NCBI GenBank assembly: GCA_937934115.1
Contig: CALHAH010000011.1
Location: 15,948 to 79,947, forward strand
Length of the DNA stretch: 64,000 bases
Origin: an uncultured Thermoanaerobaculum sp.
GTDB taxonomy: Bacteria; Acidobacteriota; Thermoanaerobaculia; Thermoanaerobaculales; Thermoanaerobaculaceae
Direction of reading: 5' to 3'
The translations under genes and the position numbers were made by a program. The notes under the pieces were generated by a model. That model had not been told where the DNA came from and did not search any database. It worked only from the letters and a program-made list of their open reading frames with translations. Positions 1 through 64,000 of the stretch are shown here, piece after piece (positions within the stretch are counted from its first letter, which is position 1; each line of letters starts with the position of its first letter).

Positions 1-620
1 TTGGCTTGCTTGAGGAGGTAGCGAACTCCGTGTTTGGAAGCTGAGTACATTTCCCATTGGGGGTGATCAAAACCCATGTGGCAGGTTTGGCAGGCCTGGG
101 GCTGGCGGGCTTCCACCACGGAAAAGGTGTGACGGGTATGGCAAGCGTCGCAGGAGGCCAAGCCAAAGCCAGCACCGCTGGCTTTGAGCTCTTTGATTTC
201 CTGTTCGCTTTTGAGCCCGATCTTGTGGCACCCCCCACACCCCTTCAGACCTTCGCGCATCGCCACCGGCAAGGCGTGGGTGGTGGGCATGGCCTTCATG
301 GCTGCCCAGGCGAAGGCGTGCTTGCCCCGTTTGAACTGGGCCACCCGCTCTTCGTGGCAGGTGGCGCAGGTCTCTGGTGTGGGGATTGTGGCCTTGGTGG
401 TATCCGCCGCCGAACGGTGTTGGTCACCGTGACACGAGCTGCATTCCACGCCGTTGGCGGCGTGTTTGGAAAGCTGCCAGTCCGCCACCAGCGCCGGCGT
501 CACCGCCTTATGGCAACTTACGCACGAGGCTGGCGTTTTTTCCGCAGGAACCTGGGCGGTGGCGAGTGGGGCCGAACTTCCCCAAAAAGCAAAAACCAAC
601 ATCAACCCCTTGACGTACAT
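1..620 (-). CDS. multihaem c-type cytochrome, HAO/octahaem-like (N-terminal 206 aa only; ORF runs off the left edge)
   Basis: Own reverse-strand translation from ATG 620-618 gives MYVKGLMLVFAFWGSSAPLATAQ (Sec-type signal). Six CxxCH motifs follow (CVSCH, CSSCH, CATCH, CGGCH, CDACH, CQTCH), ending in CQTCHMGFDHPQWEMYSASKHG. There is no stop before base 1, so it is absent from the supplied ORF track. GGAGG lies 5 nt upstream. An in-frame ATG at 686 is an alternative start. Confidence 0.8.
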   Translation of the reverse strand, partial: MYVKGLMLVFAFWGSSAPLATAQVPAEKTPASCVSCHKAVTPALVADWQLSKHAANGVECSSCHGDQHRSAADTTKATIPTPETCATCHEERVAQFKRGKHAFAWAAMKAMPTTHALPVAMREGLKGCGGCHKIGLKSEQEIKELKASGAGFGLASCDACHTRHTFSVVEARQPQACQTCHMGFDHPQWEMYSASKHGVRYLLKQA

Positions 621-716
621 GTTCGCCTCCAGAAGCTCATCCTGCGCTTCAGTATCGGCTACATCCCCGACCACGGCAACGTTCATGCTTTCCTCCTGCA
701 CCTCATTCTGCCTCTC

Positions 717-745
717 AATATCGCTTGCCATGCTGGCCACGTCAA
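717..745 (-). promoter_or_regulatory. sigma-70-like promoter candidate for the cytochrome gene
   Basis: Minus strand reads TTGACG (745-740), 17 nt spacer, GATATT (722-717), upstream of both candidate start codons. Confidence 0.35.
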
Positions 746-795
746 GAGAAGGCCCTCGCAACTTTGCACTTGCGAAGGAAAATACCTCAGCCTGC

Positions 796-3636
796 TCAAA
801 AGGCCTGGGTTTTTTCCAGCTGTAGCAGTGGGGTGAGGTAGCGGCCGGTCCAGCTCTTGGGGTTGTGCGCGACCTGTTCGGGGGTGCCTGCAGCCACGAG
901 AAAACCGCCTTCATCGCCGCCCTCGGGACCTAAGTCAATGATCCAATCCGCGGTTTTGATGACGTCCAAGTTGTGCTCGATGACCACCACGGTATTGCCA
1001 CGGTCCACCAAAGTGTGGAGCACCGAGAGTAGCTTTTTCACGTCGTCAAAGTGCAAGCCGGTGGTGGGCTCGTCCAAGATGTAAAGGGTTTGACCGGTAG
1101 CCCGGCGGGCCAGCTCCCGGGAAAGCTTGATGCGCTGGGCTTCGCCGCCGGAAAGGGTGGTGGCCGGCTGGCCCAGCTTGATGTAACCCAAGCCCACGGC
1201 CATGAGGGTGTCCAGGATGCGGGTGATATGGGGGTGGGCGGAGAAAAGCTCCCTGGCTTGCTCCACCGTAAGGTCCAAAACGTCGGCAATGGACAGGCCC
1301 TTGTAATGCACTTCCAGCGTTTCCCGGCTGTAGCGCCGCCCCTTGCACACCTCGCAAGTGACGTACACATCGGGGAGGAAGTGCATCTCGATTTTGATTT
1401 GCCCTTCACCGGCGCAGGCTTCGCAACGGCCGCCGCGGACGTTAAAGGAAAAACGACCCGGCTTGTACCCTCGCGCCCGCGCTTCGGGAGTCAAGGCGAA
1501 GAGCTCGCGGATGGGGTCGAAGACCTTGGTGTAGGTGGCGGGGTTGGAACGCGGCGTGCGACCGATGGGCGATTGGTCAATGGCTACCACTTTGTCTATA
1601 AACTGGAGGCCTTCCAGGCGATCGTGGGCGCCGGGAAGCTCCAAGGCCCGGTAGAGGCTGCGGGCACAGGCCTTGTAAAGAATTTCGTTGACGAGCGTTG
1701 ACTTTCCCGAGCCGGAAACACCGGTGACGCAAATGAAGGTGCCCAGCGGAAAGGCCACGGTGAGATTTTTCAAGTTGTGCTCGCGGGCCCCATAAACGAT
1801 GAGCTTCTTGCCATTACCAGCACGGCGTTTTTGCGGGACGGGGATGAATAGCTCGCCGGCCAAGTAGCGGCCGGTGAGAGAGCGGGGAAAGGAAGGGATG
1901 ATCTCCGGCGGACCCTCAGCCACCACTTCCCCGCCGTGAATACCTGCCCCCGGTCCCAGGTCTACGATCCAATCGGCCTCGCGCATGGTTTCCTCGTCGT
2001 GCTCCACCACTAGCACGGTGTTGCCCAAATCGCGCATCCCTTTGAGGGTGGCGAGGAGCTTGCGGTTGTCCCGTTGGTGCAAGCCAATAGAAGGCTCATC
2101 GAGAACGTACAGCACACCCATGAGCTTGGAGCCAATTTGCGTGGCCAAGCGGATGCGTTGTGCTTCGCCGCCGGAAAGGGTACCTGAGGTGCGGGAAAGC
2201 GTGAGGTAATCAAGCCCCACCGCTGCTAAAAATTCCAGGCGATCTTTGATTTCCTTGAGGATCTTGCCAGCAATGTGCTGCTCCCGGGCGGTGAGTTCGA
2301 GGTCTTGGAAAAACTTCAAGCTGTCTCGCACCGACAGCTCCACCACATCGTGAATGCTCTTGCCGCGCAGCTTCACCGCCAGCGCCTCTCGCCTTAGGCG
2401 CCGTCCACCGCAGGCAGGGCAAGGCTTTTGCGACATGAAGCGCTCAATTTCCGCCCGCACTTCCGGCGAACGGGTTTCTCGGTACTTGCGCTCCAAGGCG
2501 GGCACCAAGCCCTCAAACGGGGCCCTGTACGCCCAAGTGGAGCGTTCCCCCACAAATTCGAAGTGCAACTCTTGCGTGGTGCCGTAAAGGATGGCCCTTT
2601 GTACCGTGGCGGGTAACTTGTACCAGGGAACGTGCAAGGAAAAGCCCAAAGCCTTGGCAAGGGTTTGCAGCTGCCGCCACCTAAAAGAACGGCCTGACTC
2701 GGCAAGGCCGGCCACGGCTCCTGCGGCCAGAGAGCGTTGGGGGTCAAGTATAAGCTTGGCAGGGTCAATTTCTTGCACGCTCCCCAAACCGGTGCAGGAG
2801 GGACAGGCCCCTTGGGGGGAGTTGAAGGAAAACAAGCGCGGCGAAAGTTCAGAAAGGGAAAAACCGCACTGGGGGCAAGCGTGACGGGCGGAAAGCACGA
2901 ACTCCTCGCGTTCTTTGGGGGCTATGCGCACCAAGCCTTCTCCCACACGCAGGGCGGTTTCTAAAGAATCAGCCAAACGTGGGGCCAGCTCCTGGCGAAC
3001 CTCCAGACGGTCAACGACCACTTCAATGGTGTGCTTTTTCTTCTTGTCCAGCTCAGGGGGGTTGGCCACCTCCACAATTTCGCCGTTAACCCGGGCGCGC
3101 ACAAAACCTTCCCGCACCATTTGCGCGAAGAGCTTGCGGTGCTCGCCCTTTTTGGCTTGGGTGAGGGGGGCTAGCACCAAGAAGCGGGTGCCGGGGGGCA
3201 TGCTTAGGATGCGGTCCACCATTTGTTGCACCGTTTGTCCGGCGATGGGGATGTGGCAGTCGGGGCAAAACACTTCGCCAATGGACGCGTAGAGCAAGCG
3301 TACGTAGTCGTAGACTTCGGTGACCGTGCCCACGGTGGAACGCGGGTTTTTAGATACGGTTTTCTGCTCAATAGAAATGGCGGGGGACAGGCCCTCAATG
3401 ACGTCCACGTCGGGCTTGTCCATTTGCTCGAGAAACTGCCGGGCGTAGGCGGAAAGGGATTCCACGTAGCGGCGCTGCCCCTCGGCAAACAGCGTGTCAA
3501 ACGCCAAGGAGGACTTTCCCGAACCAGAAACCCCGGTGATGACCACGAGCTTGTTGCGAGGGATGTCCACGTTGAGGTTCTTGAGGTTGTGTTGGCGAGC
3601 ACCGCGAACTGAGATGAAGTCTTTCATTTTTCCCAC
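796..3636 (-). CDS. uvrA: excinuclease ABC subunit A
   Basis: 946-aa ORF with two ABC modules (Walker [11 protein letters not shown] and [10 protein letters not shown]; LSGGEAQR signature twice) and CxxC zinc modules. Typical UvrA length. Start is GTG 3636 or ATG 3627. Confidence 0.97.
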
Positions 3637-3692
3637 CCAAAAAGGGTATTGTATCTTGAGCGGCCGTTTTTTTAAGCCGCAGGGGGTGCAGG

Positions 3693-4235
3693 GTGGAGGA
3701 AGACCTCAAAGGAGAGCTGCGCTTTGCCGGCAAGCTGGTGACCGTGGAGGTGCACCGCGTGCGTTTGGGAAACGGGCAAGAGGCGGTACGGGAGGTGGTG
3801 CGGCACCCGGGAGCGGTGGTGATCCTGCCGGTTATGCCCGACGGCACGATCGTCTTCGTGCGGCAGTTTCGTTTTGCGGTGGGCGAAGCTCTGTGGGAGT
3901 TGCCCGCCGGCACCTTGCACCCAGAAGAAAACCCTTTTGCTTGCGCCCAAAGGGAACTGGCGGAGGAGACAGGCTTTTGCGGCGAGCTTGTGCCCCTGGG
4001 GGAGTTTTACTCGGCACCCGGCTTTTGCAACGAGAAGCTTCACTGTTTTTTGGCGCGCCGGCTGGAAGCAGGAGAAACGATGTGGGATGAAGATGAGGAG
4101 CTGGAGCTGGCGACGTTTACCCCGAAGGAGCTGGCCTCGGCCATCAAAAAAGGCCACATCCGTGACGCCAAGACGTTGGCTTGCCTTTTTCTGGCGCAGC
4201 TGGCTGGTTTGCTGTCTTTGCCCGCAGGTACGTAA
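3693..4235 (+). CDS. NUDIX hydrolase (ADP-ribose pyrophosphatase-like)
   Basis: Nudix box [23 protein letters not shown]; 180 aa. Confidence 0.85.
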
Positions 4236-4246
4236 CGTGCCTGTGG

Positions 4247-4693
4247 CTACCTGTAGTGCTTCAGGGCAGCTTGCGCTTCCCGGGAAAGCTCCCGCCGTTT
4301 GAGGGTTTCCCGCTTGTCGTGAAGCTTTTTGCCCTTGGCTAAGGCAAGCTCCACCTTGATCCAGTTGCCTTCTAAACCAATGACCAACGGGATGAGGGTC
4401 AAGCCCTTTTCTTGCACCTTCCCCCATAAGCGCTTGATTTCCCGCTTGTGGAGCAAGAGCTTGCGGGCGCGCATGGGGTCGTGGCCGGCGTAGCCAGCGT
4501 TGGCATACGGCGCGATGTGCACGTTTACCAAAAACGCCTCTCCGTTTTCAAAGGCCACGTACCCGTCTTGGAGGTTGACGCGACCTTCCCGCACCGACTT
4601 TACCTCGCTGCCGGTGAGGGCAATCCCCGCCACCAGGCGTTCCAAGAACTCATACTCGAAGCGCGCCTTGCGGTTTTGCGCCAGCACCTTCAT
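4247..4693 (-). CDS. smpB: SsrA-binding protein
   Basis: 148 aa. MKVLAQNRKARFEYEF...TGSEVKSVREGRVNL...LLLHKREI is typical SmpB. 4-nt overlap with the upstream gene stop. Confidence 0.95.
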   Translation of the reverse strand: MKVLAQNRKARFEYEFLERLVAGIALTGSEVKSVREGRVNLQDGYVAFENGEAFLVNVHIAPYANAGYAGHDPMRARKLLLHKREIKRLWGKVQEKGLTLIPLVIGLEGNWIKVELALAKGKKLHDKRETLKRRELSREAQAALKHYR

Positions 4694-6156
4694 GCCCCTA
4701 CCACCTTGAGAAGCACCGGCACGAGGTTAGGGTCGAACTGTTTGCCGGCTTCCTTTTCGATGGTTTGCACCGCTTGTTCCCGGCTTACCGGTCTTTTGTA
4801 GGAGGCGGGAGAGGTGAGCACGTCCCAAACCTCGGCCAAATGCACGATGCGGGAGACAAAGGGGATGGCGGGGCCCGAAAGCTGCTGGGGGTAACCGCTG
4901 CCATCCCAGCGCTCGTGGTGGTGGCGCACGGCCTCGGCCAGCCCCGGGTAGGCGGTTTCTTCCAGGATTCGTGCCCCCACCACCGGGTGGCGTTGGTAGA
5001 GGCGCCGCTCCATTTCCGGGGGCTTTTCCAAGCGGTAAATCCGCTGGTAATCCAACTCCCGCATGCCCACATCGTGAAGGTAGCCGGCAAGCGTCACCAG
5101 CTCTTCCTCGTCATCGCTTAAGCCCAATTCCTGCGCCATCTTTTGCGAAAGCTCCGAAACCGCCTGGCTGTGCTGGCGCAAATGTGGGAAACTCAAGTCG
5201 CCCGGTTCCAAAAGCACTCGCGCCAGGTTGCGCACGGCGCGGCGCAGAGTTTGCTCGCGCTGGGCCAGCTCCCATACGCCGTTTATGACCGAAAACCAGG
5301 ACGACACCGAACCGCCGGCTGGGGCCAGCAGCGAAACTAAGACCACCAAACCATCGCGGGCCAAAACCGTGGTGCGGATTTCTTCCCGTCGTACCTCGTG
5401 CCCGTGGGAAGGGCGTTCGGTAAACGACCAGCGGGAAGGCTCAGGCAACGTCAATCCGGCTTGTGCGGCTACCTCATGTTGGTGTCGGGCCAGGGCTTCG
5501 CGCTCGCTTGCCTCGAGGGGGGTTGGCGAAAAAAAGAGGGAGCGGACCGTAGTCCCCTCCACCACTGTCACCGCCACACCACCTACCCCTTCTCCCTGCG
5601 CCACGGCCCCACATAGCCCTGTGAGCTTTTCCAGTGCTTGTGGAAACCTAAAGGCCTTAACCAGCTGGGGCTTAGTCTCGCCGGCAACGGGGGGAGGAGG
5701 AGGCGCCACGAGCCCCACTTCTGCCAAGACCTCCAGCAAGCGCCCACCGATGGCTTTGGCTCTTTGGAGCTCTTCCGGGCCGTAACTCTTTTTACCAGCT
5801 CGGTCCCTGGCGTCCACAAACCCGATGAGCGCATCGCCACTGATGAGCGGCACGGTGAGCAGCGTAGTGCTTCCAGAAAGCTTGAGGATTTCGGCCAAGG
5901 CCGGCTCGCTTTCGGGGTCAGCCAAAACTGCGGGAGTGGTTCGGTGTCGGCGCACCCAATGGTACAGGGGATGGTCAGGTGGAACCTCGGCGAGAATGGC
6001 CTCACGGCGGCCAAAGCCGTAACTCTCCACGAGCTCGAAAGCTCCGCGGTCGCCCTGAAGGTAAAGGGCGGCTTTCGTGGTTTGCAGCTCTTCCAAAAAC
6101 CGGTATAAAACCTCCTTTAAGTGCCGTACCGCCTCTGGGTCCAACGGGGGCAACAT
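4690..6156 (-). CDS. GAF domain-containing HD-GYP phosphohydrolase (putative c-di-GMP phosphodiesterase)
   Basis: N-terminal GAF-like regions, then LAGYLHDVGM ... HHHERWDGSGYP (HD-GYP signature). Confidence 0.85.
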   Translation of the reverse strand: MLPPLDPEAVRHLKEVLYRFLEELQTTKAALYLQGDRGAFELVESYGFGRREAILAEVPPDHPLYHWVRRHRTTPAVLADPESEPALAEILKLSGSTTLLTVPLISGDALIGFVDARDRAGKKSYGPEELQRAKAIGGRLLEVLAEVGLVAPPPPPVAGETKPQLVKAFRFPQALEKLTGLCGAVAQGEGVGGVAVTVVEGTTVRSLFFSPTPLEASEREALARHQHEVAAQAGLTLPEPSRWSFTERPSHGHEVRREEIRTTVLARDGLVVLVSLLAPAGGSVSSWFSVINGVWELAQREQTLRRAVRNLARVLLEPGDLSFPHLRQHSQAVSELSQKMAQELGLSDDEEELVTLAGYLHDVGMRELDYQRIYRLEKPPEMERRLYQRHPVVGARILEETAYPGLAEAVRHHHERWDGSGYPQQLSGPAIPFVSRIVHLAEVWDVLTSPASYKRPVSREQAVQTIEKEAGKQFDPNLVPVLLKVVGA

Positions 6157-6193
6157 AGGGCCTCCAAGGGGCAGTGTAGCACCGGCGCGTCTG

Positions 6194-6229
6194 TTGCAAA
6201 AAAACCACAGCCTTGCAGGAAAACCACAG
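6194..6229. repeat. tandem direct repeat, 2 x 17 nt (TTGCAAAAAAACCACAG / TTGCAGGAAAACCACAG), period 19 nt
   Basis: Read directly: 6194-6210 and 6213-6229 are identical at 15 of 17 positions. They lie in the divergent intergenic region between the HD-GYP gene and lpxC. Confidence 0.7.
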
Positions 6230-6296
6230 TATTAGTTGCCTTAAGCCGCCCCAGACATGGCATAAAACTCGCAAGGTCAAGCTCGGGGAGGCGAGC

Positions 6297-7208
6297 ATGG
6301 CCTGGCAGCGCACACTAGCGCGGGCGGTAGAAACCGAAGGTGTGGGGATTCATAGCGGGGAAAACGTGAAGTTGCGGCTGCGGCCTGCGCCCATGGGTAC
6401 GGGAGTGGTTTTTGTGCGCACCGATTTGGGGGTGGCCATCCCTGCCCGCGCTGAGCACGCCCGCGATTTTTCCTTTGCCACCACCATCGGCATGCGTGGC
6501 GCCGAAGTGGGCACCATCGAGCACTTGATGTCGGCCCTGTACGCTTTGGGCATCACCAACGTGTTTGTGGATGTTTCTGGACCGGAAGTGCCGGTTGTGG
6601 ACGGCTCGGCCTTGCCTTTTGTGCAAATGATTACGAGGGCAGGCGTCATGGAACAGCCTGGTTCCTTCCCAGAAGTGCGCTTGCTTAAGCCCGTCCGTGT
6701 GGAGGACGGCGATCGCTTTGTGGAGCTGCACCCTGCGGATACCTTTTCCGTGGACTACCGCGTTCGGTATAAAGCGCCGGTGGTGGGGGAACAACGCCTG
6801 ACCTTTACGGTGTCTCCCGAACGCTACGCCTCCGCCATTGCCCCAGCTCGCACCTTTGGCTTCCTCTCCGACGTAAAAGGGCTTCGCGACCGGGGTTTGG
6901 GACGGGGTGGGAGCCTTGCCAACTGCGTGATCGTAGATGAGCACCGTGTGCTCTCCGGGCGCTTGCGTTTCCGGGATGAGTTTGTGCGTCACAAGGTCCT
7001 GGACCTTATTGGCGATTTGGCGCTTTTGGAGTACCCGTTGCGCGCTCACGTGGTGGCACACAAGGCTGGCCACGCCCTGCACGTGGCGGCGGTGCGCGAG
7101 CTGCTGGCCCAGCCAGAAGCTTGGGAACTTTTTGAGCCGCAACGGGTGACCCCGCTTTCCGTGCACCCCTTTGCCCTGGAGCCGGCAGCCCAGGCGGTGG
7201 CCGGCTAG
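6297..7208 (+). CDS. lpxC: UDP-3-O-acyl-N-acetylglucosamine deacetylase
   Basis: MAWQRTLARAVETEGVGIHSGENVKLRLRPAP..., HKVLDLIGDL and HKAGHALH motifs. GGGGAGG lies upstream of ATG 6297; the track ORF begins earlier at TTG 6213. Confidence 0.93.
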   Translation: MAWQRTLARAVETEGVGIHSGENVKLRLRPAPMGTGVVFVRTDLGVAIPARAEHARDFSFATTIGMRGAEVGTIEHLMSALYALGITNVFVDVSGPEVPVVDGSALPFVQMITRAGVMEQPGSFPEVRLLKPVRVEDGDRFVELHPADTFSVDYRVRYKAPVVGEQRLTFTVSPERYASAIAPARTFGFLSDVKGLRDRGLGRGGSLANCVIVDEHRVLSGRLRFRDEFVRHKVLDLIGDLALLEYPLRAHVVAHKAGHALHVAAVRELLAQPEAWELFEPQRVTPLSVHPFALEPAAQAVAG

Positions 7209-7268
7209 TCGTCCTTGCCGGTATCGGGAATCGCCTTTTCCCCTTCCCTGTGGTAGTTTTGCCACACC

Positions 7269-7769
7269 ATGGTGGCCGTGCTTGTGCTCCTGGCAGCCAC
7301 GGCAGTACCGGAGCTGGAGGTGAACCTCACACCGGCGCCGGGGAGGCTGTTGGTGCAAATTACTGTGCAAAAAGCCATCCCCCAGGAGTGGGTGGAAGGG
7401 CTAGCGGGCGGGGCGCCGGTGGCGGTGACCTACCGCATGAAGATCTTTCGCAACCGCCGCTTCCTTTGGGACCAGAGACTTGCCAGCCACGAGCTAGTGG
7501 TGCGGGCGCAAAAGGACCCGGTGAGCGCAGTGATCTCGCTGCAGGCGGAACTGGACGGCGAGGTGCTGGCTTCTTCCCAAACCTCCAAGCTTGAGCAAGC
7601 GCTGCAGTGGGTTTCTCACCCACCTACGGTGGAGCTTCCCATTCCCCTGCACCACGAGCCCCTGTGGCTTTTGGTGCGCGCTGAGTTCCTTACCCGGTAC
7701 AAGCTTTTGGTCATCCCGGTGACGGAGGGTACGGAGTGGGTGACGCGCGCAGTACCGGAGGCGCCGTGA
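7269..7769 (+). CDS. DUF4390-like exported protein (family that precedes ntrY in other bacteria, from memory)
   Basis: 166 aa with a hydrophobic N-terminus. Its stop overlaps the GTG start of the downstream NtrY-like kinase (GTGA). Confidence 0.55.
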   Translation: MVAVLVLLAATAVPELEVNLTPAPGRLLVQITVQKAIPQEWVEGLAGGAPVAVTYRMKIFRNRRFLWDQRLASHELVVRAQKDPVSAVISLQAELDGEVLASSQTSKLEQALQWVSHPPTVELPIPLHHEPLWLLVRAEFLTRYKLLVIPVTEGTEWVTRAVPEAP

Positions 7770-9871
7770 AACCCTGGCGTCGCTCATGGCTGCGTTGGCG
7801 GCGGCAAAGCCGTTTTCTTTTGGGTGTGTACCTGGTGCTGGTGGCGCTGGGAGCCGCGCTTTATGCGCTGGTTTCCAGGCTTCGCCAAGTGCCAGCCGAG
7901 GAGCTCACCAACCGCCTGTTGGTTTTCCTTCTCACGCTTTTCGACCTCACGCTCATGGTGGTGGTGCTCTTCGTGCTTTTGCGCAGTGCGTTCAAGCTCT
8001 TCGTGGAGCGCCGACTGGGCATCATTGGCTCCCGTTTCCGCATGAAGCTGCTCATCTCCTACCTGCTTTTGACCTTGGTGCCGGCGGCGCTTATCTCGCT
8101 TTTGGCCGCTTCGCTGTTTTCCCACTTGGCTTCCTCTTGGTTTTCGGAACCGGTGGAAGCGGTGGTAGAAGCTGGGGCGAGGCTGGTCGAGGGTGTGCGC
8201 CGGGAAAGCGAGGAGCGCAGCCTGCGCTGTGCCCAAGCCATGGCCGCGCACCTTTCTGCCGTGGAACCGCGACGGCGAGCGGCAGAGCTGGAGCGGTTGC
8301 ACTTTGCGGGAAAAAACCATCTTTCCGCTTTGTTTGGCAAGGAAACGCCCTTGGTGGAGGTGCACGACCCTTCAAGGACAGCGGCCTTGAGGTTGCCGGC
8401 CATTTCCCCTGCCGAGCTGCGGGTCGTGGGGAGCAGGGTGGACCGGGTGTCCCGGGTGGTCGTGGTGCGGGCGTGGGTGCCCTTGCCCGATGGCGCGGTG
8501 GTCCTATGTGGGGAGGTTTGGCGCGAGGATGTGGCGGCAGCACAAGCTCGGTTGGCGCAAGCGGCCGCTTCGTATCAGGCCCTCAAACTGCAACGGCCGG
8601 CCATCACCGCCACCCTCGTGCTCTCCTTTGCGGGCATCGCCCTGGTGGTGGTTTTTGCTGCCGTGTGGGCCGGCCTTTACCTTTCCCGGTCCTTTACCGA
8701 GCCTTTGATGGCGTTGGCGGCCACGACGGCTGCGGTAGCGGAGGGTGCTGAGCTGGCCGAGGTGCCGGTACCTGGGGAAGACGAGGTGGCGCTGTTGGTG
8801 GCCTCCTTCAACTCCATGGTTCGCCGGTTGCAGGCCCAGGAGCGGGAGCTGCGGGCAACGGTGGCGCGACTGGACGCGGTGCTAGGGGCCATCCGTGCTG
8901 GCATTCTTTGGCTCAATCGCGAGAAGAGCGTGGTGCGGGGCAATCCGGCGGCGGCTGCCATGCTGGGGTTGCCGGCCCTCTGCGAGCAAAGCGTGCCCTT
9001 GGCCACTTTGGACGAACACGGCCTGGGACGGCTTACAGAGGTCATGGCGTCTGCCGCTTCCGGTTATCGGAGCTCGTTAACCATTTACCCGGGCGGCGTT
9101 GCTAAGCACCTGGAGGTAACGGTGGTGGCTTTAGGCCAGGGGCCGGAGGTTTCCGGCTGGGTGGTGGCTTTGGAGGACATCACCCAGTTGCTGCGGGCGC
9201 AAAGGCAGGCTGCTTGGAGCGAGGTGGCCAGGCAAATTGCGCACCAAATAAAAAACCCTCTCACTCCCATTCGCTTGGCAGCGGAGAGAATTGCCCGCCA
9301 CTCCGCCCAGAACCGCGAAGACCTGGCGGAGGTAATTTCTACGGGGTGCCGAGCGATTGTGGATCATGTACGGTCCATGCAGGAGCTCTTGGATGCCTTT
9401 TCACGCTACGCCAAGCTTCCTCCCGTGCAACGTCGGCCGGTGGACGGGGACGAGTTTTTCCAGCAAGTGGTGCGTCTCTACCAGGGGGTAAAACCTGGGG
9501 TGGAGGTGAAGCTGGAAACCTCCCTTTCCCCGCGCCGGGTGTGGCTGGACCGGGACCTATTCCGGCAAGTGGTGGTCAACCTCCTGGATAACGCCTTGGA
9601 AGCCTCCAAACCACCGGCAGAGGTGCTGGTGCGGGCTTTTTGGGAGGGGGACGAGATGGTTTTGGAGGTGCTGGATCGGGGGCCCGGCTTGCCGGTGGAG
9701 GACCCGGAGTTGTTGTTTCAGCCGTTTTTTTCCTCCAAAGGCCGGGGCTCGGGGGTGGGCCTGGCGGTGGTTTTGCGCGTTGTCACCGACCACGGCGGCA
9801 GCGTGCGGCTTTTGCCGCGGGAGGGAGGGGGCGTGCGCGCGGTGGTACGCATCCCGGGGGGTGAGCCGTGA
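7766..9871 (+). CDS. ntrY: NtrY-like sensor histidine kinase (multi-TM, HAMP, PAS, HisKA, HATPase)
   Basis: Four hydrophobic segments, a HAMP-like linker, H-box AHQIKNPLTPI, N-box LLDNALEA, G boxes DRGPGL and GSGVGLAV. Confidence 0.85.
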   Translation: MKPWRRSWLRWRRQSRFLLGVYLVLVALGAALYALVSRLRQVPAEELTNRLLVFLLTLFDLTLMVVVLFVLLRSAFKLFVERRLGIIGSRFRMKLLISYLLLTLVPAALISLLAASLFSHLASSWFSEPVEAVVEAGARLVEGVRRESEERSLRCAQAMAAHLSAVEPRRRAAELERLHFAGKNHLSALFGKETPLVEVHDPSRTAALRLPAISPAELRVVGSRVDRVSRVVVVRAWVPLPDGAVVLCGEVWREDVAAAQARLAQAAASYQALKLQRPAITATLVLSFAGIALVVVFAAVWAGLYLSRSFTEPLMALAATTAAVAEGAELAEVPVPGEDEVALLVASFNSMVRRLQAQERELRATVARLDAVLGAIRAGILWLNREKSVVRGNPAAAAMLGLPALCEQSVPLATLDEHGLGRLTEVMASAASGYRSSLTIYPGGVAKHLEVTVVALGQGPEVSGWVVALEDITQLLRAQRQAAWSEVARQIAHQIKNPLTPIRLAAERIARHSAQNREDLAEVISTGCRAIVDHVRSMQELLDAFSRYAKLPPVQRRPVDGDEFFQQVVRLYQGVKPGVEVKLETSLSPRRVWLDRDLFRQVVVNLLDNALEASKPPAEVLVRAFWEGDEMVLEVLDRGPGLPVEDPELLFQPFFSSKGRGSGVGLAVVLRVVTDHGGSVRLLPREGGGVRAVVRIPGGEP

Positions 9872-11223
9872 GAAGGGCTTCCGTGCTGGTGGTGGATGAC
9901 GAGCCAGGCATTCGCGAGCTGGTGAGCCAAGTCCTCACCGACGAGGGTTTTTCCGTTACCACCGTGGCTTCTGGCGAAGAGGCGCTGGCAGCAGTTTCTC
10001 GAGAGGTTTTCGATTTGATGCTGCTGGACATCAAGCTCCCGGGCATGGATGGTTTGGAAGTGCTCCGTCAGCTTAAGGCCGGGGGCAAGAGGCTGCCGGT
10101 GGTGATGATTTCCGGTCACGCCACCGTGGAGCAAGCGGCACAGGCGGTAAGGGAAGGGGCTGCGGACTTTCTGGAAAAACCCCTGGGGCTGGAGCGGGTA
10201 CTGGTTACCGTTACCAACGTTTTGGAGCGCGCACGTTTGGCGGAGCGGCTACAGGAGGAGGAAGAGGACGTTGAGCTTACGGGCGTTTCTCCTGCCATCG
10301 TTGAGCTACGCCGGCACATCCTTCTGGCGGCGCCCACCGACTCGCGGGTTCTCATTACCGGTCCTAACGGGTCGGGAAAGGAAGTGGTGGCTCGCCTTTT
10401 GCACCGCCATTCCCGGAGAGCCGCAGGGCCGTTTGTGGCCCTTAACTGCGCGGCTATCCCCGCGGAGCTTATCGAGTCTGAGCTTTTTGGCCACACCAAG
10501 GGAGCTTTTACGGGGGCGGTGGAGGCCAAAAGGGGAAAGTTTGAGTTGGCGGACGGTGGCACCTTGTTTTTGGACGAGGTGGGTGACATGAGCCTGCTTA
10601 CCCAAGCCAAGGTCCTGCGCGTGCTGCAGGAGTCGCGCTTTACCCGCCTGGGTGGCGCCACGGAGATCAAGGTGGACGTGCGCGTCATTGCGGCCACGAA
10701 CAAAGACCTGGAAGCTGAAATTGCTGCGGGTCGCTTCCGGCAGGACCTTTACTTCCGCTTGAACGTCATCCCCATTCGGGTGCCACCCTTGGCGGAAAGG
10801 CGGGAGGATATCCCGCTTTTGGTGGAAACGTTCATGACCAAGTTGGGCAAGCGCATGGGGATTAAGCCCAAAAAGGTAACGCCGGAGGCCGTAGAAGCGC
10901 TTTTGGCCTACCCCTGGCCAGGGAACGTGCGGGAGCTCCGCAACTTGGTGGAACGGCTGCTGATCATGGTCCCCGGGGAAGAGGTGACCCCAGCGGACTT
11001 GCCCATGAGGCTTGCGGAAGGGAAAGTATTTTGGCCCAGTCGCCCCTTGCCTTTGAAGCAGGCGAGGGAGGCCTTTGAGCGTGAGTACATTGCCCAGGTG
11101 CTTAAGGCCTGTGAGCAAAATATGTCGCAGGCGGCGCGGATTTTGGGCTTGGAACGCTCTCACTTGTACCGAAAGGTCAAAGCCCTGGGACTTAAGGTTG
11201 ACGGCGCCGCCGGAGAAAGCTAG
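9868..11223 (+). CDS. ntrX: sigma-54-dependent response regulator (NtrX/NtrC family)
   Basis: REC (VLVVDDEP, LLDIKLPG), AAA+ (GPNGSGKE, the GAFTGA motif in GHTKGAFTGA, FLDEV) and a C-terminal Fis-type HTH (QAARILGLERSHLYRKVK). GTGA overlap with ntrY. Confidence 0.9.
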   Translation: MRRASVLVVDDEPGIRELVSQVLTDEGFSVTTVASGEEALAAVSREVFDLMLLDIKLPGMDGLEVLRQLKAGGKRLPVVMISGHATVEQAAQAVREGAADFLEKPLGLERVLVTVTNVLERARLAERLQEEEEDVELTGVSPAIVELRRHILLAAPTDSRVLITGPNGSGKEVVARLLHRHSRRAAGPFVALNCAAIPAELIESELFGHTKGAFTGAVEAKRGKFELADGGTLFLDEVGDMSLLTQAKVLRVLQESRFTRLGGATEIKVDVRVIAATNKDLEAEIAAGRFRQDLYFRLNVIPIRVPPLAERREDIPLLVETFMTKLGKRMGIKPKKVTPEAVEALLAYPWPGNVRELRNLVERLLIMVPGEEVTPADLPMRLAEGKVFWPSRPLPLKQAREAFEREYIAQVLKACEQNMSQAARILGLERSHLYRKVKALGLKVDGAAGES

Positions 11224-11232
11224 CATCAAGCG

Positions 11233-13203
11233 ATGTCCTACCCAGGCTCTCCCGATACGGACCCAAAGGTGCAACAGCGGATCCTGGCGGCTTTCCGCGA
11301 AGCCGTGCGACTTTACCAAGACGGCCACCGCGATGAGTGCCAAACGGTGCTGCACTCTATCCTGGAGGTGGACCCTGCCTTTCGCCCGGCGCAGCGGCTG
11401 GAAACCGCCATCATCCAAGGTTTACCTGTGGATTTGGCGTCGCTCCTTGGCGACCTGGCGGGGGAAACCGGAAGCCAAGTAGGGGAGTTACTTGCGCAGG
11501 CGCGTCAGGCCCTGTCGGCAAGGGACCTTTCGCGGGCGGTGGAGTTGGCGCAGGCGGTGCTGCGAGAGCTGCCGGGTCACCAGGAAGCTCGCTCCCTTCT
11601 CCAGCAGGCCCAGGCTGCCCTCAAAGCCGAAGGTGAGGTGGTGACGCAGTTGGCCCGCGCTCGGCAGGCGCTGGAAGCGGGCCTTTTGGAAGAGGCCAAG
11701 GGGTTTTTGGCCTTGGTGCGGGGGGTGGCGCCGGATCACCCGCAGCTGGCGGAGCTGGAGGCAATGCTGGCTTCGCAACAAGCGGAAGAGGCTGCCCTGG
11801 TGGAGTTTGAAACGTTTACCCCCCCTCCCTCCCCACCTACACCCCCCCCATCCCCGGCCGATGGTATGGAACTGGAAGCGCCGTGGGAAAGTGCAGCTCG
11901 CGAAGCCACTTCCGGCTTTGCCTTCGATGCGGTGGGCGAGGGGCCCACGTTCAGCGCTGAGCCGGCGGTGCCGGAAACGCCAGAGGATCGGGTGGCGGCT
12001 TTGCTGGCGGAGGGTCAGGAAGCCTTTAATCGTGGGGACTACTCGCAAGCGGTGGACGTGTGGACCCGCATTTACCTCATTGACCCCCACAACCAAGAGG
12101 CGGAGCGGCGCATCGAGCAGGCCAGAAGGCGACGGGAAGAACTGGACAGGCTAGCGGAAATGAAGTACGCCGAGGCGCTTGAGGCGTTTGAGGGTGGGCG
12201 ACTGGAGGAAGCAAAGGCACTGCTGCAAGAGGTGCTTTCGCTGCAACCCCAGCATGTGGACGCCAACGACCTCATGGTGCGCCTGGAAACGCCCTCGGCT
12301 CCACCTCCGTTGCGGGCGGAACTGCCACCGGTGGAGGAGGACCTCTTCCGCGACGATTTCGTGCCACAGGAAATCGTGTCGGGGGAAGGTGCAGCGGTGG
12401 CCGAAGCCCCTCTCGAGGAAAGGCCGCCTGTGCGGCCGCCACGTCCCGCCGCCAAGACTGTGCGCGTCGCTTTGCCCCTACCGGTGATGGTGGGTGTGGG
12501 TGTGGCGGTTTTGGTTTTGGTGGTTTTGGGTCTGGTTCTAGGGGGGCGGGTGTTTCAATCCGGGCCGTCGGTAAAGGACGCCCTGCAAGAAGCGGAGCGC
12601 TTAGCGCAACAGGGGCAGGTGCAGGACGCCATTAAGCTTTTGCAGACCTTGAACCTGGAGGGGCCAGAGGCCAATCAAGTGCAGCAGCGGATCCTGGAGT
12701 ATCAAAAGAAGCTCAAGGTGCAGGCACCGCCTCCCCCGGCCGTGGACGTAACCCCTGCTAAGGAGGCTTTGGCTGAGGGGAGGCACCTTAAGGCAGCCCT
12801 GCTCTTGCGCGCTTTTGCGAAGAAGGCCCCGCACGACGATGGGGTGCAGGAGCTTTTGCGCCAAGTGGCTTTTTACGAGCCTGGTCTTCCGGCGGTAGCT
12901 GATGCGTGGGAAAAAGGAAACTGGGAGGTGGCTTCCCGTTCCCTGGCCACCCTGGTGGAGGCCCACCCCCAGGACAGGGAGCTGCAGCAAGCGTGGCAGG
13001 TGGCGCGCTACAACTGGGCTTTGGTGCTGCTGCGGGGCTTTCAAGTGACAGAGGCAGCTAAGGTTTTGGGGGAGCTGGCGAAGGACTCCGATGATCCTGA
13101 GGTGAAGAGGCTTTACGAGCTGGCGCGTGCCTACCTTTCCCGTTCCGTGGATCCGCGTTACAAAATCTTCGTGAACTCCTTACGCGTGCGGGAGCTGCCT
13201 TGA
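11233..13203 (+). CDS. TPR-repeat protein with a central Pro-rich region and one TM helix
   Basis: 656 aa. Repeated TPR-like helical pairs, a PPPSPPTPPPSP linker and the TM segment VALPLPVMVGVGVAVLVLVVLGLVLGG. Confidence 0.7.
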   Translation: MSYPGSPDTDPKVQQRILAAFREAVRLYQDGHRDECQTVLHSILEVDPAFRPAQRLETAIIQGLPVDLASLLGDLAGETGSQVGELLAQARQALSARDLSRAVELAQAVLRELPGHQEARSLLQQAQAALKAEGEVVTQLARARQALEAGLLEEAKGFLALVRGVAPDHPQLAELEAMLASQQAEEAALVEFETFTPPPSPPTPPPSPADGMELEAPWESAAREATSGFAFDAVGEGPTFSAEPAVPETPEDRVAALLAEGQEAFNRGDYSQAVDVWTRIYLIDPHNQEAERRIEQARRRREELDRLAEMKYAEALEAFEGGRLEEAKALLQEVLSLQPQHVDANDLMVRLETPSAPPPLRAELPPVEEDLFRDDFVPQEIVSGEGAAVAEAPLEERPPVRPPRPAAKTVRVALPLPVMVGVGVAVLVLVVLGLVLGGRVFQSGPSVKDALQEAERLAQQGQVQDAIKLLQTLNLEGPEANQVQQRILEYQKKLKVQAPPPPAVDVTPAKEALAEGRHLKAALLLRAFAKKAPHDDGVQELLRQVAFYEPGLPAVADAWEKGNWEVASRSLATLVEAHPQDRELQQAWQVARYNWALVLLRGFQVTEAAKVLGELAKDSDDPEVKRLYELARAYLSRSVDPRYKIFVNSLRVRELP

Positions 13204-13676
13204 TGTCCTCCCCGCGGTTGCCCTTCGACGTGGAGTTGGCCTGGGGCACGGCGCCGGCGCCAAAAGCGGAAGCCCCACAAGCTGCCGGTTTTTTGCGGCT
13301 GCTTTTGGCTTTTCTCGCAGACCTGGGTGTGGCGGCCCTGTGGTTCTTTTTGCTGGCCGCGGGCATCAGCCTCTGGGAGCTTTCCTGGTCTTGGGTGGAA
13401 GTTTCTGGAATTGCGTTCCTTGGCTTAGGGCTTTTGGGGGGATGGGTGGAGGTGGCCTGCCTGTGGTTTTTTCATAAGACCGTGGGCATGCACCTTCTGG
13501 GAGTGCGCTTCGAAAAACCGTTAACGCTTAAGAGAGCAATTTCCCTGTGGCTGGTGATGCTCATGGCAGCCCCACTGCTTGGCCTGCCCTTGGTGGTGGG
13601 CGGCAAGGGGTGCCGATGGCTGGAAAGGGTGGCCGGCTCTGAGGTCAAGGGCGAGAGCTCTCACGCCGGCGCTTAA
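13203..13676 (+). CDS. RDD-family-like integral membrane protein
   Basis: Three hydrophobic helices. TGATG overlap with the upstream TPR gene. The family call is weak. Confidence 0.45.
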   Translation: MSSPRLPFDVELAWGTAPAPKAEAPQAAGFLRLLLAFLADLGVAALWFFLLAAGISLWELSWSWVEVSGIAFLGLGLLGGWVEVACLWFFHKTVGMHLLGVRFEKPLTLKRAISLWLVMLMAAPLLGLPLVVGGKGCRWLERVAGSEVKGESSHAGA

Positions 13677-13848
13677 AAACGAGGCTAATGTGGTCGGTTG
13701 CCCCGGTTTTAAAGTTAATGGCAGCAATACCCACCAGCTCCCACCCCTCCGCTCCCAAGCGGTTCATTTCGTCCTCGTAGGAAATGGGCAGTTGATAGTT
13801 GCGGGATTGAATGTTGAGGACCTTGTACTCCCACTTGCTGTGCTCCAT
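13645..13848 (-). CDS. DUF4177-like small protein
   Basis: MEHSKWEYKVLNIQ...LGAEGWELVGI pattern. Strong AGGAGGAGG upstream of ATG 13848; the track ORF is extended to 13944. Confidence 0.6.
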   Translation of the reverse strand: MEHSKWEYKVLNIQSRNYQLPISYEDEMNRLGAEGWELVGIAAINFKTGATDHISLVFKRRRESSRP

Positions 13849-13922
13849 ACCTCCTCCTGTGTGTTCCCAGTTCCATCCCACCTGCGGTTCAGGGCCTACT
13901 ATACCATGATTTCCTGATTGCG

Positions 13923-14678
13923 ATGCACTCTCCACGGCTTTCATTGGTCATTCCCGCTTTCAACGAGGCTAGCCGTTTGCCGCAAACGTTGCAGCGCATT
14001 GCCAGCTACCTCAAAAGCAAGCCAGAGCTGCTGCCGGCGGAGGTGGTGGTGGTCAACGACGGTTCCACCGACGAGACAGCAGCTGTGGTGTCGGCGTGGC
14101 AGCCGCCGGCCGGGCTGGCGTTGGTGGTGCATTCGCTCCCGGAAAACCGTGGGAAAGGGGCAGCGGTGCGCGCCGGTTTGGGTTTGGCTTCTGGTGAAAT
14201 GGTCCTCATTACCGATGCGGATTTGGCAACGCCCATCGAAGAGCTAGAAAAGCTCCTGCCCTACGCTCACGTGGTGGCCTGTGGGTCGCGGGCGCTGGAC
14301 CGGAAGTTGATCTCCAAGAGGCAGCCCTTCCTGCGCGACCGGCTGGGACGCATCTTTAATCTGGCCTTGCGGCTTTTGGGTCTCACGCACCTGCGGGATA
14401 CGCAATGCGGGTTTAAGTTGCTCCCCGGTGCTTTGGCGCACCAACTGAGTCAAGAGCTTACCTTTGATGGGTTTATTTATGACGTGGAGCTCCTCACCCG
14501 CGCGCAAAAGCGGGGCTTTTCGGTGGTGGAAGTGCCGGTGCGTTGGGCGCACGTGGAAGCTTCGCGGGTGAGGCCTTTCCGCCATGGGTTTGAGATGCTC
14601 GTGGACGCCTTGCGCTTGCGGGTGTTGCTGTGGCGTGAAGCGGTTACCGCTCACCGTAAAGGGGGAAGGCCCGGGTGA
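13923..14678 (+). CDS. family 2 glycosyltransferase (dolichyl-phosphate glucosyltransferase-like)
   Basis: [10 protein letters not shown] ... VVVNDGSTD ... ITDADL motifs typical of GT2. Confidence 0.85.
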
Positions 14679-15915
14679 GCGCTTCCACTTCTTCCCGCAC
14701 CGCCGCCCATACGGCCTCGTCCTCGCTCCGTAAAACCCGATCCACGAGACAGGCGATGCGCTTCATCTCCTCCGGTCCCATGCCGCGAGTGGTCACCGCT
14801 GGGGTCCCCAAGCGGATTCCGGAAGCGATGTAAGGTTTGCGGGTATCAAACGGCACCGTGTTCTTGTTGACCGTAATCCCCGCTCGTTGCAGCCTTTCCT
14901 CAGCTTTCTTGCCGGAGATACCATCGGGGCCGAGATCCAAAAGCATGAGGTGGTTGTCGGTGCCCCCGGAAACCATGCGCCAACCCAGGTTTTGCAGCTC
15001 CTGGCACAGGGCCTTGGCGTTTTCCAAGACGCGGGCAATGTACGCCTTGAAACCCGGTTGCAAGGCCTCGGCAAAAGCCACGGCTTTGGCAGCAATCACG
15101 TGCATGAGGGGTCCGCCTTGTACCCCGGGGAAAACGGCTTTATCCAGTACTTCCGCAAACTCCGCCTTGCACATCACCATGCCGCCCCGAGGGCCGCGCA
15201 GGGTTTTGTGCGTGGTGGTGGTGACAAACTCGCAGTGGGGGACCGGCGAAGGGTGAAAACCGGTGGCCACCATACCAGCAATGTGGGCAATGTCAGCCAT
15301 AACGTACGCCCCCACCTCGTGGGCAATTTCGGCAATGAGGGCAAAGTCAATGATGCGAGGATACGCGGAAGCGCCACACACAATGAGACGGGGTTTGTGC
15401 TTCTTGGCCAAGTCGCGGAGCCAGTCGTAGTCAATGGTCTCGGTGTCCCGCCGCACGCCGTAGGGCACCACGGTGAAGGTTTTGCCTGAAAAGTTCAGCG
15501 GGTGACCGTGGGTGAGGTGGCCCCCGTGGGTTAGGTCCATGCCAAAAAACACGTCCTGGGGCTGAAGCACGGCCAAGTACACCGCCATGTTAGCTTGTGC
15601 TCCCGAGTGCGGCTGCACGTTCACATGGTCACAGCCGAAAAGCTTTTTGGCCCGCTCCCGAGCCAGCTCCTCCGCCACGTCCACAAACTCGCACCCGCCG
15701 TAGTAGCGCTTGGCTGGGTAGCCTTCGGCGTATTTGTTGGTCATCACCGAACCCATGGCTGCCAAAACCGCAGGCGAGACAAAGTTTTCCGAGGCAATAA
15801 GCTCCAGCCCGTGGTTTTGCCGGGCCCTTTCCTTTTGCAAGGCGTCGGCGATTTCTGGGTCCGTGTGACGAACCGTTTCCTCTAGGTACGAAAAAAATGC
15901 CTCCCTCTCACGCAT
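14644..15915 (-). CDS. glyA: serine hydroxymethyltransferase
   Basis: [18 protein letters not shown] and [13 protein letters not shown] (PLP lysine). ATG 15915 overlaps the rpiB stop by 8 nt. Confidence 0.96.
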
Positions 15916-16345
15916 CCTGGGCCTCCAGTTTGGCCACCCTGCGGGCGTGACGGCCGCCGTCAAAAGGGGTGGCGAGGAAAATATCGACCATTTGCTTGGC
16001 TACCGCTTCGCCGCTAACCCTTCCGCCCAAGCACAACACGTTGGCGTTATTGTGGCGACGGGCCATTTCCGCGGTGTAGGCATCGTGGCAAAGGGCGGCA
16101 CGCACACCGCGGTGGCGGTTGGCGGCCATACTCATGCCGATGCCTGTGGCACAAATGAGGATGCCACGGGCTTGGGGGTCCTGGGCAACCTGGGCAGCGA
16201 GAGCGTGGGCGAAGTCGGGGTAATCCACGGAGTCTTGCGAGTAGGTCCCCAGGTCCTCCACCTCCTGGCCAGTGGCGCGGAGGTGCTGGAGGATGGACCT
16301 CTTGAGGGCAAAGCCGGCGTGATCCGAAGCAATGAAGATCTTCAT
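15908..16345 (-). CDS. rpiB: ribose 5-phosphate isomerase B
   Basis: [15 protein letters not shown] and [13 protein letters not shown] (RpiB/LacA family). The track ORF has a spurious N-terminal extension. Confidence 0.93.
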
Positions 16346-16358
16346 AGCGAGTCCCGGC

Positions 16359-17696
16359 TCACCAGGAGCCAACAGTGGGATGGTACAACGTTTCAAATTC
16401 CGAAAGGGCAAAACGGTCCGACATGCCGGCCAGGTGATCCACGAGGATGCGCACAAAGCGGGGGTCCGGGTGGTAGTAAGTGGCCACCTCCTGGTGCGCT
16501 TGGCCGTGGGGCAAATCTCGCAGGTAAGGTCGGCCCGAGACCTCGGAAAAGCGCAGGAGGACGTACGGTGGGAGGGTCAAAGGGTTGGTGTAGTACGCGC
16601 GAAAAAGACCGGTAAGGACCAAATGGGCCCGATGGTCCTGGAGGTTGACCTCCTGGTGGTTGATGATGAACTGGTAAATAAAGCCCTTCAGCTCGGCAAA
16701 AAGTGGCTGCATTGCCGGAGAAAATCCCACCACTTCCCGAGGGTCTGATTGCCAAAAACTTTGCCAGGAGGCGCGATCGCCAAGGCCGTAGCCCGCGGTA
16801 AGCGCCTGCAGCTCGCGGGCGGTGTGGTACACGGCGTCGGTGACCAAGAGGTGGATGAGCGTCCGTTGGAGAGCAGCCGCCCGGCGAAAAGCTGAACGCT
16901 CGCCACGGTACGCGTCCCCCAGTATGGGAATAGCCTTGGCCACCAGCGCCAGTTGTTCCACCTCGGCAAGGCTCACCGCTTCGTTGGCCAACCCGTCCTC
17001 CAAGTCGTGGGTTTGCTGCGCGATTTCGTCGGCCAAAGCCACCACCTGGCCTTCCAAGTGGCAAGGCCGCTGGAGGTTTAAGCCCTCCCGGTCGGGCAGG
17101 GGAAACGGCAAATCGGCGCGCCAGGAGGTGTGCTTCAGGATGCCCTCGCGCACCTGGTCGGTGAGGTTGAGCCCAGGGGTGGGGTAACGTTGCTCGAGAA
17201 GGTCCACCACCCGCAGAGAGTGGTAATTGTGCTTAAAGGTTCCTACCTCCGCCACCACCGTGGTGGGAAGCGGGCAGGAAGGCTCTTTCCCCGCCAGGAT
17301 GCGCGCCAGAACTTTTTCCCCCGAGTGCCCAAAGGGAGTGTGTCCCAAGTCGTGCCCAAGGGCAACGGCTTCCGTGAGGTCTTCGTTGAGCCCCAGGGCG
17401 CGGGCTATGGTGCGCGCCAGCTGGGCCACCTCCAGGGTGTGGGTGAGGCGGGTTCTGGGGTGATCGGCGGTATGGGGCACGTACACCTGCGTTTTGTGCT
17501 TGAGGCGGCGGAAAGCCCGGGCGTGGAGGATGCGGTCTCGGTCGCGGGCAAACTGGGTTCGAAAATCCTCCTGCGGGTTCGTGGGCTGCAAGGGATGCCG
17601 GCGAGTGGCGTAACGCGAGAGCGTGGCGTAGGGTGCCAAAAGCGCTTCCTCCTGGGCCTCCAGGAAGCTTCGCAGGCGAGCGGTGATGCCGTTCAT
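16359..17696 (-). CDS. dgt: dGTP triphosphohydrolase-like HD protein
   Basis: RLTHTLEVAQLAR ... GHDLGHTPFGH. ATG 17696 overlaps the folC stop (ATGA). Confidence 0.9.
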   Translation of the reverse strand: MNGITARLRSFLEAQEEALLAPYATLSRYATRRHPLQPTNPQEDFRTQFARDRDRILHARAFRRLKHKTQVYVPHTADHPRTRLTHTLEVAQLARTIARALGLNEDLTEAVALGHDLGHTPFGHSGEKVLARILAGKEPSCPLPTTVVAEVGTFKHNYHSLRVVDLLEQRYPTPGLNLTDQVREGILKHTSWRADLPFPLPDREGLNLQRPCHLEGQVVALADEIAQQTHDLEDGLANEAVSLAEVEQLALVAKAIPILGDAYRGERSAFRRAAALQRTLIHLLVTDAVYHTARELQALTAGYGLGDRASWQSFWQSDPREVVGFSPAMQPLFAELKGFIYQFIINHQEVNLQDHRAHLVLTGLFRAYYTNPLTLPPYVLLRFSEVSGRPYLRDLPHGQAHQEVATYYHPDPRFVRILVDHLAGMSDRFALSEFETLYHPTVGSW

Positions 17697-18952
17697 GCCC
17701 AACCCCGAAAAAAGCTCAAGGCTTCGCCCACCAAGCGCAGCGAGCCAGTGACGAGGGTGAGCCTTTGGGGTGCAGAGGCCTCCAGAGCCTCGCCAACGCT
17801 TCCCGCCTGCCGGCAGCCCGGGAACGCCTGGGCCAGCTCCTGAAGACTGCGAGCCCGCGGGGAAGACAACGGCACCACCTGTACGTGGTGCACCAGCGGC
17901 CGCAAAAGCTTGGCCATGGCAGCCAAGGGCTTGTCGGACAAGCAAGAAAAGATGAGGTCCAATGTACCCGTGTATTCGCTGGCGGAAAGTGTCTGGGTTA
18001 AAGCAGCCATGGCTTCCAGGTTATGGGCGCCGTCCAACAAGAACCTCCGCCCTCCCCAGAGGATTTCCTCCAGCCGCCCGGGCCAACGGGTGGCCAGCGT
18101 GCCAGAAACCACAGCCTCGCGGCTGGGTAGGGAAACGATGCCCTGCTCGTGCAGGGCCGCAAGGCCTGCGAGCGCCAGGCGATAGTTGGGCACTTGGAAC
18201 AACCCCGCCAAGGGAAGGCACACCTCCCACTGGTACCCAAAGCCCCCCGCGCGCACCGCGGGGTAAAGGGTGGGCTGCAGGTCAATGGGTTCCACCGTAA
18301 CCCAGTGGCTGGCCGCAGAAATACGGGTCTGAGGGTGGGCGTGCTCGCGGATCACCGGCAAAAGGCTTTCATCCCACTCCCCGAGTATGGCTTCGCGGCC
18401 CCTGAGGGCGGCGGCTTTTTCGGCGGCTATGTGGGCGCGGGTAGGGCCAAGCCAGTCTCGATGGTCCGTGCCCACGTTGGTGAGGAGCGCCACCTCGTGG
18501 GCTTTGGCGTTAGTGGCATCCCAACGGCCGCCCAGGCCGGCTTCTACGACCGCCACATCCACGTGGTTTTCCGCAAAAGCGCCAAAAGCAGCCGCCGTGA
18601 GCGTTTCGAAGTAGGAAAGCTCGGAAAAACGCGTCAGCCGCTGGACCCAGGTGAGGAGCTCTTCGGTGGGAAGCGGTTTGCCATCCAAGCGAATGCGTTC
18701 CTCCACCCGCACCAGGTGGGGGGAGGTGTAAAGCCCTACCCGTAAACCCATGCTGGTAAGCAGGGAAGCCAAGAACGCAGCCGTAGATCCTTTGCCGTTG
18801 GTCCCCAGCACCAGCACCGAGGGGTACCTTTCGTGCGGGTTGCCCAGGGACTCCAAGACCGCGGTGATGCGCTGGAGACCCGGTACCACCCGGGCCTCGA
18901 AACGAGAAGCCAGAAGACGGTCAAGCTCTAGGAGGCGAGGTGGGCGAGACAC
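17693..18952 (-). CDS. folC: bifunctional folylpolyglutamate synthase/dihydrofolate synthase
   Basis: VLGTNGKGST P-loop with Mur-ligase-type organisation; 419 aa. Confidence 0.92.
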   Translation of the reverse strand: MSRPPRLLELDRLLASRFEARVVPGLQRITAVLESLGNPHERYPSVLVLGTNGKGSTAAFLASLLTSMGLRVGLYTSPHLVRVEERIRLDGKPLPTEELLTWVQRLTRFSELSYFETLTAAAFGAFAENHVDVAVVEAGLGGRWDATNAKAHEVALLTNVGTDHRDWLGPTRAHIAAEKAAALRGREAILGEWDESLLPVIREHAHPQTRISAASHWVTVEPIDLQPTLYPAVRAGGFGYQWEVCLPLAGLFQVPNYRLALAGLAALHEQGIVSLPSREAVVSGTLATRWPGRLEEILWGGRRFLLDGAHNLEAMAALTQTLSASEYTGTLDLIFSCLSDKPLAAMAKLLRPLVHHVQVVPLSSPRARSLQELAQAFPGCRQAGSVGEALEASAPQRLTLVTGSLRLVGEALSFFRGWA

Positions 18953-19764
18953 CGGATGAGCGTCTCCTTCAGCTCCCCCCGCGGAACAACCATATCCAGC
19001 ATCCCGTGCTCCAACAGGAACTCCGCCCGCTGGAAACCCTCGGGCAGCTTTTGCCGGATGGTTTGCTCGATCACCCGTGGGCCGGCAAAGCCAATGAGGG
19101 CACCGGGCTCACCAATGTTGATATCCCCCAGCATGGCAAAAGAAGCGGTAACTCCCCCGGTGGTGGGGTCCGTGAGCACGGAAATGAAAGGGATACGTGC
19201 CTGGTGGAGCTTCGCGAGCCCTGCGGAAATCTTGGCTAGCTGCATAAGGGAAAGCACGCCTTCCTGCATGCGCGCCCCGCCGGAGCAGGCAACGGTCACC
19301 AGCGGTGTCCGGGTTTTGAGGCAGCGCTCGATGGCGCGGGTGAGCTTTTCGCCCATGGCGGAACCCATGGAGCCGCCCATGAAGGCGTACTCCATGGCGC
19401 CAACGATGACCCTGCGGCCCCCCAGCTTGCCCACGCCAATGAGCATGGCGTCGTGCTTGAGGCCTTTGTCCCGCAGCGCCTTAAGCCTTTCGCTGTAGGG
19501 CTTGGAGTCCACAAATTCCAAAGGGTCGGTGGAGTACACGTTGGCGAAAAGCTCTTTCCACTCACCGTTGTCGAAAAGCTGGGCCAGCCTGGTGCGCGCG
19601 GAAATGCGGTGATGATGCCCGCAGCGAGGGCAAACAAACAACGAGCGCTCCAGCTCCTTGCGGTAGAGGATCTCCCTACACCCTTCGCACTTGACCCAAA
19701 GCCCTTCGGGTACCCGGCTGGGGGGACGCTCCTCCCGGCTGGTTCGGCGAAACCAAACCATCAT
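18928..19764 (-). CDS. accD: acetyl-CoA carboxylase carboxyltransferase beta subunit
   Basis: N-terminal Zn ribbon CEGCREILYRKELERSLFVCPRCGHH, then the carboxyltransferase core (GGSMGSAMGEK, GGARMQEG). Confidence 0.95.
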   Translation of the reverse strand: MMVWFRRTSREERPPSRVPEGLWVKCEGCREILYRKELERSLFVCPRCGHHHRISARTRLAQLFDNGEWKELFANVYSTDPLEFVDSKPYSERLKALRDKGLKHDAMLIGVGKLGGRRVIVGAMEYAFMGGSMGSAMGEKLTRAIERCLKTRTPLVTVACSGGARMQEGVLSLMQLAKISAGLAKLHQARIPFISVLTDPTTGGVTASFAMLGDINIGEPGALIGFAGPRVIEQTIRQKLPEGFQRAEFLLEHGMLDMVVPRGELKETLIRCLAHLAS

Positions 19765-19830
19765 CGCTTTGTGCCTTTATGGCCTTGCGCTTGAGTGGTG
19801 GCCCCTCTGCGGGAGGGCCGTCCTCAAAGC

Positions 19831-20055
19831 TTAGGCGGAGGGGCTCTCCTCCAGGTCGTTGGGGATCCCCAGTCGCTGGCACGCCGCGTCGTACATCTGG
19901 CGAGCCGCCTTTTGGGCGGCCTGGAGCTCAGCGATGCGCTGCTTGACCCGCTGCAGCTCTTCCTGGATTTGGTTTTCCAGGTCGTGAATCTCTTGCTTCG
20001 TTACCTTAAGGGTTTCCTCGTAAAACTTCCGCTGTTGTTCAGTCAGTACGGCCAT
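19831..20055 (-). CDS. hypothetical 74-aa coiled-coil protein
   Basis: Heptad-like sequence (QEIHDLENQIQEELQRVKQRIAELQAAQKAARQ). It sits 16 nt downstream of the kinase gene. No family recognised. Confidence 0.5.
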   Translation of the reverse strand: MAVLTEQQRKFYEETLKVTKQEIHDLENQIQEELQRVKQRIAELQAAQKAARQMYDAACQRLGIPNDLEESPSA

Positions 20056-20070
20056 GTCTTTCCCTCCCTC

Positions 20071-22827
20071 CTATTGGGGCTTGAACGGTATGGGTTGGGT
20101 GAACCAGGTCTTAACCTTAACCCCATCCTTGGTTGCTGGTTTGTAACGCCAGTTCTTAACGGCCGCTACTGCTGCGGCATCCAAGCCCAGATCGGGTTTG
20201 ACGCCTCGCAGTACCTTAACATCGCGCACCACCCCGTTTTCATCCACCAGCACGCTTAAGATCACGGTCCCTCCCTGCCGCTGCCGCGCTGCCAACGGTG
20301 GGTAGGCGGGTTTGGGCATAACGATCGGCTCAGGCCAGACGTCAGGAAGGTCCACCAAATCGCCTTCTTTCACCGCTGGGGCCGCGGTTTGCGCCACGGC
20401 CGGTGCCGGCGTAGGCGTGGGCCGCGGTGGCGTGGTGGGCTCCGGTACGGGTGTGGGTTCGGGCTCCGCAGGGGCCGGGACCGGGGGCGTGACCAAAGCT
20501 GCGGCTGGGGTTGGCGTAGGCAGCGGGCTAGTGGGTGCGGGGCTAGGAACTACGGCAGGGGCTGGTGCGAGGGTGGGGCGAACGGCAACCGTGGGAACCT
20601 CTGCTGCCGGTGGAGGTGTGGGCTGCGGAGCAGGTGGCGCTGCACGTTCCTCTAATGGGGGGGTAAGTTCCGCTTCCGGCTTGGGGATTTCCACCTGCGC
20701 CACTTGCTGGGGTCCAGGGCTAGATTCGGGCACGGGCGACGGGGCAGGTTTACCCCGGGTGAAGAAGAGGTACGCAGCTGCCGCTGCCAACAACGCCGCC
20801 GGTACGGCCCATACCATGGGGGAAGGCCCACGACGGGCGGGAAGTTCCTGCTCCAGTTCTGGGATAGGGGTGGGTGGCACCGGCACGGGCGCCGGTTTTG
20901 GTTCAGGTGCTGCAGGCCGTTGGGGTTCCGGGGGTTTAGGCGGCGGTGGGCTTACCGGCAGCTTCACCGTGGCGGCGGTCTCGGTCGCTAGTGCGGGCCG
21001 CTCTCGTCCCTGCAAGTCACAGAGGAAGGCGCCAAGGGAAGCGGCACTGGGTGCTGGCTCGAAGGCACGCATGGCAGCTTCCAAATCTTTGGCCATGTCC
21101 GCCGCCGACTGGTACCGCTCTTCCCGTTTTTCCTTCAGGGCTTTCAGAAGGATCTGTTCTACCTCGGAGGGGATGGTGGGGTCCACCTCCCGCGGTGGCA
21201 CCAGCTTGGGGCTTCTCACTTGCTCGAGGATGGAAAGCTCAGAGTCGCCGGAGAAGGCCTTGCGTCCCACGATCATTTCGTAAAGCACGAGGCCCAAAGA
21301 GAAGATGTCGGAGCGATGATCTAAATCTTTCCCCCAAGCCTGCTCTGGTGACATGTATTGCAGCTTGCCCTTGAGGGCTCCGGCGCGGGTATGGGAAGCC
21401 TTGGAGGCCGCTTTGGCGATGCCAAAATCGCAAAGCTTGATTTCTCCTTCATAGGAAATCAGCACGTTTTGCGGGGACACGTCGCGATGCACCAAGGCCA
21501 TGGCTTGGCCCTTGAAGTCGCGTTTGCGGTGCGCGTAATCCAAAGCGTCGGCCAGCCGTGCCCCCACGTAAAGCGAAAGGGGCAGGGGGAAGCGTTCACC
21601 TTTGGCTTGGAGCTTGTTAAGGATAGAGCGCAGGTCGAGGCCGTCAATGTACTCCATGGCGATGTAGTACGAGCGCTCGATCTTGCCCAGGTCATAAATG
21701 TGGATGATGTTGGGGTGCTGGAGCTGGGCGGCGAGCTTGGCCTCGTCAATGAACATGGTTACGAACTCGTCGTTATCGGTGAGATGGGGAAGGATGCGCT
21801 TAATGGCTACGATCTTTTGAAAGCCCTCCAACCCCTTCATGCGGGCCTTGTAAACCTCCGCCATGCCGCCGGTGGCGATGTGCTCGATGAGCTCGTATTG
21901 GCCAAAGGCGGTGCCGGTGGCGGCAGCAGGCTGCGCAGCAGCTGGTTTAGGTGGCTCGGGACGTGCCGCTTTCGGCTCGGCCGGTGCCGGCGGCGTAGGT
22001 TTTGTTGGTGGCTGCGGCTTGGGCTTTACGGGAACTTCCAACCCGGAGAGGGTTTGCGAGAGCAGCTCGTCCACCCGCTTGGCGCCGGTGTCCTCAGCGG
22101 GTTTTGGCCTTTTTTCTTCGACCTTGAGCACATCGGCAATGGTGGCTTCCAAGACCCGCTCCACGTCTTCCACCGCCCCCTTGGGAGCGGGTACTTGGCG
22201 GGGCGGGCTTGGGGGCTTTGCCGGTGCCGTGACAGCCGGCTGCGGCGGAACGGGTGTGGGAGGCTCCGGTTTTCTCGTGGGAGCCTTGGGTTCCACCCGA
22301 ATGCGCTGTGTGTCGGCGGGGCTTGGCGCTTCCTCTTCCTCGAGGAGGTCAGCGAAGAGCTCCTGGGAGGTCACCACACCTTTTTCACCGCCCTGCTGTT
22401 TTAGGGCCTCGAGGATTTCCACCTTGGTTTTTTCGGAAACGCTGGCGGCCCGTGCGCCGCTTTCCAGCCAGTGCTGCACGCAGTCCCTAAGCTGTTGGTC
22501 AGAAAAAGGCTTGGGGAGGATATCCTGAGCCCCAAGACGCTGGGCGTCACCGCGGGTGTCGCTGCCGTTATAGCCACTCATCAAGATGACAAAGGGTGTG
22601 CTGCGCAGGCCGGCGCGGGCTCGCAGTTGCGTAATGGCATCTTCCACCTTCACCCGTGGCAGTACGGAGGTGAGCAACACCAGCGAGGGCTCCACCTTGC
22701 TGCAGTGGGCAATAGCCGCGTCAAGGTCGGTGGCGGTGAGGAACTCCACGTTCAGAGGGGCCAGCGCAGCCGCATAACGGGCGGCGTTGCGGGGCTCGTA
22801 GTCAACCAGAAGGACTGTCGGTTTCAT
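20071..22827 (-). CDS. pseudo-receiver / Ser-Thr protein kinase / TM / TonB C-terminal domain fusion protein
   Basis: N-terminal CheY-like fold with LVLLTSVLP (Thr where the acceptor Asp should be) and conserved ILMSG and LPKPF. Kinase motifs [29 protein letters not shown] helix [19 protein letters not shown]. Three Pro-rich linkers. C-terminal TonB_C ([26 protein letters not shown]...NWRYKPA). Confidence 0.9.
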
Positions 22828-22861
22828 GGGCCCATCCCACCTCTCGGTCCAACTGGTGTGT

Positions 22862-22891
22862 ATTGTCGCCCACGGGCGAGGCTTCCGTCAA
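22862..22891 (-). promoter_or_regulatory. sigma-70-like promoter candidate for the kinase-accD-glyA operon
   Basis: Minus strand reads TTGACG (22891-22886), 18 nt spacer, GACAAT (22867-22862). GAGGTGGG lies before the ATG at 22827. Confidence 0.3.
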
Positions 22892-22949
22892 GGGAAGTCT
22901 CGGGGCGTGTAAAATACTAGCGAAGGCCAGGTCAGGCCGGGAGCTCGCC

Positions 22950-23696
22950 ATGTCGGGACACAATAAATGGAGCACCATCAAGCATAAGAAGAGCAAGCTC
23001 GATGCCAAGAGGGGCAAGCTCTTCACCAAGCTTATCCGAGAGATCACCACGGCGGCTCGCTTGGGTGGGGGAGATCCTGAAGCCAACCCTCGACTGCGGG
23101 CCGCGATCCAAGCGGCTAAGGCCGCCAACATGCCCCAAGAAAACATCACCAAAGCCATTCAACGGGGCACGGGTGAGCTTCCTGGGGTCACCTACGAAGA
23201 GGTGGTATACGAGGGGTACGGCCCGGGTGGGGTGGCGGTTATGCTGCAAGCCCTTACCGACAACCGCAACCGCACTACGGCTGAGATCCGCCACCTCTTT
23301 GCCAAGCACGGCGGCAACCTAGGGGAAACGGGGTGCGTGTCGTTCCTTTTCAAAAAACAAGGCTACCTTTTGCTTCCAAAGAGCTCCGGATCGGAGGAGG
23401 CCGTGATGGAAGCAGCCCTGGAAGCCGGGGCTGAAGACTTTTTCGCCGACGATCCCGAGTTTTTTGAGGTTTACACGGCGCCTGAAGAACTCCACAGGGT
23501 CAAGGGCGCTTTGGAAGCCAGGGGTTTCACGGTGGAACAAGCTAAAATTGAAATGGTTCCCACCACCCAGGTGCGCCTGGAGAACAAGAAGGCCGAACAA
23601 ATGATTCGCCTCATGGAAGCTTTCGAAGACCACGACGATGTGCAAAACGTGTGGGCCAATTTCGATATTGATCCCAGTTTGCTGGAAGCTCACTAA
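22950..23696 (+). CDS. yebC: YebC/PmpR family transcriptional regulator
   Basis: [28 protein letters not shown] is the family hallmark N-terminus. Confidence 0.95.
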
Positions 23697-23698
23697 AC

Positions 23699-24181
23699 GT
23701 GCGGGTATTGGGTGTTGACCCCGGAACCCGCACTACGGGTTGGGGCCTCATTGAAGTCGAAAACGGACAAATTACCCGGGTAGCGTGGGGCTGCCTTAAG
23801 GGAAGGCGAGGGCTGCCGCGGGCGCAAACCTTGTCCCGGCTTGCAGCGGAACTCCAAACCCTGCTCGCCCAGTGGCAACCCCAGGTGGTGGCGGTGGAAA
23901 CGCCGTTTGTGGCGCGGTTTCAAAAGGCCAGCTTGCTCTTGGCCGAAACGCGCGGCTCGCTCCTTGCGGCACTGGGGCAGTGGGGCGGCGAGGTTGTGGA
24001 GTACCAACCGGCAAAAATCAAGGCCTGGGTGGTAGGCAATGGCATGGCAGAAAAAGGGCAGGTGGCTTGGCTAGTGCAAAGGCTTTTCGGGATTGCGGAA
24101 CCCCTGCCTGCGGACGCGAGTGACGCTTTAGCGGTGGCTCTTTGCCATCTGTTAGCAACCAAAAGTGTAAAGCTGCGTTGA
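23699..24181 (+). CDS. ruvC: crossover junction endodeoxyribonuclease RuvC
   Basis: MRVLGVDPGTRTTGWG N-terminus; 160 aa; conserved yebC-ruvC synteny. Confidence 0.93.
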   Translation: MRVLGVDPGTRTTGWGLIEVENGQITRVAWGCLKGRRGLPRAQTLSRLAAELQTLLAQWQPQVVAVETPFVARFQKASLLLAETRGSLLAALGQWGGEVVEYQPAKIKAWVVGNGMAEKGQVAWLVQRLFGIAEPLPADASDALAVALCHLLATKSVKLR

Positions 24182-24316
24182 CGTTTCCCCATTCCGCGAC
24201 TCGTTGACTCTCCTTTCCGTCCTATGCTAGCCTCACCCAGCCGGAAAAGGGGTACCTTGTCCGGCAAAACCAACGGAGTTGGCGGCAGGCCAGTCCGGGA
24301 AAGTGAGGAGGCGAAC

Positions 24317-24973
24317 GTGTTAGGCGATCTCGTAACGTACTTCCAGCAGGGTGGCATCATGATGTGGCCGCTTTTAGCGTTCTCAATCTTGACGGCCACG
24401 TTTTTAGTGGAGCGCGGTTTGGCGTTGCGGAAGGCCAAGGTCAACGTCAACGAATTCCTTTCTAAAGTGCGGAAGGCGCTCCTGGTTAACCGCGATGTGC
24501 GCGGGGCAATGAAGGTGTGCGAGGAGTACCAGGGTCCGGTGGCTTCTGTGGTGAAAGCGGCGCTGGCGCGCTACGGTCATCCTCGTGAGGACATTGAAAA
24601 GAACATCGAGTCGGCAGCAGTTTTTGAGAGCGCGCGGTTGGAGCGGGGGTTGATGGTACTGGCTACTTCCGCCAACATTTCCCCCATGATGGGCTTTTTG
24701 GGCACGGTCACCGGCATGATCAAGTCCTTCGCCACCTTGGCTCAGGCGGGTCTTTCCAACCCTGGTGCGGTGGCCGCAGGTATTTCTGAAGCCCTCATTA
24801 CCACGGCTACGGGTTTGTTCATTGCCATCCCTGCCCAGCTGGGTTACAACTATTACATGAACCGTATCAACCGGTTCATGCGGGATATCGAGGTGGCCTC
24901 CAATATGTTGATGGACACCTTTATTGAAATGGATAGCGAGCGGTACGGACAGGGAGGCAGCGCGGAGGCGTAA
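24317..24973 (+). CDS. exbB: MotA/TolQ/ExbB proton channel protein
   Basis: GGIMMWPLLAFSI..., GFLGTVTGMIKSF and ALITTATGLFIAIPA. GAGGAGG lies 6 nt before GTG 24317. Confidence 0.9.
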   Translation: MLGDLVTYFQQGGIMMWPLLAFSILTATFLVERGLALRKAKVNVNEFLSKVRKALLVNRDVRGAMKVCEEYQGPVASVVKAALARYGHPREDIEKNIESAAVFESARLERGLMVLATSANISPMMGFLGTVTGMIKSFATLAQAGLSNPGAVAAGISEALITTATGLFIAIPAQLGYNYYMNRINRFMRDIEVASNMLMDTFIEMDSERYGQGGSAEA

Positions 24974-24974
24974 G

Positions 24975-25412
24975 ATGATTCGAATACGGCGAGTGGGCCG
25001 TAAAGCAGACGCTTACATCCCCACCGCGACCATGGCGGATATCGTGTTCCTGTTGATCATCTTTTTCATCGTGACGTACAACATCGAGGTGGACAAGGCA
25101 CGTGTTCAGCTGCCGCGGACGACCGTGCGCACGGACGTGCCCCGTGACGCGGCGTATGTTTCGGTGGATACCGAGGGTGTCATTCGGGTGTCGGGTGGCA
25201 AGGAAACCTCCGTGCCTGTGGCAACGGTGGAAGAAGTACAAACCTTTGCCCAAAACGTGGTGGCCCAAGCTCCAGACAAGGCGTTTGTGGTGAAGGCTGA
25301 CAAGGGCACCCGTTATCAAACCATCGATAGGGTTCTCGATGCCTTGAAACAGGCGCGGGTGCGAACGATCTTTCTTCTCTCCGAGCAGCGCACGGTCTCG
25401 GATCAGAGCTGA
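24975..25412 (+). CDS. exbD: ExbD/TolR family protein (paralog 1)
   Basis: Single TM (MADIVFLLIIFFIVT) plus a periplasmic ExbD fold. The ATG lies 1 nt after the exbB stop. Confidence 0.9.
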   Translation: MIRIRRVGRKADAYIPTATMADIVFLLIIFFIVTYNIEVDKARVQLPRTTVRTDVPRDAAYVSVDTEGVIRVSGGKETSVPVATVEEVQTFAQNVVAQAPDKAFVVKADKGTRYQTIDRVLDALKQARVRTIFLLSEQRTVSDQS

Positions 25413-25421
25413 GGGGGCGCC

Positions 25422-25901
25422 ATGAAACTTGAACGTAGGAAAGTGCCACCGGAAATCTTTACGGGCTCCATGGCCGATGTGACCTTCCTCCTCATCATCT
25501 ACTTCATGGTAACCATGGCCTTTTCCGCTACCAAGGGTTTGGATTTTGCTGTGCCCAAAGAGGAAACTACCCAGGTCCAGCTGGAGAGGGAAGAGGCGGT
25601 GGAGGTAAAGGTCACGCCCCAGGGAACCTACCTTGTGGATGGTCGCCCGTTGGCTTTGTCTCAGTTTGCGGATTACCTTAAGGGCAAGATTGTGCCAGGG
25701 AAGCTGGTGGAAGGTAAGCCGGTCGTTGAAAAGCCCGTGATCTTGAGGCCGGATCCCCAAGCCCCCTATGGGGCCATGATGGACGCTTTTGACGAGCTAC
25801 GACAAGTAAAGGACAAGCTGGGCTTGGCCCGGGACCTGAACATTTCGCTGCCCACCCAGCGGGAAATTGAGAATCTGTGGGGCGCTCTGGGAGCTCTGTA
25901 G
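25422..25901 (+). CDS. exbD: ExbD/TolR family protein (paralog 2)
   Basis: MADVTFLLIIYFMVT TM helix; ExbD-like C-terminal domain. Confidence 0.88.
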   Translation: MKLERRKVPPEIFTGSMADVTFLLIIYFMVTMAFSATKGLDFAVPKEETTQVQLEREEAVEVKVTPQGTYLVDGRPLALSQFADYLKGKIVPGKLVEGKPVVEKPVILRPDPQAPYGAMMDAFDELRQVKDKLGLARDLNISLPTQREIENLWGALGAL

Positions 25902-25944
25902 CCTTGCGGCGGCCATGGCCCTACAATAAAGACGGAGGTGAGGT

Positions 25945-26649
25945 ATGAGCACCAATGAGCGCCAAGACCAAGACCTGATGTTGCAAGAGCTGAGTCTCCT
26001 GGCGCTGGAGTACGAGGAAGATCGGCGCACGCTGCGAATTGCAACCGCTATTGCCATTGTTTTCCATATCGTCCTCTTCGTCATGCGGTTCCCCGAGTGG
26101 GCCACGCGAACCGCCGAGGCGCAGCAAAATAAACCCAAGATCTTCGTGGTGCAACAGCCGCGTTTCAAGCCGCCAGAAGTGCAAAAGCAGCAAGAAATCC
26201 TCAAACCCCGGACCGTACGTGTACCCATTCCCGACCCCACCCCAGACGAGCCTGAACCGGTACGCCAGTACGAGCCCGAAGAGGACATTCCGCACACTCC
26301 GTTGCCGCCCGAGGCAGTGTTCGGGGACATCGGCCCGCCGCCGGCTCCCGAAGATGAGGGGCCAATCCGCGTGGGTGGTCAGCTTAAGGAGCCGCGTCGG
26401 ATTAAACACGTGGATCCCGTTTATCCCGAAATCGCCCGCAGGGCTAAGGTCCAAGGACCGGTAATCCTTGAGGTGGTTTTGAGTAAGGACGGCAGCCCCA
26501 AGAGCGTGAAGGTTCTCCGTGGGCTTTCCATGGGACTCACCGAAGCGGCGGTGGAAGCGGTTAAGCAGTGGCGATGGGAGCCCTCGACGCTTAACGGGAG
26601 GCCAGTGGAGGTTATCATCGTGGTGACCGTGAACTTCCGGCTCCAGTAA
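25945..26649 (+). CDS. tonB: energy transducer TonB/TolA-like protein
   Basis: TM helix with a conserved His (AIAIVFHIVLFV), a Pro/Glu/Lys-rich spacer, and TonB_C (VYPEIARRAKVQGPVILEVVL...QWRWEPS). Confidence 0.85.
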   Translation: MSTNERQDQDLMLQELSLLALEYEEDRRTLRIATAIAIVFHIVLFVMRFPEWATRTAEAQQNKPKIFVVQQPRFKPPEVQKQQEILKPRTVRVPIPDPTPDEPEPVRQYEPEEDIPHTPLPPEAVFGDIGPPPAPEDEGPIRVGGQLKEPRRIKHVDPVYPEIARRAKVQGPVILEVVLSKDGSPKSVKVLRGLSMGLTEAAVEAVKQWRWEPSTLNGRPVEVIIVVTVNFRLQ

Positions 26650-26658
26650 GGAAGCGGC

Positions 26659-27480
26659 ATGGCACTTCAAGGTTCCCTTGCTGACCTTGCCCTTCCCGAC
26701 GTGATCCAGTTGGTGTCGGTGTCGGGTAAAACAGGAGTGTTCACGCTTTCGGGCGACGGGGGAATCGTCGGCAAGATCTTCTTGAAGGATGGTCAAATCG
26801 TAGATGCGTATGTGGGTAACCTGCGCGGGGAAAACGCCGTGTACGAAATGGCCATTTGGCAACGCGGGCAGTTCATCTTTACCCCGCAGGTGGAGTCGGA
26901 CCAGGTAACCATCACCAAATCCAACGCGTCGTTGATGATGGAAGCGGCACGGCGGTTGGATGAGTGGCGAGTTTTGCAAAAGCGCATCCCCTCCCTAGAC
27001 CTCATTCCGTATTTTTTGCCTCGGGAACCAGGCCATGATCAGGTTACCCTTTCCCCCCAGGAGTGGGTGGTGGTTACCAAAATCGATGGTCAGCGCTCGA
27101 TCCGTCAGCTGGAGGAGGTAACTAAGCTTTCGGCTTTCGATTTGTGCAAGACTCTTTTTGGCCTTATCACCTCGGGCCTCATTGGTCTGCGTTCGCCTGG
27201 GGAAGAAGCACCGCAGGGTGCACCGGCCGGACCTTCGGTAACCACCCTTTTGGCGCTTACCGAAAACATTCGCAAGGTTGCTGAGGAGATCGTTGGTCCT
27301 GGGGGGGCTATCACCGTGGAAAAGCAGTACCGACTGGCCCGCACCGAAATTGAACGCGGCAAGGGCATGAGTGCCGTGCAAAGCATGGTGGACCAGCTGG
27401 CGAGGGCGATTTCGCTGCTCAAAGGCGGGGAAGAAGCGGGAGAGTTTCTCCGGCGAGTAACCCCGTTGGTTCAGTTGTAA
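26659..27480 (+). CDS. DUF4388 (PATAN-like) domain protein, cytoplasmic
   Basis: LQGSLADLALPDVIQLVSVSGKTGVFTL...IFLKDGQIVDA is the DUF4388 N-terminal pattern as I remember it. No signal peptide or TM helix. Confidence 0.7.
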   Translation: MALQGSLADLALPDVIQLVSVSGKTGVFTLSGDGGIVGKIFLKDGQIVDAYVGNLRGENAVYEMAIWQRGQFIFTPQVESDQVTITKSNASLMMEAARRLDEWRVLQKRIPSLDLIPYFLPREPGHDQVTLSPQEWVVVTKIDGQRSIRQLEEVTKLSAFDLCKTLFGLITSGLIGLRSPGEEAPQGAPAGPSVTTLLALTENIRKVAEEIVGPGGAITVEKQYRLARTEIERGKGMSAVQSMVDQLARAISLLKGGEEAGEFLRRVTPLVQL

Positions 27481-27491
27481 CAAAGGGGGCA

Positions 27492-28637
27492 ATGAGGATG
27501 AAATGGGTAGGGCGTTTTCTTTCGTTGGTGGTGGCAACGGGGCTGTGGGCGGCCGACTGGAACGCCGCTGTCTCGCTGTACAAGAAGGGGGACTACGCGG
27601 GCGCGCTTAAGGAGTTCCAAGCCGTCCTCGAGGAAAACCCCAACTATGCCGGTGCCTACTACTACGTGGGCGCATGCCAGGAGAAGCTAGGGCGCAAGGA
27701 TCAGGCACTGGCCAACTACCAAAAGGCCAACCAAATGGAACCCACCAATCCGGCCTTTGCCCGCGCCTTGGCGCTGTTACTTGTGGATTTGGGTAAGGCT
27801 GGAGAAGCGGTGAAGGTGTTGCAGGTTTTGCCGGTGGAAACCCTCAAGGGGGAGCAAAGGGCTGTGGTGCTCACTACTTTGGCGCGCGCAAAGCTCGCCA
27901 CCAACGACACCCCTGGTGCGGTGGACGCCGCCCGCTCGGCCACGCAAGCCGCTCCCCAACAGGCCGACGCTTGGGCTATTTACGGCGCCGCTTTGTCGCG
28001 AGCAGGTAAGGACGCGGAGGCTTTCAACGCTTACCGACGGGCGTTTGAACTTTCAGGAGACCCTGCGCTGGGTAAGACCGCCGCCACCACTGGTTTGCGC
28101 GCCGCGCGCATGGTCAAAGGCCAGGAGGCTAACTCACTGTACAACCAAGCGGCCACGGTAGCCACCAAAGCCTACGAAAAGAGGCCTTCCCCTGAGTTGG
28201 CGCTTTTGGCCGCCGAGGGGTACCTGGGAGCAGACCGCTACGACGAAAGCCTCGCCTGGCTCGATAAGGCGGGCGTGGAAAACGCCTTGACCACCTATTA
28301 CCGCGGCCAATGCGCCCAGGGCAAGGGGGACGTGGTTAAAGCTGAAAAGCATTTCCGGGAAGCGCTCACCAAAAGTCCGGATGCTCACCTCCGGCGCTTG
28401 ATTTACAGCTCTTTGGGCTTTGTGCTGGATAAGCAAAAGCGCTACAAAGAGGCGGAGCAAGCGTATCAAGAAGCGGGCAACCCTAGCAAAGTCGCGGAAA
28501 TGCGCGACAAGCAAGCGAAGTACGAGCAAAACCTCAAGGCTGACGAGGAAGCACGGCGTATCGAAGAAATCCGTAAGACCCAGGAAGAACTACGGCGCCT
28601 GCGGGGAGGAGCGCCGATGCCTACGCCGAAGTCCTAA
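27492..28637 (+). CDS. exported TPR-repeat protein
   Basis: Signal-like N-terminus (FLSLVVATGLWAA), multiple TPR units (YKKGDYAGALKEFQAVLEENPNY...) and a charged coiled-coil tail. Confidence 0.8.
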   Translation: MRMKWVGRFLSLVVATGLWAADWNAAVSLYKKGDYAGALKEFQAVLEENPNYAGAYYYVGACQEKLGRKDQALANYQKANQMEPTNPAFARALALLLVDLGKAGEAVKVLQVLPVETLKGEQRAVVLTTLARAKLATNDTPGAVDAARSATQAAPQQADAWAIYGAALSRAGKDAEAFNAYRRAFELSGDPALGKTAATTGLRAARMVKGQEANSLYNQAATVATKAYEKRPSPELALLAAEGYLGADRYDESLAWLDKAGVENALTTYYRGQCAQGKGDVVKAEKHFREALTKSPDAHLRRLIYSSLGFVLDKQKRYKEAEQAYQEAGNPSKVAEMRDKQAKYEQNLKADEEARRIEEIRKTQEELRRLRGGAPMPTPKS

Positions 28638-28656
28638 CAAGCCTGCCAGAAGTGGA

Positions 28657-28682
28657 AAAGCCCCGAGAACCGGCGGGGCTTT
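28657..28682. terminator. hairpin between convergent TPR gene and ftsX (candidate terminator)
   Basis: AAAGCCCCG (28657-65), 8-nt loop, CGGGGCTTT (28674-82). On the minus strand the stem is followed by a short T run. Confidence 0.45.
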
Positions 28683-29496
28683 AAGGTTCCTGGGGAAGGG
28701 AACGGGTGCCCACCGCCGCTCCTAGGGCGCCGGCAACGCCTCCGGCCAGGAGCGTGAGCAAAAAATAAGTGTGGGGCAAGGGCGGCAGCCTTACCCATGG
28801 GTCCAGAAGAAACTTCCCCAAAAGCGCCAAGCCCACGCCAGCCGCGCCCCCAACCACCCCCAAGAGCGTGCTCGCCACCAGGTACGGTGCCCTGATGTCC
28901 TCCTCGTGCGCACCGATAAGGCGCATGATGGCAATCTCGTCGGCGTGCGACAAAACCAAAAGCCTCACCACCAACACCACCAAAGCGCCAAAGGCAAAAA
29001 CCAAAATCGTGGCCAAAAGGCCAGCAAGGCGCAACGCCAAAGAAAATCCCGCAAGGGCAGGGTCCACCCATTCCTGGGAAGAGCTCACCACCGCCACTGC
29101 CGGCTGCGAGCGCAAGAACTCCCCCAAGGCTTGCGCTTGGCTGGCGGGCACCGTCACCGAAACCGCTGCTGGCAGAAGGCCTTCGGCGGCCGCACCGCCG
29201 GCCCAGCCGGCGAGGGTTTGGCCCAGTTCCCGAGGGGATAGGGCCACGCTTTTTGCTTGCGGAAAGCGTGACGCCACGCTAGCTTGCAATAGGGCGGGGT
29301 TGGCCCCCTCCACCAAAACCGCCACCACCACTGTTTGGCTGGCAGCGCGGAGCAAACCCGCGCGCCCCCATTGCAGGAAGCTAGCCGCCAGCATGGCCCA
29401 GGCCCCACCCACGGCCAACAGTAAAACTGCCACCAAGGCCATGCCGCGAGCTTCCCGCAGTTGCCGCGCTACCTCCCGCCACAGATGCTGCCTCAT
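28681..29496 (-). CDS. ftsX: cell division permease FtsX
   Basis: Four-TM FtsX-like permease. ATG 29496 overlaps the ftsE stop (ATGA). Confidence 0.88.
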   Translation of the reverse strand: MRQHLWREVARQLREARGMALVAVLLLAVGGAWAMLAASFLQWGRAGLLRAASQTVVVAVLVEGANPALLQASVASRFPQAKSVALSPRELGQTLAGWAGGAAAEGLLPAAVSVTVPASQAQALGEFLRSQPAVAVVSSSQEWVDPALAGFSLALRLAGLLATILVFAFGALVVLVVRLLVLSHADEIAIMRLIGAHEEDIRAPYLVASTLLGVVGGAAGVGLALLGKFLLDPWVRLPPLPHTYFLLTLLAGGVAGALGAAVGTRSLPQEP

Positions 29497-30161
29497 GGTG
29501 AACCCCATTGGTCCTGGACCAAGCGTCCCCGCTCCAGCACCAAGGTACGGGCGGGGTGGGCGGCAATGAGAGACACGTCGTGGGTAGCCACTACCACCGT
29601 GGTTCCACGGTAGTTAGCCTCCCGGAAAAAAGCCATAAGCTCGTGGGAACGCTCCGGGTCCAAGTTGCCGGTAGGCTCGTCAGCGAGGATGAGCTCTGGC
29701 TGCACCACGAGGGCGCGGGCTACGGCCACCCGCTGTTGTTCGCCCCCGGAGAGTTCCTCTGGGAATGCGGAAAGACGGTGCTGCAAACCTACCTGGCGAA
29801 GCGCGTGGTACGCACGCCGCTGCTGCTCCCTCTCCGGCAACCCCAAAAGGTCCAGCACAAAGGTGATGTTTTCCCCCACCGTGCGCCGCCGTAAGAGCTT
29901 GAAGTCCTGAAAAACCACGCCCATGCGGCGGCGCAGCTCAGCTACCTCACGGCGGTTGAGGGCAGAAAGGTCCTGCCCCGCCACCACCACGCGCCCGGCA
30001 TCGGGTACTTCCGCCCGGTACAAAAGGCGCAAAAGCGTGCTTTTGCCAGCTCCCGAAGGGCCGGTGAGGAACACGAACTCACCCTTTTCCACCACGGCGG
30101 AAATACCCACCAGCGCCGGCCGCCCCCGATAGGTTTTGGTTACGCTTTCCAAGCGAATCAT
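29493..30161 (-). CDS. ftsE: cell division ATP-binding protein FtsE
   Basis: [11 protein letters not shown]..., [29 protein letters not shown]. Confidence 0.95.
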
Positions 30162-30211
30162 CGCGGTTAGCCTAGCCCTTACGCGCTCACGCCCCAATTC
30201 CCCCAAGCCCT

Positions 30212-30239
30212 TTGCAAGCACGCTGCGGCAGTGTAGCAT
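30212..30239 (+). promoter_or_regulatory. sigma-70-like promoter candidate for pgeF
   Basis: TTGCAA (30212-17), 16 nt spacer, TAGCAT (30234-39), 32 nt upstream of ATG 30272. Confidence 0.35.
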
Positions 30240-30271
30240 CGCTTCTCGTGGGTACCGAAGGCGTAACGATC

Positions 30272-30952
30272 ATGCCGGTGGCGGAAGCCACCGCCCTCTT
30301 TGCCGACGCCCGCGCGTGCCCGGTGGGGTTTTCTTTTGAGGATTTGCCGGCGCTGGTATCGCAAGCCCTTGGTTTTGAAGCAAGCGTTTTGGTCCCTCAG
30401 CAACGGCACACCGATTTGGTTTTCACCTTCAGCGGACGGGCGCCCCAGCCACCTCAGCTTTCTGTGGTGGGCGTGTGCGACGCCCTCATTACCGCGGAAC
30501 GGGGGGTGGCACTGGCGGTGCAAACCGCCGACTGCGTGCCCGTGGTCTTGGCTGGCGGTGGCGTGGTGGGCATCGTCCACGCTGGGTGGCGAGGTTTGGC
30601 CGCCGGCATCCTTGGTAAGGCAGTGCGCCAGCTTTACGCCCAGTTTGGCGTGGTACCCGCAGAGCTGCAGGCGGTTGTTGGGGTGGGCGTTGGCCCCTGC
30701 CACTATGCGGTGGGCCCGGAAGTAGTGGCAGCGCTTAGGAAGCGTCTTGGGGCCCTGCGCCAGTGGGTTACCGACGGGCGGGTACACCTCCAGGGCTGCG
30801 TCCACACCGCCCTCCTGCAAGCGGGCTTGCCACCGACCAGCATCCGCCTCCTCCCGGGGTGTACCGCGTGCAGTCCCCATCACCACTCGTACCGCCGAGA
30901 CGGCACCCGAGCGGGACGGCAGTGGACGGCGGTGGTGCTGCCGAAACCTTAA
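30272..30952 (+). CDS. pgeF: peptidoglycan editing factor PgeF / YfiH (DUF152) family
   Basis: QRHTDLV, VQTADCVPVVL and VHAGWRG motifs. Confidence 0.88.
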   Translation: MPVAEATALFADARACPVGFSFEDLPALVSQALGFEASVLVPQQRHTDLVFTFSGRAPQPPQLSVVGVCDALITAERGVALAVQTADCVPVVLAGGGVVGIVHAGWRGLAAGILGKAVRQLYAQFGVVPAELQAVVGVGVGPCHYAVGPEVVAALRKRLGALRQWVTDGRVHLQGCVHTALLQAGLPPTSIRLLPGCTACSPHHHSYRRDGTRAGRQWTAVVLPKP

Positions 30953-32013
30953 GGCGCGGGCGGGGAGGGGGCCTGCACTCTGAGCTGGCCACGGAGTTGG
31001 CCGCAGGCCGCAGCCACCTCAAGCCCTTTGCTCCAGCGAACTGTAACGTTGAGGTTGGCCGCCGCGAGGTGCGCGGCAAAGGCGTTGATGACGCTTTCCG
31101 ATGGGGGCACGAGGCCTGGCAAAAAACGGGGATCCGGGTTTAACGGGATGAGGTTTACTTTCACCCTTAACCCCAAAAGCAACTGCACCAAGCGGCGAGC
31201 ATCCCATAGGGAATCGTTTATGCCCGAGATCAGCACGTACTCGATGGTGATTCTCCGACCTGCCTCCAAAGGGTACGCCTTTAGGGCACCAATAAGCTCG
31301 GCTAGTGACCAGCGAGCCACCCCCGGCATGAGATAGGCCCTCTTTTCGTCAGTGGTGGCGTTGAGAGAAACCGCAAGGTTAGGGCGACGGGGGAGTTTCG
31401 CCAGGGCGTAAAGCTTGGGCACTACCCCAGCGGTGGACAGGGTGATACGGCGCAGGCTCACCGTTTCGCTCAAAAAGTTAAGCGCTTCCACAAGGTGCGA
31501 AAGGTTCAAAAGTGGCTCACCCATGCCCATGAAAACCACGTTAACGCCTTTTCCCACCAAGCCTTCCTCACGCATGAGCACGCGGAACTGCCCGAAGATC
31601 TCGTGGGCTCGTAAGTTGCGGCCGCTGCCCAAAGCGCCCGTCACGCAAAACCGGCAGCCCACGGCGCAACCAGCCTGGGAAGACAAACAAAGGGTGGTGT
31701 GGCCTTCCATGGGCATGGCCACGGCCTCCACTACCAAACCGTCTTCCAGTTGCAACGCGTATTTTGCGGTCCCGTCACTGGCCCGGTGCACGTCCAACAC
31801 CACGGGATCAGCAAGGTAGGCTAGGGATTGCAGTTGTGTCCGCAGCCCTTTGGGTAAATCGCTCATGTCCTCAAAGCTTGCCGCCAGCCTCCTGCAAATC
31901 CAGTGTTGCAACTGCTTGGCGCGGTAGGGCGGCTCCCCCAGGCTGGCCAGAAACGCGCCAAGCTCAGCGGCGGGAACGCCCATCAGGTTCCGGCGGGAAA
32001 ACCTGTTGGTCAT
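30949..32013 (-). CDS. rlmN: 23S rRNA/tRNA (adenine-C2)-methyltransferase, radical SAM
   Basis: PYRAKQLQHWI, the radical-SAM cluster motif CAVGCRFC (CxxxCxxC), GMGEPLLN and the C-terminal AAACGQL. Start is ATG 32013 or 31983. Confidence 0.93.
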   Translation of the reverse strand: MTNRFSRRNLMGVPAAELGAFLASLGEPPYRAKQLQHWICRRLAASFEDMSDLPKGLRTQLQSLAYLADPVVLDVHRASDGTAKYALQLEDGLVVEAVAMPMEGHTTLCLSSQAGCAVGCRFCVTGALGSGRNLRAHEIFGQFRVLMREEGLVGKGVNVVFMGMGEPLLNLSHLVEALNFLSETVSLRRITLSTAGVVPKLYALAKLPRRPNLAVSLNATTDEKRAYLMPGVARWSLAELIGALKAYPLEAGRRITIEYVLISGINDSLWDARRLVQLLLGLRVKVNLIPLNPDPRFLPGLVPPSESVINAFAAHLAAANLNVTVRWSKGLEVAAACGQLRGQLRVQAPSPPAP

Positions 32014-32284
32014 CGCTCTCCAAAGCAATACCCAGGGCGTGCAACGCTTCCACGTCCTCGCGGTTCCACCCTTGGGTCCATGGCGGTTGAATTTCAATGG
32101 CAAATCCAGCGGAACCCGGCCTGGCAATGCGTACCTTTAACACCAGCCGAGCCTCCAGCCCAAGCTTTTTGAGCTCCAAAAAGAGAGGCCGCAAGCGGGG
32201 GTCGCGGCTAGCGACCCGCCCTAAGGCCTCGGCTAAGGCGCCAAGAACGCCCTCCAAGTCGCGGGGTGAGGTCTCCGACGTCAT
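31964..32284 (-). CDS. hypothetical small protein (106 aa)
   Basis: Only the part of track ORF 31964..32653 downstream of ATG 32284 is free of the opposite-strand kinase gene. Third-position GC looks coding-like. No SD and no family recognised. It overlaps the rlmN start. Confidence 0.3.
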   Translation of the reverse strand: MTSETSPRDLEGVLGALAEALGRVASRDPRLRPLFLELKKLGLEARLVLKVRIARPGSAGFAIEIQPPWTQGWNREDVEALHALGIALESDDQQVFPPEPDGRSRR

Positions 32285-32305
32285 GCCATAGCTAGAATAC
32301 CACTT

Positions 32306-33253
32306 GTGGATGCTACCTATTCCCCTGCCGCCAGGTGCCAGACTTCGCCTCTTGGTGGGCAACTGGCGCGGCTGGGCTTGCGCCCCGCCGCCTGCGAGCC
32401 CTTGATCTCCGACGCCTCCCTGCGGCGGTTTTTCCGGCTCCCTGTGGGCGCTGGGCAAAGCGTGGTGCTTATGCTTTATCCAGCGGAGGCGGAGCCTACC
32501 GTACGTCGCCATGCTGCCGTGTTTCGTTGGGCCTGGCGTCAAGGCTTGCCGGTACCGCAGCTTTTCGTAGAACTGCGGGGAGCGCTGCTTGTGGAGGACC
32601 TGGGAAGGGTAGGGGCACGGGAAGCAGTGGCCACCAACCCACAAGCGGTCCAAGAGCAGTTGCTCAGCGTTCTAGCGGCGTTCCAAGCGTACCGAGGTCC
32701 CTGCCCTTGGAACCCTCCCTTTGACCAGGAGCTCTTTTTTCGGGAGCTCCAGCAGTTTCTCCAGTACGCAGGTCTGGGGAAGCCCCCCTCGGCTCCCGTC
32801 CTCAAGTTTTGCCGAAGCTTGGCTGTGGACCTCACCGCCCACCCTTACCGCCTTTGCCACCGCGACTTTCACCTGGACAACCTGTTGGCTTCGCCCCATG
32901 GCCTCAAGGCGGTGGACTTCCAGGACCTGCGCTGGGGACCGGACACCTATGACGTGGCCTCCCTTCTCCGGGAGCGAGGGGGAAGCACGCTGCTCCCGGC
33001 ATCCCTTGTCGCTACGGCGGCGCAGGTCTTACAGTGGGAGGGGAACTGGGAAGACCGATTCGTGCAGTGCGCGGCACAAAGGGGTCTTAAAGCTTTGGGG
33101 ACCTTCCTGAAGCTGGTAAGGCAGGGCCGAAACGATTACGAAAGGCTCATCCCAGAGGTTGCCACCAACACCTGGCAGGCGGTTTGGACCCTACGGGGCC
33201 CCAGCACGCTGCTTGCAGTTTTGGAAAAACTTTCGGCAAGGAAAGGACTATAA
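32306..33253 (+). CDS. aminoglycoside-phosphotransferase-fold kinase, AmgK-like (MurNAc/GlcNAc anomeric kinase family)
   Basis: [11 protein letters not shown] and [21 protein letters not shown] resemble the AmgK motifs as I remember them. Confidence 0.7.
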
Positions 33254-33270
33254 TCCGCCGAGGAGGGCGT

Positions 33271-33453
33271 ATGTTTGGCTCGATTGGCGTGCCCGAGCTG
33301 CTGCTCATTCTTCTCATTGTTATCGTGATTTTCGGGGCGAGCAAGCTGCCTCAGTTAGGGCGAGGTCTAGGGGAGGGGATAAAAAACTTCCGCAATGCTC
33401 TCCGTGGCGAAGAAAAGCCCAAGGAGCCTACGGAGCCCAAAAACCAAACCTAG
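33271..33453 (+). CDS. tatA: twin-arginine translocase subunit TatA/E
   Basis: [49 protein letters not shown] upstream of ATG 33271. Confidence 0.92.
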
Positions 33454-34039
33454 CCGTGGCTAACGGCTGGCCGGTGAGCTTTCGGTAAGCTTCCTCTACC
33501 TTCCGCACGAATGCTTGCGTCTCTCGGTAAGGGGGAATGCCGCCGCTTTTGTACACCGCCCCTGGACCGGCATTGTACGCAGCCAAAACCAGCTCTACGT
33601 CGCCGCCAAAGTCCTGGAAAAGTAACCGTAAATACCGGCAACCTGCTCTTAAATTTGCCTCCGGCTCATGGTGCGAGGCGACCCCCACCAGCGTGGCGGT
33701 TTCGGGGAGCACCTGCATGAGCCCCACGGCGCCTTTTTCCGAGTAGGCTTTCGGATTAAAGCCCGACTCCACCTGCACTATGGCCGCCACCAACGCTGGG
33801 TCTACGCCCTCGGCAAGAGCTGCGTGCCGGATTTCTTCGGGGATGCTGTGCTGCTTTTGCGCGGTAACGATCTCGTACCAACGTTCCTCGCCTTCAACAC
33901 CGGGGTCCAGGGAAGCCACGCTCACACCGAACCTCGCTACAGCGCCGGCCAGCACAAACCCACAGGCGGCCGCCGCATAGGCCAACCCCAGTTCCCGAAA
34001 AGAGGTGGCGAAGGCCACATTAGCTCGATGGCTGCGCAA
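33428..34039 (-). CDS. lytic transglycosylase (SLT domain)
   Basis: [25 protein letters not shown] ... [10 protein letters not shown]. Confidence 0.85.
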
Positions 34040-34265
34040 ACCTCTTCAGCTTTACACGCAGCCTGTTGCGGTGCACTTGGAGCGCCGCCGCCCGCTGGAT
34101 GCTTCCACCGCAGCGTTGCACGGCAGCCTCCACGTAGCGCACCTCAAAGGTCCACACCGCCTCCTCCAAGCTCAGAGAACGATCCAACATCCCTTGAAAA
34201 AGCACGTTTAAGGCCTGAGCCATCTCCGCAAGGGATGGGGAGCGCACGGGCTCGGTTGCCATCAC
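34020..34265 (-). CDS. Fis-type helix-turn-helix protein
   Basis: 81 aa. The C-terminal [24 protein letters not shown] resembles HTH_8/Fis. Confidence 0.55.
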   Translation of the reverse strand: MMATEPVRSPSLAEMAQALNVLFQGMLDRSLSLEEAVWTFEVRYVEAAVQRCGGSIQRAAALQVHRNRLRVKLKRFAQPSS

Positions 34266-35401
34266 CGCACTTCCACCCTATCACCCACGTACACCGGCCC
34301 ATCCGTGGCCAAGAGTTTCACCGTTGCCCAATGGGGGCCGGCGGTGAGGGCTGCCCCCTGACCCAAAACAATCCGCGGCAGCCCGGGGACTGGGTTTTCG
34401 CGGTAAATGGTCAAAAAGGTCCCAGGTTGAACCTCGTCCGCCTCGCCCAAATCCACCACCACCAGATGGTCTTGTCCCAGGCTCTCCACGTTGTCCTTGG
34501 AGTACACGATAAAGCCCCGTGCCTTGCCGGATGCGGCGTCACAGCGGGTAGCTGCCGCGGTCTTGGGGGCCATAGGGATGGGGATGGCCTCAAAAGGCTT
34601 GAGCTTGGCACCCAAAGGAATAGCATCGCAAGAAGCCATGATTTCCGCCGTGGCGGAGTGTTCCTGGGTGCAAATGACCCGCAGGTGTCCCAGGTAGCGC
34701 ACCACCCGCCCCAGCTTGGCGCCTGTGGTGGGGTGCCTGACGACGCGATCCGGGCTCACCACGAAGAACTCATCGCCGGCCTTGATACCTTCGGCCTCAC
34801 CGCCGTTAATGAAGACGATATCGCCAGTGGCGAAGCGCGCCTGATAGCCAATTCTTTCCGCCGAAACGATGCTCAAGGGCAAAGCCTCGCCCTCCGTGTC
34901 CAGGTACACGAAGCAGTGAATATCATCCTCCGAGCCCAGGGGCACCAACTCCTCTCCCCCAGTTTCCCTGGCTTCCCACCCCAAAGCTGGCAGGGCCACA
35001 GGAGCAGCGGGGACTTCGGTCTCTGGCGCAGGAACCGCCGCCTCCCCAGCGGGCGTGGGCGCTTCCACCGCCTTCACCCCTACCACCAAGGGGTCCCCCG
35101 GGTAAATCCAGTGGGCATCGCGAATGTATTGGTTTTGCTCCCAAAGCTGCGGCCACAGGTAAGGGTTTCCCAGGAACTTCTGCGCTAAGGCCCACAGGGT
35201 GTCCCCCGGCTGAATGATGTACACCTGAGCGTCGGGAGGAAACTCCTGGGGTGGCTGATACGGCGTCCAGTGGTCCCCAACCTTGTGCAGCGGCTGGGGT
35301 GGTGGCCCGCTTTGCTTTTGGGCCATGAGGTAGCCAGGGAACAACAACACCACAAGTACCCATGCGGTTATGCGACCCATAACTGGCTTTTCCTCCCTCA
35401 T
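34262..35401 (-). CDS. LysM domain-containing exported protein
   Basis: Signal peptide (ITAWVLVVLLFPGYLMAQ). LysM motif YIIQPGDTLWALAQKFLGNPYLWPQLWEQN. Confidence 0.8.
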   Translation of the reverse strand: MREEKPVMGRITAWVLVVLLFPGYLMAQKQSGPPPQPLHKVGDHWTPYQPPQEFPPDAQVYIIQPGDTLWALAQKFLGNPYLWPQLWEQNQYIRDAHWIYPGDPLVVGVKAVEAPTPAGEAAVPAPETEVPAAPVALPALGWEARETGGEELVPLGSEDDIHCFVYLDTEGEALPLSIVSAERIGYQARFATGDIVFINGGEAEGIKAGDEFFVVSPDRVVRHPTTGAKLGRVVRYLGHLRVICTQEHSATAEIMASCDAIPLGAKLKPFEAIPIPMAPKTAAATRCDAASGKARGFIVYSKDNVESLGQDHLVVVDLGEADEVQPGTFLTIYRENPVPGLPRIVLGQGAALTAGPHWATVKLLATDGPVYVGDRVEVR

Positions 35402-35445
35402 CGACTTTGACTCCTACGTTAGCCTAACTCTATGGTGCCACGCCG

Positions 35446-36141
35446 TCAAGTATTGCCGGTGCTTGCCGGCACCTTTTCCTCGGCCGCAAGCTGCTTAAGG
35501 AGTGCTTCTCCTTCTTTTGCGGCCGCGGTCTCAGGGTAATTTCGAAGCAAGTAGTGAAGTCGGTTGCGTGCGCCTTCCTTGGCCCCTACCTGCAAGTAAA
35601 AACGGGCCACCAACAGCTCGTGGGTGGCCAAATCCTCGCGGCATTTGGCCAGAAGAACCCGTGCCTCTTGCGCCTCGGGACTTTCCGCAAAGAGAGCCAC
35701 CACTTGCTGGAAGCTTTCCGCTGCTTGCCGAACTGGGGTCAAATCCCGCAAGGGCCCCTTCGCTTGCTGCAGGTAGGTGCGGCCCAGCATGAGCAAAGCG
35801 TAGGCGCGGTGCGGATCGTTGGGGAAGCGAGTGGCAAAGTCCTTGTAACGCACCTGCGCCTCGGCTTGCGACTCCGGATCCTTACTGGCAAAAAAGGTAT
35901 CGGCGATTTTAAGGGCAGCTTGCCGCCCTAAGGGGTCGTTGGGGAAGGAGTCGGCGAGAAAAGCGTAGTACCTACGGGCCTCCACGAACTTCTTCTTCGC
36001 TGCCAAGGCGTCACCTTTCGCCAGGATCCCCTCTTTGCTCATTTGGCTGACCTCGGCGAGAAAGAGATCCTCCTGTTTTTTGGCGGAAGCGCACGCCAAG
36101 AGCAAGAGCACGTACAAAGCCACCACGCCCGCTCGCCACAT
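35446..36141 (-). CDS. bamD: outer membrane protein assembly factor BamD-like TPR lipoprotein
   Basis: Lipobox LLLACAS; TPR-like repeats; typical BamD/YfiO size of 231 aa. Confidence 0.75.
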   Translation of the reverse strand: MWRAGVVALYVLLLLACASAKKQEDLFLAEVSQMSKEGILAKGDALAAKKKFVEARRYYAFLADSFPNDPLGRQAALKIADTFFASKDPESQAEAQVRYKDFATRFPNDPHRAYALLMLGRTYLQQAKGPLRDLTPVRQAAESFQQVVALFAESPEAQEARVLLAKCREDLATHELLVARFYLQVGAKEGARNRLHYLLRNYPETAAAKEGEALLKQLAAEEKVPASTGNT

Positions 36142-36810
36142 TTAAGCTCCCCCCTTCAACTGCGCAATGGCCAAGCGGCGGTCGGTGGCGGCAAACACCG
36201 CTGTTCCTGCCACCAGCGTGTCAGCCCCTGCTTGCCGCAAGGCGGGAGCATTTGCCACCGTAACGCCCCCATCCACCACCAACTCCACGTGCGGGGCCAC
36301 ACGCGCGCGAATCTCTGAAAGCCTTGCCAGCTTCTCCGTGGCTTGGGGGATCAGGCTTTGGCCCCCGAACCCCGGGTTCACGGTCATGAGCACGATAAAA
36401 CCCACGAACGGCCAAACCTCTTCCAGGCTGGAAAGCGGGGTCAGGGGATTCAAGGCCACGCCAGGGACCATCCCAGCCTCGCCAATTTTTGTCAAGAGCC
36501 GGTGCAGGTGCGTTACCGCCTCCACGTGCACAGAAAGCCGACTGGCGCCGGCAGCGGCAAAGGGTTCCACCAGTACCTCCGGGTTGGTTACCATGAGGTG
36601 GACATCCAGAGGCAAGGATGAAACGTTCCGCACCGCTTGGCAAACCACCGGGCCGAAGCTTAAGTTCGGCACAAAAACCCCGTCCATGACATCGAGGTGT
36701 AGCAAGTCCGCGCCAGCCCCTTCCACGTCTTTGACTTCTTCACCCAGCCGCGTGAAGTCAGCCGCTAGCAACGAGGGCGCCACTTTCAGTGGTTTCACCG
36801 GCTGGCCCAT
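36142..36810 (-). CDS. rpe: ribulose-phosphate 3-epimerase
   Basis: VAPSLLAADF, HLDVMDGVFVPN, VNPGFGGQ. ATG 36810 overlaps the upstream PASTA gene by 16 nt; the track ORF is over-extended. Confidence 0.93.
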   Translation of the reverse strand: MGQPVKPLKVAPSLLAADFTRLGEEVKDVEGAGADLLHLDVMDGVFVPNLSFGPVVCQAVRNVSSLPLDVHLMVTNPEVLVEPFAAAGASRLSVHVEAVTHLHRLLTKIGEAGMVPGVALNPLTPLSSLEEVWPFVGFIVLMTVNPGFGGQSLIPQATEKLARLSEIRARVAPHVELVVDGGVTVANAPALRQAGADTLVAGTAVFAATDRRLAIAQLKGGA

Positions 36811-37508
36811 AGGATCACTCCCGAACCCACAATCGCCGGTCCACCAGCCGGAGGCTGTTGTTTCACCACGACGCCGGAGGGCAAACCCGGGTACGGTACT
36901 GGCTGCACAGCGTCGAGGCGAAAACCCCAACGGGAAAGCCACCCTTGCGCCACCTCCACGGGTTCCCCCACCACATCCGGCATCACCACGGCTCTTTCCC
37001 GGACTTGCCGGTTTACCAGGAGGGACACCCGGGAACCCGGTGCCAAGAGGCTTCCCGGCGCAGGGGATTGGGCGATCACCACCGTAGCCACGCCTTCGCC
37101 CGCAACTTCTGCGTGCTCCCCTTCCGCGAGGCCTGCTTGTTCCAGTTGTGCTGCCGCCGCTGCCGGCGGCAAACCAACCACATCGGGCACCGCGAGCCCT
37201 GCAACCCCCAACGAGGGGTAAAGCAGCACGCTAGAGCCGCGCTTAAGCTGAAAGCCGGCCACCGGCCGCTGCCGAGCAACAGTACCCACCGGGTGGGTGG
37301 GGTCGGGTACCGGGTTTTGCAGCCGCGGCACCAACCCTACTGCTTGCAAAACCCGAGCCGCCGCTTCCGGTGACTGCCCCTCCACTGCTGGAACCTTCAC
37401 CGCGGAAGCCTGCAGGGATAGCCAAAGCACCAACCATAAGGCGACGGGGGCACCTAATACCACCCCCAGTAAGGCCCCCAACGTCGCTAAGAGCTTGCCG
37501 CCCTTCAT
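36795..37508 (-). CDS. membrane-anchored protein with three PASTA domains (no kinase or PBP domain)
   Basis: N-terminal TM helix (LLATLGALLGVVLGAPVALWLVLWL). Three repeats of the PASTA pattern follow: VPAVEGQSPEAAARVLQAVGL, VPDVVGLPPAAAAAQLEQAGL and MPDVVGEPVEVAQGWLSRWGF. Confidence 0.8.
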   Translation of the reverse strand: MKGGKLLATLGALLGVVLGAPVALWLVLWLSLQASAVKVPAVEGQSPEAAARVLQAVGLVPRLQNPVPDPTHPVGTVARQRPVAGFQLKRGSSVLLYPSLGVAGLAVPDVVGLPPAAAAAQLEQAGLAEGEHAEVAGEGVATVVIAQSPAPGSLLAPGSRVSLLVNRQVRERAVVMPDVVGEPVEVAQGWLSRWGFRLDAVQPVPYPGLPSGVVVKQQPPAGGPAIVGSGVILWASR

Positions 37509-37533
37509 GACCCCGAGAGGTTAGCATAACGGC

Positions 37534-38388
37534 ATGCCTAGGCTAGGAGCGCACCTTTCCACCGCTGGCGGATGGCATCGGGCGCTGGAAGCCGCTCAAA
37601 AGCTGGGCCTTGAGTCACTGCAAATATTCCTGCAACCGCCGGGAAGGTGGGAGCGACCGCCGGAAGATCCCGAGGCTATCACGCTTTTTGCGCAGATGAT
37701 GATGGCTTCAAAGGTGCGTGGGGCAGTCTTTGCCCACGCCCCTTACCTTGTCAACCTGGCCGCGGAGGACCCCAAACTGGCGCAGCGATCGGCGGCGTTG
37801 GTAACGGACTTACTGGTACTGGGGTCGCGCTTAGGCCTTGCCGGTGTGGTGGTGCACCCGGGATCGGCAGGACGAAGTTGCAAGCAACAGGCTGTGGCGC
37901 GCGTTCGAAAGCTTGTGGGTGAAATCTTGGCACAGGTTCCCAGCGGTGCACCGTTGTTGTTGGAAAACACAGCCGGTGGCGGAGGCCTCCTGGGCGCGCG
38001 GGTGGGCGAGCTGTACGCCCTGGGCGAGGGTTTTTGGGGGAAGGCGGAGATGCTCGGCCTGTGCTTGGATACGGCGCATCTTTGGGCGTGCGCTTACGAC
38101 CTGCGCCACGGTGGTTGGGAACAAGCGTTAGCTGAGCTTGCGGAAGCGGGTCTCCTCCCTCGCTTACGGCTGGTCCATATCAACGACACGCCCGTACCTT
38201 TGGGAAGTCGGCGGGATCGCCATGCACCCCCAGGCGAGGGACAGCTGGGTGAGGCTTTTTTTGCAAAGCTCCTACAAGAACCATCCTTGGCTGATGTGCC
38301 ATGCGTTCTGGAAATCCCGCCTGGACCCAAAAACGGAGCGGTAAAAGAAGCGCTCGCTCGCCTCCGTAGCTGGCTTCCTCGGCGCTAG
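37534..38388 (+). CDS. nfo: deoxyribonuclease IV (endonuclease IV)
   Basis: LGAHLSTAGGW...SLQIF..., HPGS, ENTAGGG and HINDT motifs of the AP endonuclease 2 family. Confidence 0.88.
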   Translation: MPRLGAHLSTAGGWHRALEAAQKLGLESLQIFLQPPGRWERPPEDPEAITLFAQMMMASKVRGAVFAHAPYLVNLAAEDPKLAQRSAALVTDLLVLGSRLGLAGVVVHPGSAGRSCKQQAVARVRKLVGEILAQVPSGAPLLLENTAGGGGLLGARVGELYALGEGFWGKAEMLGLCLDTAHLWACAYDLRHGGWEQALAELAEAGLLPRLRLVHINDTPVPLGSRRDRHAPPGEGQLGEAFFAKLLQEPSLADVPCVLEIPPGPKNGAVKEALARLRSWLPRR

Positions 38389-39710
38389 GGATGGGAGCGA
38401 GGCCAGAGGGCGGGGAGGTTCTTCACGAGGTCGTTGGCTAGCACGAACAGGATAAGGGCCATGATCAGCCAAAAACCCACGTTGGTGATGCGTTCCTTGG
38501 TTTTGAAGGAAAAATCCCGTCGCCGCACGCTTTCCACCGCCACGATGAGCAAGTGGCCACCGTCCAAGATGGGGATGGGCAAGGCGTTGAAGATGGCCAG
38601 CTGCAGCGAAATCACACCCAGAAGCCAAATGAGCGGCACCAAACCTGACCTTGCCGCCTCCCCAGAAAACTTGGCAATGTCAATGGGGCCGGACATTTGG
38701 CGAAGGGAAGCCCGGCCCGTAACCATGCGGGACAGTACCCACAGCGTTTCTGCCGTCATTCTCCGGCATTCCAACGCCGCTTCCGCCACGGCGGGGCCGA
38801 GGGGAAGCTTGCGGATGGCTTGCCAAGATGGCATGGGAATCCCCAGCTTTCCCTGCCCTGCTTCTTTCCTGGGTGTGGCCGCAAGCGTCACCAGCTCGCC
38901 ACCGCGCATCACCTGCAAGGAAATCTCTTTTTCCGCCCTTTCCCCCACCAGCCGCACCACGTCGAAGAAGTGCTCCACGGGGTGGCCGTCCACGGCCACG
39001 ATGCGGTCACCGGGCAAAAGCCCTGCGGCTTCTGCCGGCGAGCCTGGCATGACCCGTTGCACTTCGGCGGGGATGGGAGGGGCCAGACCCGCCCACCCCA
39101 AGGCGTAGCGGCTCACGCTCTTGGGCTTTAAGGTAACGGCGAGGTTTTCGCTGCCACGGCGCAACTGCACCAAAAGCACGCGGTTAGGGGAGGAAATCGT
39201 CACCATCTCCAGATCCCGCCAGCGCTTGATGGCTTTCCCATCCACCGCCATCACCTCGTCCCCGGCTTTGATGCCCGCTTCCGCTGCTGGCGAGGACGGA
39301 TCCACCCACCCCACCACTGGTTTTTGGTCCTGCCAAGCCGGCACCTCCACCCCCAGGTTGAAGGCGAGAGCCACAAAGGCGAGGGCCCCCACGACGTTGG
39401 CGAAAGGTCCCGCCACCAAGATCACTGCCCGCTTCCAGCGCGGCAGAAGGGGTACGGGAGCGTGTCCCGCCTGCACCACGTCCGATTCATCGGGTCCTAA
39501 GCCCAAAATCCGGACGTACCCCCCCAGCGGAATGAGGCTCCAGCGGAAGTCCGTACCCCCGCAGCGAAAACCGAAGAGTCTCTTGCCGAAACCCACGGAG
39601 AACACCGCCACCGGTGCCCCCACCAAACGGGCCGCCAAAAAGTGGCCGCCTTCGTGGAGGAGCACTAAAACACCAATGACCACGATCAAGCTCAAAGCGT
39701 TTACCAGCAT
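38385..39710 (-). CDS. rseP: RIP metalloprotease RseP (site-2 protease, M50)
   Basis: HEGGHF (HExxH), two PDZ-like regions and NALPIPILDGGH. The true start is ATG 39710; the track ORF is extended. Confidence 0.92.
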   Translation of the reverse strand: MLVNALSLIVVIGVLVLLHEGGHFLAARLVGAPVAVFSVGFGKRLFGFRCGGTDFRWSLIPLGGYVRILGLGPDESDVVQAGHAPVPLLPRWKRAVILVAGPFANVVGALAFVALAFNLGVEVPAWQDQKPVVGWVDPSSPAAEAGIKAGDEVMAVDGKAIKRWRDLEMVTISSPNRVLLVQLRRGSENLAVTLKPKSVSRYALGWAGLAPPIPAEVQRVMPGSPAEAAGLLPGDRIVAVDGHPVEHFFDVVRLVGERAEKEISLQVMRGGELVTLAATPRKEAGQGKLGIPMPSWQAIRKLPLGPAVAEAALECRRMTAETLWVLSRMVTGRASLRQMSGPIDIAKFSGEAARSGLVPLIWLLGVISLQLAIFNALPIPILDGGHLLIVAVESVRRRDFSFKTKERITNVGFWLIMALILFVLANDLVKNLPALWPRSHP

Positions 39711-39723
39711 GGCCGTCCCTTCT

Positions 39724-40878
39724 TCACAGGGCGAGGCGGGCTCCCCACTCCCTTGCCCTCGCCCGTGCCCGTTGATCCGCGGCCAGCGCCTCTTCCAAGG
39801 AGGCCAAGGGCGCCGCCGGCTCTTCTTCCAAGACCTTGCGCACCAGCTCGGCAATTCCCAAAAAGGGAAGGCGGCCGGCGAGAAAAAGCTCCACCGCCAC
39901 TTCGTTGGCAGCGTTCAGTGCCGCCGGTGCCGTGCCCCCCGCTTGCAGTGCCTGGCGGGCCAGGGCCAAACTTGGGAAGCGATGCTCATCAGGGGGCTCG
40001 AAGTGCAAGCTCCCCACCGCCACCAGGTCAAGCGTACCAAAAGGGCTGGCTAAGCGCTCGGGGTACGCCAGCGCGTAGAGGATGGGGAAGCGCATGTCGT
40101 TTACCGAAAGCTGGGCCATGAGGGTACCATCCACGTACTCCACCAGCGCGTGAACCCGGCTTTCGGGGTGCACCACCACGTCAATGGCCTCGGAGGGGAA
40201 ACCGAAGAGGTGGTGAGCTTCGATAATTTCAAGCCCCTTGTTCATCATGGTAGCTGAGTCCACGGAAATCTTGGCGCCCATGCGCCAAGTGGGGTGGGCC
40301 AAGGCTTGCTCCGGGGTGACCCGGGCCAGCTCGGAGAGGGGCGTGGTGCGAAAAGGCCCCCCCGATGCCGTGAGGATGAGCCTCCGGGCCGTCCCGGGAG
40401 GCCCTACCTGCAGGGCCTGAAAAAGCGCGTTGTGCTCCGAATCCACCGGGATAATCCGGCACTGGCGGCGGCGGGCCTCGGCCATGATGAGCTCCCCAGC
40501 TACCACCAGCGTTTCCTTGTTGGCCAAGAGAAGCTCTTTGCCTGCCTGCACCGCTGCATATGTGGCCGGCAACCCCAGCGCCCCCACCAACGCCGCCACC
40601 ACGGTGGTGGCTTGGGGGTACGTGGCCACCGCGAGCCGCCCTTCCTCACCGGCGAGCACCGGCAGCATGGGAAAGCGTTGGGCGAGCGTCAGCGCTTTTT
40701 CTTCGTCGGCCACGGCCACCAAGCGCGGCTGAAACTCTTCAACTTGGCGTGCCAAAAGCTCCAGGTTGCCACCCGCGGCCAAGGCCACCACCTGGAAACG
40801 GTCTGGAAAATGGCGCACCACATCCAAAGTGGCGGTGCCGATGGAGCCAGTGGAACCAAGGATGCTGAGGACCTTCAC
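39724..40878 (-). CDS. dxr: 1-deoxy-D-xylulose 5-phosphate reductoisomerase
   Basis: ILGSTGSIGT, SEHNALFQ and the conserved uppS-cdsA-dxr-rseP synteny. Confidence 0.96.
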   Translation of the reverse strand: MKVLSILGSTGSIGTATLDVVRHFPDRFQVVALAAGGNLELLARQVEEFQPRLVAVADEEKALTLAQRFPMLPVLAGEEGRLAVATYPQATTVVAALVGALGLPATYAAVQAGKELLLANKETLVVAGELIMAEARRRQCRIIPVDSEHNALFQALQVGPPGTARRLILTASGGPFRTTPLSELARVTPEQALAHPTWRMGAKISVDSATMMNKGLEIIEAHHLFGFPSEAIDVVVHPESRVHALVEYVDGTLMAQLSVNDMRFPILYALAYPERLASPFGTLDLVAVGSLHFEPPDEHRFPSLALARQALQAGGTAPAALNAANEVAVELFLAGRLPFLGIAELVRKVLEEEPAAPLASLEEALAADQRARARAREWGARLAL

Positions 40879-41684
40879 CGTGGCAAGCTCAAAGTCAGCA
40901 ACGCCCAGGTAAACGGTGCAGAAAAGAATAGCGAGTCCGTGCGGTCCAAAAAACCACCGTGACCGGGAATAAGGTCTGAGGAGTCTTTAACGCCCACATC
41001 CCTTTTAAACAGGGATTCCACCAAGTCACCCAAAGGCGCTAAAACTGAAAGCAAAATGGCTTCCGCCCACGCCACCGGCCACGGGAGCTCGCCAAAAAAC
41101 ACCGTTCGGCAAAACCACACCCCAAAAAACGTCAGTGCCGTGCCCCCGAGGATACCCTCCCAGGATTTTTTCGGACTCACCCTGGGGGCCAGCTTATGTT
41201 TGCCCCACCGCACCCCCACGTAGTACGCGCCGGAATCACCACCCCAAATGGTGAGGCAGTGCAGCAGCACCACCTTCCACCCCAACTGGGCACCAAAGCT
41301 CAAGCGCAAAAGCCCCATAGCCCCCACGGTGACGGCAAAGTAAAAGGCTACAAAAAAAGAGCCGGCTATGGCGGCGCTGGCCCCTGCCACTGGACCGCGC
41401 AGCAAAAGGTACACAACCGGAAGCAGGAGCAGCAAGGCACCGGTGAACCAAGCCCAGAGCTCCAGGTCCTGCTGCCATACCACCACGGCCCCGACGCCGC
41501 TGGCAGCCAACGTGGGCACCAGCAGCACGGGATGACCCTTGAGGCGAAAAAGTGCCACCAGCTCCCAGGCTGCCAGAAGCCCCACCACCATCACTGCCGT
41601 CAGGTAAACCCAAGGTGGAAGCCACACGATGGCAGCGAGGATGATGGGCAGCAAAACAAAAGCCGTGGTTTCCCGGGCCCCCAC
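40875..41684 (-). CDS. cdsA: phosphatidate cytidylyltransferase
   Basis: Multi-TM protein. C-terminal signature SLFKRDVGVKDSSDLIPGHGGFLDRTDS. Confidence 0.9.
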   Translation of the reverse strand: MGARETTAFVLLPIILAAIVWLPPWVYLTAVMVVGLLAAWELVALFRLKGHPVLLVPTLAASGVGAVVVWQQDLELWAWFTGALLLLLPVVYLLLRGPVAGASAAIAGSFFVAFYFAVTVGAMGLLRLSFGAQLGWKVVLLHCLTIWGGDSGAYYVGVRWGKHKLAPRVSPKKSWEGILGGTALTFFGVWFCRTVFFGELPWPVAWAEAILLSVLAPLGDLVESLFKRDVGVKDSSDLIPGHGGFLDRTDSLFFSAPFTWALLTLSLPR

Positions 41685-42473
41685 CTAGCTTTCCTCCGTT
41701 TCTTCCGGAACCCCCCCGAACCGCCGCTCCCTCTTGGCGAAGTCGGCCACAGCAGCAATGAGGTCGCGAGCACGAAAGTCGGGCCACAGCACCGGGGTAA
41801 TGACAAGCTCGGTATAGGCAATTTGCCACAGCAGGAAGTTGGAAATGCGCATTTCCCCGGAAGTGCGGATGAGGAGGTCGGGGTCCGGGGTGCCGGCGGT
41901 GGCCAGGTGGGCCGTCACCCACGCCTCATCCACCTCTTCTTCGCGCAGGCGTCCCTCCCGCGCTAAGCGAACGGCTTCTCGTACCGTGTCGGTAAGCTCT
42001 GCCCTCCCCGAGTAGTTAAGGGCAATTTGGAAAAAAAGGCCTGTATTTGAAGCCGTCGCTTCCACCGCTTGGGCGAGACCCTTTTGGATCTCCGGCTCCA
42101 ACTCCTGGATACGGCCAATGGGACGAAAGCGGATGTTGTTTTCCACCAACGTATGGAGTTCCTTGTGCAGGTACTCCTTCAAAAGCGCCATGAGCGTAAG
42201 CACTTCCCAGCGAGGGCGCCGCCAGTTCTCGGTGGAAAAGGCATACAGCGTAAGCACCGGGATTTGCAGGCAACCAGCCGCCTCCACCGCGCTACGGACC
42301 GCTTCGATACCGGCCCTGTGGCCCTCTACCCGCGGCAAGCCCCTTTTTTTGGCCCACCGGCCGTTGCCGTCCATGATGATGGCCACATGCTTGGGAAACC
42401 TTTCGCGTGGGATGCTCTCCAGGAGCCTTCGCTCCTCGCTACCAGGCGGCGCGATGCGATCCACGTCCTTCAT
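41685..42473 (-). CDS. uppS: isoprenyl transferase (undecaprenyl diphosphate synthase)
   Basis: HVAIIMDGNGRWAKKRGL and FSTENWRRP. The true ATG is at 42473. Confidence 0.95.
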   Translation of the reverse strand: MKDVDRIAPPGSEERRLLESIPRERFPKHVAIIMDGNGRWAKKRGLPRVEGHRAGIEAVRSAVEAAGCLQIPVLTLYAFSTENWRRPRWEVLTLMALLKEYLHKELHTLVENNIRFRPIGRIQELEPEIQKGLAQAVEATASNTGLFFQIALNYSGRAELTDTVREAVRLAREGRLREEEVDEAWVTAHLATAGTPDPDLLIRTSGEMRISNFLLWQIAYTELVITPVLWPDFRARDLIAAVADFAKRERRFGGVPEETEES

Positions 42474-42522
42474 GGACCGCGGCAGTCTAACACGTCTGTA
42501 AAAGTGCAAAGTCCGGCACTTT

Positions 42523-43281
42523 TTACGGGGGCGTACCCCAGCGCTGAGGCCGACGGTAAAAAACCCGCTCCAGGGTGAGCCCGTGAGGCGGCGCTGTGGG
42601 GGCTGGGGGGAGCCCTCCTTTGGCAGCCAGGAGACCCTGAAGCCAGGAAAGCTCTTGGCGTCCTTGGGCCACCTCCAGCGCCGCTCCCACCAGGCGACGG
42701 ACCATACCCCGCAAGAACCCGTCCCCCTCAAAGACGATGTCCGCCTTCCCTTGACCGCCAGTCAAGGCCGCAACGAAAAGAGTTCGTACCGTCCCCCTCG
42801 TGCCGTGTCCTGTGTGTCCGGAAAGGGAAAAACAGAGAAAATCGTGTTCTCCGGGGAGCAAACGCAAAGCTTTTGCCAGCATTTCCAGGTCGGGTGGCCG
42901 CGGCAGCCACAGCCGGCGAAGCCCTTCCCACGGGGGAAGCAGCTTCCCCCAGGCAAGCCGGTAACAGTAACGCTTGCCCACCGCTGAGCGCCGGGCGTGA
43001 AAGGAAAAAGGGACAGGAGCCACGTGTAAAACCCTCAGATCCCAGGGCAACAAGCCGTTGATCGCTTGCAAAACACCCGCCGGGGGAATGGCCAGAGGAG
43101 GGTCACAATGGGCGATTTGCGCGGCGGCGTGCACACCCGCATCGGTGCGCCCCGCCCCTACCGTGGAGACAGGCTGGCGGTAGAGACGGGCCAGGGCCTT
43201 TTCCAGTTCCCCTTGTACGGTACGAGCGTTATCTTGCTTTTGCCAACCTGCGAAGTAGGTACCGAGGTAAGCGATGCGCAT
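42523..43281 (-). CDS. truA: tRNA pseudouridine(38-40) synthase
   Basis: MRIAYLGTYFAGWQKQ and GAGRTDAGVHA (catalytic Asp). Confidence 0.93.
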   Translation of the reverse strand: MRIAYLGTYFAGWQKQDNARTVQGELEKALARLYRQPVSTVGAGRTDAGVHAAAQIAHCDPPLAIPPAGVLQAINGLLPWDLRVLHVAPVPFSFHARRSAVGKRYCYRLAWGKLLPPWEGLRRLWLPRPPDLEMLAKALRLLPGEHDFLCFSLSGHTGHGTRGTVRTLFVAALTGGQGKADIVFEGDGFLRGMVRRLVGAALEVAQGRQELSWLQGLLAAKGGLPPAPTAPPHGLTLERVFYRRPQRWGTPP

Positions 43282-43369
43282 CCGCAAGCGTGGTCCCATG
43301 TGGGTATTATGAAGGGCAGGAAGGCAGCATGGGTTTTGGGTACAATGCCCGAGAGGAACGGAGGAGGCG

Positions 43370-45157
43370 ATGAAGACTCTCCAGGACCTGTTTTTTTATA
43401 TCGTTGGCAACTTCCCCCCGCGTAAGGTTTTACTGCGCATAAAAGAGGGCAGGGGGTGGCGGGAGGTGACGGTCAAGGAATTCGAAAAGGCGGTGAGAGA
43501 ACTGGCGCAGAAGCTTTTGGCCCTGGGCATCCGTCCCGGGGACAGAGTGGCGCTTTTTTCCGAAAACCGCCCCGAGTGGCATATGGTGGACTTCGCATGT
43601 CAGCTGGTTGGGGCTGTGGATGTGCCGCTGTACGCCACCCTGCCGGCGCCCCACGTGCGTTACATCGTCCAGGACGCTGGCGCCAGGCTCCTTTTCGTTT
43701 CCGGCAAGGAACGGGCACGGGTGGCTTTGGAGGCTTGTTCTGGCCTGGATGTGGAGGTAGTGGGTATAGACCCTGACCTCGCACCCGGTCTGCGCTGTCT
43801 TGCCGATTTGCCTTTGCCTCCGAAGCGCAAGCAAAAGGAGTTTCCTGTGGTTGGCGAAGAAGACCTGGCAACCCTCATTTACACTTCGGGCACCACTGGC
43901 GAACCCAAGGGCGTCATGCTCACCCACCGTAACCTCATCTCTCAAGTTAACGCGGTGCGCCCGCTTTTCCCCATTACTGACAAAGATATTTCCATGTCCT
44001 TCTTGCCTTTATCCCACTCGTACGAGCGCACGGTGGACTACGTCTTCTTGCAGTACGGTGTGCAGATCAACTACGTGGAATCCATCGAAAAAGTACCTAT
44101 GCAGCTTACGGAAATTCGGCCCACCCTCATGGTTTCTGTGCCTCGCCTTTACGAGCGCTCCTACATCAAGATCCTTTCCAAGATTCAGCAGGAAGGTGGT
44201 ACCAAACGGCGTCTGTTCCACTGGGCCTTGTCGGTAGGTCGAAAAGTCAAGGAAGCGGAGTGGCGGGGGGAAAAAGCTTCGGCTTTCCTCCGGGGTCAGT
44301 ACGCGGTCGCCAAGGCCCGCATTTTTTCCAAGGTGTTGGAGCGCCTGGGTGGCCGGTTGCGTTTCACGGTATCGGGGGGAGCCCCGCTGTCCCGCGAGGT
44401 GGGGGAGTTTTTTGACATTGTGGGGCTGCCCATTTTGCAAGGCTATGGGCTCACCGAAAGCTCGCCGGTGATTTCCGTCAACCGCTTAGATGCCAACCGC
44501 ATTGGCTCGGCAGGGCAAGTGTTACCGGGAGTGGAGGTGCGCATTGCCGAGGACGGTGAGATCTTGGCCCGTGGCCCTAACATCATGAAGGGCTACTGGA
44601 ACAAACCGGAAGCCACCGCTGAGGCCATTGACAAGGAGGGTTTCCTTCACACCGGTGACGTGGGGTACATTGACGCCGATGGCTACCTGTTCATTACCGA
44701 CCGGAAGAAAGACATCATCGTAACGTCCGGCGGGAAGAACGTGGCCCCGCAGCCCATCGAGGGCAAGCTAGGGGCGACCGCGTACATTGCCCAAGCGGTG
44801 GTGATCGGGGATCGCTACCCCTACTTGACCGCGCTCATCGTGCCCAACTTTGAAAACCTGGAAACCTACTTTGCCGAGAAGGGAATGAAAGGGCTTTCCC
44901 GCGAGGAAATGGCGGCCCATCCGGACACCGAAAGGTTGGTTGCCGAGGCTGTGAAAAAGGTGAACTTGGAGTTGGCTTCCCACGAGCGCATTCGCCGGTT
45001 TTCCGTGCTTTTCCGGGAGTTTTCCCTGGAGGCCGGGGAGCTCACTCCCACCATGAAAGTTCGCCGCCGGGTGGTGGCCGAGCGCTACCGGGACGTCATT
45101 GAGGCCATGTACCTCAAGACTCAAAAGGCCTTCGACTTGGGCGCTGGAGAGGACTAA
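43370..45157 (+). CDS. fadD: long-chain fatty acid-CoA ligase (AMP-forming)
   Basis: YTSGTTGEPKGVMLTHRN AMP-binding motif, GYGLTE, TGDVGYIDADGY; 595 aa. Confidence 0.9.
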   Translation: MKTLQDLFFYIVGNFPPRKVLLRIKEGRGWREVTVKEFEKAVRELAQKLLALGIRPGDRVALFSENRPEWHMVDFACQLVGAVDVPLYATLPAPHVRYIVQDAGARLLFVSGKERARVALEACSGLDVEVVGIDPDLAPGLRCLADLPLPPKRKQKEFPVVGEEDLATLIYTSGTTGEPKGVMLTHRNLISQVNAVRPLFPITDKDISMSFLPLSHSYERTVDYVFLQYGVQINYVESIEKVPMQLTEIRPTLMVSVPRLYERSYIKILSKIQQEGGTKRRLFHWALSVGRKVKEAEWRGEKASAFLRGQYAVAKARIFSKVLERLGGRLRFTVSGGAPLSREVGEFFDIVGLPILQGYGLTESSPVISVNRLDANRIGSAGQVLPGVEVRIAEDGEILARGPNIMKGYWNKPEATAEAIDKEGFLHTGDVGYIDADGYLFITDRKKDIIVTSGGKNVAPQPIEGKLGATAYIAQAVVIGDRYPYLTALIVPNFENLETYFAEKGMKGLSREEMAAHPDTERLVAEAVKKVNLELASHERIRRFSVLFREFSLEAGELTPTMKVRRRVVAERYRDVIEAMYLKTQKAFDLGAGED

Positions 45158-45861
45158 CCTTGGCGCGGCCTCGCCAAGAGCGAAAGGCAAACTGGGAGAA
45201 ACAGCTGGGGGCTTAAGGACGGGAGCACTGCATCCGGTTGCGCCCGCACTAACTGAGAAGCGGTATGGGTATGGCCCGCCACGACTATGGCCTTGGCACC
45301 CCAAACCTTGGCACAGGCCACATCGGCCGGTGTGTCTCCCACCACTGCGGTTTGCTGCGGGGAAAAGCGCACACCGAAGGCCCTTTGCGCTCGTTCCCAA
45401 GCGTAGGGGAGGAGCTGGTTGCGATTGGGAGAGTCGCAGCCAAAGGCACCCAGGGCAAAGTAGCCCGCAAGGCCGGCCAGCTCCAACTTGAGCTGTGCTC
45501 CCTCGCGGATGTTTCCAGTCAAAAGCCCCAACACCACGTGCGGGTGCATGGCCAGCACCGGGAGCAACTGGGCGACGCCGGGTAAGAGACGAATATGCTC
45601 GTGCTTGAGGACCTGGGGGAGGACCTCTTGATAGGCGCGCAAAACTCGCGCCGCGAGATGGTCTCCCGTTTTCTGGTTATCGTTTAAGGTGGCCAGGAGA
45701 TCAGCAACGATTTGCGGGTCGGTTTTGCCAGCGGGAGAGTAGCCCTCTACTCGCGGCTCGGCTCCCACCACCTGGCGAAAAGCTCCCAAAAGCGCGGCGA
45801 ACGCCTTTCCCTGACTGGAGATCAGGGTGCCGTCAATGTCAAAGAGAAGCAAGAAACGCAC
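45154..45861 (-). CDS. HAD-superfamily hydrolase (phosphoglycolate phosphatase-like)
   Basis: FDIDGTL motif I, LLTGN and VVGDTPADV motifs. Confidence 0.8.
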   Translation of the reverse strand: MRFLLLFDIDGTLISSQGKAFAALLGAFRQVVGAEPRVEGYSPAGKTDPQIVADLLATLNDNQKTGDHLAARVLRAYQEVLPQVLKHEHIRLLPGVAQLLPVLAMHPHVVLGLLTGNIREGAQLKLELAGLAGYFALGAFGCDSPNRNQLLPYAWERAQRAFGVRFSPQQTAVVGDTPADVACAKVWGAKAIVVAGHTHTASQLVRAQPDAVLPSLSPQLFLPVCLSLLARPRQG

Positions 45862-45943
45862 GGTGCAAGTTTACAGGGGAAAGTCAAAGGTGGCGCCCCG
45901 GCGCCTGGTGCCCCACTGGCCACAAGGGCTTCACCCTTTGGGT

Positions 45944-45973
45944 TTGACAGGTTCCGCCCCCCGCTCGTAGCAT
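45944..45973 (+). promoter_or_regulatory. sigma-70-like promoter candidate
   Basis: TTGACA (45944-49), 18 nt spacer, TAGCAT (45968-73). GGGAGG then precedes GTG 45993. Confidence 0.35.
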
Positions 45974-45992
45974 TAGCGCGGGAGGTATCGGG

Positions 45993-46685
45993 GTGCTCAC
46001 GGGGTTCAACACCGATATTGAGTATGCGGGGACTACCTACCACGTGCAAACTGAAGACCGCGGTGAAAAAAATCCCCTCATCGAGTCCCTTATTTATGTG
46101 GGCGGCGAAATTCTGGCCAGCCGCCGTACCGAGTACCGCAACCTCTTGGAAGCGGGGGCGGATGAAAATGCCATTCGCATCCTCATGGAGCGCCAGCATC
46201 GGGCGATAGTGGAGGCTATCCGCTCGGGTCGCCTGGATCTTTTGACGCAGCCGGCGGCCAGCGACGAGGGGGATACTACGGTGGTCGCACGGTCGCCATT
46301 GGCGGCATCTGTCCGCAAGGTGGAAACCTCCCGTTCTTTGGACGAGGTGATTGCCCGTTGGTTGGAGGAGCAAGGCCGCGGCGTTACTCTCAAGTTGCAC
46401 GTGGAGGGGGCCGAGCGCTTGGTGGCGGGCAGACCCTTTGCCGTGACCGTGAGGACCTTGAACCAAGATGAGGGCAAGGGCATCCCAGCGCAGGTGGAAA
46501 TCCGTTTTGTTTCCACGGCCACCAAGCCCATCGTGCTCACCGCGGGTTCTACGAATGAGGAAGGGGTTTTTGTGGCCGAAGGCACCCTCCCACCGTTGGA
46601 GAAGGGCACGGGTATTTTGGTGGTGAGTGCCCGGGCGAGCAGCGGCAGCGTGGCGGAAGCAAAGTACCTGGTGAATAAGGTTTAA
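45993..46685 (+). CDS. hypothetical protein (230 aa)
   Basis: Plausible composition (NTDIEYAGTTYHVQTEDRGEKNPLIESLIYVGGEIL...) with an SD and promoter upstream. The opposite-strand ORF 45822..46775 looks like a shadow frame. Confidence 0.6.
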   Translation: MLTGFNTDIEYAGTTYHVQTEDRGEKNPLIESLIYVGGEILASRRTEYRNLLEAGADENAIRILMERQHRAIVEAIRSGRLDLLTQPAASDEGDTTVVARSPLAASVRKVETSRSLDEVIARWLEEQGRGVTLKLHVEGAERLVAGRPFAVTVRTLNQDEGKGIPAQVEIRFVSTATKPIVLTAGSTNEEGVFVAEGTLPPLEKGTGILVVSARASSGSVAEAKYLVNKV

Positions 46686-47590
46686 GCTTCCAGGCGACGA
46701 CGGAAAAAGGCTTCGAGCCCGGCCCTGATAATGTTTGGGTTTTCCCGCAACCGCCGCACCGAGTACGGGTACCAATGGGAGCCAAAGGGCACGTACACGC
46801 GCAGCTTATGGCCCGCGTTGACGAGAATGCGGCGTAAGGCTGGGTCCACCCCCAAGAGCATTTGAAACTCGAAGCGTTCTTGGGGCACCTGCATTTTCTC
46901 TGCTAAAGCCAAAGTCTGCTCAATCAGCCACTCATCGTGGGTGGCAACGGCCACGTAGCCGTTGCCGGCAAAAAGGGCTTCCAGAGCATGGACGAACGCC
47001 CAGCGGATAATGTCGGGTTCTTCATACGCGATAGTTCTGGGCTCCAAGTAGATGCCCTTGCAAAGCCGAACGTTTGTGCCCTCGTTACCCAGCTTTTTGG
47101 CGTCGGCAAGGGTTCGCCGGAGCCTCGCCTGCAGCACCACCCCCAGATTGGAATACTCCTCGCGCAGCGTCTTGTAAATGCGGAGGGTGGCATCGGTGGT
47201 GGTGGCATCTTCCATGTCAATGCGCACGAAAATCCCAAGGCGGGCCGCCTCCGCCACCACTTGCCGGAGGTTGGCCAGCGCCAGTTCCTCCCCAATCCCC
47301 AGACCCATTTGCGTGGGCTTCACAGAAATGTTGGCGGTGAGCTTCCGTTCGGTAATGGTGGCCAGCACTTCGCGGTAGGCGGCCACCGCTTGCGATGCCA
47401 GCTGGGGGTTGCGAACTGCTTCCCCCAGCACGTCTATGGTGGCACAGCACCCTTCTCCCATAAGACGGTTCACGGTCCTTACCGCGTCTTCCAGACTCGC
47501 GCCGGCCACGTAGCGTTTTGCGAAAAAACGCACAATGAACTTAGGGGTAAAAGGGAGGGACGCTTTGAGGAGACGGTTGACAAAACTCAT
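46682..47590 (-). CDS. proline dehydrogenase (monofunctional PRODH)
   Basis: LQARLRRT, VRLCKGIY, FEFQMLLGV, VYVPFG..WYPYSVRRLRENP. Confidence 0.85.
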   Translation of the reverse strand: MSFVNRLLKASLPFTPKFIVRFFAKRYVAGASLEDAVRTVNRLMGEGCCATIDVLGEAVRNPQLASQAVAAYREVLATITERKLTANISVKPTQMGLGIGEELALANLRQVVAEAARLGIFVRIDMEDATTTDATLRIYKTLREEYSNLGVVLQARLRRTLADAKKLGNEGTNVRLCKGIYLEPRTIAYEEPDIIRWAFVHALEALFAGNGYVAVATHDEWLIEQTLALAEKMQVPQERFEFQMLLGVDPALRRILVNAGHKLRVYVPFGSHWYPYSVRRLRENPNIIRAGLEAFFRRRLEA

Positions 47591-47593
47591 GGT

Positions 47594-48286
47594 TCACCTC
47601 TTGAGGGCTTTCGCCAGGGCCAGCACCCACACTTCCTTTGCCCCTGACCGCTTCAAGGCTCGGGTGCAGGCGGCGGCGGTGGCACCGGTGGTCACCACGT
47701 CGTCCACCAACACCACGCGCTGGGGTGACGGGCCGGTGGGTTCAAAAGCGCGGGCCACCTGTTCGTGGCGGGATGTACGGCTTTGCCCTTTTTGTGTTCC
47801 GGAAGCCACCCGCCGTAAAAGTTTTTTTTGCGGCCAAGAGGCCAACCTTGCCACTTCCGTGGCTAGAAGCTCAGCTTGGTTGTAGCCGCGCCGCAGGCGG
47901 CGCCAAGGGCGCATGGGGACGAAGGTTACGGTGGGTTTTTCAGACAAAGCGAAGCTTTGTGCCCGACGCCACAGGTACGGGGCGCACGCGCGAGCCAGCT
48001 CATCCCGCCCGTTTTTGAAAAGCAAAACCAGCTCACGGGCGCTTCCCTCGTACGCAAAAACGGCGGCGAAGCGCCGCCATGGGGGTGGTGAGGTCTGACA
48101 GGAGAGGCACGGTTGGACTTCTGTGGGCTCACCGCACGTCTCACAGGCCGCGTCAGGAAGCCGGGGCAAAGCCTGCCAGCAGGCGTTGCAAACTCCAGCG
48201 CTGGAAGCCACCGGTAAGCTGCCCCGGCAGAGGAGACAGCGGGCGGGAAGGAGGGCCTGCACCAGGGAGTCGACCACAAACCCCAT
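47594..48286 (-). CDS. comF: ComF family phosphoribosyltransferase-like protein
   Basis: N-terminal Cys pairs (CLLC...CNAC...CETC...CLSC) and the PRT motif VVLVDDVVTTGAT. The true start is ATG 48286; the rest of the 455-aa track ORF is a shadow extension. Confidence 0.8.
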   Translation of the reverse strand: MGFVVDSLVQALLPARCLLCRGSLPVASSAGVCNACWQALPRLPDAACETCGEPTEVQPCLSCQTSPPPWRRFAAVFAYEGSARELVLLFKNGRDELARACAPYLWRRAQSFALSEKPTVTFVPMRPWRRLRRGYNQAELLATEVARLASWPQKKLLRRVASGTQKGQSRTSRHEQVARAFEPTGPSPQRVVLVDDVVTTGATAAACTRALKRSGAKEVWVLALAKALKR

Positions 48287-48355
48287 GCTCCGCAAGTGTA
48301 GCAGCTTGCCAACGGAAAAGGTGCGGTTCGCGTATACTGCCACGCGGAGGGTTCC

Positions 48356-48895
48356 ATGCGAGGGTTGCGGCTCGTCCCCGGTTTGTTGCTTTTTGGAGCT
48401 TGCGGTTGGGCTCAGGCCGTGTACTTGGGTGCAGGCGCCGGCGCGGTTTGGGAACGGCGAGCACCCGTGGCGCCTTTCAAAGAGTGGTTTCACGCGGACC
48501 GCCCAGCAACTAGCTTTTTCGTGGCGCTGCCGCTGGACGAGGGAACGCTCTTTCGCCTGGAGAAGGTGGATCTTCCCCATGATGTGCGGTGGCAGAGCTT
48601 GAACTGGAAGGCCAGACTTTCCGGTTGGACTGCCGGGGTGGACTACTTTTTGCCCGGGGTTTGGGGCCAGGCACTGGTTTCTGCCGGGGTAGGAACCTAC
48701 CGGTTGGATTTGGCCGCACGGGTGCCACCGAAGGGCGTGGAGGACACGCGGTTCGGTTGGTACCTCAAGGTGGGAGAGTGGTTCTCCCTGACAAAGAGGT
48801 TGCAGTTTGCGGCGGAGGTGGCCTACCACCGTACCAACCATGCTGGCCAGCCGCAGGTGCTCGCTGCTTCTGGGGCCTTGGTTTTCAAGCTGTAA
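48356..48895 (+). CDS. putative small outer-membrane beta-barrel protein
   Basis: Signal peptide ending AQA, alternating hydrophobic beta-like segments and a C-terminal ...ALVFKL. GGAGGG upstream. Confidence 0.5.
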   Translation: MRGLRLVPGLLLFGACGWAQAVYLGAGAGAVWERRAPVAPFKEWFHADRPATSFFVALPLDEGTLFRLEKVDLPHDVRWQSLNWKARLSGWTAGVDYFLPGVWGQALVSAGVGTYRLDLAARVPPKGVEDTRFGWYLKVGEWFSLTKRLQFAAEVAYHRTNHAGQPQVLAASGALVFKL

Positions 48896-48898
48896 ACC

Positions 48899-49291
48899 AT
48901 GCCGCACGTGATCCTTTCTGGGAAAGCGGACCTTGCGAAGGCATGGCAGGAGTTTCCGCAAGGCCCTTTCCGTTTAGGGAACGCCGTGGCGCGCGTGGAG
49001 GGCAGGTTCTTGAGCTCCTCCCGACGAGAGTTGCTTTTGGAGGCGGTGGTGGTGGAGTTTGGACGCCCCCTGCACCCGGTGATTTTGGTTTCCCATCGCC
49101 AGGAAGGGACGGCTGTGCACCTTTGGGATGTGGTCCGCGTGGAGCGCACGGAAGCCGTTAAAGCCTTTGTCGCGCTGGTGGCGCGGGAGCTTGTCCCCTT
49201 TGGTGCGGGCCAGGTGCGTACCACCAATCTCAAACCCGAGGTGCTCTCCGGGATCTCGGCGGCAGGGGCGGTGGGCGAAGGTCGTGAGTAG
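48899..49291 (+). CDS. hypothetical protein (130 aa)
   Basis: Starts 3 nt after the preceding stop. No recognisable motif. Confidence 0.45.
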   Translation: MPHVILSGKADLAKAWQEFPQGPFRLGNAVARVEGRFLSSSRRELLLEAVVVEFGRPLHPVILVSHRQEGTAVHLWDVVRVERTEAVKAFVALVARELVPFGAGQVRTTNLKPEVLSGISAAGAVGEGRE

Positions 49292-49302
49292 CGGTTGCAA
49301 GG

Positions 49303-49809
49303 TTAGTTTTCCTCCAAAGCTTTTTGCATTTGTTCGCTGCGCTCCACCTGCACATTTTTAAGCTGGTCCTGAATCCCATGGGTGACCGAACCGGGGCTTT
49401 CCCCTGCCAGCACGGAACGGACAATGGCCAGCTCGGATCGTGCCTTTTGTCTTTGCGGGTGATTCGGCTCAGGGCCTGCCTGGGCAAGGGCTACACAAGC
49501 GGCACGCAAAGCCACGGCCACGCGGTACTCGGGACTCCCCGGCCGGCTGCCCGCAGCCCACCCTGCAGCTTTTTGAGCAATGACCTTCAACTCCTGCGGC
49601 GCGGGTTGGGGTTCCAGGACCAAAGCTGCCAGGCGGCTGTAAAACCGTTGCGCTTCCCACCACTCCAAGCTGGCGGGTGGAGCCGCGCTTTGCGGTTCGG
49701 TTTCCCAGGTTCTAACCAGCTGCACGTCGTCACTGGCCTTTCGGGTAAAAAGCCAAAGTCCCACGGCCAAAGCCAAAACCAAAGCTAAAAGCGACAGTGC
49801 CCGTAGCAT
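49303..49809 (-). CDS. hypothetical membrane-anchored helical protein (168 aa)
   Basis: The start at ATG 49809 gives the TM anchor MLRALSLLALVLALAVGLWLF. The track ORF is extended to 50163 across the neighbouring gene. Confidence 0.5.
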   Translation of the reverse strand: MLRALSLLALVLALAVGLWLFTRKASDDVQLVRTWETEPQSAAPPASLEWWEAQRFYSRLAALVLEPQPAPQELKVIAQKAAGWAAGSRPGSPEYRVAVALRAACVALAQAGPEPNHPQRQKARSELAIVRSVLAGESPGSVTHGIQDQLKNVQVERSEQMQKALEEN

Positions 49810-49898
49810 GCGGTCCTCCGTGTATAGCCTACCTCCATGGGCCGTCCTCTGGGGAGGACATAAGCTGCACGCCGTGAAGGCAGCGGCAAGAAAAGAAC

Positions 49899-49914
49899 TG
49901 GCACGAGGTGTGCA
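49899..49914 (+). promoter_or_regulatory. sigma-54 (-24/-12) promoter candidate
   Basis: TGGCACGAGGTGTGCA fits the consensus TGGCACG-N4-TTGCW. GG (49900-01) and GC (49912-13) have the exact 12-nt offset. It is intergenic, 26 nt upstream of ATG 49940, with GAGGAGG in between. Confidence 0.5.
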
Positions 49915-49939
49915 TCGGCTTGCATCGAGGAGGTGCCCG

Positions 49940-50818
49940 ATGAAGCGATTGATGGCTTTGATGTTGCTCTTAGGTAGCACGGTCCAAGGGCGGGAGTTGG
50001 CCTCAATGTACGTGGTGCCGGCGGCAGCCAATACCCCTGGGAAAAACGGCACCGATTGGCACACCGATCTCACCTTGGTGAACCCCCATAGCTTTTCTTT
50101 GCCCATCGTTTTGCAGTTCCTGCCCACGGGACGGGACAATCGAGCCGGGGTACCCACCGTCACCTTTGACCTTTACCCTTACGAAAGCTTGAACCTTTGG
50201 GATGTTTTGGGTCCTAATGGGTTTGCCGCTCGTGGTTCTACGGGGGCCCTTTTGGTGGCCGCCGATACGGACAAGGTTTCCTGTCCCTCCAATTCGGCGC
50301 GGTGCCACTTTGTGGTGTTTTCTCGAACCTACACCGTCGGCCCCCTTCCTGGGGAGTTCGGCCAAGCTTTGCCGGGCTTTCCCGTAGGGTGGGGCTTGGA
50401 TAGGTCGGTCCTCGCGTACCTACCACAGCTTTCCAACGACGTGGATTTCCGCACAAACCTGGGAGTGGCGAGCGTAACCAACGACTTCGTGCAGGTGGGC
50501 TACGACGTGCAAGCCGCAGATGGGCGGATCTTGGCACGGGAAAGCACGTGGATTGCCCCGTACGGTCATGCGCAGTGGGCCCTTACCACCGCTGTCACCG
50601 GCGGCAGCGTGGTTTTTTACATCAAGTCCGGTCCGCAAGATGCCATGCTTTTCCCTTACGCCTCGGTGGTCCATCAGCGCACCGGCGATCCCGTGTACGT
50701 GGAAGCGCACATGACGGTGGTGGGGGTCTCGGCCCAGGGGCTTGCCGTCAGGTCTTTAGCAACCAGGCCTGAGCTTCCCCCGCGATTGGAGGTCCCCAGC
50801 TTCCGTTTGCCCCGGTAA
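49940..50818 (+). CDS. secreted hypothetical protein (292 aa)
   Basis: AGGAGG plus ATG 49940. Signal peptide MKRLMALMLLLGSTVQG. Beta-rich composition. No family recognised. Confidence 0.6.
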   Translation: MKRLMALMLLLGSTVQGRELASMYVVPAAANTPGKNGTDWHTDLTLVNPHSFSLPIVLQFLPTGRDNRAGVPTVTFDLYPYESLNLWDVLGPNGFAARGSTGALLVAADTDKVSCPSNSARCHFVVFSRTYTVGPLPGEFGQALPGFPVGWGLDRSVLAYLPQLSNDVDFRTNLGVASVTNDFVQVGYDVQAADGRILARESTWIAPYGHAQWALTTAVTGGSVVFYIKSGPQDAMLFPYASVVHQRTGDPVYVEAHMTVVGVSAQGLAVRSLATRPELPPRLEVPSFRLPR

Positions 50819-50841
50819 ATCCAGCCGCCGCCTTTGGGGAC

Positions 50842-50850
50842 TGTTAGAAT
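50842..50850 (+). promoter_or_regulatory. extended -10 element (TGTTAGAAT) 6 nt upstream of ATG 50857; possible internal, leaderless promoter
   Basis: TGnTAGAAT read directly. There is no SD between it and the start codon. Confidence 0.3.
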
Positions 50851-50856
50851 GCCACC

Positions 50857-51978
50857 ATGCTCGCGTCTTCGCGGGTTTTGGTGGTGGAGGACGACGTGGC
50901 CCTGGCCGCAGCGGAAGTGGAGCTTCTGCGGGAGGGGCTGCCCGGGGCTCAGGTTACCGCCGTTCACGATGGCTTGCGGGCTTGGGAGGTGCTGGTAGCG
51001 GACGGTGCCGAGGTGGTGCTTTCCGATGTGGCGCTCCCTGGAATTGATGCTCTTGAGCTTTTGCGGCGTATCCGCGGGGATCATAACCTGGCGACCACGG
51101 CGGTGATCCTGGTGACGGGCGTTATCGCGCCAGAACAACTCTTTTCGCTTTTGGAAAACGGTGCCGATGATTGCCTGGTAAAACCCATCCGCGGCGAGGA
51201 ATTGGTGGCACGTGTGCGGGCAGCGCTGACGCGGGTGGGCCGGCAGCGGCAGTTGGCCGCAAGGGCCCGCGAGCTGGAAGAAAAGTACGCCCGCGCCAGC
51301 GAGTTTTTGTCTTGGGTGTCCCACGAGATCCGCACCCCCCTTTCCGGCCTTATGTCGGCAGCCCACGTACTCAAGCGCTATGGAAGGCAAAGGCCAGAAG
51401 AGGTGGAACGTTTTGCCGAGGTGATTTACCGGGAAGGGCAAAGGCTTACCCGTCTTATCAACAACCTTTTGGACCTCGCCAAAATCGAGGCGGGCGAGGT
51501 GGAATGGCACGTGCAAGAGGTTCCCCTCTGCGAGCTTTTGCTGCACGTGCAGGAGGTTTTCCGCGCCCTCTGCGCTGATCGCTCGCTGCGCTTGCAGCTG
51601 GTGCCTTGTCCTGGGGCCTTTTTGCGGGTAGACGCCGACAAGCTTTCACAGGTGCTTACCAACTTGCTTTCCAACGCCATCAAGCATTCTCCTGAAGGCG
51701 GTATCGTGAGGCTCGCCTGTACTCGGTCCGAACGGTTCGTGCACATTGCCGTGGAAGACCAAGGTCCGGGGGTTCCCCCTGGGATGGAGGAGGTGATTTT
51801 CCAGCGCTTCCGTCAACTGGATCTCACCGACGAAAAGAGCGGCACCGGTTTGGGGCTAGCCATCTCACGGGAGATCGTGACGCGCTTGGGAGGGCGCATT
51901 TGGGTGGAGCGTTCCGCTTTGGGTGGTGCGCGGTTCGTCATTGAGCTGCCCTGTGTGGGCGATGCGGGGTCTTCCTAA
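50857..51978 (+). CDS. hybrid response regulator receiver-histidine kinase
   Basis: REC (VLVVEDD, VVLSDVALPG, LVKP). H-box SHEIRTPLSGL, N-box LLSNAIKHS, G1 DQGPGV, G2 GTGLGLAI. Confidence 0.9.
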   Translation: MLASSRVLVVEDDVALAAAEVELLREGLPGAQVTAVHDGLRAWEVLVADGAEVVLSDVALPGIDALELLRRIRGDHNLATTAVILVTGVIAPEQLFSLLENGADDCLVKPIRGEELVARVRAALTRVGRQRQLAARARELEEKYARASEFLSWVSHEIRTPLSGLMSAAHVLKRYGRQRPEEVERFAEVIYREGQRLTRLINNLLDLAKIEAGEVEWHVQEVPLCELLLHVQEVFRALCADRSLRLQLVPCPGAFLRVDADKLSQVLTNLLSNAIKHSPEGGIVRLACTRSERFVHIAVEDQGPGVPPGMEEVIFQRFRQLDLTDEKSGTGLGLAISREIVTRLGGRIWVERSALGGARFVIELPCVGDAGSS

Positions 51979-51979
51979 G

Positions 51980-54142
51980 ATGGTTCAGTTCGATAACCAG
52001 TACCGCCAAGTCAAACTTAAGATCGTGTACTACGGGCCTGCCCTGGGTGGGAAAACCACGTGCTTACAGTACATCCACCGGGTCACCGATCCGCAGCGCC
52101 GCACCCGCCTGTACACCTTGAACACCGCATCCGACCGCACGTTGTTTTTTGACCTCTTGGGGTTAGATTTAGGCCGGATTCGCGGTTACCGCTTAACCGT
52201 TCAGCTGTTCACGGTGCCCGGCCAAGTGCAGTACAACACCACGCGGCGGGCAGTGCTTTCCGGGGCTGACGGTGTGGTTTTCGTGGCCGATTCCCAGGCG
52301 GGTCAGGAAAAGGCCAACCTGGAGTCCCTGCAAAACCTTCAAGAAAACCTGCGAGCCAACGGCTTGGATCCCGAAACCATCCCGCTGGTTTTTCAGTACA
52401 ACAAGCGGGATTTGCCTAAGATCTTGTCGCGGGCAGACCTTGACCGCTTGCTCAACCCCAAGGGGTACCCGGTTTTCGAAACCGTGGCCACCACGGGACA
52501 AGGTGTGCTTGAGGCCTTTGCGGCCATTTGTGAGGCTACGGTGCTGTCGGTGGCTGATCGCTTGGGCATTACCGCTCAGGCGGATGCGCTCACGCGCTTG
52601 GTGGCCAACGTGCGTGCCGCCATGGCGCCTTTGATCCCAAAGAAACCCCCGGAAGTGGAAGCGCCGGTGGTGATTCGTACAGGCGGCGAAGGACAGCTGG
52701 GGCCGGAAGAGCTGGCGGCCGAGGCTGTGCGGGCTAACGCCGCCATGGCCGATCTCTCCGCACGGTTGGACCAGCTCTCCAAACAGCTTTCCCGACGGGT
52801 GGAGGAGTTACGGGCCCTCTTGGTGTTTTCTCAGGTGCTTAGCCAAGCGCGGGAGCCCGATGAGGTCACTACCGCTTTTTTCGAGCGGTTTTTGGTGGAC
52901 ATGAGGGTTACCGCCGGCACGTTGATCTTGGAAAACCCCAAGGGAGAGCTCGTGGAGGTTCTGCGCCGGGGCTTAGCCGCGGAGCCTTTGATGCGGCAAA
53001 GCCTGCAAGGAGAGGTGCCGGCGCGAGCGATTCTCCAGGGCCGGCAAGCGTTTCGCTTGGATGTAAGCGAGCTGGCACCGGGTCAAAGCCGGGAGCCTTG
53101 GATCGAAGAGGTCCGGGGCTTGGGGTTTGAGCACTTTTTGGCGGTGCCGCTGGTGGTGCAGGATCGGGCCTGGGGATTGGTAACCGCCTATGGAGAAGCG
53201 ACTCGCGGAGCTTTCCAAGACGAGGATTTAGAGCTGGCCGCCATCATGGGAGCGGTGGGGGCCGTGGCTATTGCCAACGCTCGCGCTTGGCATTCCCTGG
53301 AGCAAGTGAACCGCAATTTGGAAAGCTTGGTGGCGGCCCGCACCGGCGAGCTCCAGCAAGCGCTGACCAGGGCCGAGGCGCTGGCCAAAGAGCTTTCAGC
53401 CAAGAACCAAGAGCTGGAGGCCGCCTACCGCCGCCTGGCGGAACTGGATCGGCTCAAGGGCGAGTTGCTGCGACGGGTAGCCCACGAGTTCAACACCCCA
53501 GTGACGGCCATTCAAACCGCGGCGCGCATCCTCACCCGTTGGGATCAAATTCCCAAGGAAAAGGTGAACAACTTTGTGGGGATCGTGGTGGAAGAAGCCT
53601 CACGGCTTGGCGATCTCATTGCCTCGGCTTTGCAGGCGGCGGCGCTGAGCTTGCCCCAGGAAGTGGAGGAAAAGACCGCGGTGGCGGTGGCGGATCTCCT
53701 GCGGCAAGCGTTGGCGCCCGTCAAAGGAGAGGTGGCCGATCGGCAAATCAAGATGGCGGTGAAGGTGGCTTCTGGCTTGGAGAAGGTGGTGTGTTTTCCG
53801 CAGGCTTTGACGGCGGCGTTAACCGCACTTCTGAGAAACGCGGTGGAGTTCAACCAGCCCCAGGGGAGTGTCACGGTAACCGTCTTGCCAGTGCGCAAAG
53901 CAGGGCAAAGCTTTGTGGAGTTTCGGGTAGAGGACACCGGGGTGGGTATTTCCCCGGAGGACCTCCCCCAAGTTACCGAGCCCTTTTTCCAGGGAGGGAA
54001 CCTCCTCACCAGCAAACCCAAGGGCCTGGGGTTGGGGTTGGCGGTAGCCAAAAGGGTGGCGGAGCTGCACGGGGGGACGTTGGAGATCGTTTCGCAACCG
54101 GGGCAAGGAACCACGGTGAGCTTGCGGATAGCGGTGGGTTGA
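51980..54142 (+). CDS. MglA-like small GTPase domain fused to GAF-histidine kinase (720 aa)
   Basis: N-terminus: KIVYYGPALGGKTT (P-loop), SDRTLFFD (switch I), TVPGQ (switch II), VFVADSQ and QYNKRD (G4). A helical linker, a GAF-like module, H-box VAHEFNTPVTAI, N-box LLRNAVEFN, G1 DTGVGI and G2 GLGLGLAV follow. The ATG lies 1 nt after the upstream stop. Confidence 0.9.
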   Translation: MVQFDNQYRQVKLKIVYYGPALGGKTTCLQYIHRVTDPQRRTRLYTLNTASDRTLFFDLLGLDLGRIRGYRLTVQLFTVPGQVQYNTTRRAVLSGADGVVFVADSQAGQEKANLESLQNLQENLRANGLDPETIPLVFQYNKRDLPKILSRADLDRLLNPKGYPVFETVATTGQGVLEAFAAICEATVLSVADRLGITAQADALTRLVANVRAAMAPLIPKKPPEVEAPVVIRTGGEGQLGPEELAAEAVRANAAMADLSARLDQLSKQLSRRVEELRALLVFSQVLSQAREPDEVTTAFFERFLVDMRVTAGTLILENPKGELVEVLRRGLAAEPLMRQSLQGEVPARAILQGRQAFRLDVSELAPGQSREPWIEEVRGLGFEHFLAVPLVVQDRAWGLVTAYGEATRGAFQDEDLELAAIMGAVGAVAIANARAWHSLEQVNRNLESLVAARTGELQQALTRAEALAKELSAKNQELEAAYRRLAELDRLKGELLRRVAHEFNTPVTAIQTAARILTRWDQIPKEKVNNFVGIVVEEASRLGDLIASALQAAALSLPQEVEEKTAVAVADLLRQALAPVKGEVADRQIKMAVKVASGLEKVVCFPQALTAALTALLRNAVEFNQPQGSVTVTVLPVRKAGQSFVEFRVEDTGVGISPEDLPQVTEPFFQGGNLLTSKPKGLGLGLAVAKRVAELHGGTLEIVSQPGQGTTVSLRIAVG

Positions 54143-54143
54143 C

Positions 54144-54521
54144 GTGCCGGACGTGCTGGTGGTGGATGACGAGCCTGCCATTCGGGAGACCCTCTCCTTC
54201 ATCCTGGAGATGGAGGGTTTTACCGTGGATGTGGCGGTGGACGGCGAACAGGCGCTGGCCAAGGTGCGGGAAACGCACCCGCGGGTTGTGCTTTTGGACG
54301 TGATGATGCCGAAAAAGGACGGTTACCGAGTGTGCGAGGCAATCAAGGATGACCCGCAAACCGCCGCCACCAAGGTGGTTATTCTCACGGCCATGGGTCA
54401 AGCTGCGGATCGTGCCCGCGCCGTTGCGCTGGGGGCGGATGCTTACATTTCCAAACCCTTTGATGAGGACAGCTTGATTGTCCTACTTCGCAAGCTTATG
54501 GCGGAGGGACCCAGTGCTTGA
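54144..54521 (+). CDS. single-domain response regulator (CheY-like)
   Basis: VLVVDDEP, VVLLDVMMP, ILTA, ISKPF. The GTG lies 1 nt after the upstream stop. Confidence 0.92.
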   Translation: MPDVLVVDDEPAIRETLSFILEMEGFTVDVAVDGEQALAKVRETHPRVVLLDVMMPKKDGYRVCEAIKDDPQTAATKVVILTAMGQAADRARAVALGADAYISKPFDEDSLIVLLRKLMAEGPSA

Positions 54522-55398
54522 ACTGGGGGTGCTCACCGCCACCCCCAGCTTGCCCATATACCAGGAGCTGGTGCAGCAGGGATCCCAGCTGGGGGTGTTG
54601 GTGCACCTGTGGGATGCCACCCGCATGGTGGCACAGGTGCCGGGAGGGGTTGCCCTCGAGGGTCAACCCTTGGCCGTGGAGCGGGTACCTGTTTTCCTCC
54701 CGCGGGTGGGGAATTGGCGTCCGGAGTCCATTTTGGCTTTGGTCACGGCGCTGGAGCGGCAAGGGTGCGTCCCCTGCAACCGCCCGGAGGCCATTCGCCT
54801 GGGCCGTGATCACCTGCGCACCGTGGAAAGGTTGAGCCTTGCGGGCATCCCTCACCCGCAAACTGTGGCCGGAAGCGACCCCCTGGTCTTGGCGGAGGCG
54901 GCCCGGGCGTTGGGTTTTCCGGTGGTGGTGAAGGTCCGCCGCTCCCGTCAAGGTGTGGGCGTGATCCGCTGTGGCTCGTTGCCCGAGCTAGAAGCGGTGC
55001 TGGATGCCCTCTTCCGCTTGGGCGAGGAGGTGGTGGTGCAGCGCTTTTGTCCCCCTGGCGGTGAGAGCTTCCGGGCGTTGGTGCTCCAGGGATCGGTGCT
55101 CGGGGTAACCCGCCACCGGGCGCAGGAGGGCGAGTTTCGCACCAACGCCGCCCGCGGCGGGGTGGTGGAGCCTTGGCCCGCGGACGCAAAGCTTCATTCT
55201 CTCGCTGTCGCCGCAGCCACAGCTTGCGGTCTTGGCTTTTGCGGGGTGGACCTTTGGCCCGACGGGGAGCAACTGGTGGTGGGCGAGGTCAACCCGACCC
55301 CTGGATGGAAACACTTTGCCCGGGCTACGGGTCTACCGGTGGCTCGCCTGCTGGTGGAGGCGTTAATAGCCCAGGCGCGAGGGCAGGGGGACCGGTGA
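54514..55398 (+). CDS. rimK: RimK-family ATP-grasp alpha-L-glutamate ligase
   Basis: FPVVVKVRRSRQGVGV and the GEFRTNAARGG signature, then GVDLWPDGEQLVVGEVNPTPG. GTG 54514 overlaps the response regulator stop by 8 nt. Confidence 0.82.
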   Translation: MLELGVLTATPSLPIYQELVQQGSQLGVLVHLWDATRMVAQVPGGVALEGQPLAVERVPVFLPRVGNWRPESILALVTALERQGCVPCNRPEAIRLGRDHLRTVERLSLAGIPHPQTVAGSDPLVLAEAARALGFPVVVKVRRSRQGVGVIRCGSLPELEAVLDALFRLGEEVVVQRFCPPGGESFRALVLQGSVLGVTRHRAQEGEFRTNAARGGVVEPWPADAKLHSLAVAAATACGLGFCGVDLWPDGEQLVVGEVNPTPGWKHFARATGLPVARLLVEALIAQARGQGDR

Positions 55399-56564
55399 AC
55401 CCGTTTGCTTTAGTGGGGGAAGTGCGGCTCAAGCCCGGCAAGGAAGAGCCCTGCCGCCGTCGGCACCCTTGGGTTTACCGCGGGGCCTTGGCCGCAACGC
55501 TTCCCGAAAAAAAAGGGCCGGTAGCTGTATTTACCGCCAATGGGGAGCTTTTGGGTGTGGCCTTGCCCGGGGCTTCCACTGGTTCCTTGGCGTTGCGCAT
55601 GGTTGCCTTTGGCGAGGAACCTTGGAACGCTTCGGTTTTACGGCGGCGTTTGGTCAGGGCCTGGAAGCTGCGGGAAGTGGTGCGGGAGCACTCTGAGGCT
55701 TTTCGTTTCCTCCACGCCGAAGGGGATGGTGTTCCTGGTCTGGTGGCGGATGTTTACGGCCGCTTTTTGGTTTTTGAGCTTTACGAGCCAGCGTGGGAAA
55801 GCTATTTGCCGCTCTTGGTGGAGGAAGCCGCAAGGGTTTCGGGAGCAAAAACGGTGCTTTGCCGAAGGTCCTACGAGATAGGTGTGGAGGTACTCAAAGG
55901 TGCGGCACCGGCGGAGCCGGTGCCGGTACGGGAGTATGGGTGGCTTCTTGTGGCTGACCTTCTTGGTGGGCAAAAGACCGGGCTTTTTTTGGATCAGCGG
56001 GAAAACCGCCTGTTGCTTTCTCGCCGTGCTCGTGCTGCCAGGGTTTGCAACCTGTTTGCCTATACGGGGGGTTTTGCCGTGGCGGCGCGGGTGGGTGGCG
56101 CTCGCCACGTGGTCAACGTGGAAAGCTCTAAGAAAGCCTTGGCGCTTGCGCAACGTACGTACGAGGCCAACGGGCTTTCTTGGAACGAGGGCGAATTTGT
56201 GCAAGGTGATGCCTTTCTTGTAGCCAGGCAGCTGGCCTTGCGGGGGGAAAAGTTCGACTGGGTGGTGGTAGATCCCCCCGCTTTTGTGAAGGCCGCTGAA
56301 AAACAAGCCCGCGGTCTTTCCGGGTACCGCCATATCAACTTGCAAGCCCTGAAATTAGTGCGCGAGGGGGGAATGCTGCTCAGCTGCTCGTGCTCCGCGC
56401 GGGTGACCGTGGAGCAGCTGGAGGGGGCGCTGCTTGCTGCGGCTTTGGATGCTGGTCGGGAGGTGAGGGTCCTGGAACGACGAGGGGCGGGTCCGGACCA
56501 CCCCGTGTCTCTGTTTTGCCCTGAGGCTCGCCACCTTAAGGTCCTCTGGTGCGCGGTTTTTTAG
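55395..56564 (+). CDS. rlmI: class I SAM-dependent rRNA (cytosine-C5) methyltransferase RlmI-like
   Basis: PUA-like N-terminus (RLKPGKEEPCRRRHPWVYRGAL), QKTGLFLDQREN, NLFAYTGGF, VVVDPPAF. GTGA overlap with rimK. Confidence 0.85.
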   Translation: MNPFALVGEVRLKPGKEEPCRRRHPWVYRGALAATLPEKKGPVAVFTANGELLGVALPGASTGSLALRMVAFGEEPWNASVLRRRLVRAWKLREVVREHSEAFRFLHAEGDGVPGLVADVYGRFLVFELYEPAWESYLPLLVEEAARVSGAKTVLCRRSYEIGVEVLKGAAPAEPVPVREYGWLLVADLLGGQKTGLFLDQRENRLLLSRRARAARVCNLFAYTGGFAVAARVGGARHVVNVESSKKALALAQRTYEANGLSWNEGEFVQGDAFLVARQLALRGEKFDWVVVDPPAFVKAAEKQARGLSGYRHINLQALKLVREGGMLLSCSCSARVTVEQLEGALLAAALDAGREVRVLERRGAGPDHPVSLFCPEARHLKVLWCAVF

Positions 56565-56570
56565 CGGAGC

Positions 56571-56599
56571 TTGACACCTTGGGGGGGCTCGTTTAGATT
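56571..56599 (+). promoter_or_regulatory. sigma-70 promoter for tRNA-Gly
   Basis: TTGACA (56571-76), 17 nt spacer, TAGATT (56594-99), about 27 nt upstream of the tRNA 5' end. Confidence 0.55.
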
Positions 56600-56625
56600 T
56601 TTTCGCGGTGGGAAGCCACCGGCGA

Positions 56626-56701
56626 GCGGGCATAACTCAGCTGGTAGAGTGTCAGCTTCCCAAGCTGAAAGTCGCGGGTTCGAATCCCGTTGCCCGCTCC
56701 A
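56626..56701 (+). tRNA. tRNA-Gly (anticodon CCC), CCA encoded
   Basis: Manual cloverleaf. Acceptor GCGGGCA/TGCCCGC, D arm AACTCAGCTGGTAGAGT, anticodon stem TCAGC/GCTGA with loop TTCCCAA, T arm GCGGG-TTCGAAT-CCCGT, discriminator T, then CCA. Confidence 0.95.
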
Positions 56702-56716
56702 TTTTTGGAGGTTCCT

Positions 56717-57118
56717 GTGGCTGGCCTGGTTCGTGAGCATCCCCATGAAGCCCGTTTTGTAGCAGGTTCCACCGTAATTGCCAAGGATTCGCGCCTGAAG
56801 GGTGAGTTAGCAGGCACCGCTGGGGTGCGTATCGAAGGGCAGGTGGAGGGCAACGTAACCGTGGACGGGCCGGTGGAAGTGGCGGAAGGTGCCAAGGTGC
56901 AAGGGGAAATCAAGGGGCGAACCGTAAAAGTGGCCGGGGAGGTGGTGGGTAACGTCCACGCCTTGCAGCTTGTAGAGCTTTTGGCCTCGGGTTCGGTCAA
57001 GGGCGATCTTTTCACCCCCTCCTTGCACGTGGTTGAGGGTGCTCACCTGGAGGGGCAAGTCCACATGGAAGCCCGACCACAGGCTTCGGCTTCGCAACCG
57101 CCACGAGCCAAGTCTTGA
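56717..57118 (+). CDS. bactofilin (polymer-forming cytoskeletal protein, DUF583)
   Basis: Beta-helical repeat pattern (VIAKDSRLKGELAGTAGVRIEGQVEGNVTVDGPVEVAEGAKVQGEIKGRTVKVAGEVVGNV...). GGAGG lies 5 nt before GTG 56717. The earlier track start would overlap the tRNA. Confidence 0.88.
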   Translation: MAGLVREHPHEARFVAGSTVIAKDSRLKGELAGTAGVRIEGQVEGNVTVDGPVEVAEGAKVQGEIKGRTVKVAGEVVGNVHALQLVELLASGSVKGDLFTPSLHVVEGAHLEGQVHMEARPQASASQPPRAKS

Positions 57119-57188
57119 AGCAGCCCTAACTTGCCAGTTCGCTCCGGGTCTTGACCTGGGTGTATACTGAGAACCGGAGGAGAAACGG

Positions 57189-57488
57189 ATGGCCGCCGAA
57201 GCGTCCACCGAGGTGGAAATTTACGGGCGACGCTACCGTTTGCGGTCTACCCACGAGGGCAGCGATATCGAGAAGCTGGCCGCCTTTGTGGATCGCCGTA
57301 TGCGGCAGTTGGCGCAGCACCTACCGCAGGTGGATGCCGCGAAGCTTGCGGTTTTGGCGGCACTGAATATCGCGGAAGAGCTTTTCCGCGAGCAAGACAC
57401 GGATCCTGGTACGCGGACCGAGAAGATTCGGGAGCGTGTGGAAGGGTTGATTGCAAAGCTTGACGCTGTTTTGGGGGCCTCGCCATGA
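57189..57488 (+). CDS. zapA: cell division protein ZapA
   Basis: 99 aa. VEIYGRRYRLRS...FVDRRMRQLA...KLAVLAALNIAEELF is the ZapA pattern. Confidence 0.85.
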   Translation: MAAEASTEVEIYGRRYRLRSTHEGSDIEKLAAFVDRRMRQLAQHLPQVDAAKLAVLAALNIAEELFREQDTDPGTRTEKIRERVEGLIAKLDAVLGASP

Positions 57489-57504
57489 GGTTCCCGGCAG
57501 CGAG

Positions 57505-57690
57505 GTTGGAGGCCCCTGCGCGGCAAGTGATGAGCGAAACTATCCTTGGACCAACACCTATTTGCGGGGTGCCGGGTCCTGCCACCCCGATCGAGCCATG
57601 CGGCGAGTGACGGGTGGTGGGTAGGCACCCAACCTGTGGCGTACAGGTTCAAATAGGATTGCTCACACGGCCGTTGCGGGGGCCAAGCTT
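57505..57690 (+). ncRNA. structured RNA candidate, 6S RNA (ssrS)-like by position and long imperfect helix
   Basis: 264-nt non-coding gap after zapA. GGCCCCTGCGCGGC...GTGATGAGC...ATCC...CTATTTG (57511-57564) pairs with CAAATAG-GAT...GCTCACAC-GGCCGTTGCGGGGGCC (57650-57684). These arms enclose local hairpins at 57566-89, 57612-30 and 57631-49. Ends are approximate. Confidence 0.4.
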
Positions 57691-57752
57691 GAGCTGAAAA
57701 CCCCGCCCTCGCGTCCCCTCGCGTGCCTTTCGATCCTTGAAAGGGGGGCAAC

Positions 57753-59321
57753 ATGGGTTCCACAGTGGTGCTGGCTGTGGCGGGGATCCTCGTAGTCGTG
57801 GGTGCAGCACTCCTCGTGACTGCTCTGCGGTGGCGTGGGAAGGTGCAGCACAAGGAAAGGGAAGCCGAGGAGCTGGCGCGCAAGCTTCTCGCTGCCGCGG
57901 AACAAGAAGCCCAACAAATAATCCGCGACGCCCAAATTGCGGCTCGCGAGAAGCTGTTGGCAGCTCGAGCCGAGTTCGAGAGGGAAACCCGGCTGGTCCG
58001 TGATGACCTTGTTGGTCTCGAACGGCGCCTGAGCGACAAGCAGCGGGAGCTGGAGGAAAAAACCAGGGCTTTGGAGAGCAAGGAAGCGGAGCTCAAGTCC
58101 CTGGAAGAGCGCCTTTCCCTGCGAGAAACGCAAATTTCGTTACAGGAAGACGCGGTGGCGGCCATGGTGGCGGAGGCCCGCACGCAGCTGGAGCGGGTGG
58201 CCGGACTCACCTCCGAACAGGCCAAACAAGAGCTCATGAAGGCCATGGAAAACGAGGCCCGCATGGAGGCTGCCAGGCTCATCCGCCGCATTGAAGAAGA
58301 AGCGCAACAGGAGGCCAACCATCGGGCGCGTAAAATCATTGCTACGGCCATGCAACGAATTGCCGCCGAGTATGTGGCGGAAAGCACCGTGGCGGTGGTG
58401 GACCTGCCCAACGACGAAATGAAGGGGAGGATCATTGGCCGCGAAGGGAGAAACATTCGGGCTTTAGAAAACGCCACCGGTGTAGACCTTATCGTGGATG
58501 ACACCCCCGGAGCGGTGACGCTTTCCTGCTTTGATCCCTTGCGCCGGGAGGTGGCGCGTCTCGCCCTCGAACGCCTCATGGCCGACGGCCGCATCCACCC
58601 CGCTCGCATCGAGGAGGTGGTGGCCAAGGTCCAAGCCGAACTGGAGGAGAAGATCTTCCGGGATGGGGAAGCGGCGGCCATGGAGATGGGCTTCCCCGAC
58701 CTCCACCCCGAGATCATGAAGCTTTTGGGACGGCTGCAGTACCGTACCTCGTATGGGCAAAACATCCTCGCGCACTCCAAAGAAGTGGCGCGTATTGCCG
58801 CGCACCTGGCCGAGGAGCTGGGGGCAAAGGTGCACGTGGCCAAGCGAGCAGCGCTTCTGCACGATATCGGCAAGGCGGTGGATAGGGAAATGGAGGGCAC
58901 GCACCTCACTATCGGTCGTGACTTGCTCCGGCAGTATGGGGAAAGCGAAGAGGTCATCCACGCCATGGAGTGCCATCACGGTGACGTGGATCCCCGCACC
59001 TTGGAGGCCATCATCGTTACGGCCGCGGACGCTATTTCTGCCGCGCGGCCTGGCGCCCGAAGGGAAATTCTGGAAAGCTACCTCAAGCGCCTGGCGCAGC
59101 TAGAGGCCATTGCCGGGGATTTTGCTGGGGTGCAGAAGGCCTACGCCATTCAAGCGGGGCGGGAGCTGCGCATCATCGTGGAAGCAGAGCGCATTTCTGA
59201 CGATGAAGCAGTTTGGCTTTCGCGCGACATTGCCAAGCGCATTGAAAAGGAACTCAGCTACCCCGGGCAAATTAAGGTGACTGTTATCCGCGAAACCCGC
59301 GCCGTAGAATACGCCAAGTAA
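57753..59321 (+). CDS. rny: ribonuclease Y
   Basis: N-terminal TM helix, a long coiled coil, KH ([13 protein letters not shown]) and HD domain ([16 protein letters not shown]); 522 aa. Confidence 0.96.
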
Positions 59322-59349
59322 GGGCGGCCCACTCTGGCCGCCCTTTTTT
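59322..59349 (+). terminator. rho-independent terminator of rny
   Basis: GGGCGGCC (59322-29), 6-nt loop, GGCCGCCC (59336-43), then TTTTTT (59344-49). Confidence 0.8.
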
Positions 59350-59380
59350 GGTGGCTTTTCCTCGTTGCCCTCACCTTTGG

Positions 59381-60493
59381 CTATGACACTCCCTCACTGC
59401 TGGCACCTCTCGCCTTCGCGTACAACGCCAGAAGCGTTTGGCCGAGGGCTTCGTGGGTAAGCCTTGCCGTACGTTCACGCGCTTCTTCCCCAGCTTTCTG
59501 CCGCAACTCAGGGTTATGCTGCCATTGGGCAAGAAGCGTGGCCAAGGCCGCGGCATCACCGCGGGGCCACAACGCACCGGTGACACCGGGGATCACCAAA
59601 TCGCGGATGCCGGGGACGTCCACGGCCAGGGAGGGCACACCGCAAGCGGCGGCTTCCGCCACAGCACGGTGGGCCCAGTCAGATCCTGGTTCGGGGAACA
59701 CGAACACGTCCATGGTGTTATAAAGGCGCTCCAGACCTTCTTCGTAATAACCAGGGAAAACCACGCGGTTGGCAATCCCCAGCTTTTTGGCAAGCTTGTC
59801 CAGATGCGGCAGGAAAGGCCCCTTGCCGACCACCACGCCCCAAGCCTCAGGCACCGCTCCTAAAGCCAAGAGAAGGAGGTCTTGCCCGCGGCTAGGGTCC
59901 AACTTGCCCACGGTGCCCGCCACGAAGGCGCCTTTGGGGATACCCAGTTCGGCGCGTATGCGGTCACGGTGGGGCATGGGCGTGAAACGCGAATCCAAGG
60001 CCAGCGGTAATACCTGGACCTTGGCACGGGGAGCGAGCTTGCGGGCGGCTTTTTCCATTTCAGAGTGGACCAACCCTACGGCCGCCACCGATGCAAACAA
60101 CAAGCGGTGGTAAGGGTCAGGCCGCAGGTGCGAGGGGTGGTGCACCGAGCGCACCAGAAGCGGTTTTTGGGGGAGCGAGCGCCAGATCCACCAAGCCAAA
60201 AAATGGTCGTGGGGCAGGTGGGTGTGGACCACATCAAACCCGGCGGTGAGCTTTCGCAAGCTGGTGATCACCCGGTGTAGGGACGCCCAAGATCTCTCCT
60301 TTTCCAGGATGGGGTGGGCCCAGGGAAGGCCGGCCAGCCTGGCCTCCAAGTTTCTTCCGGGGCGAAAGACAAAGTGAGCTTCCACCCCTTTTTGGTGCAA
60401 AGCCTCCACCGCTTGGAGGGCAGTGGCGGCAGCTCCCGTCCAGCGATCGGCGGCCACAAGGTGCAAGACGCGCACTGCAGGATGATGCCCCAT
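59381..60493 (-). CDS. family 4 (GT-B) glycosyltransferase
   Basis: N-terminal VLHLVAADRWTGAA and C-terminal FVFPEPGSDWAHRAVAEAAACGVPSLA (E-x7-E-like motif). Confidence 0.85.
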   Translation of the reverse strand: MGHHPAVRVLHLVAADRWTGAAATALQAVEALHQKGVEAHFVFRPGRNLEARLAGLPWAHPILEKERSWASLHRVITSLRKLTAGFDVVHTHLPHDHFLAWWIWRSLPQKPLLVRSVHHPSHLRPDPYHRLLFASVAAVGLVHSEMEKAARKLAPRAKVQVLPLALDSRFTPMPHRDRIRAELGIPKGAFVAGTVGKLDPSRGQDLLLLALGAVPEAWGVVVGKGPFLPHLDKLAKKLGIANRVVFPGYYEEGLERLYNTMDVFVFPEPGSDWAHRAVAEAAACGVPSLAVDVPGIRDLVIPGVTGALWPRGDAAALATLLAQWQHNPELRQKAGEEARERTARLTHEALGQTLLALYAKARGASSEGVS

Positions 60494-60534
60494 GCTGCCG
60501 AAGTGGGCAAGGTGGTGCTAGCATCGGCAAGGAG

Positions 60535-60786
60535 GTGCGCATGGCTTTGGATCAGGAACTTTTGGATTTGCTTGTCTGCCCTGCCTGCCAAGGGGAGCTG
60601 GAGATGGTCATGCTGGCTCCCGAAGTGTGTGCGCTGTTGGTGGCCCGTTACCGTGAAAAGTTCAGAGACGAAGAGCCGGTGGTGGAGCAAGGATTGCGCT
60701 GCCAAAAGTGCGGCCTGACCTACCCGGTGGTTTCCGATATTCCGGTGATGCTGGTGGATGAAGCCTTACCTGCAGCGAGCCAGTAA
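60535..60786 (+). CDS. Trm112 family (DUF343) small zinc-ribbon protein
   Basis: LLDLLVCPACQGEL ... LRCQKCGLTYPVVSDIPVMLVDEA. Confidence 0.8.
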   Translation: MRMALDQELLDLLVCPACQGELEMVMLAPEVCALLVARYREKFRDEEPVVEQGLRCQKCGLTYPVVSDIPVMLVDEALPAASQ

Positions 60787-60789
60787 ATC

Positions 60790-61929
60790 GTGCGGGCCGC
60801 CGCTTGGGCCTCGGGTTTTTTGGTGGCGGGGGCGGTTCTTTCCTCCCGCCTAGGGCTTGCCAACCCTTTGCTTTTGGCCTCGGCAATAGCCACCCTTTGG
60901 GCTTGGCGTCGGGGCGAGTTTTTGGGGCAGCGCTGGGTTTGGCCTCTTTTGGGCCCCACGGCACTGTTTTTAGGGGCCTCGGTGTTGGCCGCGCTCCTTT
61001 CTTTGGATCCTGTGACCAGCCTGCGCCAGCTGCCGCGTTTGTTGGTTTTCCTTGTGATTCCGCTGGCGGCCAACCTCATGGACCAACGAGCGTGGTGGTT
61101 TTTAGGTTGGGGGTTGGCCGTCATGACGGGAGTTCTCAGCGCGTGGGGGTTGTGGCAATACACCCACGGATACGATTCGCTTACCATGCGTATTCGCGGG
61201 CCTCTTTCCCATTACATGACCTACGCTGGTTGGTTGCTTTTGGCACTTTGTGTGCTGTTGGCGTTGACGCTTCTTTCGCAGTGGCGCCACAGGTTCCTCT
61301 TTTTGCCCCCGGCGATCCTTGCGCTGGTGGCTGTGTTTTTGTCGTATACGCGGAATGTTTGGGTGGGGTTGGGGGTAGGGGTGCTGGTGCTGGCGGCCTG
61401 TTGGCGGCGGCGCTTGCTTTTGTTTTACCCGGTGTTGCTACTGGCGGTTTTGCTGGTTTTTCCCGCCAGCGTGCGGGAGCGGCTTTGGTCCATGCTGGAC
61501 CTTCGTCAGCCTGCAAACTTTGACCGTTTGTGTATGGTGTACTCGGGCGTGCAGATGGTTCGCGACTACCCTTTGACCGGTGTGGGCCTGGACATGGTAC
61601 CCAAGATGTACCCGCTGTACCGGCGCGATGATGCGCCGCGCTACCGTGTTCCCCACCTCCACAACAACCTCTTGCAAATCGCGGCGGAGCGAGGTTTGGT
61701 GGCCTTGGCGGCTTACCTATGGCTTTTGGGCTCCTTTTTTTCTAAAGCTTGGCGTCGCTTGCCGCTTTTGGTGGGTGGTCCGCGGGCTTGCGTGGCCGGT
61801 GCGCTTGCAGCGGTGGCAGCTATCACCGCTGCCGGGCTTTTTGAGTACAACTTTTGGGATGCGGAAATCCAGTACCTCACCTTTGCCCTCATGGGTGGGG
61901 CGTATGCGCCCATGGAGGTCAAGAAGTGA
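60790..61929 (+). CDS. O-antigen ligase (Wzy_C) family membrane protein
   Basis: About 10 TM helices. The loop ...SYTRNVWVGL... and HLHNNLLQIAAERGL are typical of O-antigen ligase-like proteins. Confidence 0.78.
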   Translation: MRAAAWASGFLVAGAVLSSRLGLANPLLLASAIATLWAWRRGEFLGQRWVWPLLGPTALFLGASVLAALLSLDPVTSLRQLPRLLVFLVIPLAANLMDQRAWWFLGWGLAVMTGVLSAWGLWQYTHGYDSLTMRIRGPLSHYMTYAGWLLLALCVLLALTLLSQWRHRFLFLPPAILALVAVFLSYTRNVWVGLGVGVLVLAACWRRRLLLFYPVLLLAVLLVFPASVRERLWSMLDLRQPANFDRLCMVYSGVQMVRDYPLTGVGLDMVPKMYPLYRRDDAPRYRVPHLHNNLLQIAAERGLVALAAYLWLLGSFFSKAWRRLPLLVGGPRACVAGALAAVAAITAAGLFEYNFWDAEIQYLTFALMGGAYAPMEVKK

Positions 61930-63293
61930 GGGTTTACCAGGTTTCCGAGCTGGTGGCCGCCATTAACGCTCAACTGGCGGGTTTTGGTGAGGTGTGGGTA
62001 CGGGGGGAGGTTTCGGGCGTGAGGGTTTCCTCCGCTGGGCACCGCTACTTCACGTTGAAGGACGCGGAGGGACAGCTGTCCTGTGTCCTGTGGGGGTCGC
62101 GGGCAGATCGTTTGCGGTTTAAGCTGGCAGATGGGCTTTCGGTTTTGGTGCGGGCCGTCTTAGAGGTTTACTCGCCAAGGGGAAGCTTGCAGCTCATCGT
62201 CCAGGAGCTGGTCCCGGAAGGAATTGGTGAGCTGCAACTGGCCTTCGAACAGCTGAAGGCTAAGCTTGAAGCGGAGGGACTTTTTGCCCCAGAGCGCAAG
62301 CGCCCCATGCCGGAACTCCCCCAGCGCATTGGACTGGTTACCTCCGCCTCGGGAGCCGCCGTGCGCGATGTGCTGAAAGTGCTTTCCCGCTGGCCGCACC
62401 TTTCGGTGCTCTTGTACCCGGTGCGGGTCCAGGGCAAGGGGGCGGAGGGAGAAATTGCTCGTGCCGTTCGTTACCTGGGCAAGCTGGGAACGCTCGATGT
62501 GATTCTGGTGGTGCGCGGTGGGGGTTCGCTGGAAGACCTTTGGGCGTTTAACGAGGAAGTGGTAGCTCGGGCCATTGCCGCCTCTCCGGTGCCAGTGATT
62601 TCCGGTGTAGGGCATGAGATCGATTTCACCATTGCTGACTTTGCCGCTGATATCCGGGCGGCAACCCCCACGCAAGCTGCGGAGCTGGTGGTGGCGCAAC
62701 TGGAGCGCCAGGCCCGCCGTTTGCAAGATGCGCAACGGTATTTGCTTTTCGCTTGGCAAAGGACCCTCACTTTGAGGAAAAACCGTCTGGCGCTACTTTC
62801 GGGGGCGAGAGGGCTGGCCCTTTTTCCCGCCCGCGTGCGGCAGGTCCGTGCAATTTTGCAGCGGGCTTTGGTGCTGCCGCAGCTGTTACGCGGCCTGGTG
62901 CTGCGGCGCCACCGCGGTTTTCAGCTGTTGGTTTCTCGTCTTTACGCGTGGCCAGTACGGTTTGGCGCCGCGCGGCGACGGGAGGTGCTGGCCGGGCAGG
63001 AGGCCATGCTTAGCGAGAGACTCAAAGCCTTGACCTTTCGCCGCCGGTTGGAGCTGGAAGCAAAGGTGCGAGCCCTGCAGGCGCTTTCGCCGGCGGGCAT
63101 CCTCAAGCGGGGGTACTCCATCACCACGCTGGAAGGTGATTCGAGGCCGTTGCGTCGCGCGGGGGAGGTACAGCCGGGGCAACGTCTGCAAACCCAGCTG
63201 GCGGAGGGTCTTGTGCGCTCGCTGGTGGTGGGGCGAGAATCCGGAAAACAACAAGCGCTTTTTCCTTTTGAGGATAACGAGGAGGGGGAATGA
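61926..63293 (+). CDS. xseA: exodeoxyribonuclease VII large subunit
   Basis: VYQVSELVAAINAQL...VWVRGEVSG...SGHRYFTLKD (OB fold); GLVTSASGAAVRD; RGGGSLEDLWAFN. GTGA overlap with the upstream gene. Confidence 0.93.
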   Translation: MRVYQVSELVAAINAQLAGFGEVWVRGEVSGVRVSSAGHRYFTLKDAEGQLSCVLWGSRADRLRFKLADGLSVLVRAVLEVYSPRGSLQLIVQELVPEGIGELQLAFEQLKAKLEAEGLFAPERKRPMPELPQRIGLVTSASGAAVRDVLKVLSRWPHLSVLLYPVRVQGKGAEGEIARAVRYLGKLGTLDVILVVRGGGSLEDLWAFNEEVVARAIAASPVPVISGVGHEIDFTIADFAADIRAATPTQAAELVVAQLERQARRLQDAQRYLLFAWQRTLTLRKNRLALLSGARGLALFPARVRQVRAILQRALVLPQLLRGLVLRRHRGFQLLVSRLYAWPVRFGAARRREVLAGQEAMLSERLKALTFRRRLELEAKVRALQALSPAGILKRGYSITTLEGDSRPLRRAGEVQPGQRLQTQLAEGLVRSLVVGRESGKQQALFPFEDNEEGE

Positions 63294-63532
63294 GCAAGGA
63301 AAGCTTTGAACAGGCCTTGGGTGAGCTGGAGGCCATTGTTTCCAAGCTGGAAGACGACACGGTGCCCCTGGAAGAGGCCCTCAAGCTTTTCGAGAGGGGC
63401 ATGAGACTGGCAAGGAAGCTCAAAAGCCAGCTCACGGCGGTGGAACGAAAGGTGGAGCAGCTGCTGGCCGAAGCCGAGGAAGGTGAGGAACCGCAGACCG
63501 CACCTTTCGCCGTGGAGCAGGAAGGTGATTGA
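63290..63532 (+). CDS. xseB: exodeoxyribonuclease VII small subunit
   Basis: SFEQALGELEAIVSKLEDDTVPLEEALKLFERGMRLARKL; ATGA overlap with xseA. Confidence 0.9.
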   Translation: MSKESFEQALGELEAIVSKLEDDTVPLEEALKLFERGMRLARKLKSQLTAVERKVEQLLAEAEEGEEPQTAPFAVEQEGD

Positions 63533-64000
63533 GCTTTTTTTGCAAGAGGAGCGGCAGCGCATCGATCGTGCCTTGGACGAGCTCCTGCCAGCGGAAGAGG
63601 CCTGGCCTTCCGATTTGCACCGGGCCATGCGCTACGCGGTGCTTGCCGGGGGCAAGCGGCTGCGTCCCATCCTTTTTCGGCTGGGCCACCGTATAGCCGG
63701 CGGTAACCCCGATGAGGTTTTGGCCGCGGCTTGTGGCGTGGAGCTTATCCACACGTACTCCTTGGTGCACGATGACCTTCCCGCCATGGACAACGACTCC
63801 CTGCGGCGGGGAAAACCCACGCTGCACGTGGTTTTTGGCGAAGCGTTAGCGATTCTGGCGGGGGATGCTTTGCTTACCGAAGGTTTCCGGTGGCTGGCCT
63901 CCTATCCCCCTGGAGAAGGGTGGGCGCCGCTGCGCGCCGAGGTTTGTCGCCGGATTGCGGAAGCCGTAGGTTCCACCGGAATGGCCGGGGGACAGGTGGA
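63525..64000 (+). CDS. ispA: polyprenyl (farnesyl/geranylgeranyl) diphosphate synthase, 5' part (runs off the right edge)
   Basis: Own translation from GTG 63525: ...GGKRLRPIL...ELIHTYSLVHDDLPAMDNDSLRRGKPT (first Asp-rich motif)...LAGDALL. Conserved xseB-ispA synteny. No stop before base 64000, so it is absent from the track. Confidence 0.88.
   Translation, partial: MIELFLQEERQRIDRALDELLPAEEAWPSDLHRAMRYAVLAGGKRLRPILFRLGHRIAGGNPDEVLAAACGVELIHTYSLVHDDLPAMDNDSLRRGKPTLHVVFGEALAILAGDALLTEGFRWLASYPPGEGWAPLRAEVCRRIAEAVGSTGMAGGQV

What the first reader, a model, noticed from the sequence alone, without database searches (positions are those of the whole stretch)
20071..22827. Pseudo-receiver / Ser-Thr kinase / TM / periplasmic TonB C-terminal domain in one 918-aa protein
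I aligned the N-terminus to CheY by hand. VLLVDYEP corresponds to [14 protein letters not shown] to VISDWNMP, ILMSG to LMVTA, and LPKPF to VVKPF. The fold-defining Ser and Lys are kept, but the phospho-acceptor Asp is a Thr and the acidic pair is degenerate (DY). A complete Hanks kinase follows ([18 protein letters not shown]). Then come one TM helix without the TonB-type His, long Pro/Ala/Thr spacers and a canonical TonB_C domain ([26 protein letters not shown]...NWRYKPA). A TonB_C domain normally contacts TonB boxes of outer-membrane transporters. Here it is wired to a cytoplasmic kinase rather than to ExbBD-type energy coupling. This suggests trans-envelope signalling in which outer-membrane receptor occupancy is reported to a kinase. 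Speculatively, the Thr at the acceptor position could itself be a substrate of the attached kinase.
Basis: partly seen in the sequence, partly recalled or inferred. Interest (0 to 1): 0.7.

Follow-up and report, generated by a model that had tools for sequence, protein, structure and literature searches.

The report
Membrane kinase carrying a TonB end-domain
This Acidobacteria gene encodes a membrane-spanning Ser/Thr kinase with a phosphorylation-dead receiver domain inside the cell and a TonB-type domain that docks on outer-membrane transporters outside; it may report nutrient-transporter status to the cytoplasm, but no experiment has tested this.

Summary
Window 20071-22827, on the minus strand, is one 918-aa ORF. 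It contains a receiver domain (Pfam 41.6 bits), a Hanks kinase (138.8 bits), a single TM helix (671-691), a Pro-rich spacer and a TonB_C domain (74.8 bits).

- **Pseudo-receiver:** Profile alignment puts Thr53 where the phospho-Asp should be. In about 200 relatives this position is Thr or Ser in about 93% and never Asp or Glu. Ser84 and Lys106 are kept.
- **No TonB-type anchor:** The TM helix is not sequence-conserved and has no SHLS/His motif. The separate 234-aa TonB in the neighbouring exbB-exbD-exbD-tonB cluster does have the His.
- **Distribution:** The architecture is conserved across Acidobacteriota class Thermoanaerobaculia (over 110 protein clusters, 80 species genomes). Databases call it only "TonB family protein". 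I found no paper on it.

- A 74-aa coiled-coil gene follows the kinase in 76 of 76 loci.
- The catalytic-loop Lys is Ser (HRDVSPQN) in every member.
- 43 of 44 loci carry TonB-uptake genes within 6 kb (BtuFCD-type importer, ExbBD-TonB or a TBDT).

My best reading is an unenergised, envelope-spanning receptor kinase that reads TonB boxes. This is plausible but unproven. I class it as a new variant of a known kind.

The parts
22468..22827 (-). Pseudo-receiver domain (residues 1-120). It has the (βα)5 fold. Thr53 replaces the phospho-Asp and D9-Y10 replaces the acidic pair. Ser84 and Lys106 are retained.
   Evidence: Pfam Response_reg 41.6 bits against cut-off 30.2. PleD alignment. AlphaFold2 pLDDT 95-98. 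Family conservation.
21916..22467 (-). Cytoplasmic linker 1 (residues 121-304). Helix α5 extends to about residue 145. The rest is a disordered Pro/Ala/Glu-rich stretch with three conserved short motifs: VTSxDLFGDLL (152-162), TQRI (173-176) and [14 protein letters not shown] (252-265). T153, F158 and T259 are invariant.
   Evidence: Conservation profile. AlphaFold2 pLDDT below 50 except for short helices at 154-162, 221-233 and 250-260.
21010..21915 (-). Hanks-type Ser/Thr kinase domain (residues 305-606). K343, E362, D449, N454, D467 (DFG) and SPE are invariant. The catalytic loop reads HRD(V/I)SPQN, so the canonical Lys is Ser451.
   Evidence: Pfam Pkinase 138.8 bits. PknB alignment E=8e-47. 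Foldseek top hits are PknB. Catalytic loop counts: 120 of 120 Ser in the family, against Lys in 115 of 116 non-family kinases of the comparison set; the one exception has no match to the loop pattern.
20818..21009 (-). Cytoplasmic juxtamembrane linker (residues 607-670), 30% Pro, predicted disordered.
20755..20817 (-). Single transmembrane helix (residues 671-691, [17 protein letters not shown]). It is flanked by Arg/Lys, has no His or SHLS motif, and is not sequence-conserved in the family.
   Evidence: It is the only 19-residue Kyte-Doolittle window above 1.6, and the family alignment shows the variability. AlphaFold2 helix 674-690.
20365..20754 (-). Periplasmic Pro/Ala/Thr-rich spacer (residues 692-821), predicted disordered or extended.
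   Evidence: 35% Pro. pLDDT below 50.
20071..20364 (-). TonB_C domain (residues 822-918) plus the stop codon. The YP motif, the WRYxP aromatic cluster and the C-terminal β-strand are kept. [quoted passage not shown]
   Evidence: Pfam TonB_C 74.8 bits. NCBIfam tonB_Cterm 69.3 bits. PDB TonB hits. pLDDT 95-98. BLASTP against the 234-aa TonB.
19831..20055 (-). Co-transcribed 74-aa single-helix (coiled-coil) protein. A GGAGG Shine-Dalgarno sequence sits in the 15-nt gap after the kinase stop codon. T19, C59 and the block QKAARQMYDAACQRLGIPND are invariant. The protein has no TM helix. This gene is the invariant partner of the kinase gene.
   Evidence: Present in 76 of 76 loci with at least 400 bp downstream. 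712 homologues, and every taxon name among the 120 listed is Acidobacteriota. AlphaFold2 helix 6-62, pLDDT 88.8. Weak but consistent likeness to the ZntR dimerisation helix.
22862..22891 (-). Promoter-like site (TTGACG-18-GACAAT) just upstream of the kinase ATG, in the divergent region shared with yebC.
   Evidence: Consensus scan only. Not evidence of function.
24224..26649 (+). Context, not shown to be part of the system: exbB (24224-24973), exbD (24924-25412), exbD (25422-25901) and a canonical 234-aa TonB (25945-26649) with a His in its TM helix (VFHIVL). The cluster lies beyond the divergent yebC-ruvC genes.
   Evidence: Pfam and NCBIfam. TonB sequence. The cluster is adjacent to the kinase in only 20 of 53 loci.

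Best explanation
This is an envelope-spanning receptor Ser/Thr kinase. The N-terminal 670 residues lie in the cytoplasm: pseudo-receiver, disordered linker, then a PknB-like kinase. One TM helix anchors the protein in the inner membrane. A Pro-rich spacer of about 130 residues carries a canonical TonB_C domain across the periplasm.

Inferred mechanism, none of it shown:
1. The TonB_C domain docks by β-strand addition onto exposed TonB boxes, or TonB-box-like strands, of outer-membrane TonB-dependent transporters. It does so as TonB does, but without ExbBD/PMF coupling, because the TM helix lacks the motor-binding motif.
2. Docking, clustering or tethering changes the oligomeric state of the kinase and so its autophosphorylation.
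3. The signal passes to cytoplasmic targets. The first candidates are the co-transcribed 74-aa coiled-coil protein, the conserved Thr residues of the linker, and the Thr/Ser that replaces the phospho-Asp in the protein's own receiver domain.

Shown here: the domain architecture, the topology logic, the pseudo-receiver status, family-wide conservation, the invariant partner gene, and the association with TonB-uptake genes. Inferred: the ligand of the TonB_C domain, kinase activity, the substrates and the output.
For: - **Domains and topology:**
- **The TonB_C domain is canonical.** It is 42% identical to the genome's own TonB C-terminal domain. The spacer is Pro-rich like that of TonB.
- **The TM helix is variable and lacks SHLS/His,** whereas the neighbouring TonB has the His. 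PMC12204202 states that the SHLS motif binds the motor.
- **Conservation.** The three-domain architecture is kept in every complete copy among 84 loci and in over 110 protein clusters at 37-100% identity. This argues for selection on the whole fusion.
- **Recurrence.** A kinase-TM-TonB_C layout arose at least twice. A second lineage has a canonical HRDxKPxN kinase, one TM helix and one to three TonB_C copies.
- **Gene neighbourhood.**
  - A BtuFCD/heme/siderophore-type ABC importer follows directly in 43 of 63 loci.
  - exbB-exbD-exbD-tonB lies upstream in 20 of 53 loci.
  - A CarboxypepD_reg-type TonB-dependent transporter (TBDT) lies upstream in 10 of 53 loci.
  - At least one of the three is present in 43 of 44 loci with both flanks, across three different arrangements.
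- **Catalytic residues.** K343, E362, D449, N454 and D467 are invariant.
Against: - No binding, phosphorylation or expression data exist.
- The loci are related by descent, so the neighbourhood counts are not independent. No genome-wide background rate was computed.
- A hairpin followed by a T-run sits directly after the 74-aa gene in many loci. The importer is therefore probably a separate transcription unit.
- The window itself has no TBDT and no FecCD-type importer in 64 kb.
- The catalytic-loop Lys is replaced by Ser in all members. From general kinase knowledge this could lower or alter activity.
- The other neighbours are housekeeping genes (yebC, ruvC, accD, folC), which fits a general envelope or cell-cycle role equally well.
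- TonB_C-like domains can also serve non-transport machines, for example GltJ.
Confidence: 0.4

Rival explanations
1. This is a housekeeping envelope or cell-cycle kinase, a functional analogue of PknB/StkP for a diderm cell. The TonB_C domain would serve only as an anchor or ruler. It would tether the kinase to an outer-membrane protein or to peptidoglycan and report envelope integrity, periplasm width or septation, not transporter occupancy.
For: - The kinase domain is closest to PknB, StkP and PknA.
- The kinase domain is extremely conserved, with most positions over 90% identical.
- The gene is found class-wide, and every locus recovered shows one copy in the same genomic position. Copies per genome were not counted. 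Its neighbours are housekeeping genes: yebC, ruvC, accD, folC and rho.
- The partner is a small coiled-coil protein. From memory, this recalls GpsB and DivIVA, which are adaptors or substrates of Gram-positive Ser/Thr kinases.
- TonB_C-like domains occur in non-transport envelope machines such as GltJ.
Against: - TonB-uptake genes recur next to the kinase in three different arrangements. This reading does not predict that.
- The domain is a canonical TonB_C with the YP and WRY motifs and is 42% identical to the genome's own TonB. It is not a divergent TolA or GltJ type. NCBIfam myxo_SS_tail scores 20 bits against a cut-off of 40, and tolA is not hit.
- No division or cell-wall genes are adjacent.
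Confidence: 0.25
2. This is a true TonB paralogue, an energy transducer, with a very large regulatory N-terminal extension. It would still couple to ExbB/ExbD and energise particular transporters. The pseudo-receiver and kinase would regulate that activity or be regulated by it.
For: - The layout after the TM helix matches TonB: TM helix, Pro-rich spacer, TonB_C.
- In the window and about 20 other loci an exbB-exbD-exbD cluster lies within 2 kb.
- Databases name the protein "TonB family protein".
Against: - The TM helix is not conserved in sequence and has no His or SHLS face.
- The adjacent ExbBD cluster carries its own TonB with the His.
- ExbBD is absent from the neighbourhood in 33 of 53 loci.
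- About 670 cytoplasmic residues precede the TM helix, unlike any characterised TonB that I know of (from memory).
Confidence: 0.12
3. This is a decoy or brake on TonB-dependent uptake. The unenergised TonB_C domain would compete with TonB for TonB boxes and so throttle import. The kinase module would control the protein's abundance or conformation.
For: - The TonB_C domain is canonical and has no motor-binding motif.
- The gene sits next to uptake genes.
Against: - Nothing supports this reading specifically.
- It does not explain the extreme conservation of a catalytically complete kinase.
- It does not explain the invariant 74-aa partner.
Confidence: 0.05

Closest known systems
Receptor-type Hanks (eukaryotic-like) Ser/Thr kinases of bacteria, e.g. 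M. tuberculosis PknB and S. pneumoniae StkP (kinase - one TM helix - extracytoplasmic PASTA sensor)
   Same: - The kinase domain is the best sequence and fold match: E=8e-47, TM-score up to 0.87 normalised to the PDB chain.
- The overall logic is the same: cytoplasmic kinase, a single TM helix, an extracytoplasmic binding domain.
   Different: - There are no PASTA repeats. NCBIfam PknB_PASTA_kin scores 295 bits against a cut-off of 450.
- The outside domain is TonB_C, carried on a Pro-rich spacer long enough to span a periplasm.
- An N-terminal pseudo-receiver has been added.
- The catalytic-loop Lys is Ser.
- The host is a diderm acidobacterium.
TonB (ExbB-ExbD-TonB energy transducer)
   Same: - The C-terminal domain is canonical TonB_C at 74.8 bits. 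It hits solved TonB C-terminal domains and is 42% identical to the genome's own TonB C-terminal domain.
- The periplasmic spacer is Pro-rich.
- There is a single TM anchor.
   Different: - The TM helix lacks the SHLS/His motor-binding motif and is not conserved.
- About 670 cytoplasmic residues carrying two signalling domains precede the TM helix.
- Linkage to exbBD is inconsistent.
Myxococcus xanthus GltJ/AgmX (gliding machinery)
   Same: The topology and logic are the same. PMC11135422 describes GltJ as a cytosolic regulatory region, a single TM helix, a flexible periplasmic region and a periplasmic TonB-C domain.
   Different: - The cytosolic modules of GltJ are not a kinase or a receiver domain.
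- The NCBIfam AgmX/PglI tail model scores only 20.4 bits against a cut-off of 40.
- No gliding-motility genes were identified among the neighbours examined.
Cell-surface signalling through TonB-dependent transducers (FecA-FecR-FecI type)
   Same: If the best explanation holds, the task is the same. The occupancy of an outer-membrane TonB-dependent transporter is reported across the periplasm by a single-pass inner-membrane protein.
   Different: - There is no FecR or anti-sigma domain (no Pfam hit).
- The periplasmic reader would be a TonB_C domain binding a TonB box, not a FecR C-terminal domain binding the transporter's N-terminal signalling domain.
- The output would be Ser/Thr phosphorylation, not release of an ECF sigma factor.
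Pseudo-receiver (atypical, Asp-less) response-regulator domains
   Same: - The domain has the receiver (βα)5 fold but lacks the phospho-acceptor Asp and one residue of the acidic pair.
   Different: - A hydroxyl residue (Thr or Ser) is conserved at the acceptor position, and the Ser and Lys that bind the phosphoryl group are retained.
- The domain is fused to a Ser/Thr kinase in the same polypeptide.
- I know of no characterised example with this combination (from memory, and from the empty literature searches).

Membership tests
Response regulator receiver domain (Pfam PF00072) | (βα)5 receiver fold, with a profile score above the curated cut-off | tested here: met
   41.6 bits against cut-off 30.2. 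AlphaFold2 gives five β-α units at pLDDT 95-98.
Response regulator receiver domain (Pfam PF00072) | Phospho-acceptor Asp at the C-terminal end of β3 | tested here: not met
   Thr53 aligns with PleD D53. In 120 protein clusters the position is T 99, S 14, A 5, K 1 and one gap. In 84 sequences (83 GTDB loci plus the window protein) it is T 39, S 39, A 3, C 2, G 1. It is never D or E.
Response regulator receiver domain (Pfam PF00072) | Acidic pair in the β1-α1 loop for Mg2+ binding | tested here: not met
   The pair reads D9-Y10. Tyr is conserved in 110 of 120 clusters and in 78 of 84 sequences of the GTDB set.
Response regulator receiver domain (Pfam PF00072) | Conserved Thr/Ser at the end of β4 and Lys at the end of β5 | tested here: met
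   Ser84 is kept in 115 of 120 clusters. Position 106 is Lys or Arg in 115 of 120.
Hanks-type Ser/Thr protein kinase (Pfam PF00069) | Profile match, plus the β3 Lys, αC Glu, HRD Asp, catalytic Asn, DFG and APE/SPE motifs | tested here: met
   138.8 bits. K343, E362, D449, N454, D467 and S493-P494-E495 are invariant in 114 sequences.
Hanks-type Ser/Thr protein kinase (Pfam PF00069) | Catalytic-loop Lys (HRDxKxxN) | tested here: not met
   The loop is HRD(V/I)SPQN in 120 of 120 family members. After setting aside three family members caught in the 119-sequence comparison set, 115 of the 116 non-family kinases have Lys and one has no match to the loop pattern. The effect on activity was not tested.
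Hanks-type Ser/Thr protein kinase (Pfam PF00069) | Phosphotransfer activity | not testable with these tools
   This needs an in vitro assay.
TonB energy transducer | C-terminal TonB_C domain | tested here: met
   74.8 bits against 24.6 and 69.3 bits against 27.1. Hits to solved TonB C-terminal domains.
TonB energy transducer | Pro-rich spacer that spans the periplasm | tested here: met
   Residues 692-815 are 35% Pro and are predicted to be non-globular.
TonB energy transducer | N-terminal TM helix with the SHLS/His motif that binds ExbB/ExbD | tested here: not met
   The TM helix is at residues 671-691, not at the N-terminus. It has no His or Ser-His-Leu-Ser pattern and varies across the family. 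The motif definition comes from PMC12204202.
TonB energy transducer | Functional or genetic coupling to exbB-exbD | tested here: inconclusive
   An ExbBD cluster lies nearby in the window and in 20 of 53 loci. That cluster has its own TonB, and it is absent near the kinase in the other loci.
PASTA kinase (PknB/Stk1 family, NCBIfam NF033483) | Equivalog score and extracellular PASTA repeats | tested here: not met
   295 bits against cut-off 450. There is no PASTA hit in Pfam.
GltJ/AgmX-type TonB-C proteins (NCBIfam NF033768 tail domain) | AgmX/PglI C-terminal domain score | tested here: not met
   20.4 bits against cut-off 40.

The most novel reading that the evidence does not exclude
This would be a third route of signalling from the cell surface, alongside anti-sigma/ECF systems and two-component systems. 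A TonB_C domain with no motor would read exposed TonB boxes of ligand-loaded outer-membrane transporters. It would pass that occupancy across the periplasm to a Hanks kinase. The kinase would then phosphorylate the Thr or Ser that has replaced the phospho-Asp in its own receiver domain, so a receiver would be switched by O-phosphorylation. The kinase might also act on its invariant 74-aa partner, which resembles the ZntR dimerisation helix and might itself sense a metal through Cys59.
Probability: 0.15. Interest if true: 0.85.

Novelty: new variant of a known kind. Interest (0 to 1): 0.6.

Why it matters
TonB-dependent transporters are known to signal inward through anti-sigma factors that bind a dedicated N-terminal extension. 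A TonB_C domain recognises the TonB box, which becomes exposed when a transporter is loaded. A TonB_C-kinase fusion would therefore be a generic "transporter occupied" sensor feeding Ser/Thr phosphorylation, a coupling not described so far.

The pseudo-receiver has a conserved Thr/Ser at the phospho-Asp site and keeps its phosphoryl-binding Ser and Lys. That gives a concrete, testable case for cross-wiring of Hanks-kinase and two-component chemistry within one polypeptide.

The family is universal in a widespread but barely studied acidobacterial class that has one cultured member, Thermoanaerobaculum aquaticum. The hypothesis can therefore be tested with recombinant domains and with one culturable organism.

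If instead the protein is an envelope or cell-cycle kinase, it would be a diderm counterpart of the PASTA kinases, which is also of interest.

Tried and rejected
- **Literature.** Six searches found nothing on this architecture. The terms covered TonB_C + Pkinase, TonB + Hanks-type, TonB C-terminal domain + threonine kinase, TonB + kinome, Thermoanaerobaculum + kinase, and the string HRDVSP. One search returned only general TonB papers. PMC12204202, on TonB/TolA evolution, does not mention kinases.
- **The exbBD cluster as a functional partner.** The adjacency is not conserved (20 of 53 loci) and the cluster has its own His-bearing TonB. I treated it as context only.
- **A Tol-Pal reading of that cluster.** The tolQ and tolR models score well below their cut-offs, and no TolB or Pal is present. 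Rejected.
- **"REC-less" family members.** P0170 and P0255 carry the family-specific HRDVSPQN loop and start inside the kinase or the linker. They are most likely truncated gene calls, not a separate architecture.
- **Riboswitch or other RNA element near the importer.** There were no Rfam hits at gathering score in 8 loci. No Fur-box-like match with up to 5 mismatches was found downstream of the 74-aa gene.
- **An operon joining the kinase to the ABC importer.** This is weakened by a hairpin followed by a T-run directly after the 74-aa gene in many loci.
- **The 74-aa protein as a MerR-family fragment.**
  - A profile search of PDB hits only ZntR (E=8.4e-5), and the NCBIfam ZntR model is the top hit in 34 of 34 members, but at about 20 bits against a cut-off of 143.
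  - hhalign against CueR is insignificant.
  - I kept this as a lead, not a finding, because coiled-coil composition bias is possible.
- **Foldseek on the full-length model.** It returned only kinase domains and gave nothing on how the domains are arranged. The tools give no coordinates or PAE, so I could not check whether Thr53 faces the kinase active site.


Full report
**1. What is in the sequence**

Window 20071-22827 holds a single 918-aa ORF that starts with ATG.

Pfam finds three domains above their curated cut-offs:
- Response_reg, residues 5-117, 41.6 bits against a cut-off of 30.2.
- Pkinase, residues 311-573, 138.8 bits.
- TonB_C, residues 838-916, 74.8 bits against a cut-off of 24.6.

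NCBIfam agrees on the TonB C-terminal domain, at 69.3 bits against 27.1. Only one 19-residue window exceeds Kyte-Doolittle 1.6, at residues 671-691.

An AlphaFold2 model built on 114 homologues gives the following:
- A receiver-domain (βα)5 fold over residues 1-120, at pLDDT 95-98.
- A kinase domain over residues 310-606.
- A TM helix at 674-690.
- A TonB_C domain over residues 822-918, at pLDDT 95-98.
- Three low-confidence Pro-rich linkers at 161-306, 620-669 and 691-814.

With one TM helix and an ATP-dependent kinase on the N-terminal side, the TonB_C domain must be periplasmic. This last step is inference.

**2. The receiver is a pseudo-receiver**

phmmer against PDB aligns PleD D53 with Thr53. 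The PleD acidic pair DD aligns with D9-Y10, the conserved Thr with Ser84 and the conserved Lys with Lys106. In the model Thr53, Ser84 and Lys106 sit at the C-terminal ends of β3, β4 and β5, where the active-site residues of a receiver lie.

The acceptor position is distributed as follows:

| Set | Thr | Ser | Ala | Cys | Gly | Lys | Asp/Glu |
|---|---|---|---|---|---|---|---|
| 120 protein clusters (one gap) | 99 | 14 | 5 | 0 | 0 | 1 | 0 |
| 84 sequences (83 GTDB species genomes plus the window protein) | 39 | 39 | 3 | 2 | 1 | 0 | 0 |

Tyr10, Ser84 and Lys/Arg106 are conserved in both sets.

It does not prove it, and a few members lack a hydroxyl residue there.

**3. The kinase**

The domain aligns end to end with M. 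tuberculosis PknB (E=8e-47; Foldseek). K343, E362, D449, N454, the DFG motif and SPE are invariant in the family.

It reads HRD(V/I)SPQN in 120 of 120 members, so the Lys of HRDxKxxN is a Ser. The comparison set held 119 other kinases, mostly acidobacterial. Three of them turned out to be family members. Of the remaining 116, 115 have the Lys and one has no match to the loop pattern. I could not test what this does to activity.

The kinase domain is unusually conserved, with most columns over 90% identical in a family whose overall identity falls to about 40-50%. The cytoplasmic linker carries three conserved short motifs with invariant T153, F158 and T259.

**4. The TonB part**

The C-terminal domain keeps the YP motif, the WRYxP aromatic cluster and the terminal β-strand. 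It hits solved TonB C-terminal domains. [quoted passage not shown]

That neighbouring TonB has a His in its TM helix (VFHIVL). The TM helix of the kinase has none, and its sequence is not conserved across the family. PMC12204202 describes the SHLS motif as the conserved way that TonB and TolA bind their motor. The claim "not wired to ExbBD" is therefore a reasonable inference, but it is untested.

**5. It is a family, not a one-off**

The protein search returned more than 110 clusters at 90% identity that carry all three domains. They are 870-1064 aa long, and sources name them "TonB family protein" or "protein kinase" from Thermoanaerobaculaceae or Acidobacteriota MAGs.

A scan of one genome per GTDB species confirmed 575 matching stretches. 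The best 80 are all titled Acidobacteriota, mostly Thermoanaerobaculia. One exception is a 3.8-kb contig labelled Alphaproteobacteria that has the same synteny and is probably mis-binned.

Every complete copy in 84 loci has receiver + kinase + TonB_C. The 74-aa neighbour is 97% identical to a Thermoanaerobaculum aquaticum protein, so the window is from that genus or close to it.

A second, unrelated kinase lineage also ends in TonB_C. It has a canonical HRDxKPxN kinase at the N-terminus, one TM helix at about residues 310-345, and one to three TonB_C copies. The kinase-TM-TonB_C combination therefore arose more than once.

**6. Neighbourhood**

The invariant partner is a 74-aa gene at window 19831-20055 on the minus strand.
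- It lies 15 nt after the kinase stop codon and has a GGAGG Shine-Dalgarno sequence.
- It is present in 76 of 76 loci that have at least 400 bp of downstream DNA.
- About 90% of its columns are conserved, with T19 and C59 invariant.
- It is predicted to form one long helix.
- It has no Pfam family. Its best, weak likeness is to the dimerisation helix and first metal-binding Cys of ZntR.

Beyond this pair, three arrangements recur:

| Arrangement | Frequency |
|---|---|
| BtuFCD/heme/siderophore-type ABC importer directly downstream | 43 of 63 loci |
| exbB-exbD-exbD-tonB-PatA_N-TPR cluster beyond divergent yebC-ruvC (the window's arrangement) | 20 of 53 loci |
| CarboxypepD_reg-type TonB-dependent transporter plus rho upstream, in a distant clade | 10 of 53 loci |

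At least one of the three is present in 43 of 44 loci that have both flanks.

Caveats:
- The loci share ancestry, so the counts are not independent.
- No genome-wide background rate was computed.
- A hairpin followed by a T-run after the 74-aa gene in many loci suggests the importer is a separate transcription unit.
- The window itself has no TBDT and no FecCD-type importer in 64 kb.

**7. Interpretation**

My best reading (confidence 0.4) is an envelope-spanning receptor kinase. Its unenergised TonB_C domain would dock on TonB boxes of outer-membrane transporters and so control a cytoplasmic Ser/Thr kinase. The output would go through the 74-aa partner, the linker Thr residues and possibly Thr53.

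Rivals:
- A PknB-like housekeeping envelope or cell-cycle kinase that uses TonB_C only as an anchor (0.25).
- A true ExbBD-coupled TonB paralogue with a regulatory head (0.12).
- A TonB decoy (0.05).

**8. Comparison and novelty**

The protein works like a receptor-type Hanks kinase, and its topology parallels that of GltJ: a cytosolic module, a TM helix, a flexible region and a TonB-C domain (PMC11135422). It fails defining tests for four families:
- A functional receiver: it has no acceptor Asp.
- A TonB transducer: it has no SHLS TM helix at the N-terminus.
- A PASTA kinase: it scores below the equivalog cut-off.
- GltJ/AgmX: it scores below the model cut-off.

I found no paper on it. I rate it a new variant of a known kind, with interest 0.6. 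It is a real, conserved and uncharacterised architecture with a sharp, testable hypothesis, but there is no functional evidence yet.

Noticed in passing
window 19831-20055 (-): A 74-aa single-helix protein is co-transcribed with the kinase and follows it in 76 of 76 loci. C59 and T19 are invariant. Its only database likeness is to the dimerisation helix and first metal-binding Cys of the MerR-family regulator ZntR (PDB 1q08 E=8.4e-5; NCBIfam ZntR model is the top hit in 34 of 34 members, at about 20 bits against a cut-off of 143). It has no HTH. It could be a metal- or redox-sensing coiled coil, or the likeness could be coiled-coil composition bias.
   Followed up: partly
window 21475-21498 (-), residues 444-451 of the kinase: The catalytic loop reads HRDVSPQN. 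The canonical Lys of HRDxKxxN is Ser in all 120 family members, whereas 115 of 116 non-family kinases from the same search have the Lys. The effect on activity or specificity is unknown.
   Followed up: partly
window 26659-27480 (+) and homologues in L001-L084: A PatA_N/DUF4388 protein of about 273 aa is syntenic with the kinase region in most loci (PatA_N-ruvC-yebC, divergent from the kinase), even where the exbBD-tonB cluster is missing. Its function is unknown.
   Followed up: no
window 51923-54142 (+): A 739-aa protein combines an N-terminal Arf/Ras-like small-GTPase domain with GAF, HisKA and HATPase_c. A GTPase fused to a histidine kinase is an unusual sensor architecture.
   Followed up: no
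L037 and L050 (heptamers), L044 and L045 (palindromes): the 150 nt after the 74-aa gene: Short tandem or palindromic repeats lie between the terminator-like hairpin after the 74-aa gene and the ABC-importer gene. Examples are GGGATGA heptamer runs and their complement, and GTGGCACAGACACTC...GTCTGTGC palindromes. They could be operator sites or simple repeats.
   Followed up: no
window 33668-35188 (+) and 57233-58966 (-): Two long ORFs (506 aa and 577 aa) have no Pfam match at the thresholds used.
   Followed up: no
proteins P0121-P0268: Many proteins in public metagenomes carry three to seven tandem TonB_C domains. They outscore single-domain TonBs when the kinase's TonB_C domain is the query. 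Their architecture and function were not examined.
   Followed up: no

Follow-up and report, generated by a model that had tools for sequence, protein, structure and literature searches.

A small-GTPase–histidine kinase fusion and two receivers linked to rimK- and rlmI-like genes in Thermoanaerobaculum and its relatives

The 64,000-nucleotide stretch of an uncultured Thermoanaerobaculum sp. that was analysed as a whole (the window) contains, at positions 50857–56564, five co-directional open reading frames, each junction being a 1-nt gap or an overlap (Table 1). In detail, the TAA stop codon of gene 1 (51976–51978) is followed by the ATG of gene 2 at 51980 and the TGA of gene 2 (54140–54142) by the GTG of gene 3 at 54144, genes 3 and 4 overlap by 8 nt (GTG 54514 and TGA 54519–54521), and genes 4 and 5 share the 4 nt GTGA at 55395–55398. 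The public gene call gives gene 2 as 726 aa, which implies a start at ATG 51962 and a 17-nt overlap with gene 1. A preliminary description of this DNA had reported five tightly joined genes in the order REC-HK, MglA-GAF-HK, REC, RimK and RlmI, with no DNA-binding output in the kinases or the response regulator. The reading frames and all four junctions were confirmed, Pfam returned the same domain order, and no DNA-binding domain was found by Pfam in any of the five proteins. Promoter and terminator scans of the operon gave nothing above shuffled expectation; in the window the five genes probably form a compact, co-transcribed unit, within which an internal promoter may lie.

Table 1. Features of the gene cluster and its flanks (positions within the window)
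Feature	Position	Strand	Size or detail	Basis
Conserved protein with signal-peptide-like N-terminus, MKRLMALMLLLGSTVQG	49940..50818	+	~292 aa	ORF translation
Gene 1, REC-HisKA-HATPase_c kinase	50857..51978	+	373 aa, cytoplasmic, without sensor domain	Pfam
Gene 2, small GTPase (MglA)-GAF-HisKA-HATPase_c	51980..54142	+	720 aa	Pfam
Gene 3, stand-alone response-regulator receiver	54144..54521	+	125 aa, REC only	Pfam, 106 bits
Gene 4, RimK-family ATP-grasp ligase	54514..55398	+	294 aa	Pfam RimK, 104 bits
Gene 5, RlmI-like PUA + SAM-dependent RNA m5C methyltransferase	55395..56564	+	389 aa	Pfam
Promoter-like sequence, right boundary	56571-56599	+	TTGACA-17-TAGATT	sequence
tRNA-Gly(CCC), right boundary of unit	56626-56701	+		

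The gene for the putatively secreted protein lies on the same strand, 38 nt before gene 1, and the unit may begin with it. Orthologues are found at the same position in more than 40 loci, comprising nearly all relatives. Neither Pfam nor NCBIfam nor the PDB gave a sequence match to the protein, and its AlphaFold model from the single sequence, with a pLDDT of 33, could not be used. Shortly downstream of the cluster, a bactofilin gene is present in the window's genus.

In gene 1 the receiver residues D57, T87 and K109 are present, and the H-box reads SHEIRTP. The H-box histidine, N-box asparagine and G1 aspartate are invariant in 34/34 relatives; the receiver aspartate, intact in the window, is kept in 27 of them and missing in seven. 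For the stand-alone receiver, the phospho-acceptor aspartate, the threonine and the lysine are invariant in 34/34 relatives, and these residues together with the acidic pair in 33–34 of 34. The H, N, G1 and G2 boxes of both kinases are intact, and the catalytic and phospho-acceptor residues are preserved in all three signalling proteins of the window. No Hpt domain was found by Pfam in the five proteins or their neighbours, and the system is therefore not a classical His-Asp-His-Asp phosphorelay. The term three-protein phosphorelay, used in the preliminary description, was an overstatement; 'two-kinase, two-receiver two-component cassette' is the more fitting name.

The best-supported new feature of the locus is the MglA-fused kinase encoded by gene 2, in which an MglA-type GTPase (aa 1–195) is followed by a coiled-coil linker, GAF, HisKA and HATPase_c. 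The first 190 aa can be aligned with MglA over its full length, the PDB match being M. xanthus MglA (6hjh, E 4.7e-53, 183 bits). The motifs GPALGGKTT (P-loop), DRTLFFD (intrinsic arginine), TVPGQ and NKRD are conserved in 18/18 aligned homologues, and the intrinsic arginine and the glutamine of MglA are both retained in the window. The N-terminus is thus a true MglA domain, but the protein is not a canonical single-domain MglA of ~195 aa. The family of N-terminal MglA fusions appears to be large, as ~1,900 cluster representatives combine such a domain with varied C-terminal domains. Two distant MglA-(GAF)-HK fusions lie beside dnaA/dnaN/gyrB and beside pyrF and bacillithiol genes (P0257 and P0258), and no rimK, rlmI or REC gene was found in their context, which shows that the GTPase-kinase fusion as such is not tied to rimK. 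No MglB/Roadblock domain was detected among the window ORFs scanned, which cover the annotated part of the window. In the literature searched, we found no description of MglA-kinase fusions and nothing specific on MglA in Thermoanaerobaculum or on RimK together with response regulators.

The ligase passes the cut-off of TIGR00768 (149.6 against 143.4) but scores 85.1 bits against the S6-ligase equivalog NF007764, whose cut-off is 331, and 99.8 bits against LysX_arch, whose cut-off is 275.6. Its closest PDB sequence match is Pseudomonas RimK (7qyr, ~30% identity). The AF2 model (pLDDT 92) has a TM score of 0.89 to 7qyr and of 0.86 to LysX, so that the predicted fold resembles LysX/ArgX nearly as closely as RimK. 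The Mg/ATP ligand columns K140, D246, E258 and N260 are invariant in the alignment (A1). The proposed RimK identity therefore holds at the level of the family and falls short at that of the S6-ligase equivalog. Glutathione synthetase, cyanophycin synthetase and D-Ala-D-Ala ligase were rejected as identities with at most 37 bits each, and the protein groups with the RimK family outside the glutathione and cyanophycin synthetases. LysX/ArgX was likewise rejected because neither LysW nor an aminoadipate-pathway gene lies nearby and the sequence is nearer to RimK, the fold alone being not discriminating. A search for rpsF (S6), with the E. coli S6 sequence as the query, gave no match either in the window or in any of the retrieved loci, and no LysW- or S6-like conserved acidic C-terminus was seen in any conserved neighbour.

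The product of gene 5 carries PUA_3 (PF17785) and Methyltrans_SAM (PF10672) domains, the PUA plus SAM-methyltransferase architecture of E. coli RlmI (YccW), which is also its top PDB match (3c0k, 225 bits). The top NCBIfam matches are 23S C1962 methyltransferases, although below their cut-offs (256 against 575 and 222 against 712), followed by models for RSP_2647 (220 bits) and a C2499 methyltransferase (199 bits). Here too the name RlmI can be kept for the family, while no equivalog cut-off is reached. In E. coli, rlmI is not known to be connected with rimK or with genes for signalling proteins.

The neighbourhood was compared among ~60 related loci, and more than 30 species-level relatives share the gene order, suggesting that the arrangement is more than chance. 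In detail, the order REC-HK, MglA-GAF-HK, (GAF-PP2C), REC, RimK, RlmI was found in 33 locus entries including the window (~31 distinct contigs). Neither of the computational findings that the preliminary description had named as speaking against it, an adjacency absent from all relatives or an ATP-grasp protein belonging to a non-RimK clade, was obtained. Gap lengths in the relatives are approximate, as they were taken from domain-hit coordinates: the REC-HK/MglA-HK junction is a 14–17-nt overlap in 33/34 (the window having its 1-nt gap), the kinase/PP2C/receiver junctions range from about -4 to 17 nt, the receiver/RimK gap has a median of 99 nt (≤30 nt in 9/34, >100 nt in 17/34), and the RimK/RlmI gap has a median of 2 nt (≤30 nt in 34/38). 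The receiver/rimK junction is tight only in the window's genus; in the relatives it is the loosest of the cluster. In three of the longer receiver-rimK spacers (L020, L014, L002) promoter and terminator scans did not exceed shuffled expectation, and the longer spacers yielded no conserved signal. In six loci (L013, L017, L024, L029, L036, L052) a large insertion separates rimK from the receiver gene or from rlmI, and no convincing coding gene was found in these insertions. The L017 insertion contains a GC-rich tandem repeat array, and those of L013, L024 and L029 have short repeat-like stretches in common. Synteny extends equally over the whole neighbourhood, ProDH and ComF in the flank included, so that the genes may be adjacent simply because their order was inherited; adjacency is weak evidence when taken alone. 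Within the family, synteny ends directly after rlmI and is never broken between the kinase cassette and rimK.

Both REC genes are present in 33/33 loci in which the GTPase-fused kinase has its H-box histidine, and neither is present in 10/10 syntenic loci in which this histidine is replaced by S, A, T, G or L. This strict co-variation indicates that the three proteins constitute one phosphotransfer unit. All 10 His-replaced loci retain the GTPase motifs and the ATP-binding boxes. Three lineages lack both receiver proteins and the kinase histidine while keeping the GTPase-pseudokinase, rimK and rlmI, and in the receiver-less loci the GTPase-pseudokinase abuts rimK-rlmI with a gap of ~44 nt. In the RimK tree a receiver-less lineage (L004, L027, L053) is nested among receiver-containing ones, which points to secondary joint loss. 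In a sister clade the orthologous rimK is divergently paired with a PATAN-domain gene (PF14332), the locus contains no rlmI, and the kinase either carries no histidine or is missing altogether. The PATAN protein is 458 aa long, has no REC domain and is encoded between kinase and rimK. Four loci (L048, L049, L055, L063) have kept RimK and PATAN and lost the kinase, and in L061 no PATAN gene was called and only kinase fragments are present. RimK thus persists without the phosphotransfer proteins.

We consider it somewhat probable (roughly 55%) that the locus consists of two evolutionary modules which were joined and, in the window's genus, compacted into a translationally coupled operon. The first would be the cytoplasmic two-component cassette, in which the MglA switch and the GAF domain presumably gate autophosphorylation of the HisKA/HATPase part of the same polypeptide, the REC-HK would be a second kinase with its own N-terminal receiver, and the stand-alone receiver would serve as terminal phospho-acceptor. 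As the latter lacks an output domain, its architecture suggests that it acts by protein-protein contact. The second module would be the rimK-family ligase with the rlmI-like 23S rRNA m5C methyltransferase, apparently translationally coupled family-wide, RlmI being most simply a housekeeping passenger of rimK. Both modules are most likely co-expressed in the window's genome.

The preliminary description had proposed the ribosome as the signalling output of the operon, which is neither refuted nor shown by the present data. In this case the phospho-receiver or the kinase would control glutamylation of S6 by RimK, with methylation by RlmI co-regulated. The overlapping genes of the window, the lack of a DNA-binding output, a ligase that is nearest to true RimK enzymes in sequence and fold, and the ribosomal theme of the tight, conserved coupling of rimK with an rRNA methyltransferase all argue for such a pathway, as do the GTPase-pseudokinase that still abuts rimK-rlmI after receiver loss and the precedent of a regulated RimK in Pseudomonas RimABK (PMC7343187, PMC10092738). 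However, we regard it as unlikely, since the ligase is far below the S6-ligase cut-off, is only ~30% identical to RimK and has a fold about equally close to LysX/ArgX, most relatives have receiver and rimK only loosely joined, RimK persists in loci that lack the receiver, the histidine of the kinase or the kinase as a whole, and rlmI is missing from the sister-clade locus. A chain in which MglA gates the fused kinase and thereby RimK-type glutamylation of S6 or another target, bypassing transcription, appears doubtful; its route would be via the stand-alone receiver, or by direct scaffolding in the His-less lineages.

Alternatively, the signalling genes would form an MglA/PATAN-type control module for cell polarity or type IV pili that acts through an adaptor (in the window the stand-alone receiver, in the sister clade the PATAN protein), with rimK and rlmI as functionally unrelated neighbours retained by synteny. 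The GTPase domain aligns with the full M. xanthus MglA and keeps its arginine and glutamine, a PATAN gene lies between kinase and rimK in the sister clade, PATAN domains of Synechocystis bind PilB1, a pilus motor (bioRxiv 10.1101/2021.06.11.447907), and MglB is known to be associated with PATAN proteins in genomes (PMC4316618); moreover, background conservation of gene order is high from ProDH/ComF on, and the downstream bactofilin gene would fit. Nevertheless this appears quite doubtful, as the annotated part of the window has neither pilus or motility genes nor MglB, synteny stops after rlmI and never between kinase cassette and rimK, and the position of rimK beside the GTPase-pseudokinase after receiver loss would be left unexplained. 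That in both clades RimK alone has kept its linkage to genes of the MglA system (PATAN, the MglA-(pseudo)kinase or both), and that His-less kinases keep GTPase and ATP-binding motifs, implying a role other than phosphotransfer, could instead mean that the ligase is a dedicated MglA/PATAN effector, controlled by the GTPase-kinase scaffold independently of phosphotransfer and either glutamylating a non-ribosomal protein or making a poly-Glu product. This is improbable: no neighbour offers a conserved acidic C-terminus as substrate, four loci keep RimK and PATAN without the kinase, L061 has only kinase fragments and no called PATAN gene, and the linkage may be pure synteny. The reading as two joined modules, likely co-expressed in the window's genome, is preferred.

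Parts of this arrangement are known from other systems. The MglA of M. xanthus and Thermus (Group 1; with MglB, RomR and FrzZ) has the same P-loop, intrinsic arginine, TVPGQ and NKRD, and in Myxococcus, as in the window, the GTPase occurs alongside receiver-domain proteins. However, MglA is a single-domain switch whereas the window GTPase is fused to GAF-HisKA-HATPase, with no MglB seen nearby; a 2014 survey of prokaryotic Ras-like GTPases covered single-domain proteins only (PMC4316618). The Streptomyces conservon (CvnA kinase, CvnB roadblock, CvnC, CvnD MglA-like GTPase) likewise has a protein of the histidine-kinase type encoded in the same conserved operon as an MglA-family GTPase (PMC4316618; PMC12236503), but as separate polypeptides, with a membrane-bound CvnA carrying a HAMP domain and without a response regulator, while the window proteins are cytoplasmic and include the fusion, a second kinase and a receiver. 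In Pseudomonas RimABK a RimK-family ligase is likewise co-transcribed with regulatory or signalling proteins, as is predicted for the window. The ligases are similar in predicted structure (TM 0.89) but only ~30% identical; no homologue of RimA (EAL) or RimB (retropepsin-like protease) was found by Pfam in the operon or its flanks, and no link to c-di-GMP is evident at the locus. With respect to the PATAN adaptors (PatA_N, DUF4388), among them the PatA-type regulators PixE and PixG, the sister-clade PATAN gene occupies the slot held here by the receiver, but the window has no PATAN gene and the sister-clade protein no REC domain.

In bacteria, signalling by small Ras-like GTPases and signalling by two-component systems are usually regarded as distinct languages, and in the known links between them (Frz/RomR/MglA, the Streptomyces conservon) the components are separate proteins, whereas here the intact MglA domain and the GAF-histidine kinase share one polypeptide. 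The natural variants, in which the kinase histidine and the two receivers are gained or lost together, offer a compact system for studying the control of a kinase by a GTPase. If the RimK-family ligase were the output, which we put forward as a hypothesis, Pseudomonas RimABK would be joined by a second case in which glutamylation of the ribosome or of another protein is regulated, although by a different logic of control.

The five genes lie on the plus strand and are joined, as the ORF listing and direct reading of the junctions confirmed, by two 1-nt gaps, one 8-nt overlap and one 4-nt GTGA overlap. The domain order claimed in the preliminary description was borne out by Pfam, which detected no DNA-binding domain in any of the five proteins, in agreement with the proposed lack of a DNA-binding output.

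Features of the operon and its right-hand flank, with an example of the gene inserted in relatives (window positions unless a locus, L, is named)
Feature	Position	Strand	Basis or remark
Gene 1, REC-HisKA-HATPase_c	50857-51978	+	ORF listing, Pfam
Gene 2, small GTPase-GAF-HisKA-HATPase_c	51980-54142	+	ORF listing, Pfam
Gene 3, REC only	54144-54521	+	ORF listing, Pfam
Gene 4, RimK ATP-grasp	54514-55398	+	ORF listing, Pfam
Gene 5, PUA_3 + Methyltrans_SAM	55395-56564	+	ORF listing, Pfam
Promoter-like site TTGACA-17-TAGATT	56571-56599		directly after rlmI stop codon; right end of unit
tRNA-Gly(CCC)	56626-56701		3' of promoter-like site; then bactofilin gene, RNase Y
Inserted GAF-SpoIIE (PP2C) gene	L001:12184-13701		example from a relative

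Phosphotransfer residues are intact in all three signalling proteins. In detail, gene 1 has an intact receiver (D57, T87, K109) and kinase core, and gene 3 encodes a canonical stand-alone receiver. The N-terminal 190 residues of the gene 2 product are a genuine MglA domain (E 4.7e-53 against M. xanthus MglA) with the P-loop, the MglA-specific intrinsic arginine (DRTLFFD), TVPGQ and NKRD, and the H, N, G1 and G2 boxes of its kinase core are all complete. As Pfam found no Hpt domain in any of the operon proteins, the "three-protein phosphorelay" proposed earlier is better described as a two-kinase, two-receiver two-component cassette than as a classical phosphorelay. A second, conventional two-component pair is found elsewhere in the window (7736-11223, plus strand): an NtrC-type sigma-54 activator whose gene overlaps by 4 nt that of the HAMP-HisKA-HATPase kinase before it. 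A 918-aa protein (20071-22827, minus strand) is of unusual architecture, with a receiver at its N-terminus and a TonB_C domain at its C-terminus, together with a Ser/Thr protein kinase domain.

Relative loci were collected by fetching contexts directly and by scanning one genome per GTDB species with the ligase alignment, the latter giving 52 loci, nearly all from Thermoanaerobaculia-type MAGs; all loci were mapped using the window proteins as probes. GTPase-kinase homologues and ligase homologues were repeatedly met on the same contigs, and the order ProDH(-), ComF(-), three small ORFs, unknown secreted protein, REC-HK, MglA-GAF-HK, REC, RimK, RlmI is kept in 33 locus entries including the window (about 31 distinct contigs, since a few were fetched twice). 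The operon is real and conserved, and the neighbourhood check suggested in the preliminary description, concerning the adjacency of the MglA-kinase to rimK and rlmI, came out positive in these contigs. Synteny breaks just past rlmI in most lineages and extends far to the left through surely unrelated functions, so that adjacency is weak evidence of function in this clade.

The conserved gene of the secreted protein ends 38 nt upstream of gene 1 on the same strand; its product has a signal-peptide-like N-terminus and no recognisable family match in Pfam, NCBIfam or PDB sequence searches. Further left are the three small conserved ORFs (48356-50163; matching positions in about 40 loci), followed by the genes of a ComF-like protein and of proline dehydrogenase. 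The small ORFs, whose synteny equals that of the operon, encode a 179-aa protein that has a signal peptide and, at its C-terminus, a beta-barrel-like motif, a 130-aa protein usually ending in ...TTNIPDLL and, on the minus strand, a protein of about 170 aa whose N-terminus has a hydrophobic segment and whose C-terminal tail is charged and Glu/Gln-rich. Only the closest relatives have the tRNA/bactofilin/RNase Y flank in common with the window: L009 and L010 carry the bactofilin gene, and L009 also that of RNase Y. The ORF listed for bactofilin (56690-57118) and the 3' end of the tRNA gene share sequence, so the actual start codon probably lies farther downstream.

An alignment of the GTPase-kinases of all loci gave the analysis its strongest result. 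The phospho-accepting histidine of the kinase (RVAHExNTP) is present in 33 of 33 loci that contain both the REC-HK and the stand-alone receiver, and the ten syntenic loci lacking these two genes (L004, L027, L053, L042-L044, L046, L047, L050, L062) all have S, A, T, G or L in its place. L004, L027 and L053, which have no receivers, are nested among receiver-containing lineages in a neighbour-joining ligase tree, and this points to a secondary loss of the histidine together with both receiver genes. This co-variation suggests that the three signalling proteins are one evolutionary and, by inference, functional unit. Among 34 relatives, the phospho-acceptor Asp, Thr and Lys of the stand-alone receiver and the His, Asn and Asp boxes of the REC-HK are kept in all, the REC-HK's own receiver Asp in only 27. 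The GTPase motifs and ATP-binding boxes of the GTPase-kinase are retained with or without the histidine, and judging from these sequences the GTPase-GAF-(pseudo)kinase is predicted to have a phosphotransfer-independent role as well.

Coupling within the operon is uneven, as measured in relatives from domain-hit coordinates, which give approximate lengths. REC-HK and MglA-HK overlap by 14–17 nt in 33/34 cases (the window has a 1-nt gap) and RimK and RlmI are separated by a median of 2 nt (34/38 at most 30 nt), whereas the distance from the receiver to RimK has a median of 99 nt, with 9/34 at most 30 nt, 17/34 above 100 nt and a maximum of 1248 nt. Besides the window, only its close relative L009 has the 8-nt receiver/rimK overlap. 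Taken together, the junctions suggest two sub-operons, signalling and rimK-rlmI, that were fused in the window's genus. The long spacers inspected contained no convincing coding gene, and the three longer ones scanned no promoter or terminator signal above chance. In L017 (7820-8926) the receiver-rimK spacer is filled by GC-rich tandem repeat arrays whose repeats measure 140 and 37 nt (for example GCGCGCCCGGCGGTCGCGCCCCACATTTGAACTGCAG), and non-coding insertions with short similar stretches occur in the receiver-rimK or rimK-rlmI spacer at L013:9860-10650, L024:1080-2040 and L029:8220-9000 and 9860-10600. These may be REP- or MITE-like elements; none contained CRISPR-like spacers.

In 12 entries (L001, L012, L013, L015, L017, L021-L023, L028, L029, L035, L052) a GAF-PP2C (SpoIIE) phosphatase gene lies between the MglA-kinase and the receiver, with gaps of about -4 to 17 nt on either side; the exception is L052, with a split kinase and some 950 nt ahead of the phosphatase gene. 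This insertion suggests Ser/Thr-phosphatase cross-talk inside the cassette. The split kinase (L052:4306-6470), an rlmI in three pieces (L013:10657-11824), a split rimK (L056:8995-9845) and a locus with kinase remnants only (L061:6126-7109) are apparent frameshifts or fragments that reflect either decay or assembly errors.

Regarding the ligase, the score against the RimK-family subfamily model TIGR00768 narrowly passes (149.6, cut-off 143.4), and those against the S6-ligase (85, cut-off 331) and LysX (99.8, cut-off 275.6) equivalogs are far below. Pseudomonas and E. coli RimK are its top solved-structure matches (104 and 91.5 bits), ahead of LysX/ArgX chains (48–67 bits), so the ATP-grasp protein does belong to the RimK family as described. 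Its confident AlphaFold model (pLDDT 92) superimposes on P. aeruginosa RimK with a TM score of 0.89 (30% identity) and on Thermus LysX with 0.86; as these values are close, the predicted fold assigns it to the RimK/LysX group, whose ligases act on protein C-termini, but does not fix the substrate. The methyltransferase is most like E. coli RlmI (3c0k, 225 bits) and stayed under every equivalog cut-off tried. The window and the fetched relative loci lack rpsF, and no neighbour gene encodes a conserved acidic C-terminus that might serve as ligase substrate.

In the sister clade, the other main branch of the ligase tree (45–52% identity to the window's protein), a 458-aa PATAN/PatA_N (PF14332) gene is paired divergently with rimK in L042-L044, L046-L051, L055, L056, L062 and L063; none was called in L061. 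Most of these loci have an opposite-strand ferritin gene after rimK, rlmI is absent from the locus, and the upstream MglA-kinase lacks the histidine or is lost or fragmented (L048, L049, L055, L061, L063). Thus rimK is kept where the receiver, the kinase histidine or even the whole kinase is missing, and is the sole gene staying beside MglA-system genes in both clades.

A standard survey of prokaryotic Ras-like GTPases covered single-domain proteins only (PMC4316618), and the literature searched described neither MglA-kinase fusions nor a link of RimK to two-component genes. When the N-terminal 307 aa of the GTPase-kinase were used in an exhaustive HMMER search, 1,892 cluster representatives matched at E<1e-30. 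The best 150 of these all exceed 200 aa. Members of this large family (e.g. the homologous proteins P0241-P0389) combine an N-terminal MglA with varied C-terminal parts, and in most of the best 150 this part, of 100–600 aa, is unlike the linker, GAF and kinase core of the window's protein; P0381, for example, is an MglA-FHA-GGDEF-Ser/Thr kinase. Among the MglA-domain matches listed, about 20 have kinase cores and some have a GAF domain but no kinase core. The distant MglA-(GAF)-kinase fusions P0257 and P0258 adjoin dnaA/dnaN/gyrB, with no rimK, rlmI or REC genes nearby. At four loci (L005-L008, gene 10001-12200 each) a distant MglA-(GAF)-HisKA-HATPase fusion, which has the histidine and shows about 45% identity over its GTPase part, is flanked on one side by an aminotransferase/dnaA-dnaN-gyrB block and on the other by pyrF with bacillithiol (bshC/bshB/bshA-like) genes; no receiver gene is near it.

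We favour, with a probability of about 0.55, a two-module operon in which the MglA and GAF domains would gate a two-component cassette ending in an adaptor-type receiver, this cassette probably being co-expressed in the window's genus with the rimK-family/rlmI-like pair. The earlier proposal that the ribosome is the signalling output appears unlikely. It is not refuted on the computational grounds named in the preliminary description, as the adjacency is kept and the ligase is of the RimK family, but little speaks for it: S6 specificity is only putative, the receiver-rimK junction is loose in most relatives, several lineages have rimK independent of the phosphotransfer proteins, and rlmI is probably a passenger of rimK. 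A ribosome-directed output is a testable hypothesis, not a finding.

PATAN proteins are genomic associates of MglB-type modules (PMC4316618) and bind the pilus motor PilB1 (bioRxiv 10.1101/2021.06.11.447907). An MglA/PATAN module of the polarity or pilus type, its neighbours being unrelated to it, is a doubtful explanation, somewhat more so than the ribosomal one. With rimK beside MglA-system genes in both clades, these associations make a functional tie of the ligase to the MglA/PATAN module possible; that the ligase acts as effector of the MglA module on a non-ribosomal target seems the least likely of the readings. What is new in the operon is the MglA-fused kinase with its co-varying partners, undescribed in the literature searched, and it is a variant of a two-component signalling that is, domain by domain, conventional.

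Follow-up and report, generated by a model that had tools for sequence, protein, structure and literature searches.

An MglA-type GTPase domain and a GAF-histidine kinase encoded as one conserved protein in Acidobacteriota

Results

Gene, reading frame and operon

The window, that is the whole 64-kb stretch of DNA analysed here, carries a gene whose product begins with an MglA-type G domain, after which come a Pro-rich, disordered tether, then a long helix leading into the GAF domain, and finally a signalling helix with the HisKA/HATPase_c kinase. The gene, the segments of its product and the adjacent genes are the following.

49940..50818, + strand: protein of ~292 aa with a signal-peptide-like N-terminus; conserved neighbour, belonging to the system uncertain
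50857..51978, + strand: REC-HisKA-HATPase_c hybrid kinase, the upstream partner, 373 aa (Pfam)
51980..54142, + strand: MglA-GAF-histidine kinase fusion gene, complete, 720 aa, stop TGA at 54140-54142
51980..52561, + strand: Group-1 MglA-type G domain, aa 1-194 (PDB search, Foldseek, invariant motifs)
52562..52702, + strand: helix (aa 201-218), then disordered Pro-rich tether (aa 219-241)
52703..52855, + strand: long helix into the GAF domain, aa 242-289 (AlphaFold secondary structure)
52856..53218, + strand: GAF sensor domain, aa 293-413 (Pfam; alpha/beta fold, pLDDT 85-93)
53219..53644, + strand: signalling helix and DHp, aa 414-518 continuous with DHp alpha-1; DHp alpha-2 at aa 526-555
53675..54139, + strand: catalytic ATP-binding (CA) domain, aa 566-720, with N-box N620, G1 box D652xGxG656 and G2 box G682xGLG686
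54144..54521, + strand: single-domain response-regulator receiver, the downstream partner, 125 aa (Pfam Response_reg, E=1.4e-30)

The ORF 51923..54142 (+) is open throughout, and from the ATG at 51980 it encodes 720 aa with no internal stop. All 31 homologues compared begin with MVQFDN, which fixed the start at this ATG. The sequence-only reading had proposed that an MglA-type GTPase, a GAF module and a complete HisKA transmitter share one ORF, and it proved right in every testable detail. All ten motifs that it quoted were present in the frame of 51980-54142 and each could be located by residue number: in the N-terminal half KIVYYGPALGGKTT (aa 14-27), SDRTLFFD (51-58), TVPGQ (78-82), GVVFVADSQ (98-106) and QYNKRDLP (139-146), then, in the same frame, FLAVPLVVQDRAWGLVTAY (386-404), and in the kinase part VAHEFNTPVTAI (500-511), LLRNAVEFN (617-625), DTGVGI (652-657) and GLGLGLAV (682-689). 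That a frameshift in sequencing or assembly had fused an mglA gene with a GAF-kinase gene has a practically negligible probability, for although the pair does occur as split genes in other phyla, the same 718-735-aa frame is shared by more than 120 independent clusters, by a circular MAG (KatS3mg007) and by the genome of the T. aquaticum isolate, with a linker that is alignable across the family. The segment 51980-54142 is thus confirmed as a real, conserved gene.

The hybrid kinase gene ends with a TAA located 1 nt before the ATG of the fusion, and the GTG of the downstream receiver lies 1 nt after the fusion stop; judging from the sequence, the REC-HK, fusion and REC genes are translationally coupled. 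The receiver has the canonical residues D8/D9, D52, T82 and K104. The window's exact protein is not on record, and the gene context was compared in the loci of its relatives. A REC-HK gene precedes the fusion also in L001-L003, L010 and L085, while a stand-alone REC gene adjoins it in these same loci and in L016, L018, L019, L021 and L023. The ~292-aa protein is encoded upstream of the fusion or of the REC-HK in 13 of 26 loci; it had no Pfam match and no relatives among the solved structures. No DNA-binding output was found in the operon by Pfam, in the window or in the annotated related loci.

A bactofilin gene is situated 2.5 kb downstream of the fusion in the window. A functional link to it was rejected, since the adjacency is not kept in related loci, as was a link to the downstream RimK and methyltransferase genes, which look like inherited synteny. 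In L001, a PilX_N gene lies ~7 kb from the fusion.

The G domain

The assignment of the N-terminus to the MglA family was borne out by a direct search of solved structures, in which M. xanthus MglA was the best match (E=1.3e-53) and T. thermophilus MglA matched with E=2.9e-49, whereas the next family, represented by Rab27B, appeared at 1e-7. In Pfam, this region returned Arf alone, and weakly (26.4 bits). M. xanthus MglA is collinear with residues 7-187 with 88 identities in 181 positions (49%), and in Foldseek the model of the G domain superposed on 6hjo with a TM of 0.93 and an rmsd of 1.8 A, the TM values for MglA structures overall being 0.88-0.93.

The P-loop (G19-T26), switch I (D52-R53-T54, with R53 as the intrinsic Arg), G3 (T78VPGQ82) and G4 (N141KRD144) are all in place. 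Throughout 31 family members, D52-R53-T54 and TVPGQ do not vary; the Arg recurs in 120 of 120 close and in 19 of 20 divergent fusions. The TVPGQ motif with its Gln82 was kept in all the 140 HK-fused sequences tallied, Arg53 in all but one (139/140). By its motifs, the G domain appears to be catalytically complete. The hallmarks of MglA Group 1 are an Arg finger beside the G2 Thr and a G3 motif that reads TVPGQ, not DxxGQ or GTPGQ (PMC4316618). The fusion shows the Arg finger and TVPGQ and matches MglA better than other families; it departs from the single-domain size of the group (150-240 aa) with its 720 aa and four further modules.

Ala21 occupies the P-loop position equivalent to Gly12 of Ras, where M. 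xanthus MglA has Gly21. Ala is found here in most of the kinase-fused forms; a fixed Gly-to-Ala change as the signature of the fused form was rejected, however, since Ala is merely enriched and the site varies between Ala, Gly and Ser. On the basis of the work on Ras and on MglA G21V, we assume that Ala at this site would hinder GAP-type stimulation.

Tether, sensor and kinase

The G domain is joined to the N-terminus of the kinase via a flexible tether of ~23 residues, for which the AlphaFold pLDDT falls below 50 at 224-239. The tether is the least conserved segment of the fusion (37% identity, no invariant column) and the GAF domain is variable within the family (51% identity), while conservation peaks in the G domain, with 77% mean identity and 39% invariant columns as opposed to 21% in CA, the other nucleotide-binding domain. 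The helix of aa 242-289 is probably a dimeric coiled coil, by inference.

Pfam recognised the sensor both as GAF_2 (291-431, 35.5 bits, cut-off 28.6) and as GAF (34.5 bits, cut-off 22.4). The helix 414-518 is unbroken in the AlphaFold model and leads into HisKA (493-553, 39.2 bits, cut-off 26.9), with the phospho-acceptor His502 in HEFNTP; H502, E503, N505, T506 and P507 are invariant in the 31 homologues, as are N620, D652xGxG656 and G682xGLG686 of the CA domain. The latter was matched by HATPase_c (608-717, 86 bits, E=3.2e-24) and, in Foldseek, by HK853-type kinases. With an H-box DHp, a HATPase_c domain carrying the N, G1 and G2 boxes and receivers encoded nearby, the fusion is a soluble HisKA-type sensor kinase without a transmembrane segment, and presumably it is dimeric. 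In the AlphaFold models the G domain formed no defined interface with either the GAF domain or the kinase (full-length pTM 0.36; pTM 0.49 over residues 1-445).

Distribution of the GTPase-kinase pairing

Full-length homologues form more than 120 clusters at 90% identity and are 57-100% identical; ~20 further clusters of the fusion were found at 50% identity. The same layout is present in an isolate protein of T. aquaticum (WP_081800069.1, strain MP-01, GCF_000687145), and the cultured strains with a fusion are T. aquaticum MP-01, Holophaga foetida DSM 6591, Geothrix fermentans DSM 14018 and G. oryzisoli SG189. In the Holophaga and Geothrix type strains the variant is MglA-PAS-HK-REC. Split variants are also found, an mglA-like gene paired with a PocR-HK gene at five Myxococcota loci (MAGs) and a REC-GAF-HK gene paired with an mglA-like gene at two Modulibacteria loci. 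As a fusion or as neighbouring genes, the pairing therefore spreads over at least three phyla; that it is modular and recurrent, with different sensors and different kinase cores, is new here.

Between the variants, the kinase cores are 27-31% identical, the same as in comparison with an unrelated neighbouring kinase, and the Geothrix core belongs to a different subfamily, whereas the G domains are 45-55% identical. What stays constant in the pairing is thus the G domain, whichever kinase it is combined with. That the pair arose once and then swapped sensors is unsupported, since the cores resemble one another no more than they resemble unrelated kinases.

The statement that MglA proteins are normally free-standing agrees with MglA of M. 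xanthus and T. thermophilus but fails within this branch, where all of the 150 closest relatives of the G domain and all of the 80 species-level loci encode longer proteins. The fusion is therefore no isolated case but belongs to a class that is large and modular and has not been catalogued. The closest relatives of the G domain are all multidomain signalling proteins, none of them a polarity GTPase, and a neighbour-joining tree without support values suggests that the kinase-associated G domains form one clade.

Search for a Roadblock partner

The absence of a Roadblock-like ORF from the 64 kb, noted in the sequence-only reading, held at the available sensitivity. Pfam was run on 92 small candidate ORFs from the window; Robl_LC7 was not among the 14 families returned. 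M. xanthus MglB (100% identical to 6h5b_B) and T. thermophilus MglB served as queries for an HMM and phmmer search for a cryptic Roadblock-type domain or gene in the six-frame ORFs of the window and of 82 related loci, which gave nothing below E=0.1, the loci providing no positive control. In the related loci, no Roadblock gene was seen within 6-10 kb, either in the annotated neighbourhoods or in the MglB search. Genes for MglB, RomR or RomX could lie elsewhere in the genome, beyond the 64 kb scanned.

Discussion

Relation to known systems

The G domain shares the Arg finger, TVPGQ, the fold (TM 0.93) and, in the case of the M. xanthus protein (MXAN_1925), 49% identity with MglA of M. xanthus and T. 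thermophilus. MglA, however, is a free-standing protein of ~195 aa that acts with the Roadblock GAP MglB in polarity and motility, whereas in the fusion the G domain forms the start of a 720-aa kinase and MglB was not detected nearby. The principle of a Ras-like G domain that is tied covalently to a kinase and controls it inside one protein is known from the ROCO proteins (LRRK2, bacterial Roco). These combine a Roc-COR tandem with a Ser/Thr kinase, as opposed to the His kinase and the MglA-type G domain of the fusion, in which Pfam matched neither COR nor Roc nor Pkinase. SofG, an M. xanthus paralogue of MglA that works with a bactofilin (the type of gene found 2.5 kb downstream in the window), has short extensions without the kinase and sensor domains that are present here. 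Like the fusion, it is a Group-1 protein with sequence beyond the G domain; for SofG no MglB-type GAP is known (PMC4316618).

The actinobacterial G-protein systems, or conservons (CvnA-D and CvnF), are the closest characterised analogue. There too, an MglA-family GTPase works in one signalling unit with a GAF module and a histidine kinase, and how the partners interact depends on the activity of kinase and GTPase. Conservons consist of separate proteins, with a four-gene cvnA-D operon, a Roadblock GAP (CvnB), a GEF (CvnC), a membrane-bound kinase and no response regulator (PMC4316618). Their GTPase belongs to Group 2 (GTPGQ, without the intrinsic Arg), whereas the one described here is of Group 1 (G3 TVPGQ with the intrinsic Arg), covalently attached and accompanied by receivers in an operon of REC-HK, fusion and REC genes in which Robl_LC7 was not found. 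Since receiver partners are adjacent or fused, unlike in the conservons, the kinase has an ordinary phosphotransfer output. In the Frz-RomR-MglA circuit of M. xanthus a histidine kinase and proteins that are single-domain receivers or contain a receiver feed the MglA switch (PMC3441718), as possibly here; that circuit uses a CheA-type kinase and many separate components, the present one a HisKA kinase and a GTPase in one polypeptide and two receivers in the operon.

The sequence-only reading knew of no characterised example of such a fusion, and this was upheld: the searchable literature on MglA or Ras-like GTPase-histidine kinase fusions, on Thermoanaerobaculum and on Geothrix gave no description. 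The reference survey of 2014 (Wuichet and Sogaard-Andersen) left out MglA-family proteins longer than 240 aa (PMC4316618). Because it is limited in this way to proteins of at most 240 aa, the catalogue of the MglA family misses a large multidomain branch, which appears to be the rule in the sampled Acidobacteriota.

Direction of the signal

The most likely reading, which we favour with a little less than even confidence, is that the tethered GTPase acts as a nucleotide switch gating the two-component kinase. Depending on its nucleotide state, the G domain would dock on and leave the kinase module, either of its own chain or of the dimer partner, and when docked it would gate autophosphorylation or phosphatase activity, so that the kinase receives a GTP/GDP signal besides that of the GAF domain. 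Phosphoryl groups would then go to the adjacent single-domain receiver and/or to the REC domain of the upstream REC-HK hybrid. GTP would be hydrolysed with the help of the intrinsic Arg53 and of Gln82, and an MglB-type GAP may be dispensable. Reversible docking is favoured over rigid helical transmission because the tether is disordered and unconserved. The switch reading is supported by the N-terminal position of the G domain, where the input domains of kinases sit, by the receivers present as outputs and by the Rosetta-stone pairs, fused and split, with different sensors; the AlphaFold models, with no interface between the G domain and the remainder, count against it. The gating of the kinase by the GTPase is plausible as far as sequence can tell.

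The main rival is that information flows the other way: control over nucleotide exchange or hydrolysis in the G domain would lie with the GAF-kinase, with its state of phosphorylation or with the phosphorylated receivers, and the GTP form of the G domain would recruit external effectors. The same logic has been proposed for the actinobacterial conservons, in which the kinase is placed ahead of the GTPase (PMC4316618), and it resembles the action of the Frz receivers on the MglA module in M. xanthus, where single-domain receivers and RomR regulate that module (PMC3441718). The operon has no DNA-binding output, and the highest conservation of the G domain, as expected with conserved outside partners, could equally signal contact with an external effector, i.e. 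an output role. No conserved effector candidate was found nearby, however, and both the N-terminal placement, which is typical for input domains, and the canonical receivers, adjacent or fused, argue against this direction, which we consider rather unlikely though to be taken seriously.

The G domain might also be a targeting device, which takes its cue from polarity proteins whose genes lie elsewhere (MglB, RomR/RomX) and brings the kinase to a cell pole or to a machine such as type IV pili, its catalysis being unregulated. The closest relatives being multidomain signalling proteins, with no Roadblock detected in the window, the 82 related loci or the annotated neighbourhoods, and Ala standing at the Ras-G12-equivalent position in most kinase-fused forms (its hindering effect on GAP stimulation being our assumption), such a role seems improbable to us, despite the likeness to M. 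xanthus MglA with all the switch residues intact, a flexible tether that would suit a localisation module and the PilX_N gene in L001. That some Acidobacteria have RomR homologues (PMC3441718) would also fit a targeting role.

Very doubtful is a passive sensor, in which a non-cycling G domain, in the manner of a ligand-binding domain, would inform the kinase of the guanine-nucleotide status of the cell, such as the GTP/GDP ratio and perhaps (p)ppGpp. The lack of GAP and GEF candidates nearby, the variation of the Ras-G12-equivalent site and the sensor-like N-terminal position are compatible with it, but the hydrolytic Arg53 and Gln82 are retained almost without exception, and a pure binding module needs neither.

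A further and more speculative reading can be put forward, which on balance we regard as unlikely: the proteins would form a signalling class not yet described, an MglB-independent, self-contained, GTPase-gated two-component switch, in which the kinase core or a phosphorylated receiver would serve as the built-in GAP or GEF of the tethered GTPase, while the state of the GTPase would set the output of the kinase. This closed loop, a timer or a bistable element, would have been assembled repeatedly with GAF, PAS and PocR sensors in Acidobacteriota, Myxococcota and Modulibacteria.

Significance

Two-component systems and small Ras-like GTPases each stand for a major signalling logic, and their known meeting points in bacteria are multi-protein circuits, namely Frz/RomR/MglA of Myxococcus and the conservons. 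A protein that contains both enzymes in complete form would offer the simplest setting for studying the cross-control of a GTPase switch and His-Asp phosphotransfer, and the split pairs of other phyla offer a natural comparison for the fused form. Since the fusion occurs in cultured strains, it is open to direct testing.

Identity of the fusion protein

The fusion is encoded by an open ORF (51923..54142, + strand) of the window, the G+C content of which is ~61%; counted from the ATG at 51980 the product is 720 aa and there are no internal stops. This start is fixed by the N-terminal hexapeptide MVQFDN, which is invariant in 31 aligned homologues; one public annotation (protein cluster P0001, 726 aa) begins six codons upstream. 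All ten motifs quoted in the sequence-only reading were found in this frame at the expected positions, and the architecture it had proposed, an MglA-type GTPase, a GAF domain and a HisKA transmitter in a single ORF, is supported by Pfam, by matches to MglA and by the structure model.

Domains of the fusion protein (residues; AlphaFold model, or Pfam above the curated threshold)
1-194, G domain (AlphaFold)
201-218, helix (AlphaFold)
219-241, disordered Pro-rich tether (AlphaFold)
242-289, long helix (AlphaFold)
291-431, GAF_2 (Pfam)
293-413, GAF (AlphaFold)
414-518, single continuous helix running into DHp alpha-1, with the phospho-acceptor His502 (AlphaFold)
493-553, HisKA (Pfam)
526-555, DHp alpha-2 (AlphaFold)
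566-718, catalytic ATP-binding (CA) domain (AlphaFold)
608-717, HATPase_c (Pfam)

Pfam gave the N-terminus only a weak Arf match (26.4 bits) and NCBIfam detected only generic kinase similarity in the fusion. Residues 1-207 matched the MglA of M. xanthus with E=1.3e-53 and that of T. thermophilus with 2.9e-49, the next-best family being Rab27B (1e-7); the alignment with M. xanthus MglA is collinear over residues 7-187 of the fusion, with 88/181 identical. Group 1 MglA proteins are defined by an intrinsic arginine beside the G2 threonine and by the TVPGQ G3 motif (PMC4316618), and both hallmarks are present (R53-T54; T78VPGQ82). Taken as a domain, the N-terminus has all the sequence and fold characters of Group 1, while the whole protein falls outside the single-domain definition of that group. 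The window contains no other MglA-type domain.

The full-length AlphaFold model had a mean pLDDT of 77. Superposition of its N-terminal domain on MglA structures gave a TM of 0.88-0.93 and an rmsd of 1.8 A, and the C-terminal part resembles HK853-type kinases. No hydrophobic stretch long enough to span a membrane was found anywhere in the sequence, therefore the protein should be cytoplasmic. No interface between the G domain and the rest was fixed (pTM 0.36 for the full length, 0.49 for residues 1-445); in the truncated model it is the switch regions that were predicted with low confidence.

Conservation of the fusion

In a search of 5.8 billion proteins more than 120 clusters (718-735 aa, 57-100% identity) showed an identical layout; where source names were given, these were Thermoanaerobaculum, Thermoanaerobaculaceae or Acidobacteriota. 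Thermoanaerobaculum aquaticum, a cultured type strain, contributes a protein (WP_081800069.1, locus EG19_06050) to the 93%-identity cluster, as does a 2.76-Mb MAG contig; the members of this cluster carry no annotation beyond hypothetical protein, histidine kinase or ATP-binding protein. The fusion is thus real, and the frameshift that the sequence-only reading wished to see excluded is ruled out by these clusters and the isolate protein.

In an alignment of 31 members (56-100% identity) none of the following catalytic residues of the two enzymes varied: G19 and G24-K25-T26 of the P-loop, D52-R53-T54 of switch I, T78-Q82, N141-D144, H502-E503, N620, D652xGxG656 and G682xGLG686. The predicted GTPase and kinase activities therefore both look to be under purifying selection. 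The most conserved module is the G domain (77% mean identity, 39% invariant columns) and the least conserved is the tether (37%, no invariant column); the GAF domain varies between members (51% identity).

Genomic context and the search for a Roadblock partner

Genes around the fusion (window positions)
49940-50818, + strand, ~292-aa protein with a signal-peptide-like N-terminus, MKRLMALMLLLGSTVQG
50857-51978, REC-HisKA-HATPase_c hybrid kinase
51980-54142, + strand, fusion
54144-54521, single-domain receiver
54478-55398, + strand, longest RimK-like ATP-grasp ORF
56571-56599, sigma-70-like site
56690-57115, + strand, bactofilin gene (142 aa)
57189-57485, + strand, zapA

The upstream hybrid kinase gene ends 1 nt before the ATG of the fusion and the receiver gene starts 1 nt past its stop; the fusion gene is translationally coupled to both. 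Promoter-like and terminator-like motifs around it were not commoner than in shuffled sequence. The same cassette occurs in the related loci L001-L003, L010 and L085. In L001 and L002, relatives at ~60% identity, a GAF-SpoIIE (PP2C phosphatase) gene lies between fusion and receiver (12184-13701 and 12181-13656, respectively), whereas in the window the receiver directly follows the fusion. With more distant fusions (L016, L018, L019, L021, L023) the stand-alone receiver gene is instead found directly upstream. The most persistent neighbour is the ~292-aa protein (13 of 26 loci), for which no relatives were found in Pfam or PDB.

RimK and PUA-SAM methyltransferase genes come after the signalling cassette in most of the close relatives too, an arrangement that is probably inherited synteny. 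The RimK-like ORF and the receiver gene share 44 nt at the end of the latter, so RimK probably starts further downstream. The bactofilin gene lies ~2.5 kb downstream of the fusion, directly followed by zapA; the adjacency of bactofilin and fusion is not conserved in L001 or L002. SofG, an MglA paralogue of M. xanthus, works with a bactofilin.

The remark that the 64 kb contain no Roadblock-like ORF held in both the Pfam and the MglB-sequence search of the window. Robl_LC7 was absent among the 14 families assigned by Pfam on 92 candidate small ORFs, precomputed annotations within 6-10 kb of five related loci contained no Roadblock, and verified MglB queries, run without a positive control against the ORFs in all six frames of the window and of 82 loci, found no homologue.

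The P-loop of the fusion, GPALGGKT, carries Ala at codon 21 (52040-52042), the equivalent of Ras G12 and MglA G21. A side chain at this position hinders stimulated hydrolysis, as known from Ras G12 and MglA G21V, and Ala21 would be in keeping with the lack of an MglB gene in the regions searched. Ala, Gly and Ser all occur at this position: kinase-fused forms are enriched in Ala (17/20 divergent and 69/120 close fusions), while 92 of 120 other extended MglA proteins have Gly. Because it is not fixed across fusions, Ala21 is a lead only.

Related architectures and split forms

With the G domain alone as query, HMMER was run exhaustively over 1.84 billion representative proteins and gave 1908 matches below 1e-30. 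The best 150 of these (211-796 aa) were all longer than free MglA, though some may be gene fragments ending at contig edges, and nearly all have the G domain at the extreme N-terminus. Among the 91 of these 150 that were scanned with Pfam, HATPase_c was found in 17 and GAF in 23, the remainder having mostly Pro-rich or acidic low-complexity tails. About 20 clusters at 50% identity consist of MglA-GAF-HK proteins (697-759 aa).

Architectures at the 80 best loci (one genome per species)
MglA-GAF-HK: Thermoanaerobaculia, a Holophagae MAG (L009), Polarisedimenticolaceae, Sulfomarinibacteraceae, a Sulfotelmatobacter MAG
MglA-PAS-HK-REC, ~785-806 aa: about 25 Holophagae loci, from ORF length and linker sequence; Pfam-confirmed in Holophaga foetida DSM 6591, Geothrix fermentans DSM 14018 and G. 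oryzisoli SG189
MglA-PAS-HK: L076, L079
MglA-GAF only: L025, L029
MglA with a weak DHp-like region: Vicinamibacteria group

None of the 80 loci encodes a free MglA of ~195 aa, the shortest being split forms of 232-262 aa. The fusion should thus no longer be seen as a lone oddity but as part of a large, uncatalogued class of signalling proteins headed by MglA, which is concentrated in Acidobacteriota.

Other extended MglA proteins were also seen. In Vicinamibacteria MAGs (L031 10001-11671; L036 4539-6047) proteins of 503-557 aa combine an MglA-type G domain with a conserved linker (NLKEKGLDP...); any HisKA-like match in them is below threshold and HATPase_c is missing. They may be kinase-dead relatives or carry a different effector. 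A separate, unannotated class comprises P0155 (619 aa), P0179 (796 aa) and roughly twelve related clusters, in which an MglA-type G domain precedes a very long Glu/Asp/Ser-rich, low-complexity acidic tail and a short conserved C-terminal helical region. A second MglA paralogue of the genus (L078 10001-11290, Thermoanaerobaculum sp. MAG25; 429 aa) has a G domain nearer to canonical MglA (GPGLCGKT), after which come a linker rich in Pro and Ala and ~100 C-terminal aa that matched nothing in Pfam. Its neighbours are glycogen synthase and a LysM/SLT gene, and no MglB adjoins it.

For the interpretation the split forms matter most. Five MAG loci of Myxococcota or "Deltaproteobacteria", independent of one another, have an mglA-like gene (232-240 aa) that adjoins or overlaps a PocR-HisKA-HATPase_c gene, the kinase always coming second (L020 10001-12124; L024 10001-12157; L054 2985-5233; L083 6001-8177; L084 6001-8213), and at two Modulibacteria loci (L045, L050) a REC-GAF-HK gene precedes the mglA-like gene. 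The Myxococcota split GTPase family (232-250 aa) comprises more than 120 clusters and is labelled "mglA2" in one source. These Rosetta-stone arrangements speak for a functional partnership of GTPase and kinase. Between variants the kinase cores are only 27-31% identical, the same level as with the unrelated REC-HK next to the fusion, and that of Geothrix is from another subfamily; identity among the G domains is 45-55%, and the kinase-associated ones formed one subtree apart from other extended MglA types in a rough NJ tree without support values. Judged from these divergent cores and similar G domains, the MglA-type G domain has been combined with different kinases and sensors more than once.

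Discussion

The single chain contains two complete enzymes and a flexible, unconserved tether, with receivers as phosphotransfer partners, and the pairing is recurrent. We suggest that the G domain would act as a nucleotide-state switch which docks reversibly on the kinase module and gates the kinase output in addition to the GAF input. The main rival is the reverse flow, in which the kinase or the receivers control the GTPase and the latter is the output; the exceptional conservation of the G domain speaks for it, and it is the same as the model proposed for the actinobacterial G-protein systems, the closest characterised analogue. The N-terminal position of the G domain is typical of inputs and receivers are present, and for these reasons gating of the kinase by the GTPase is favoured. 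As AlphaFold fixed no interface, computation cannot decide between the two directions.

The actinobacterial systems are made up of individual proteins: a kinase, a GAF accessory protein, a Roadblock GAP, a GEF and a GTPase. The fusion is not a conservon, since neither Roadblock nor CvnC was found with it and its motifs are those of Group 1, in contrast to the Group 2 motifs of conservons; nor is it a ROCO protein, having no COR domain and no Ser/Thr kinase.

Automated annotations, e.g. a JGI protein name, register both halves of the fusion. No description of an MglA-histidine kinase fusion was found in the literature searched, which lay mostly outside the subscription journals. The 2014 survey of prokaryotic small GTPases left out sequences >240 aa (PMC4316618). 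Because a link between GTPases and two-component systems is already known, the fusion does not stand as a categorically new finding; its novelty lies in the covalent Group 1 form of this link, its breadth and its modularity. Since the fusion is present in cultured strains, the mechanism is directly testable there.
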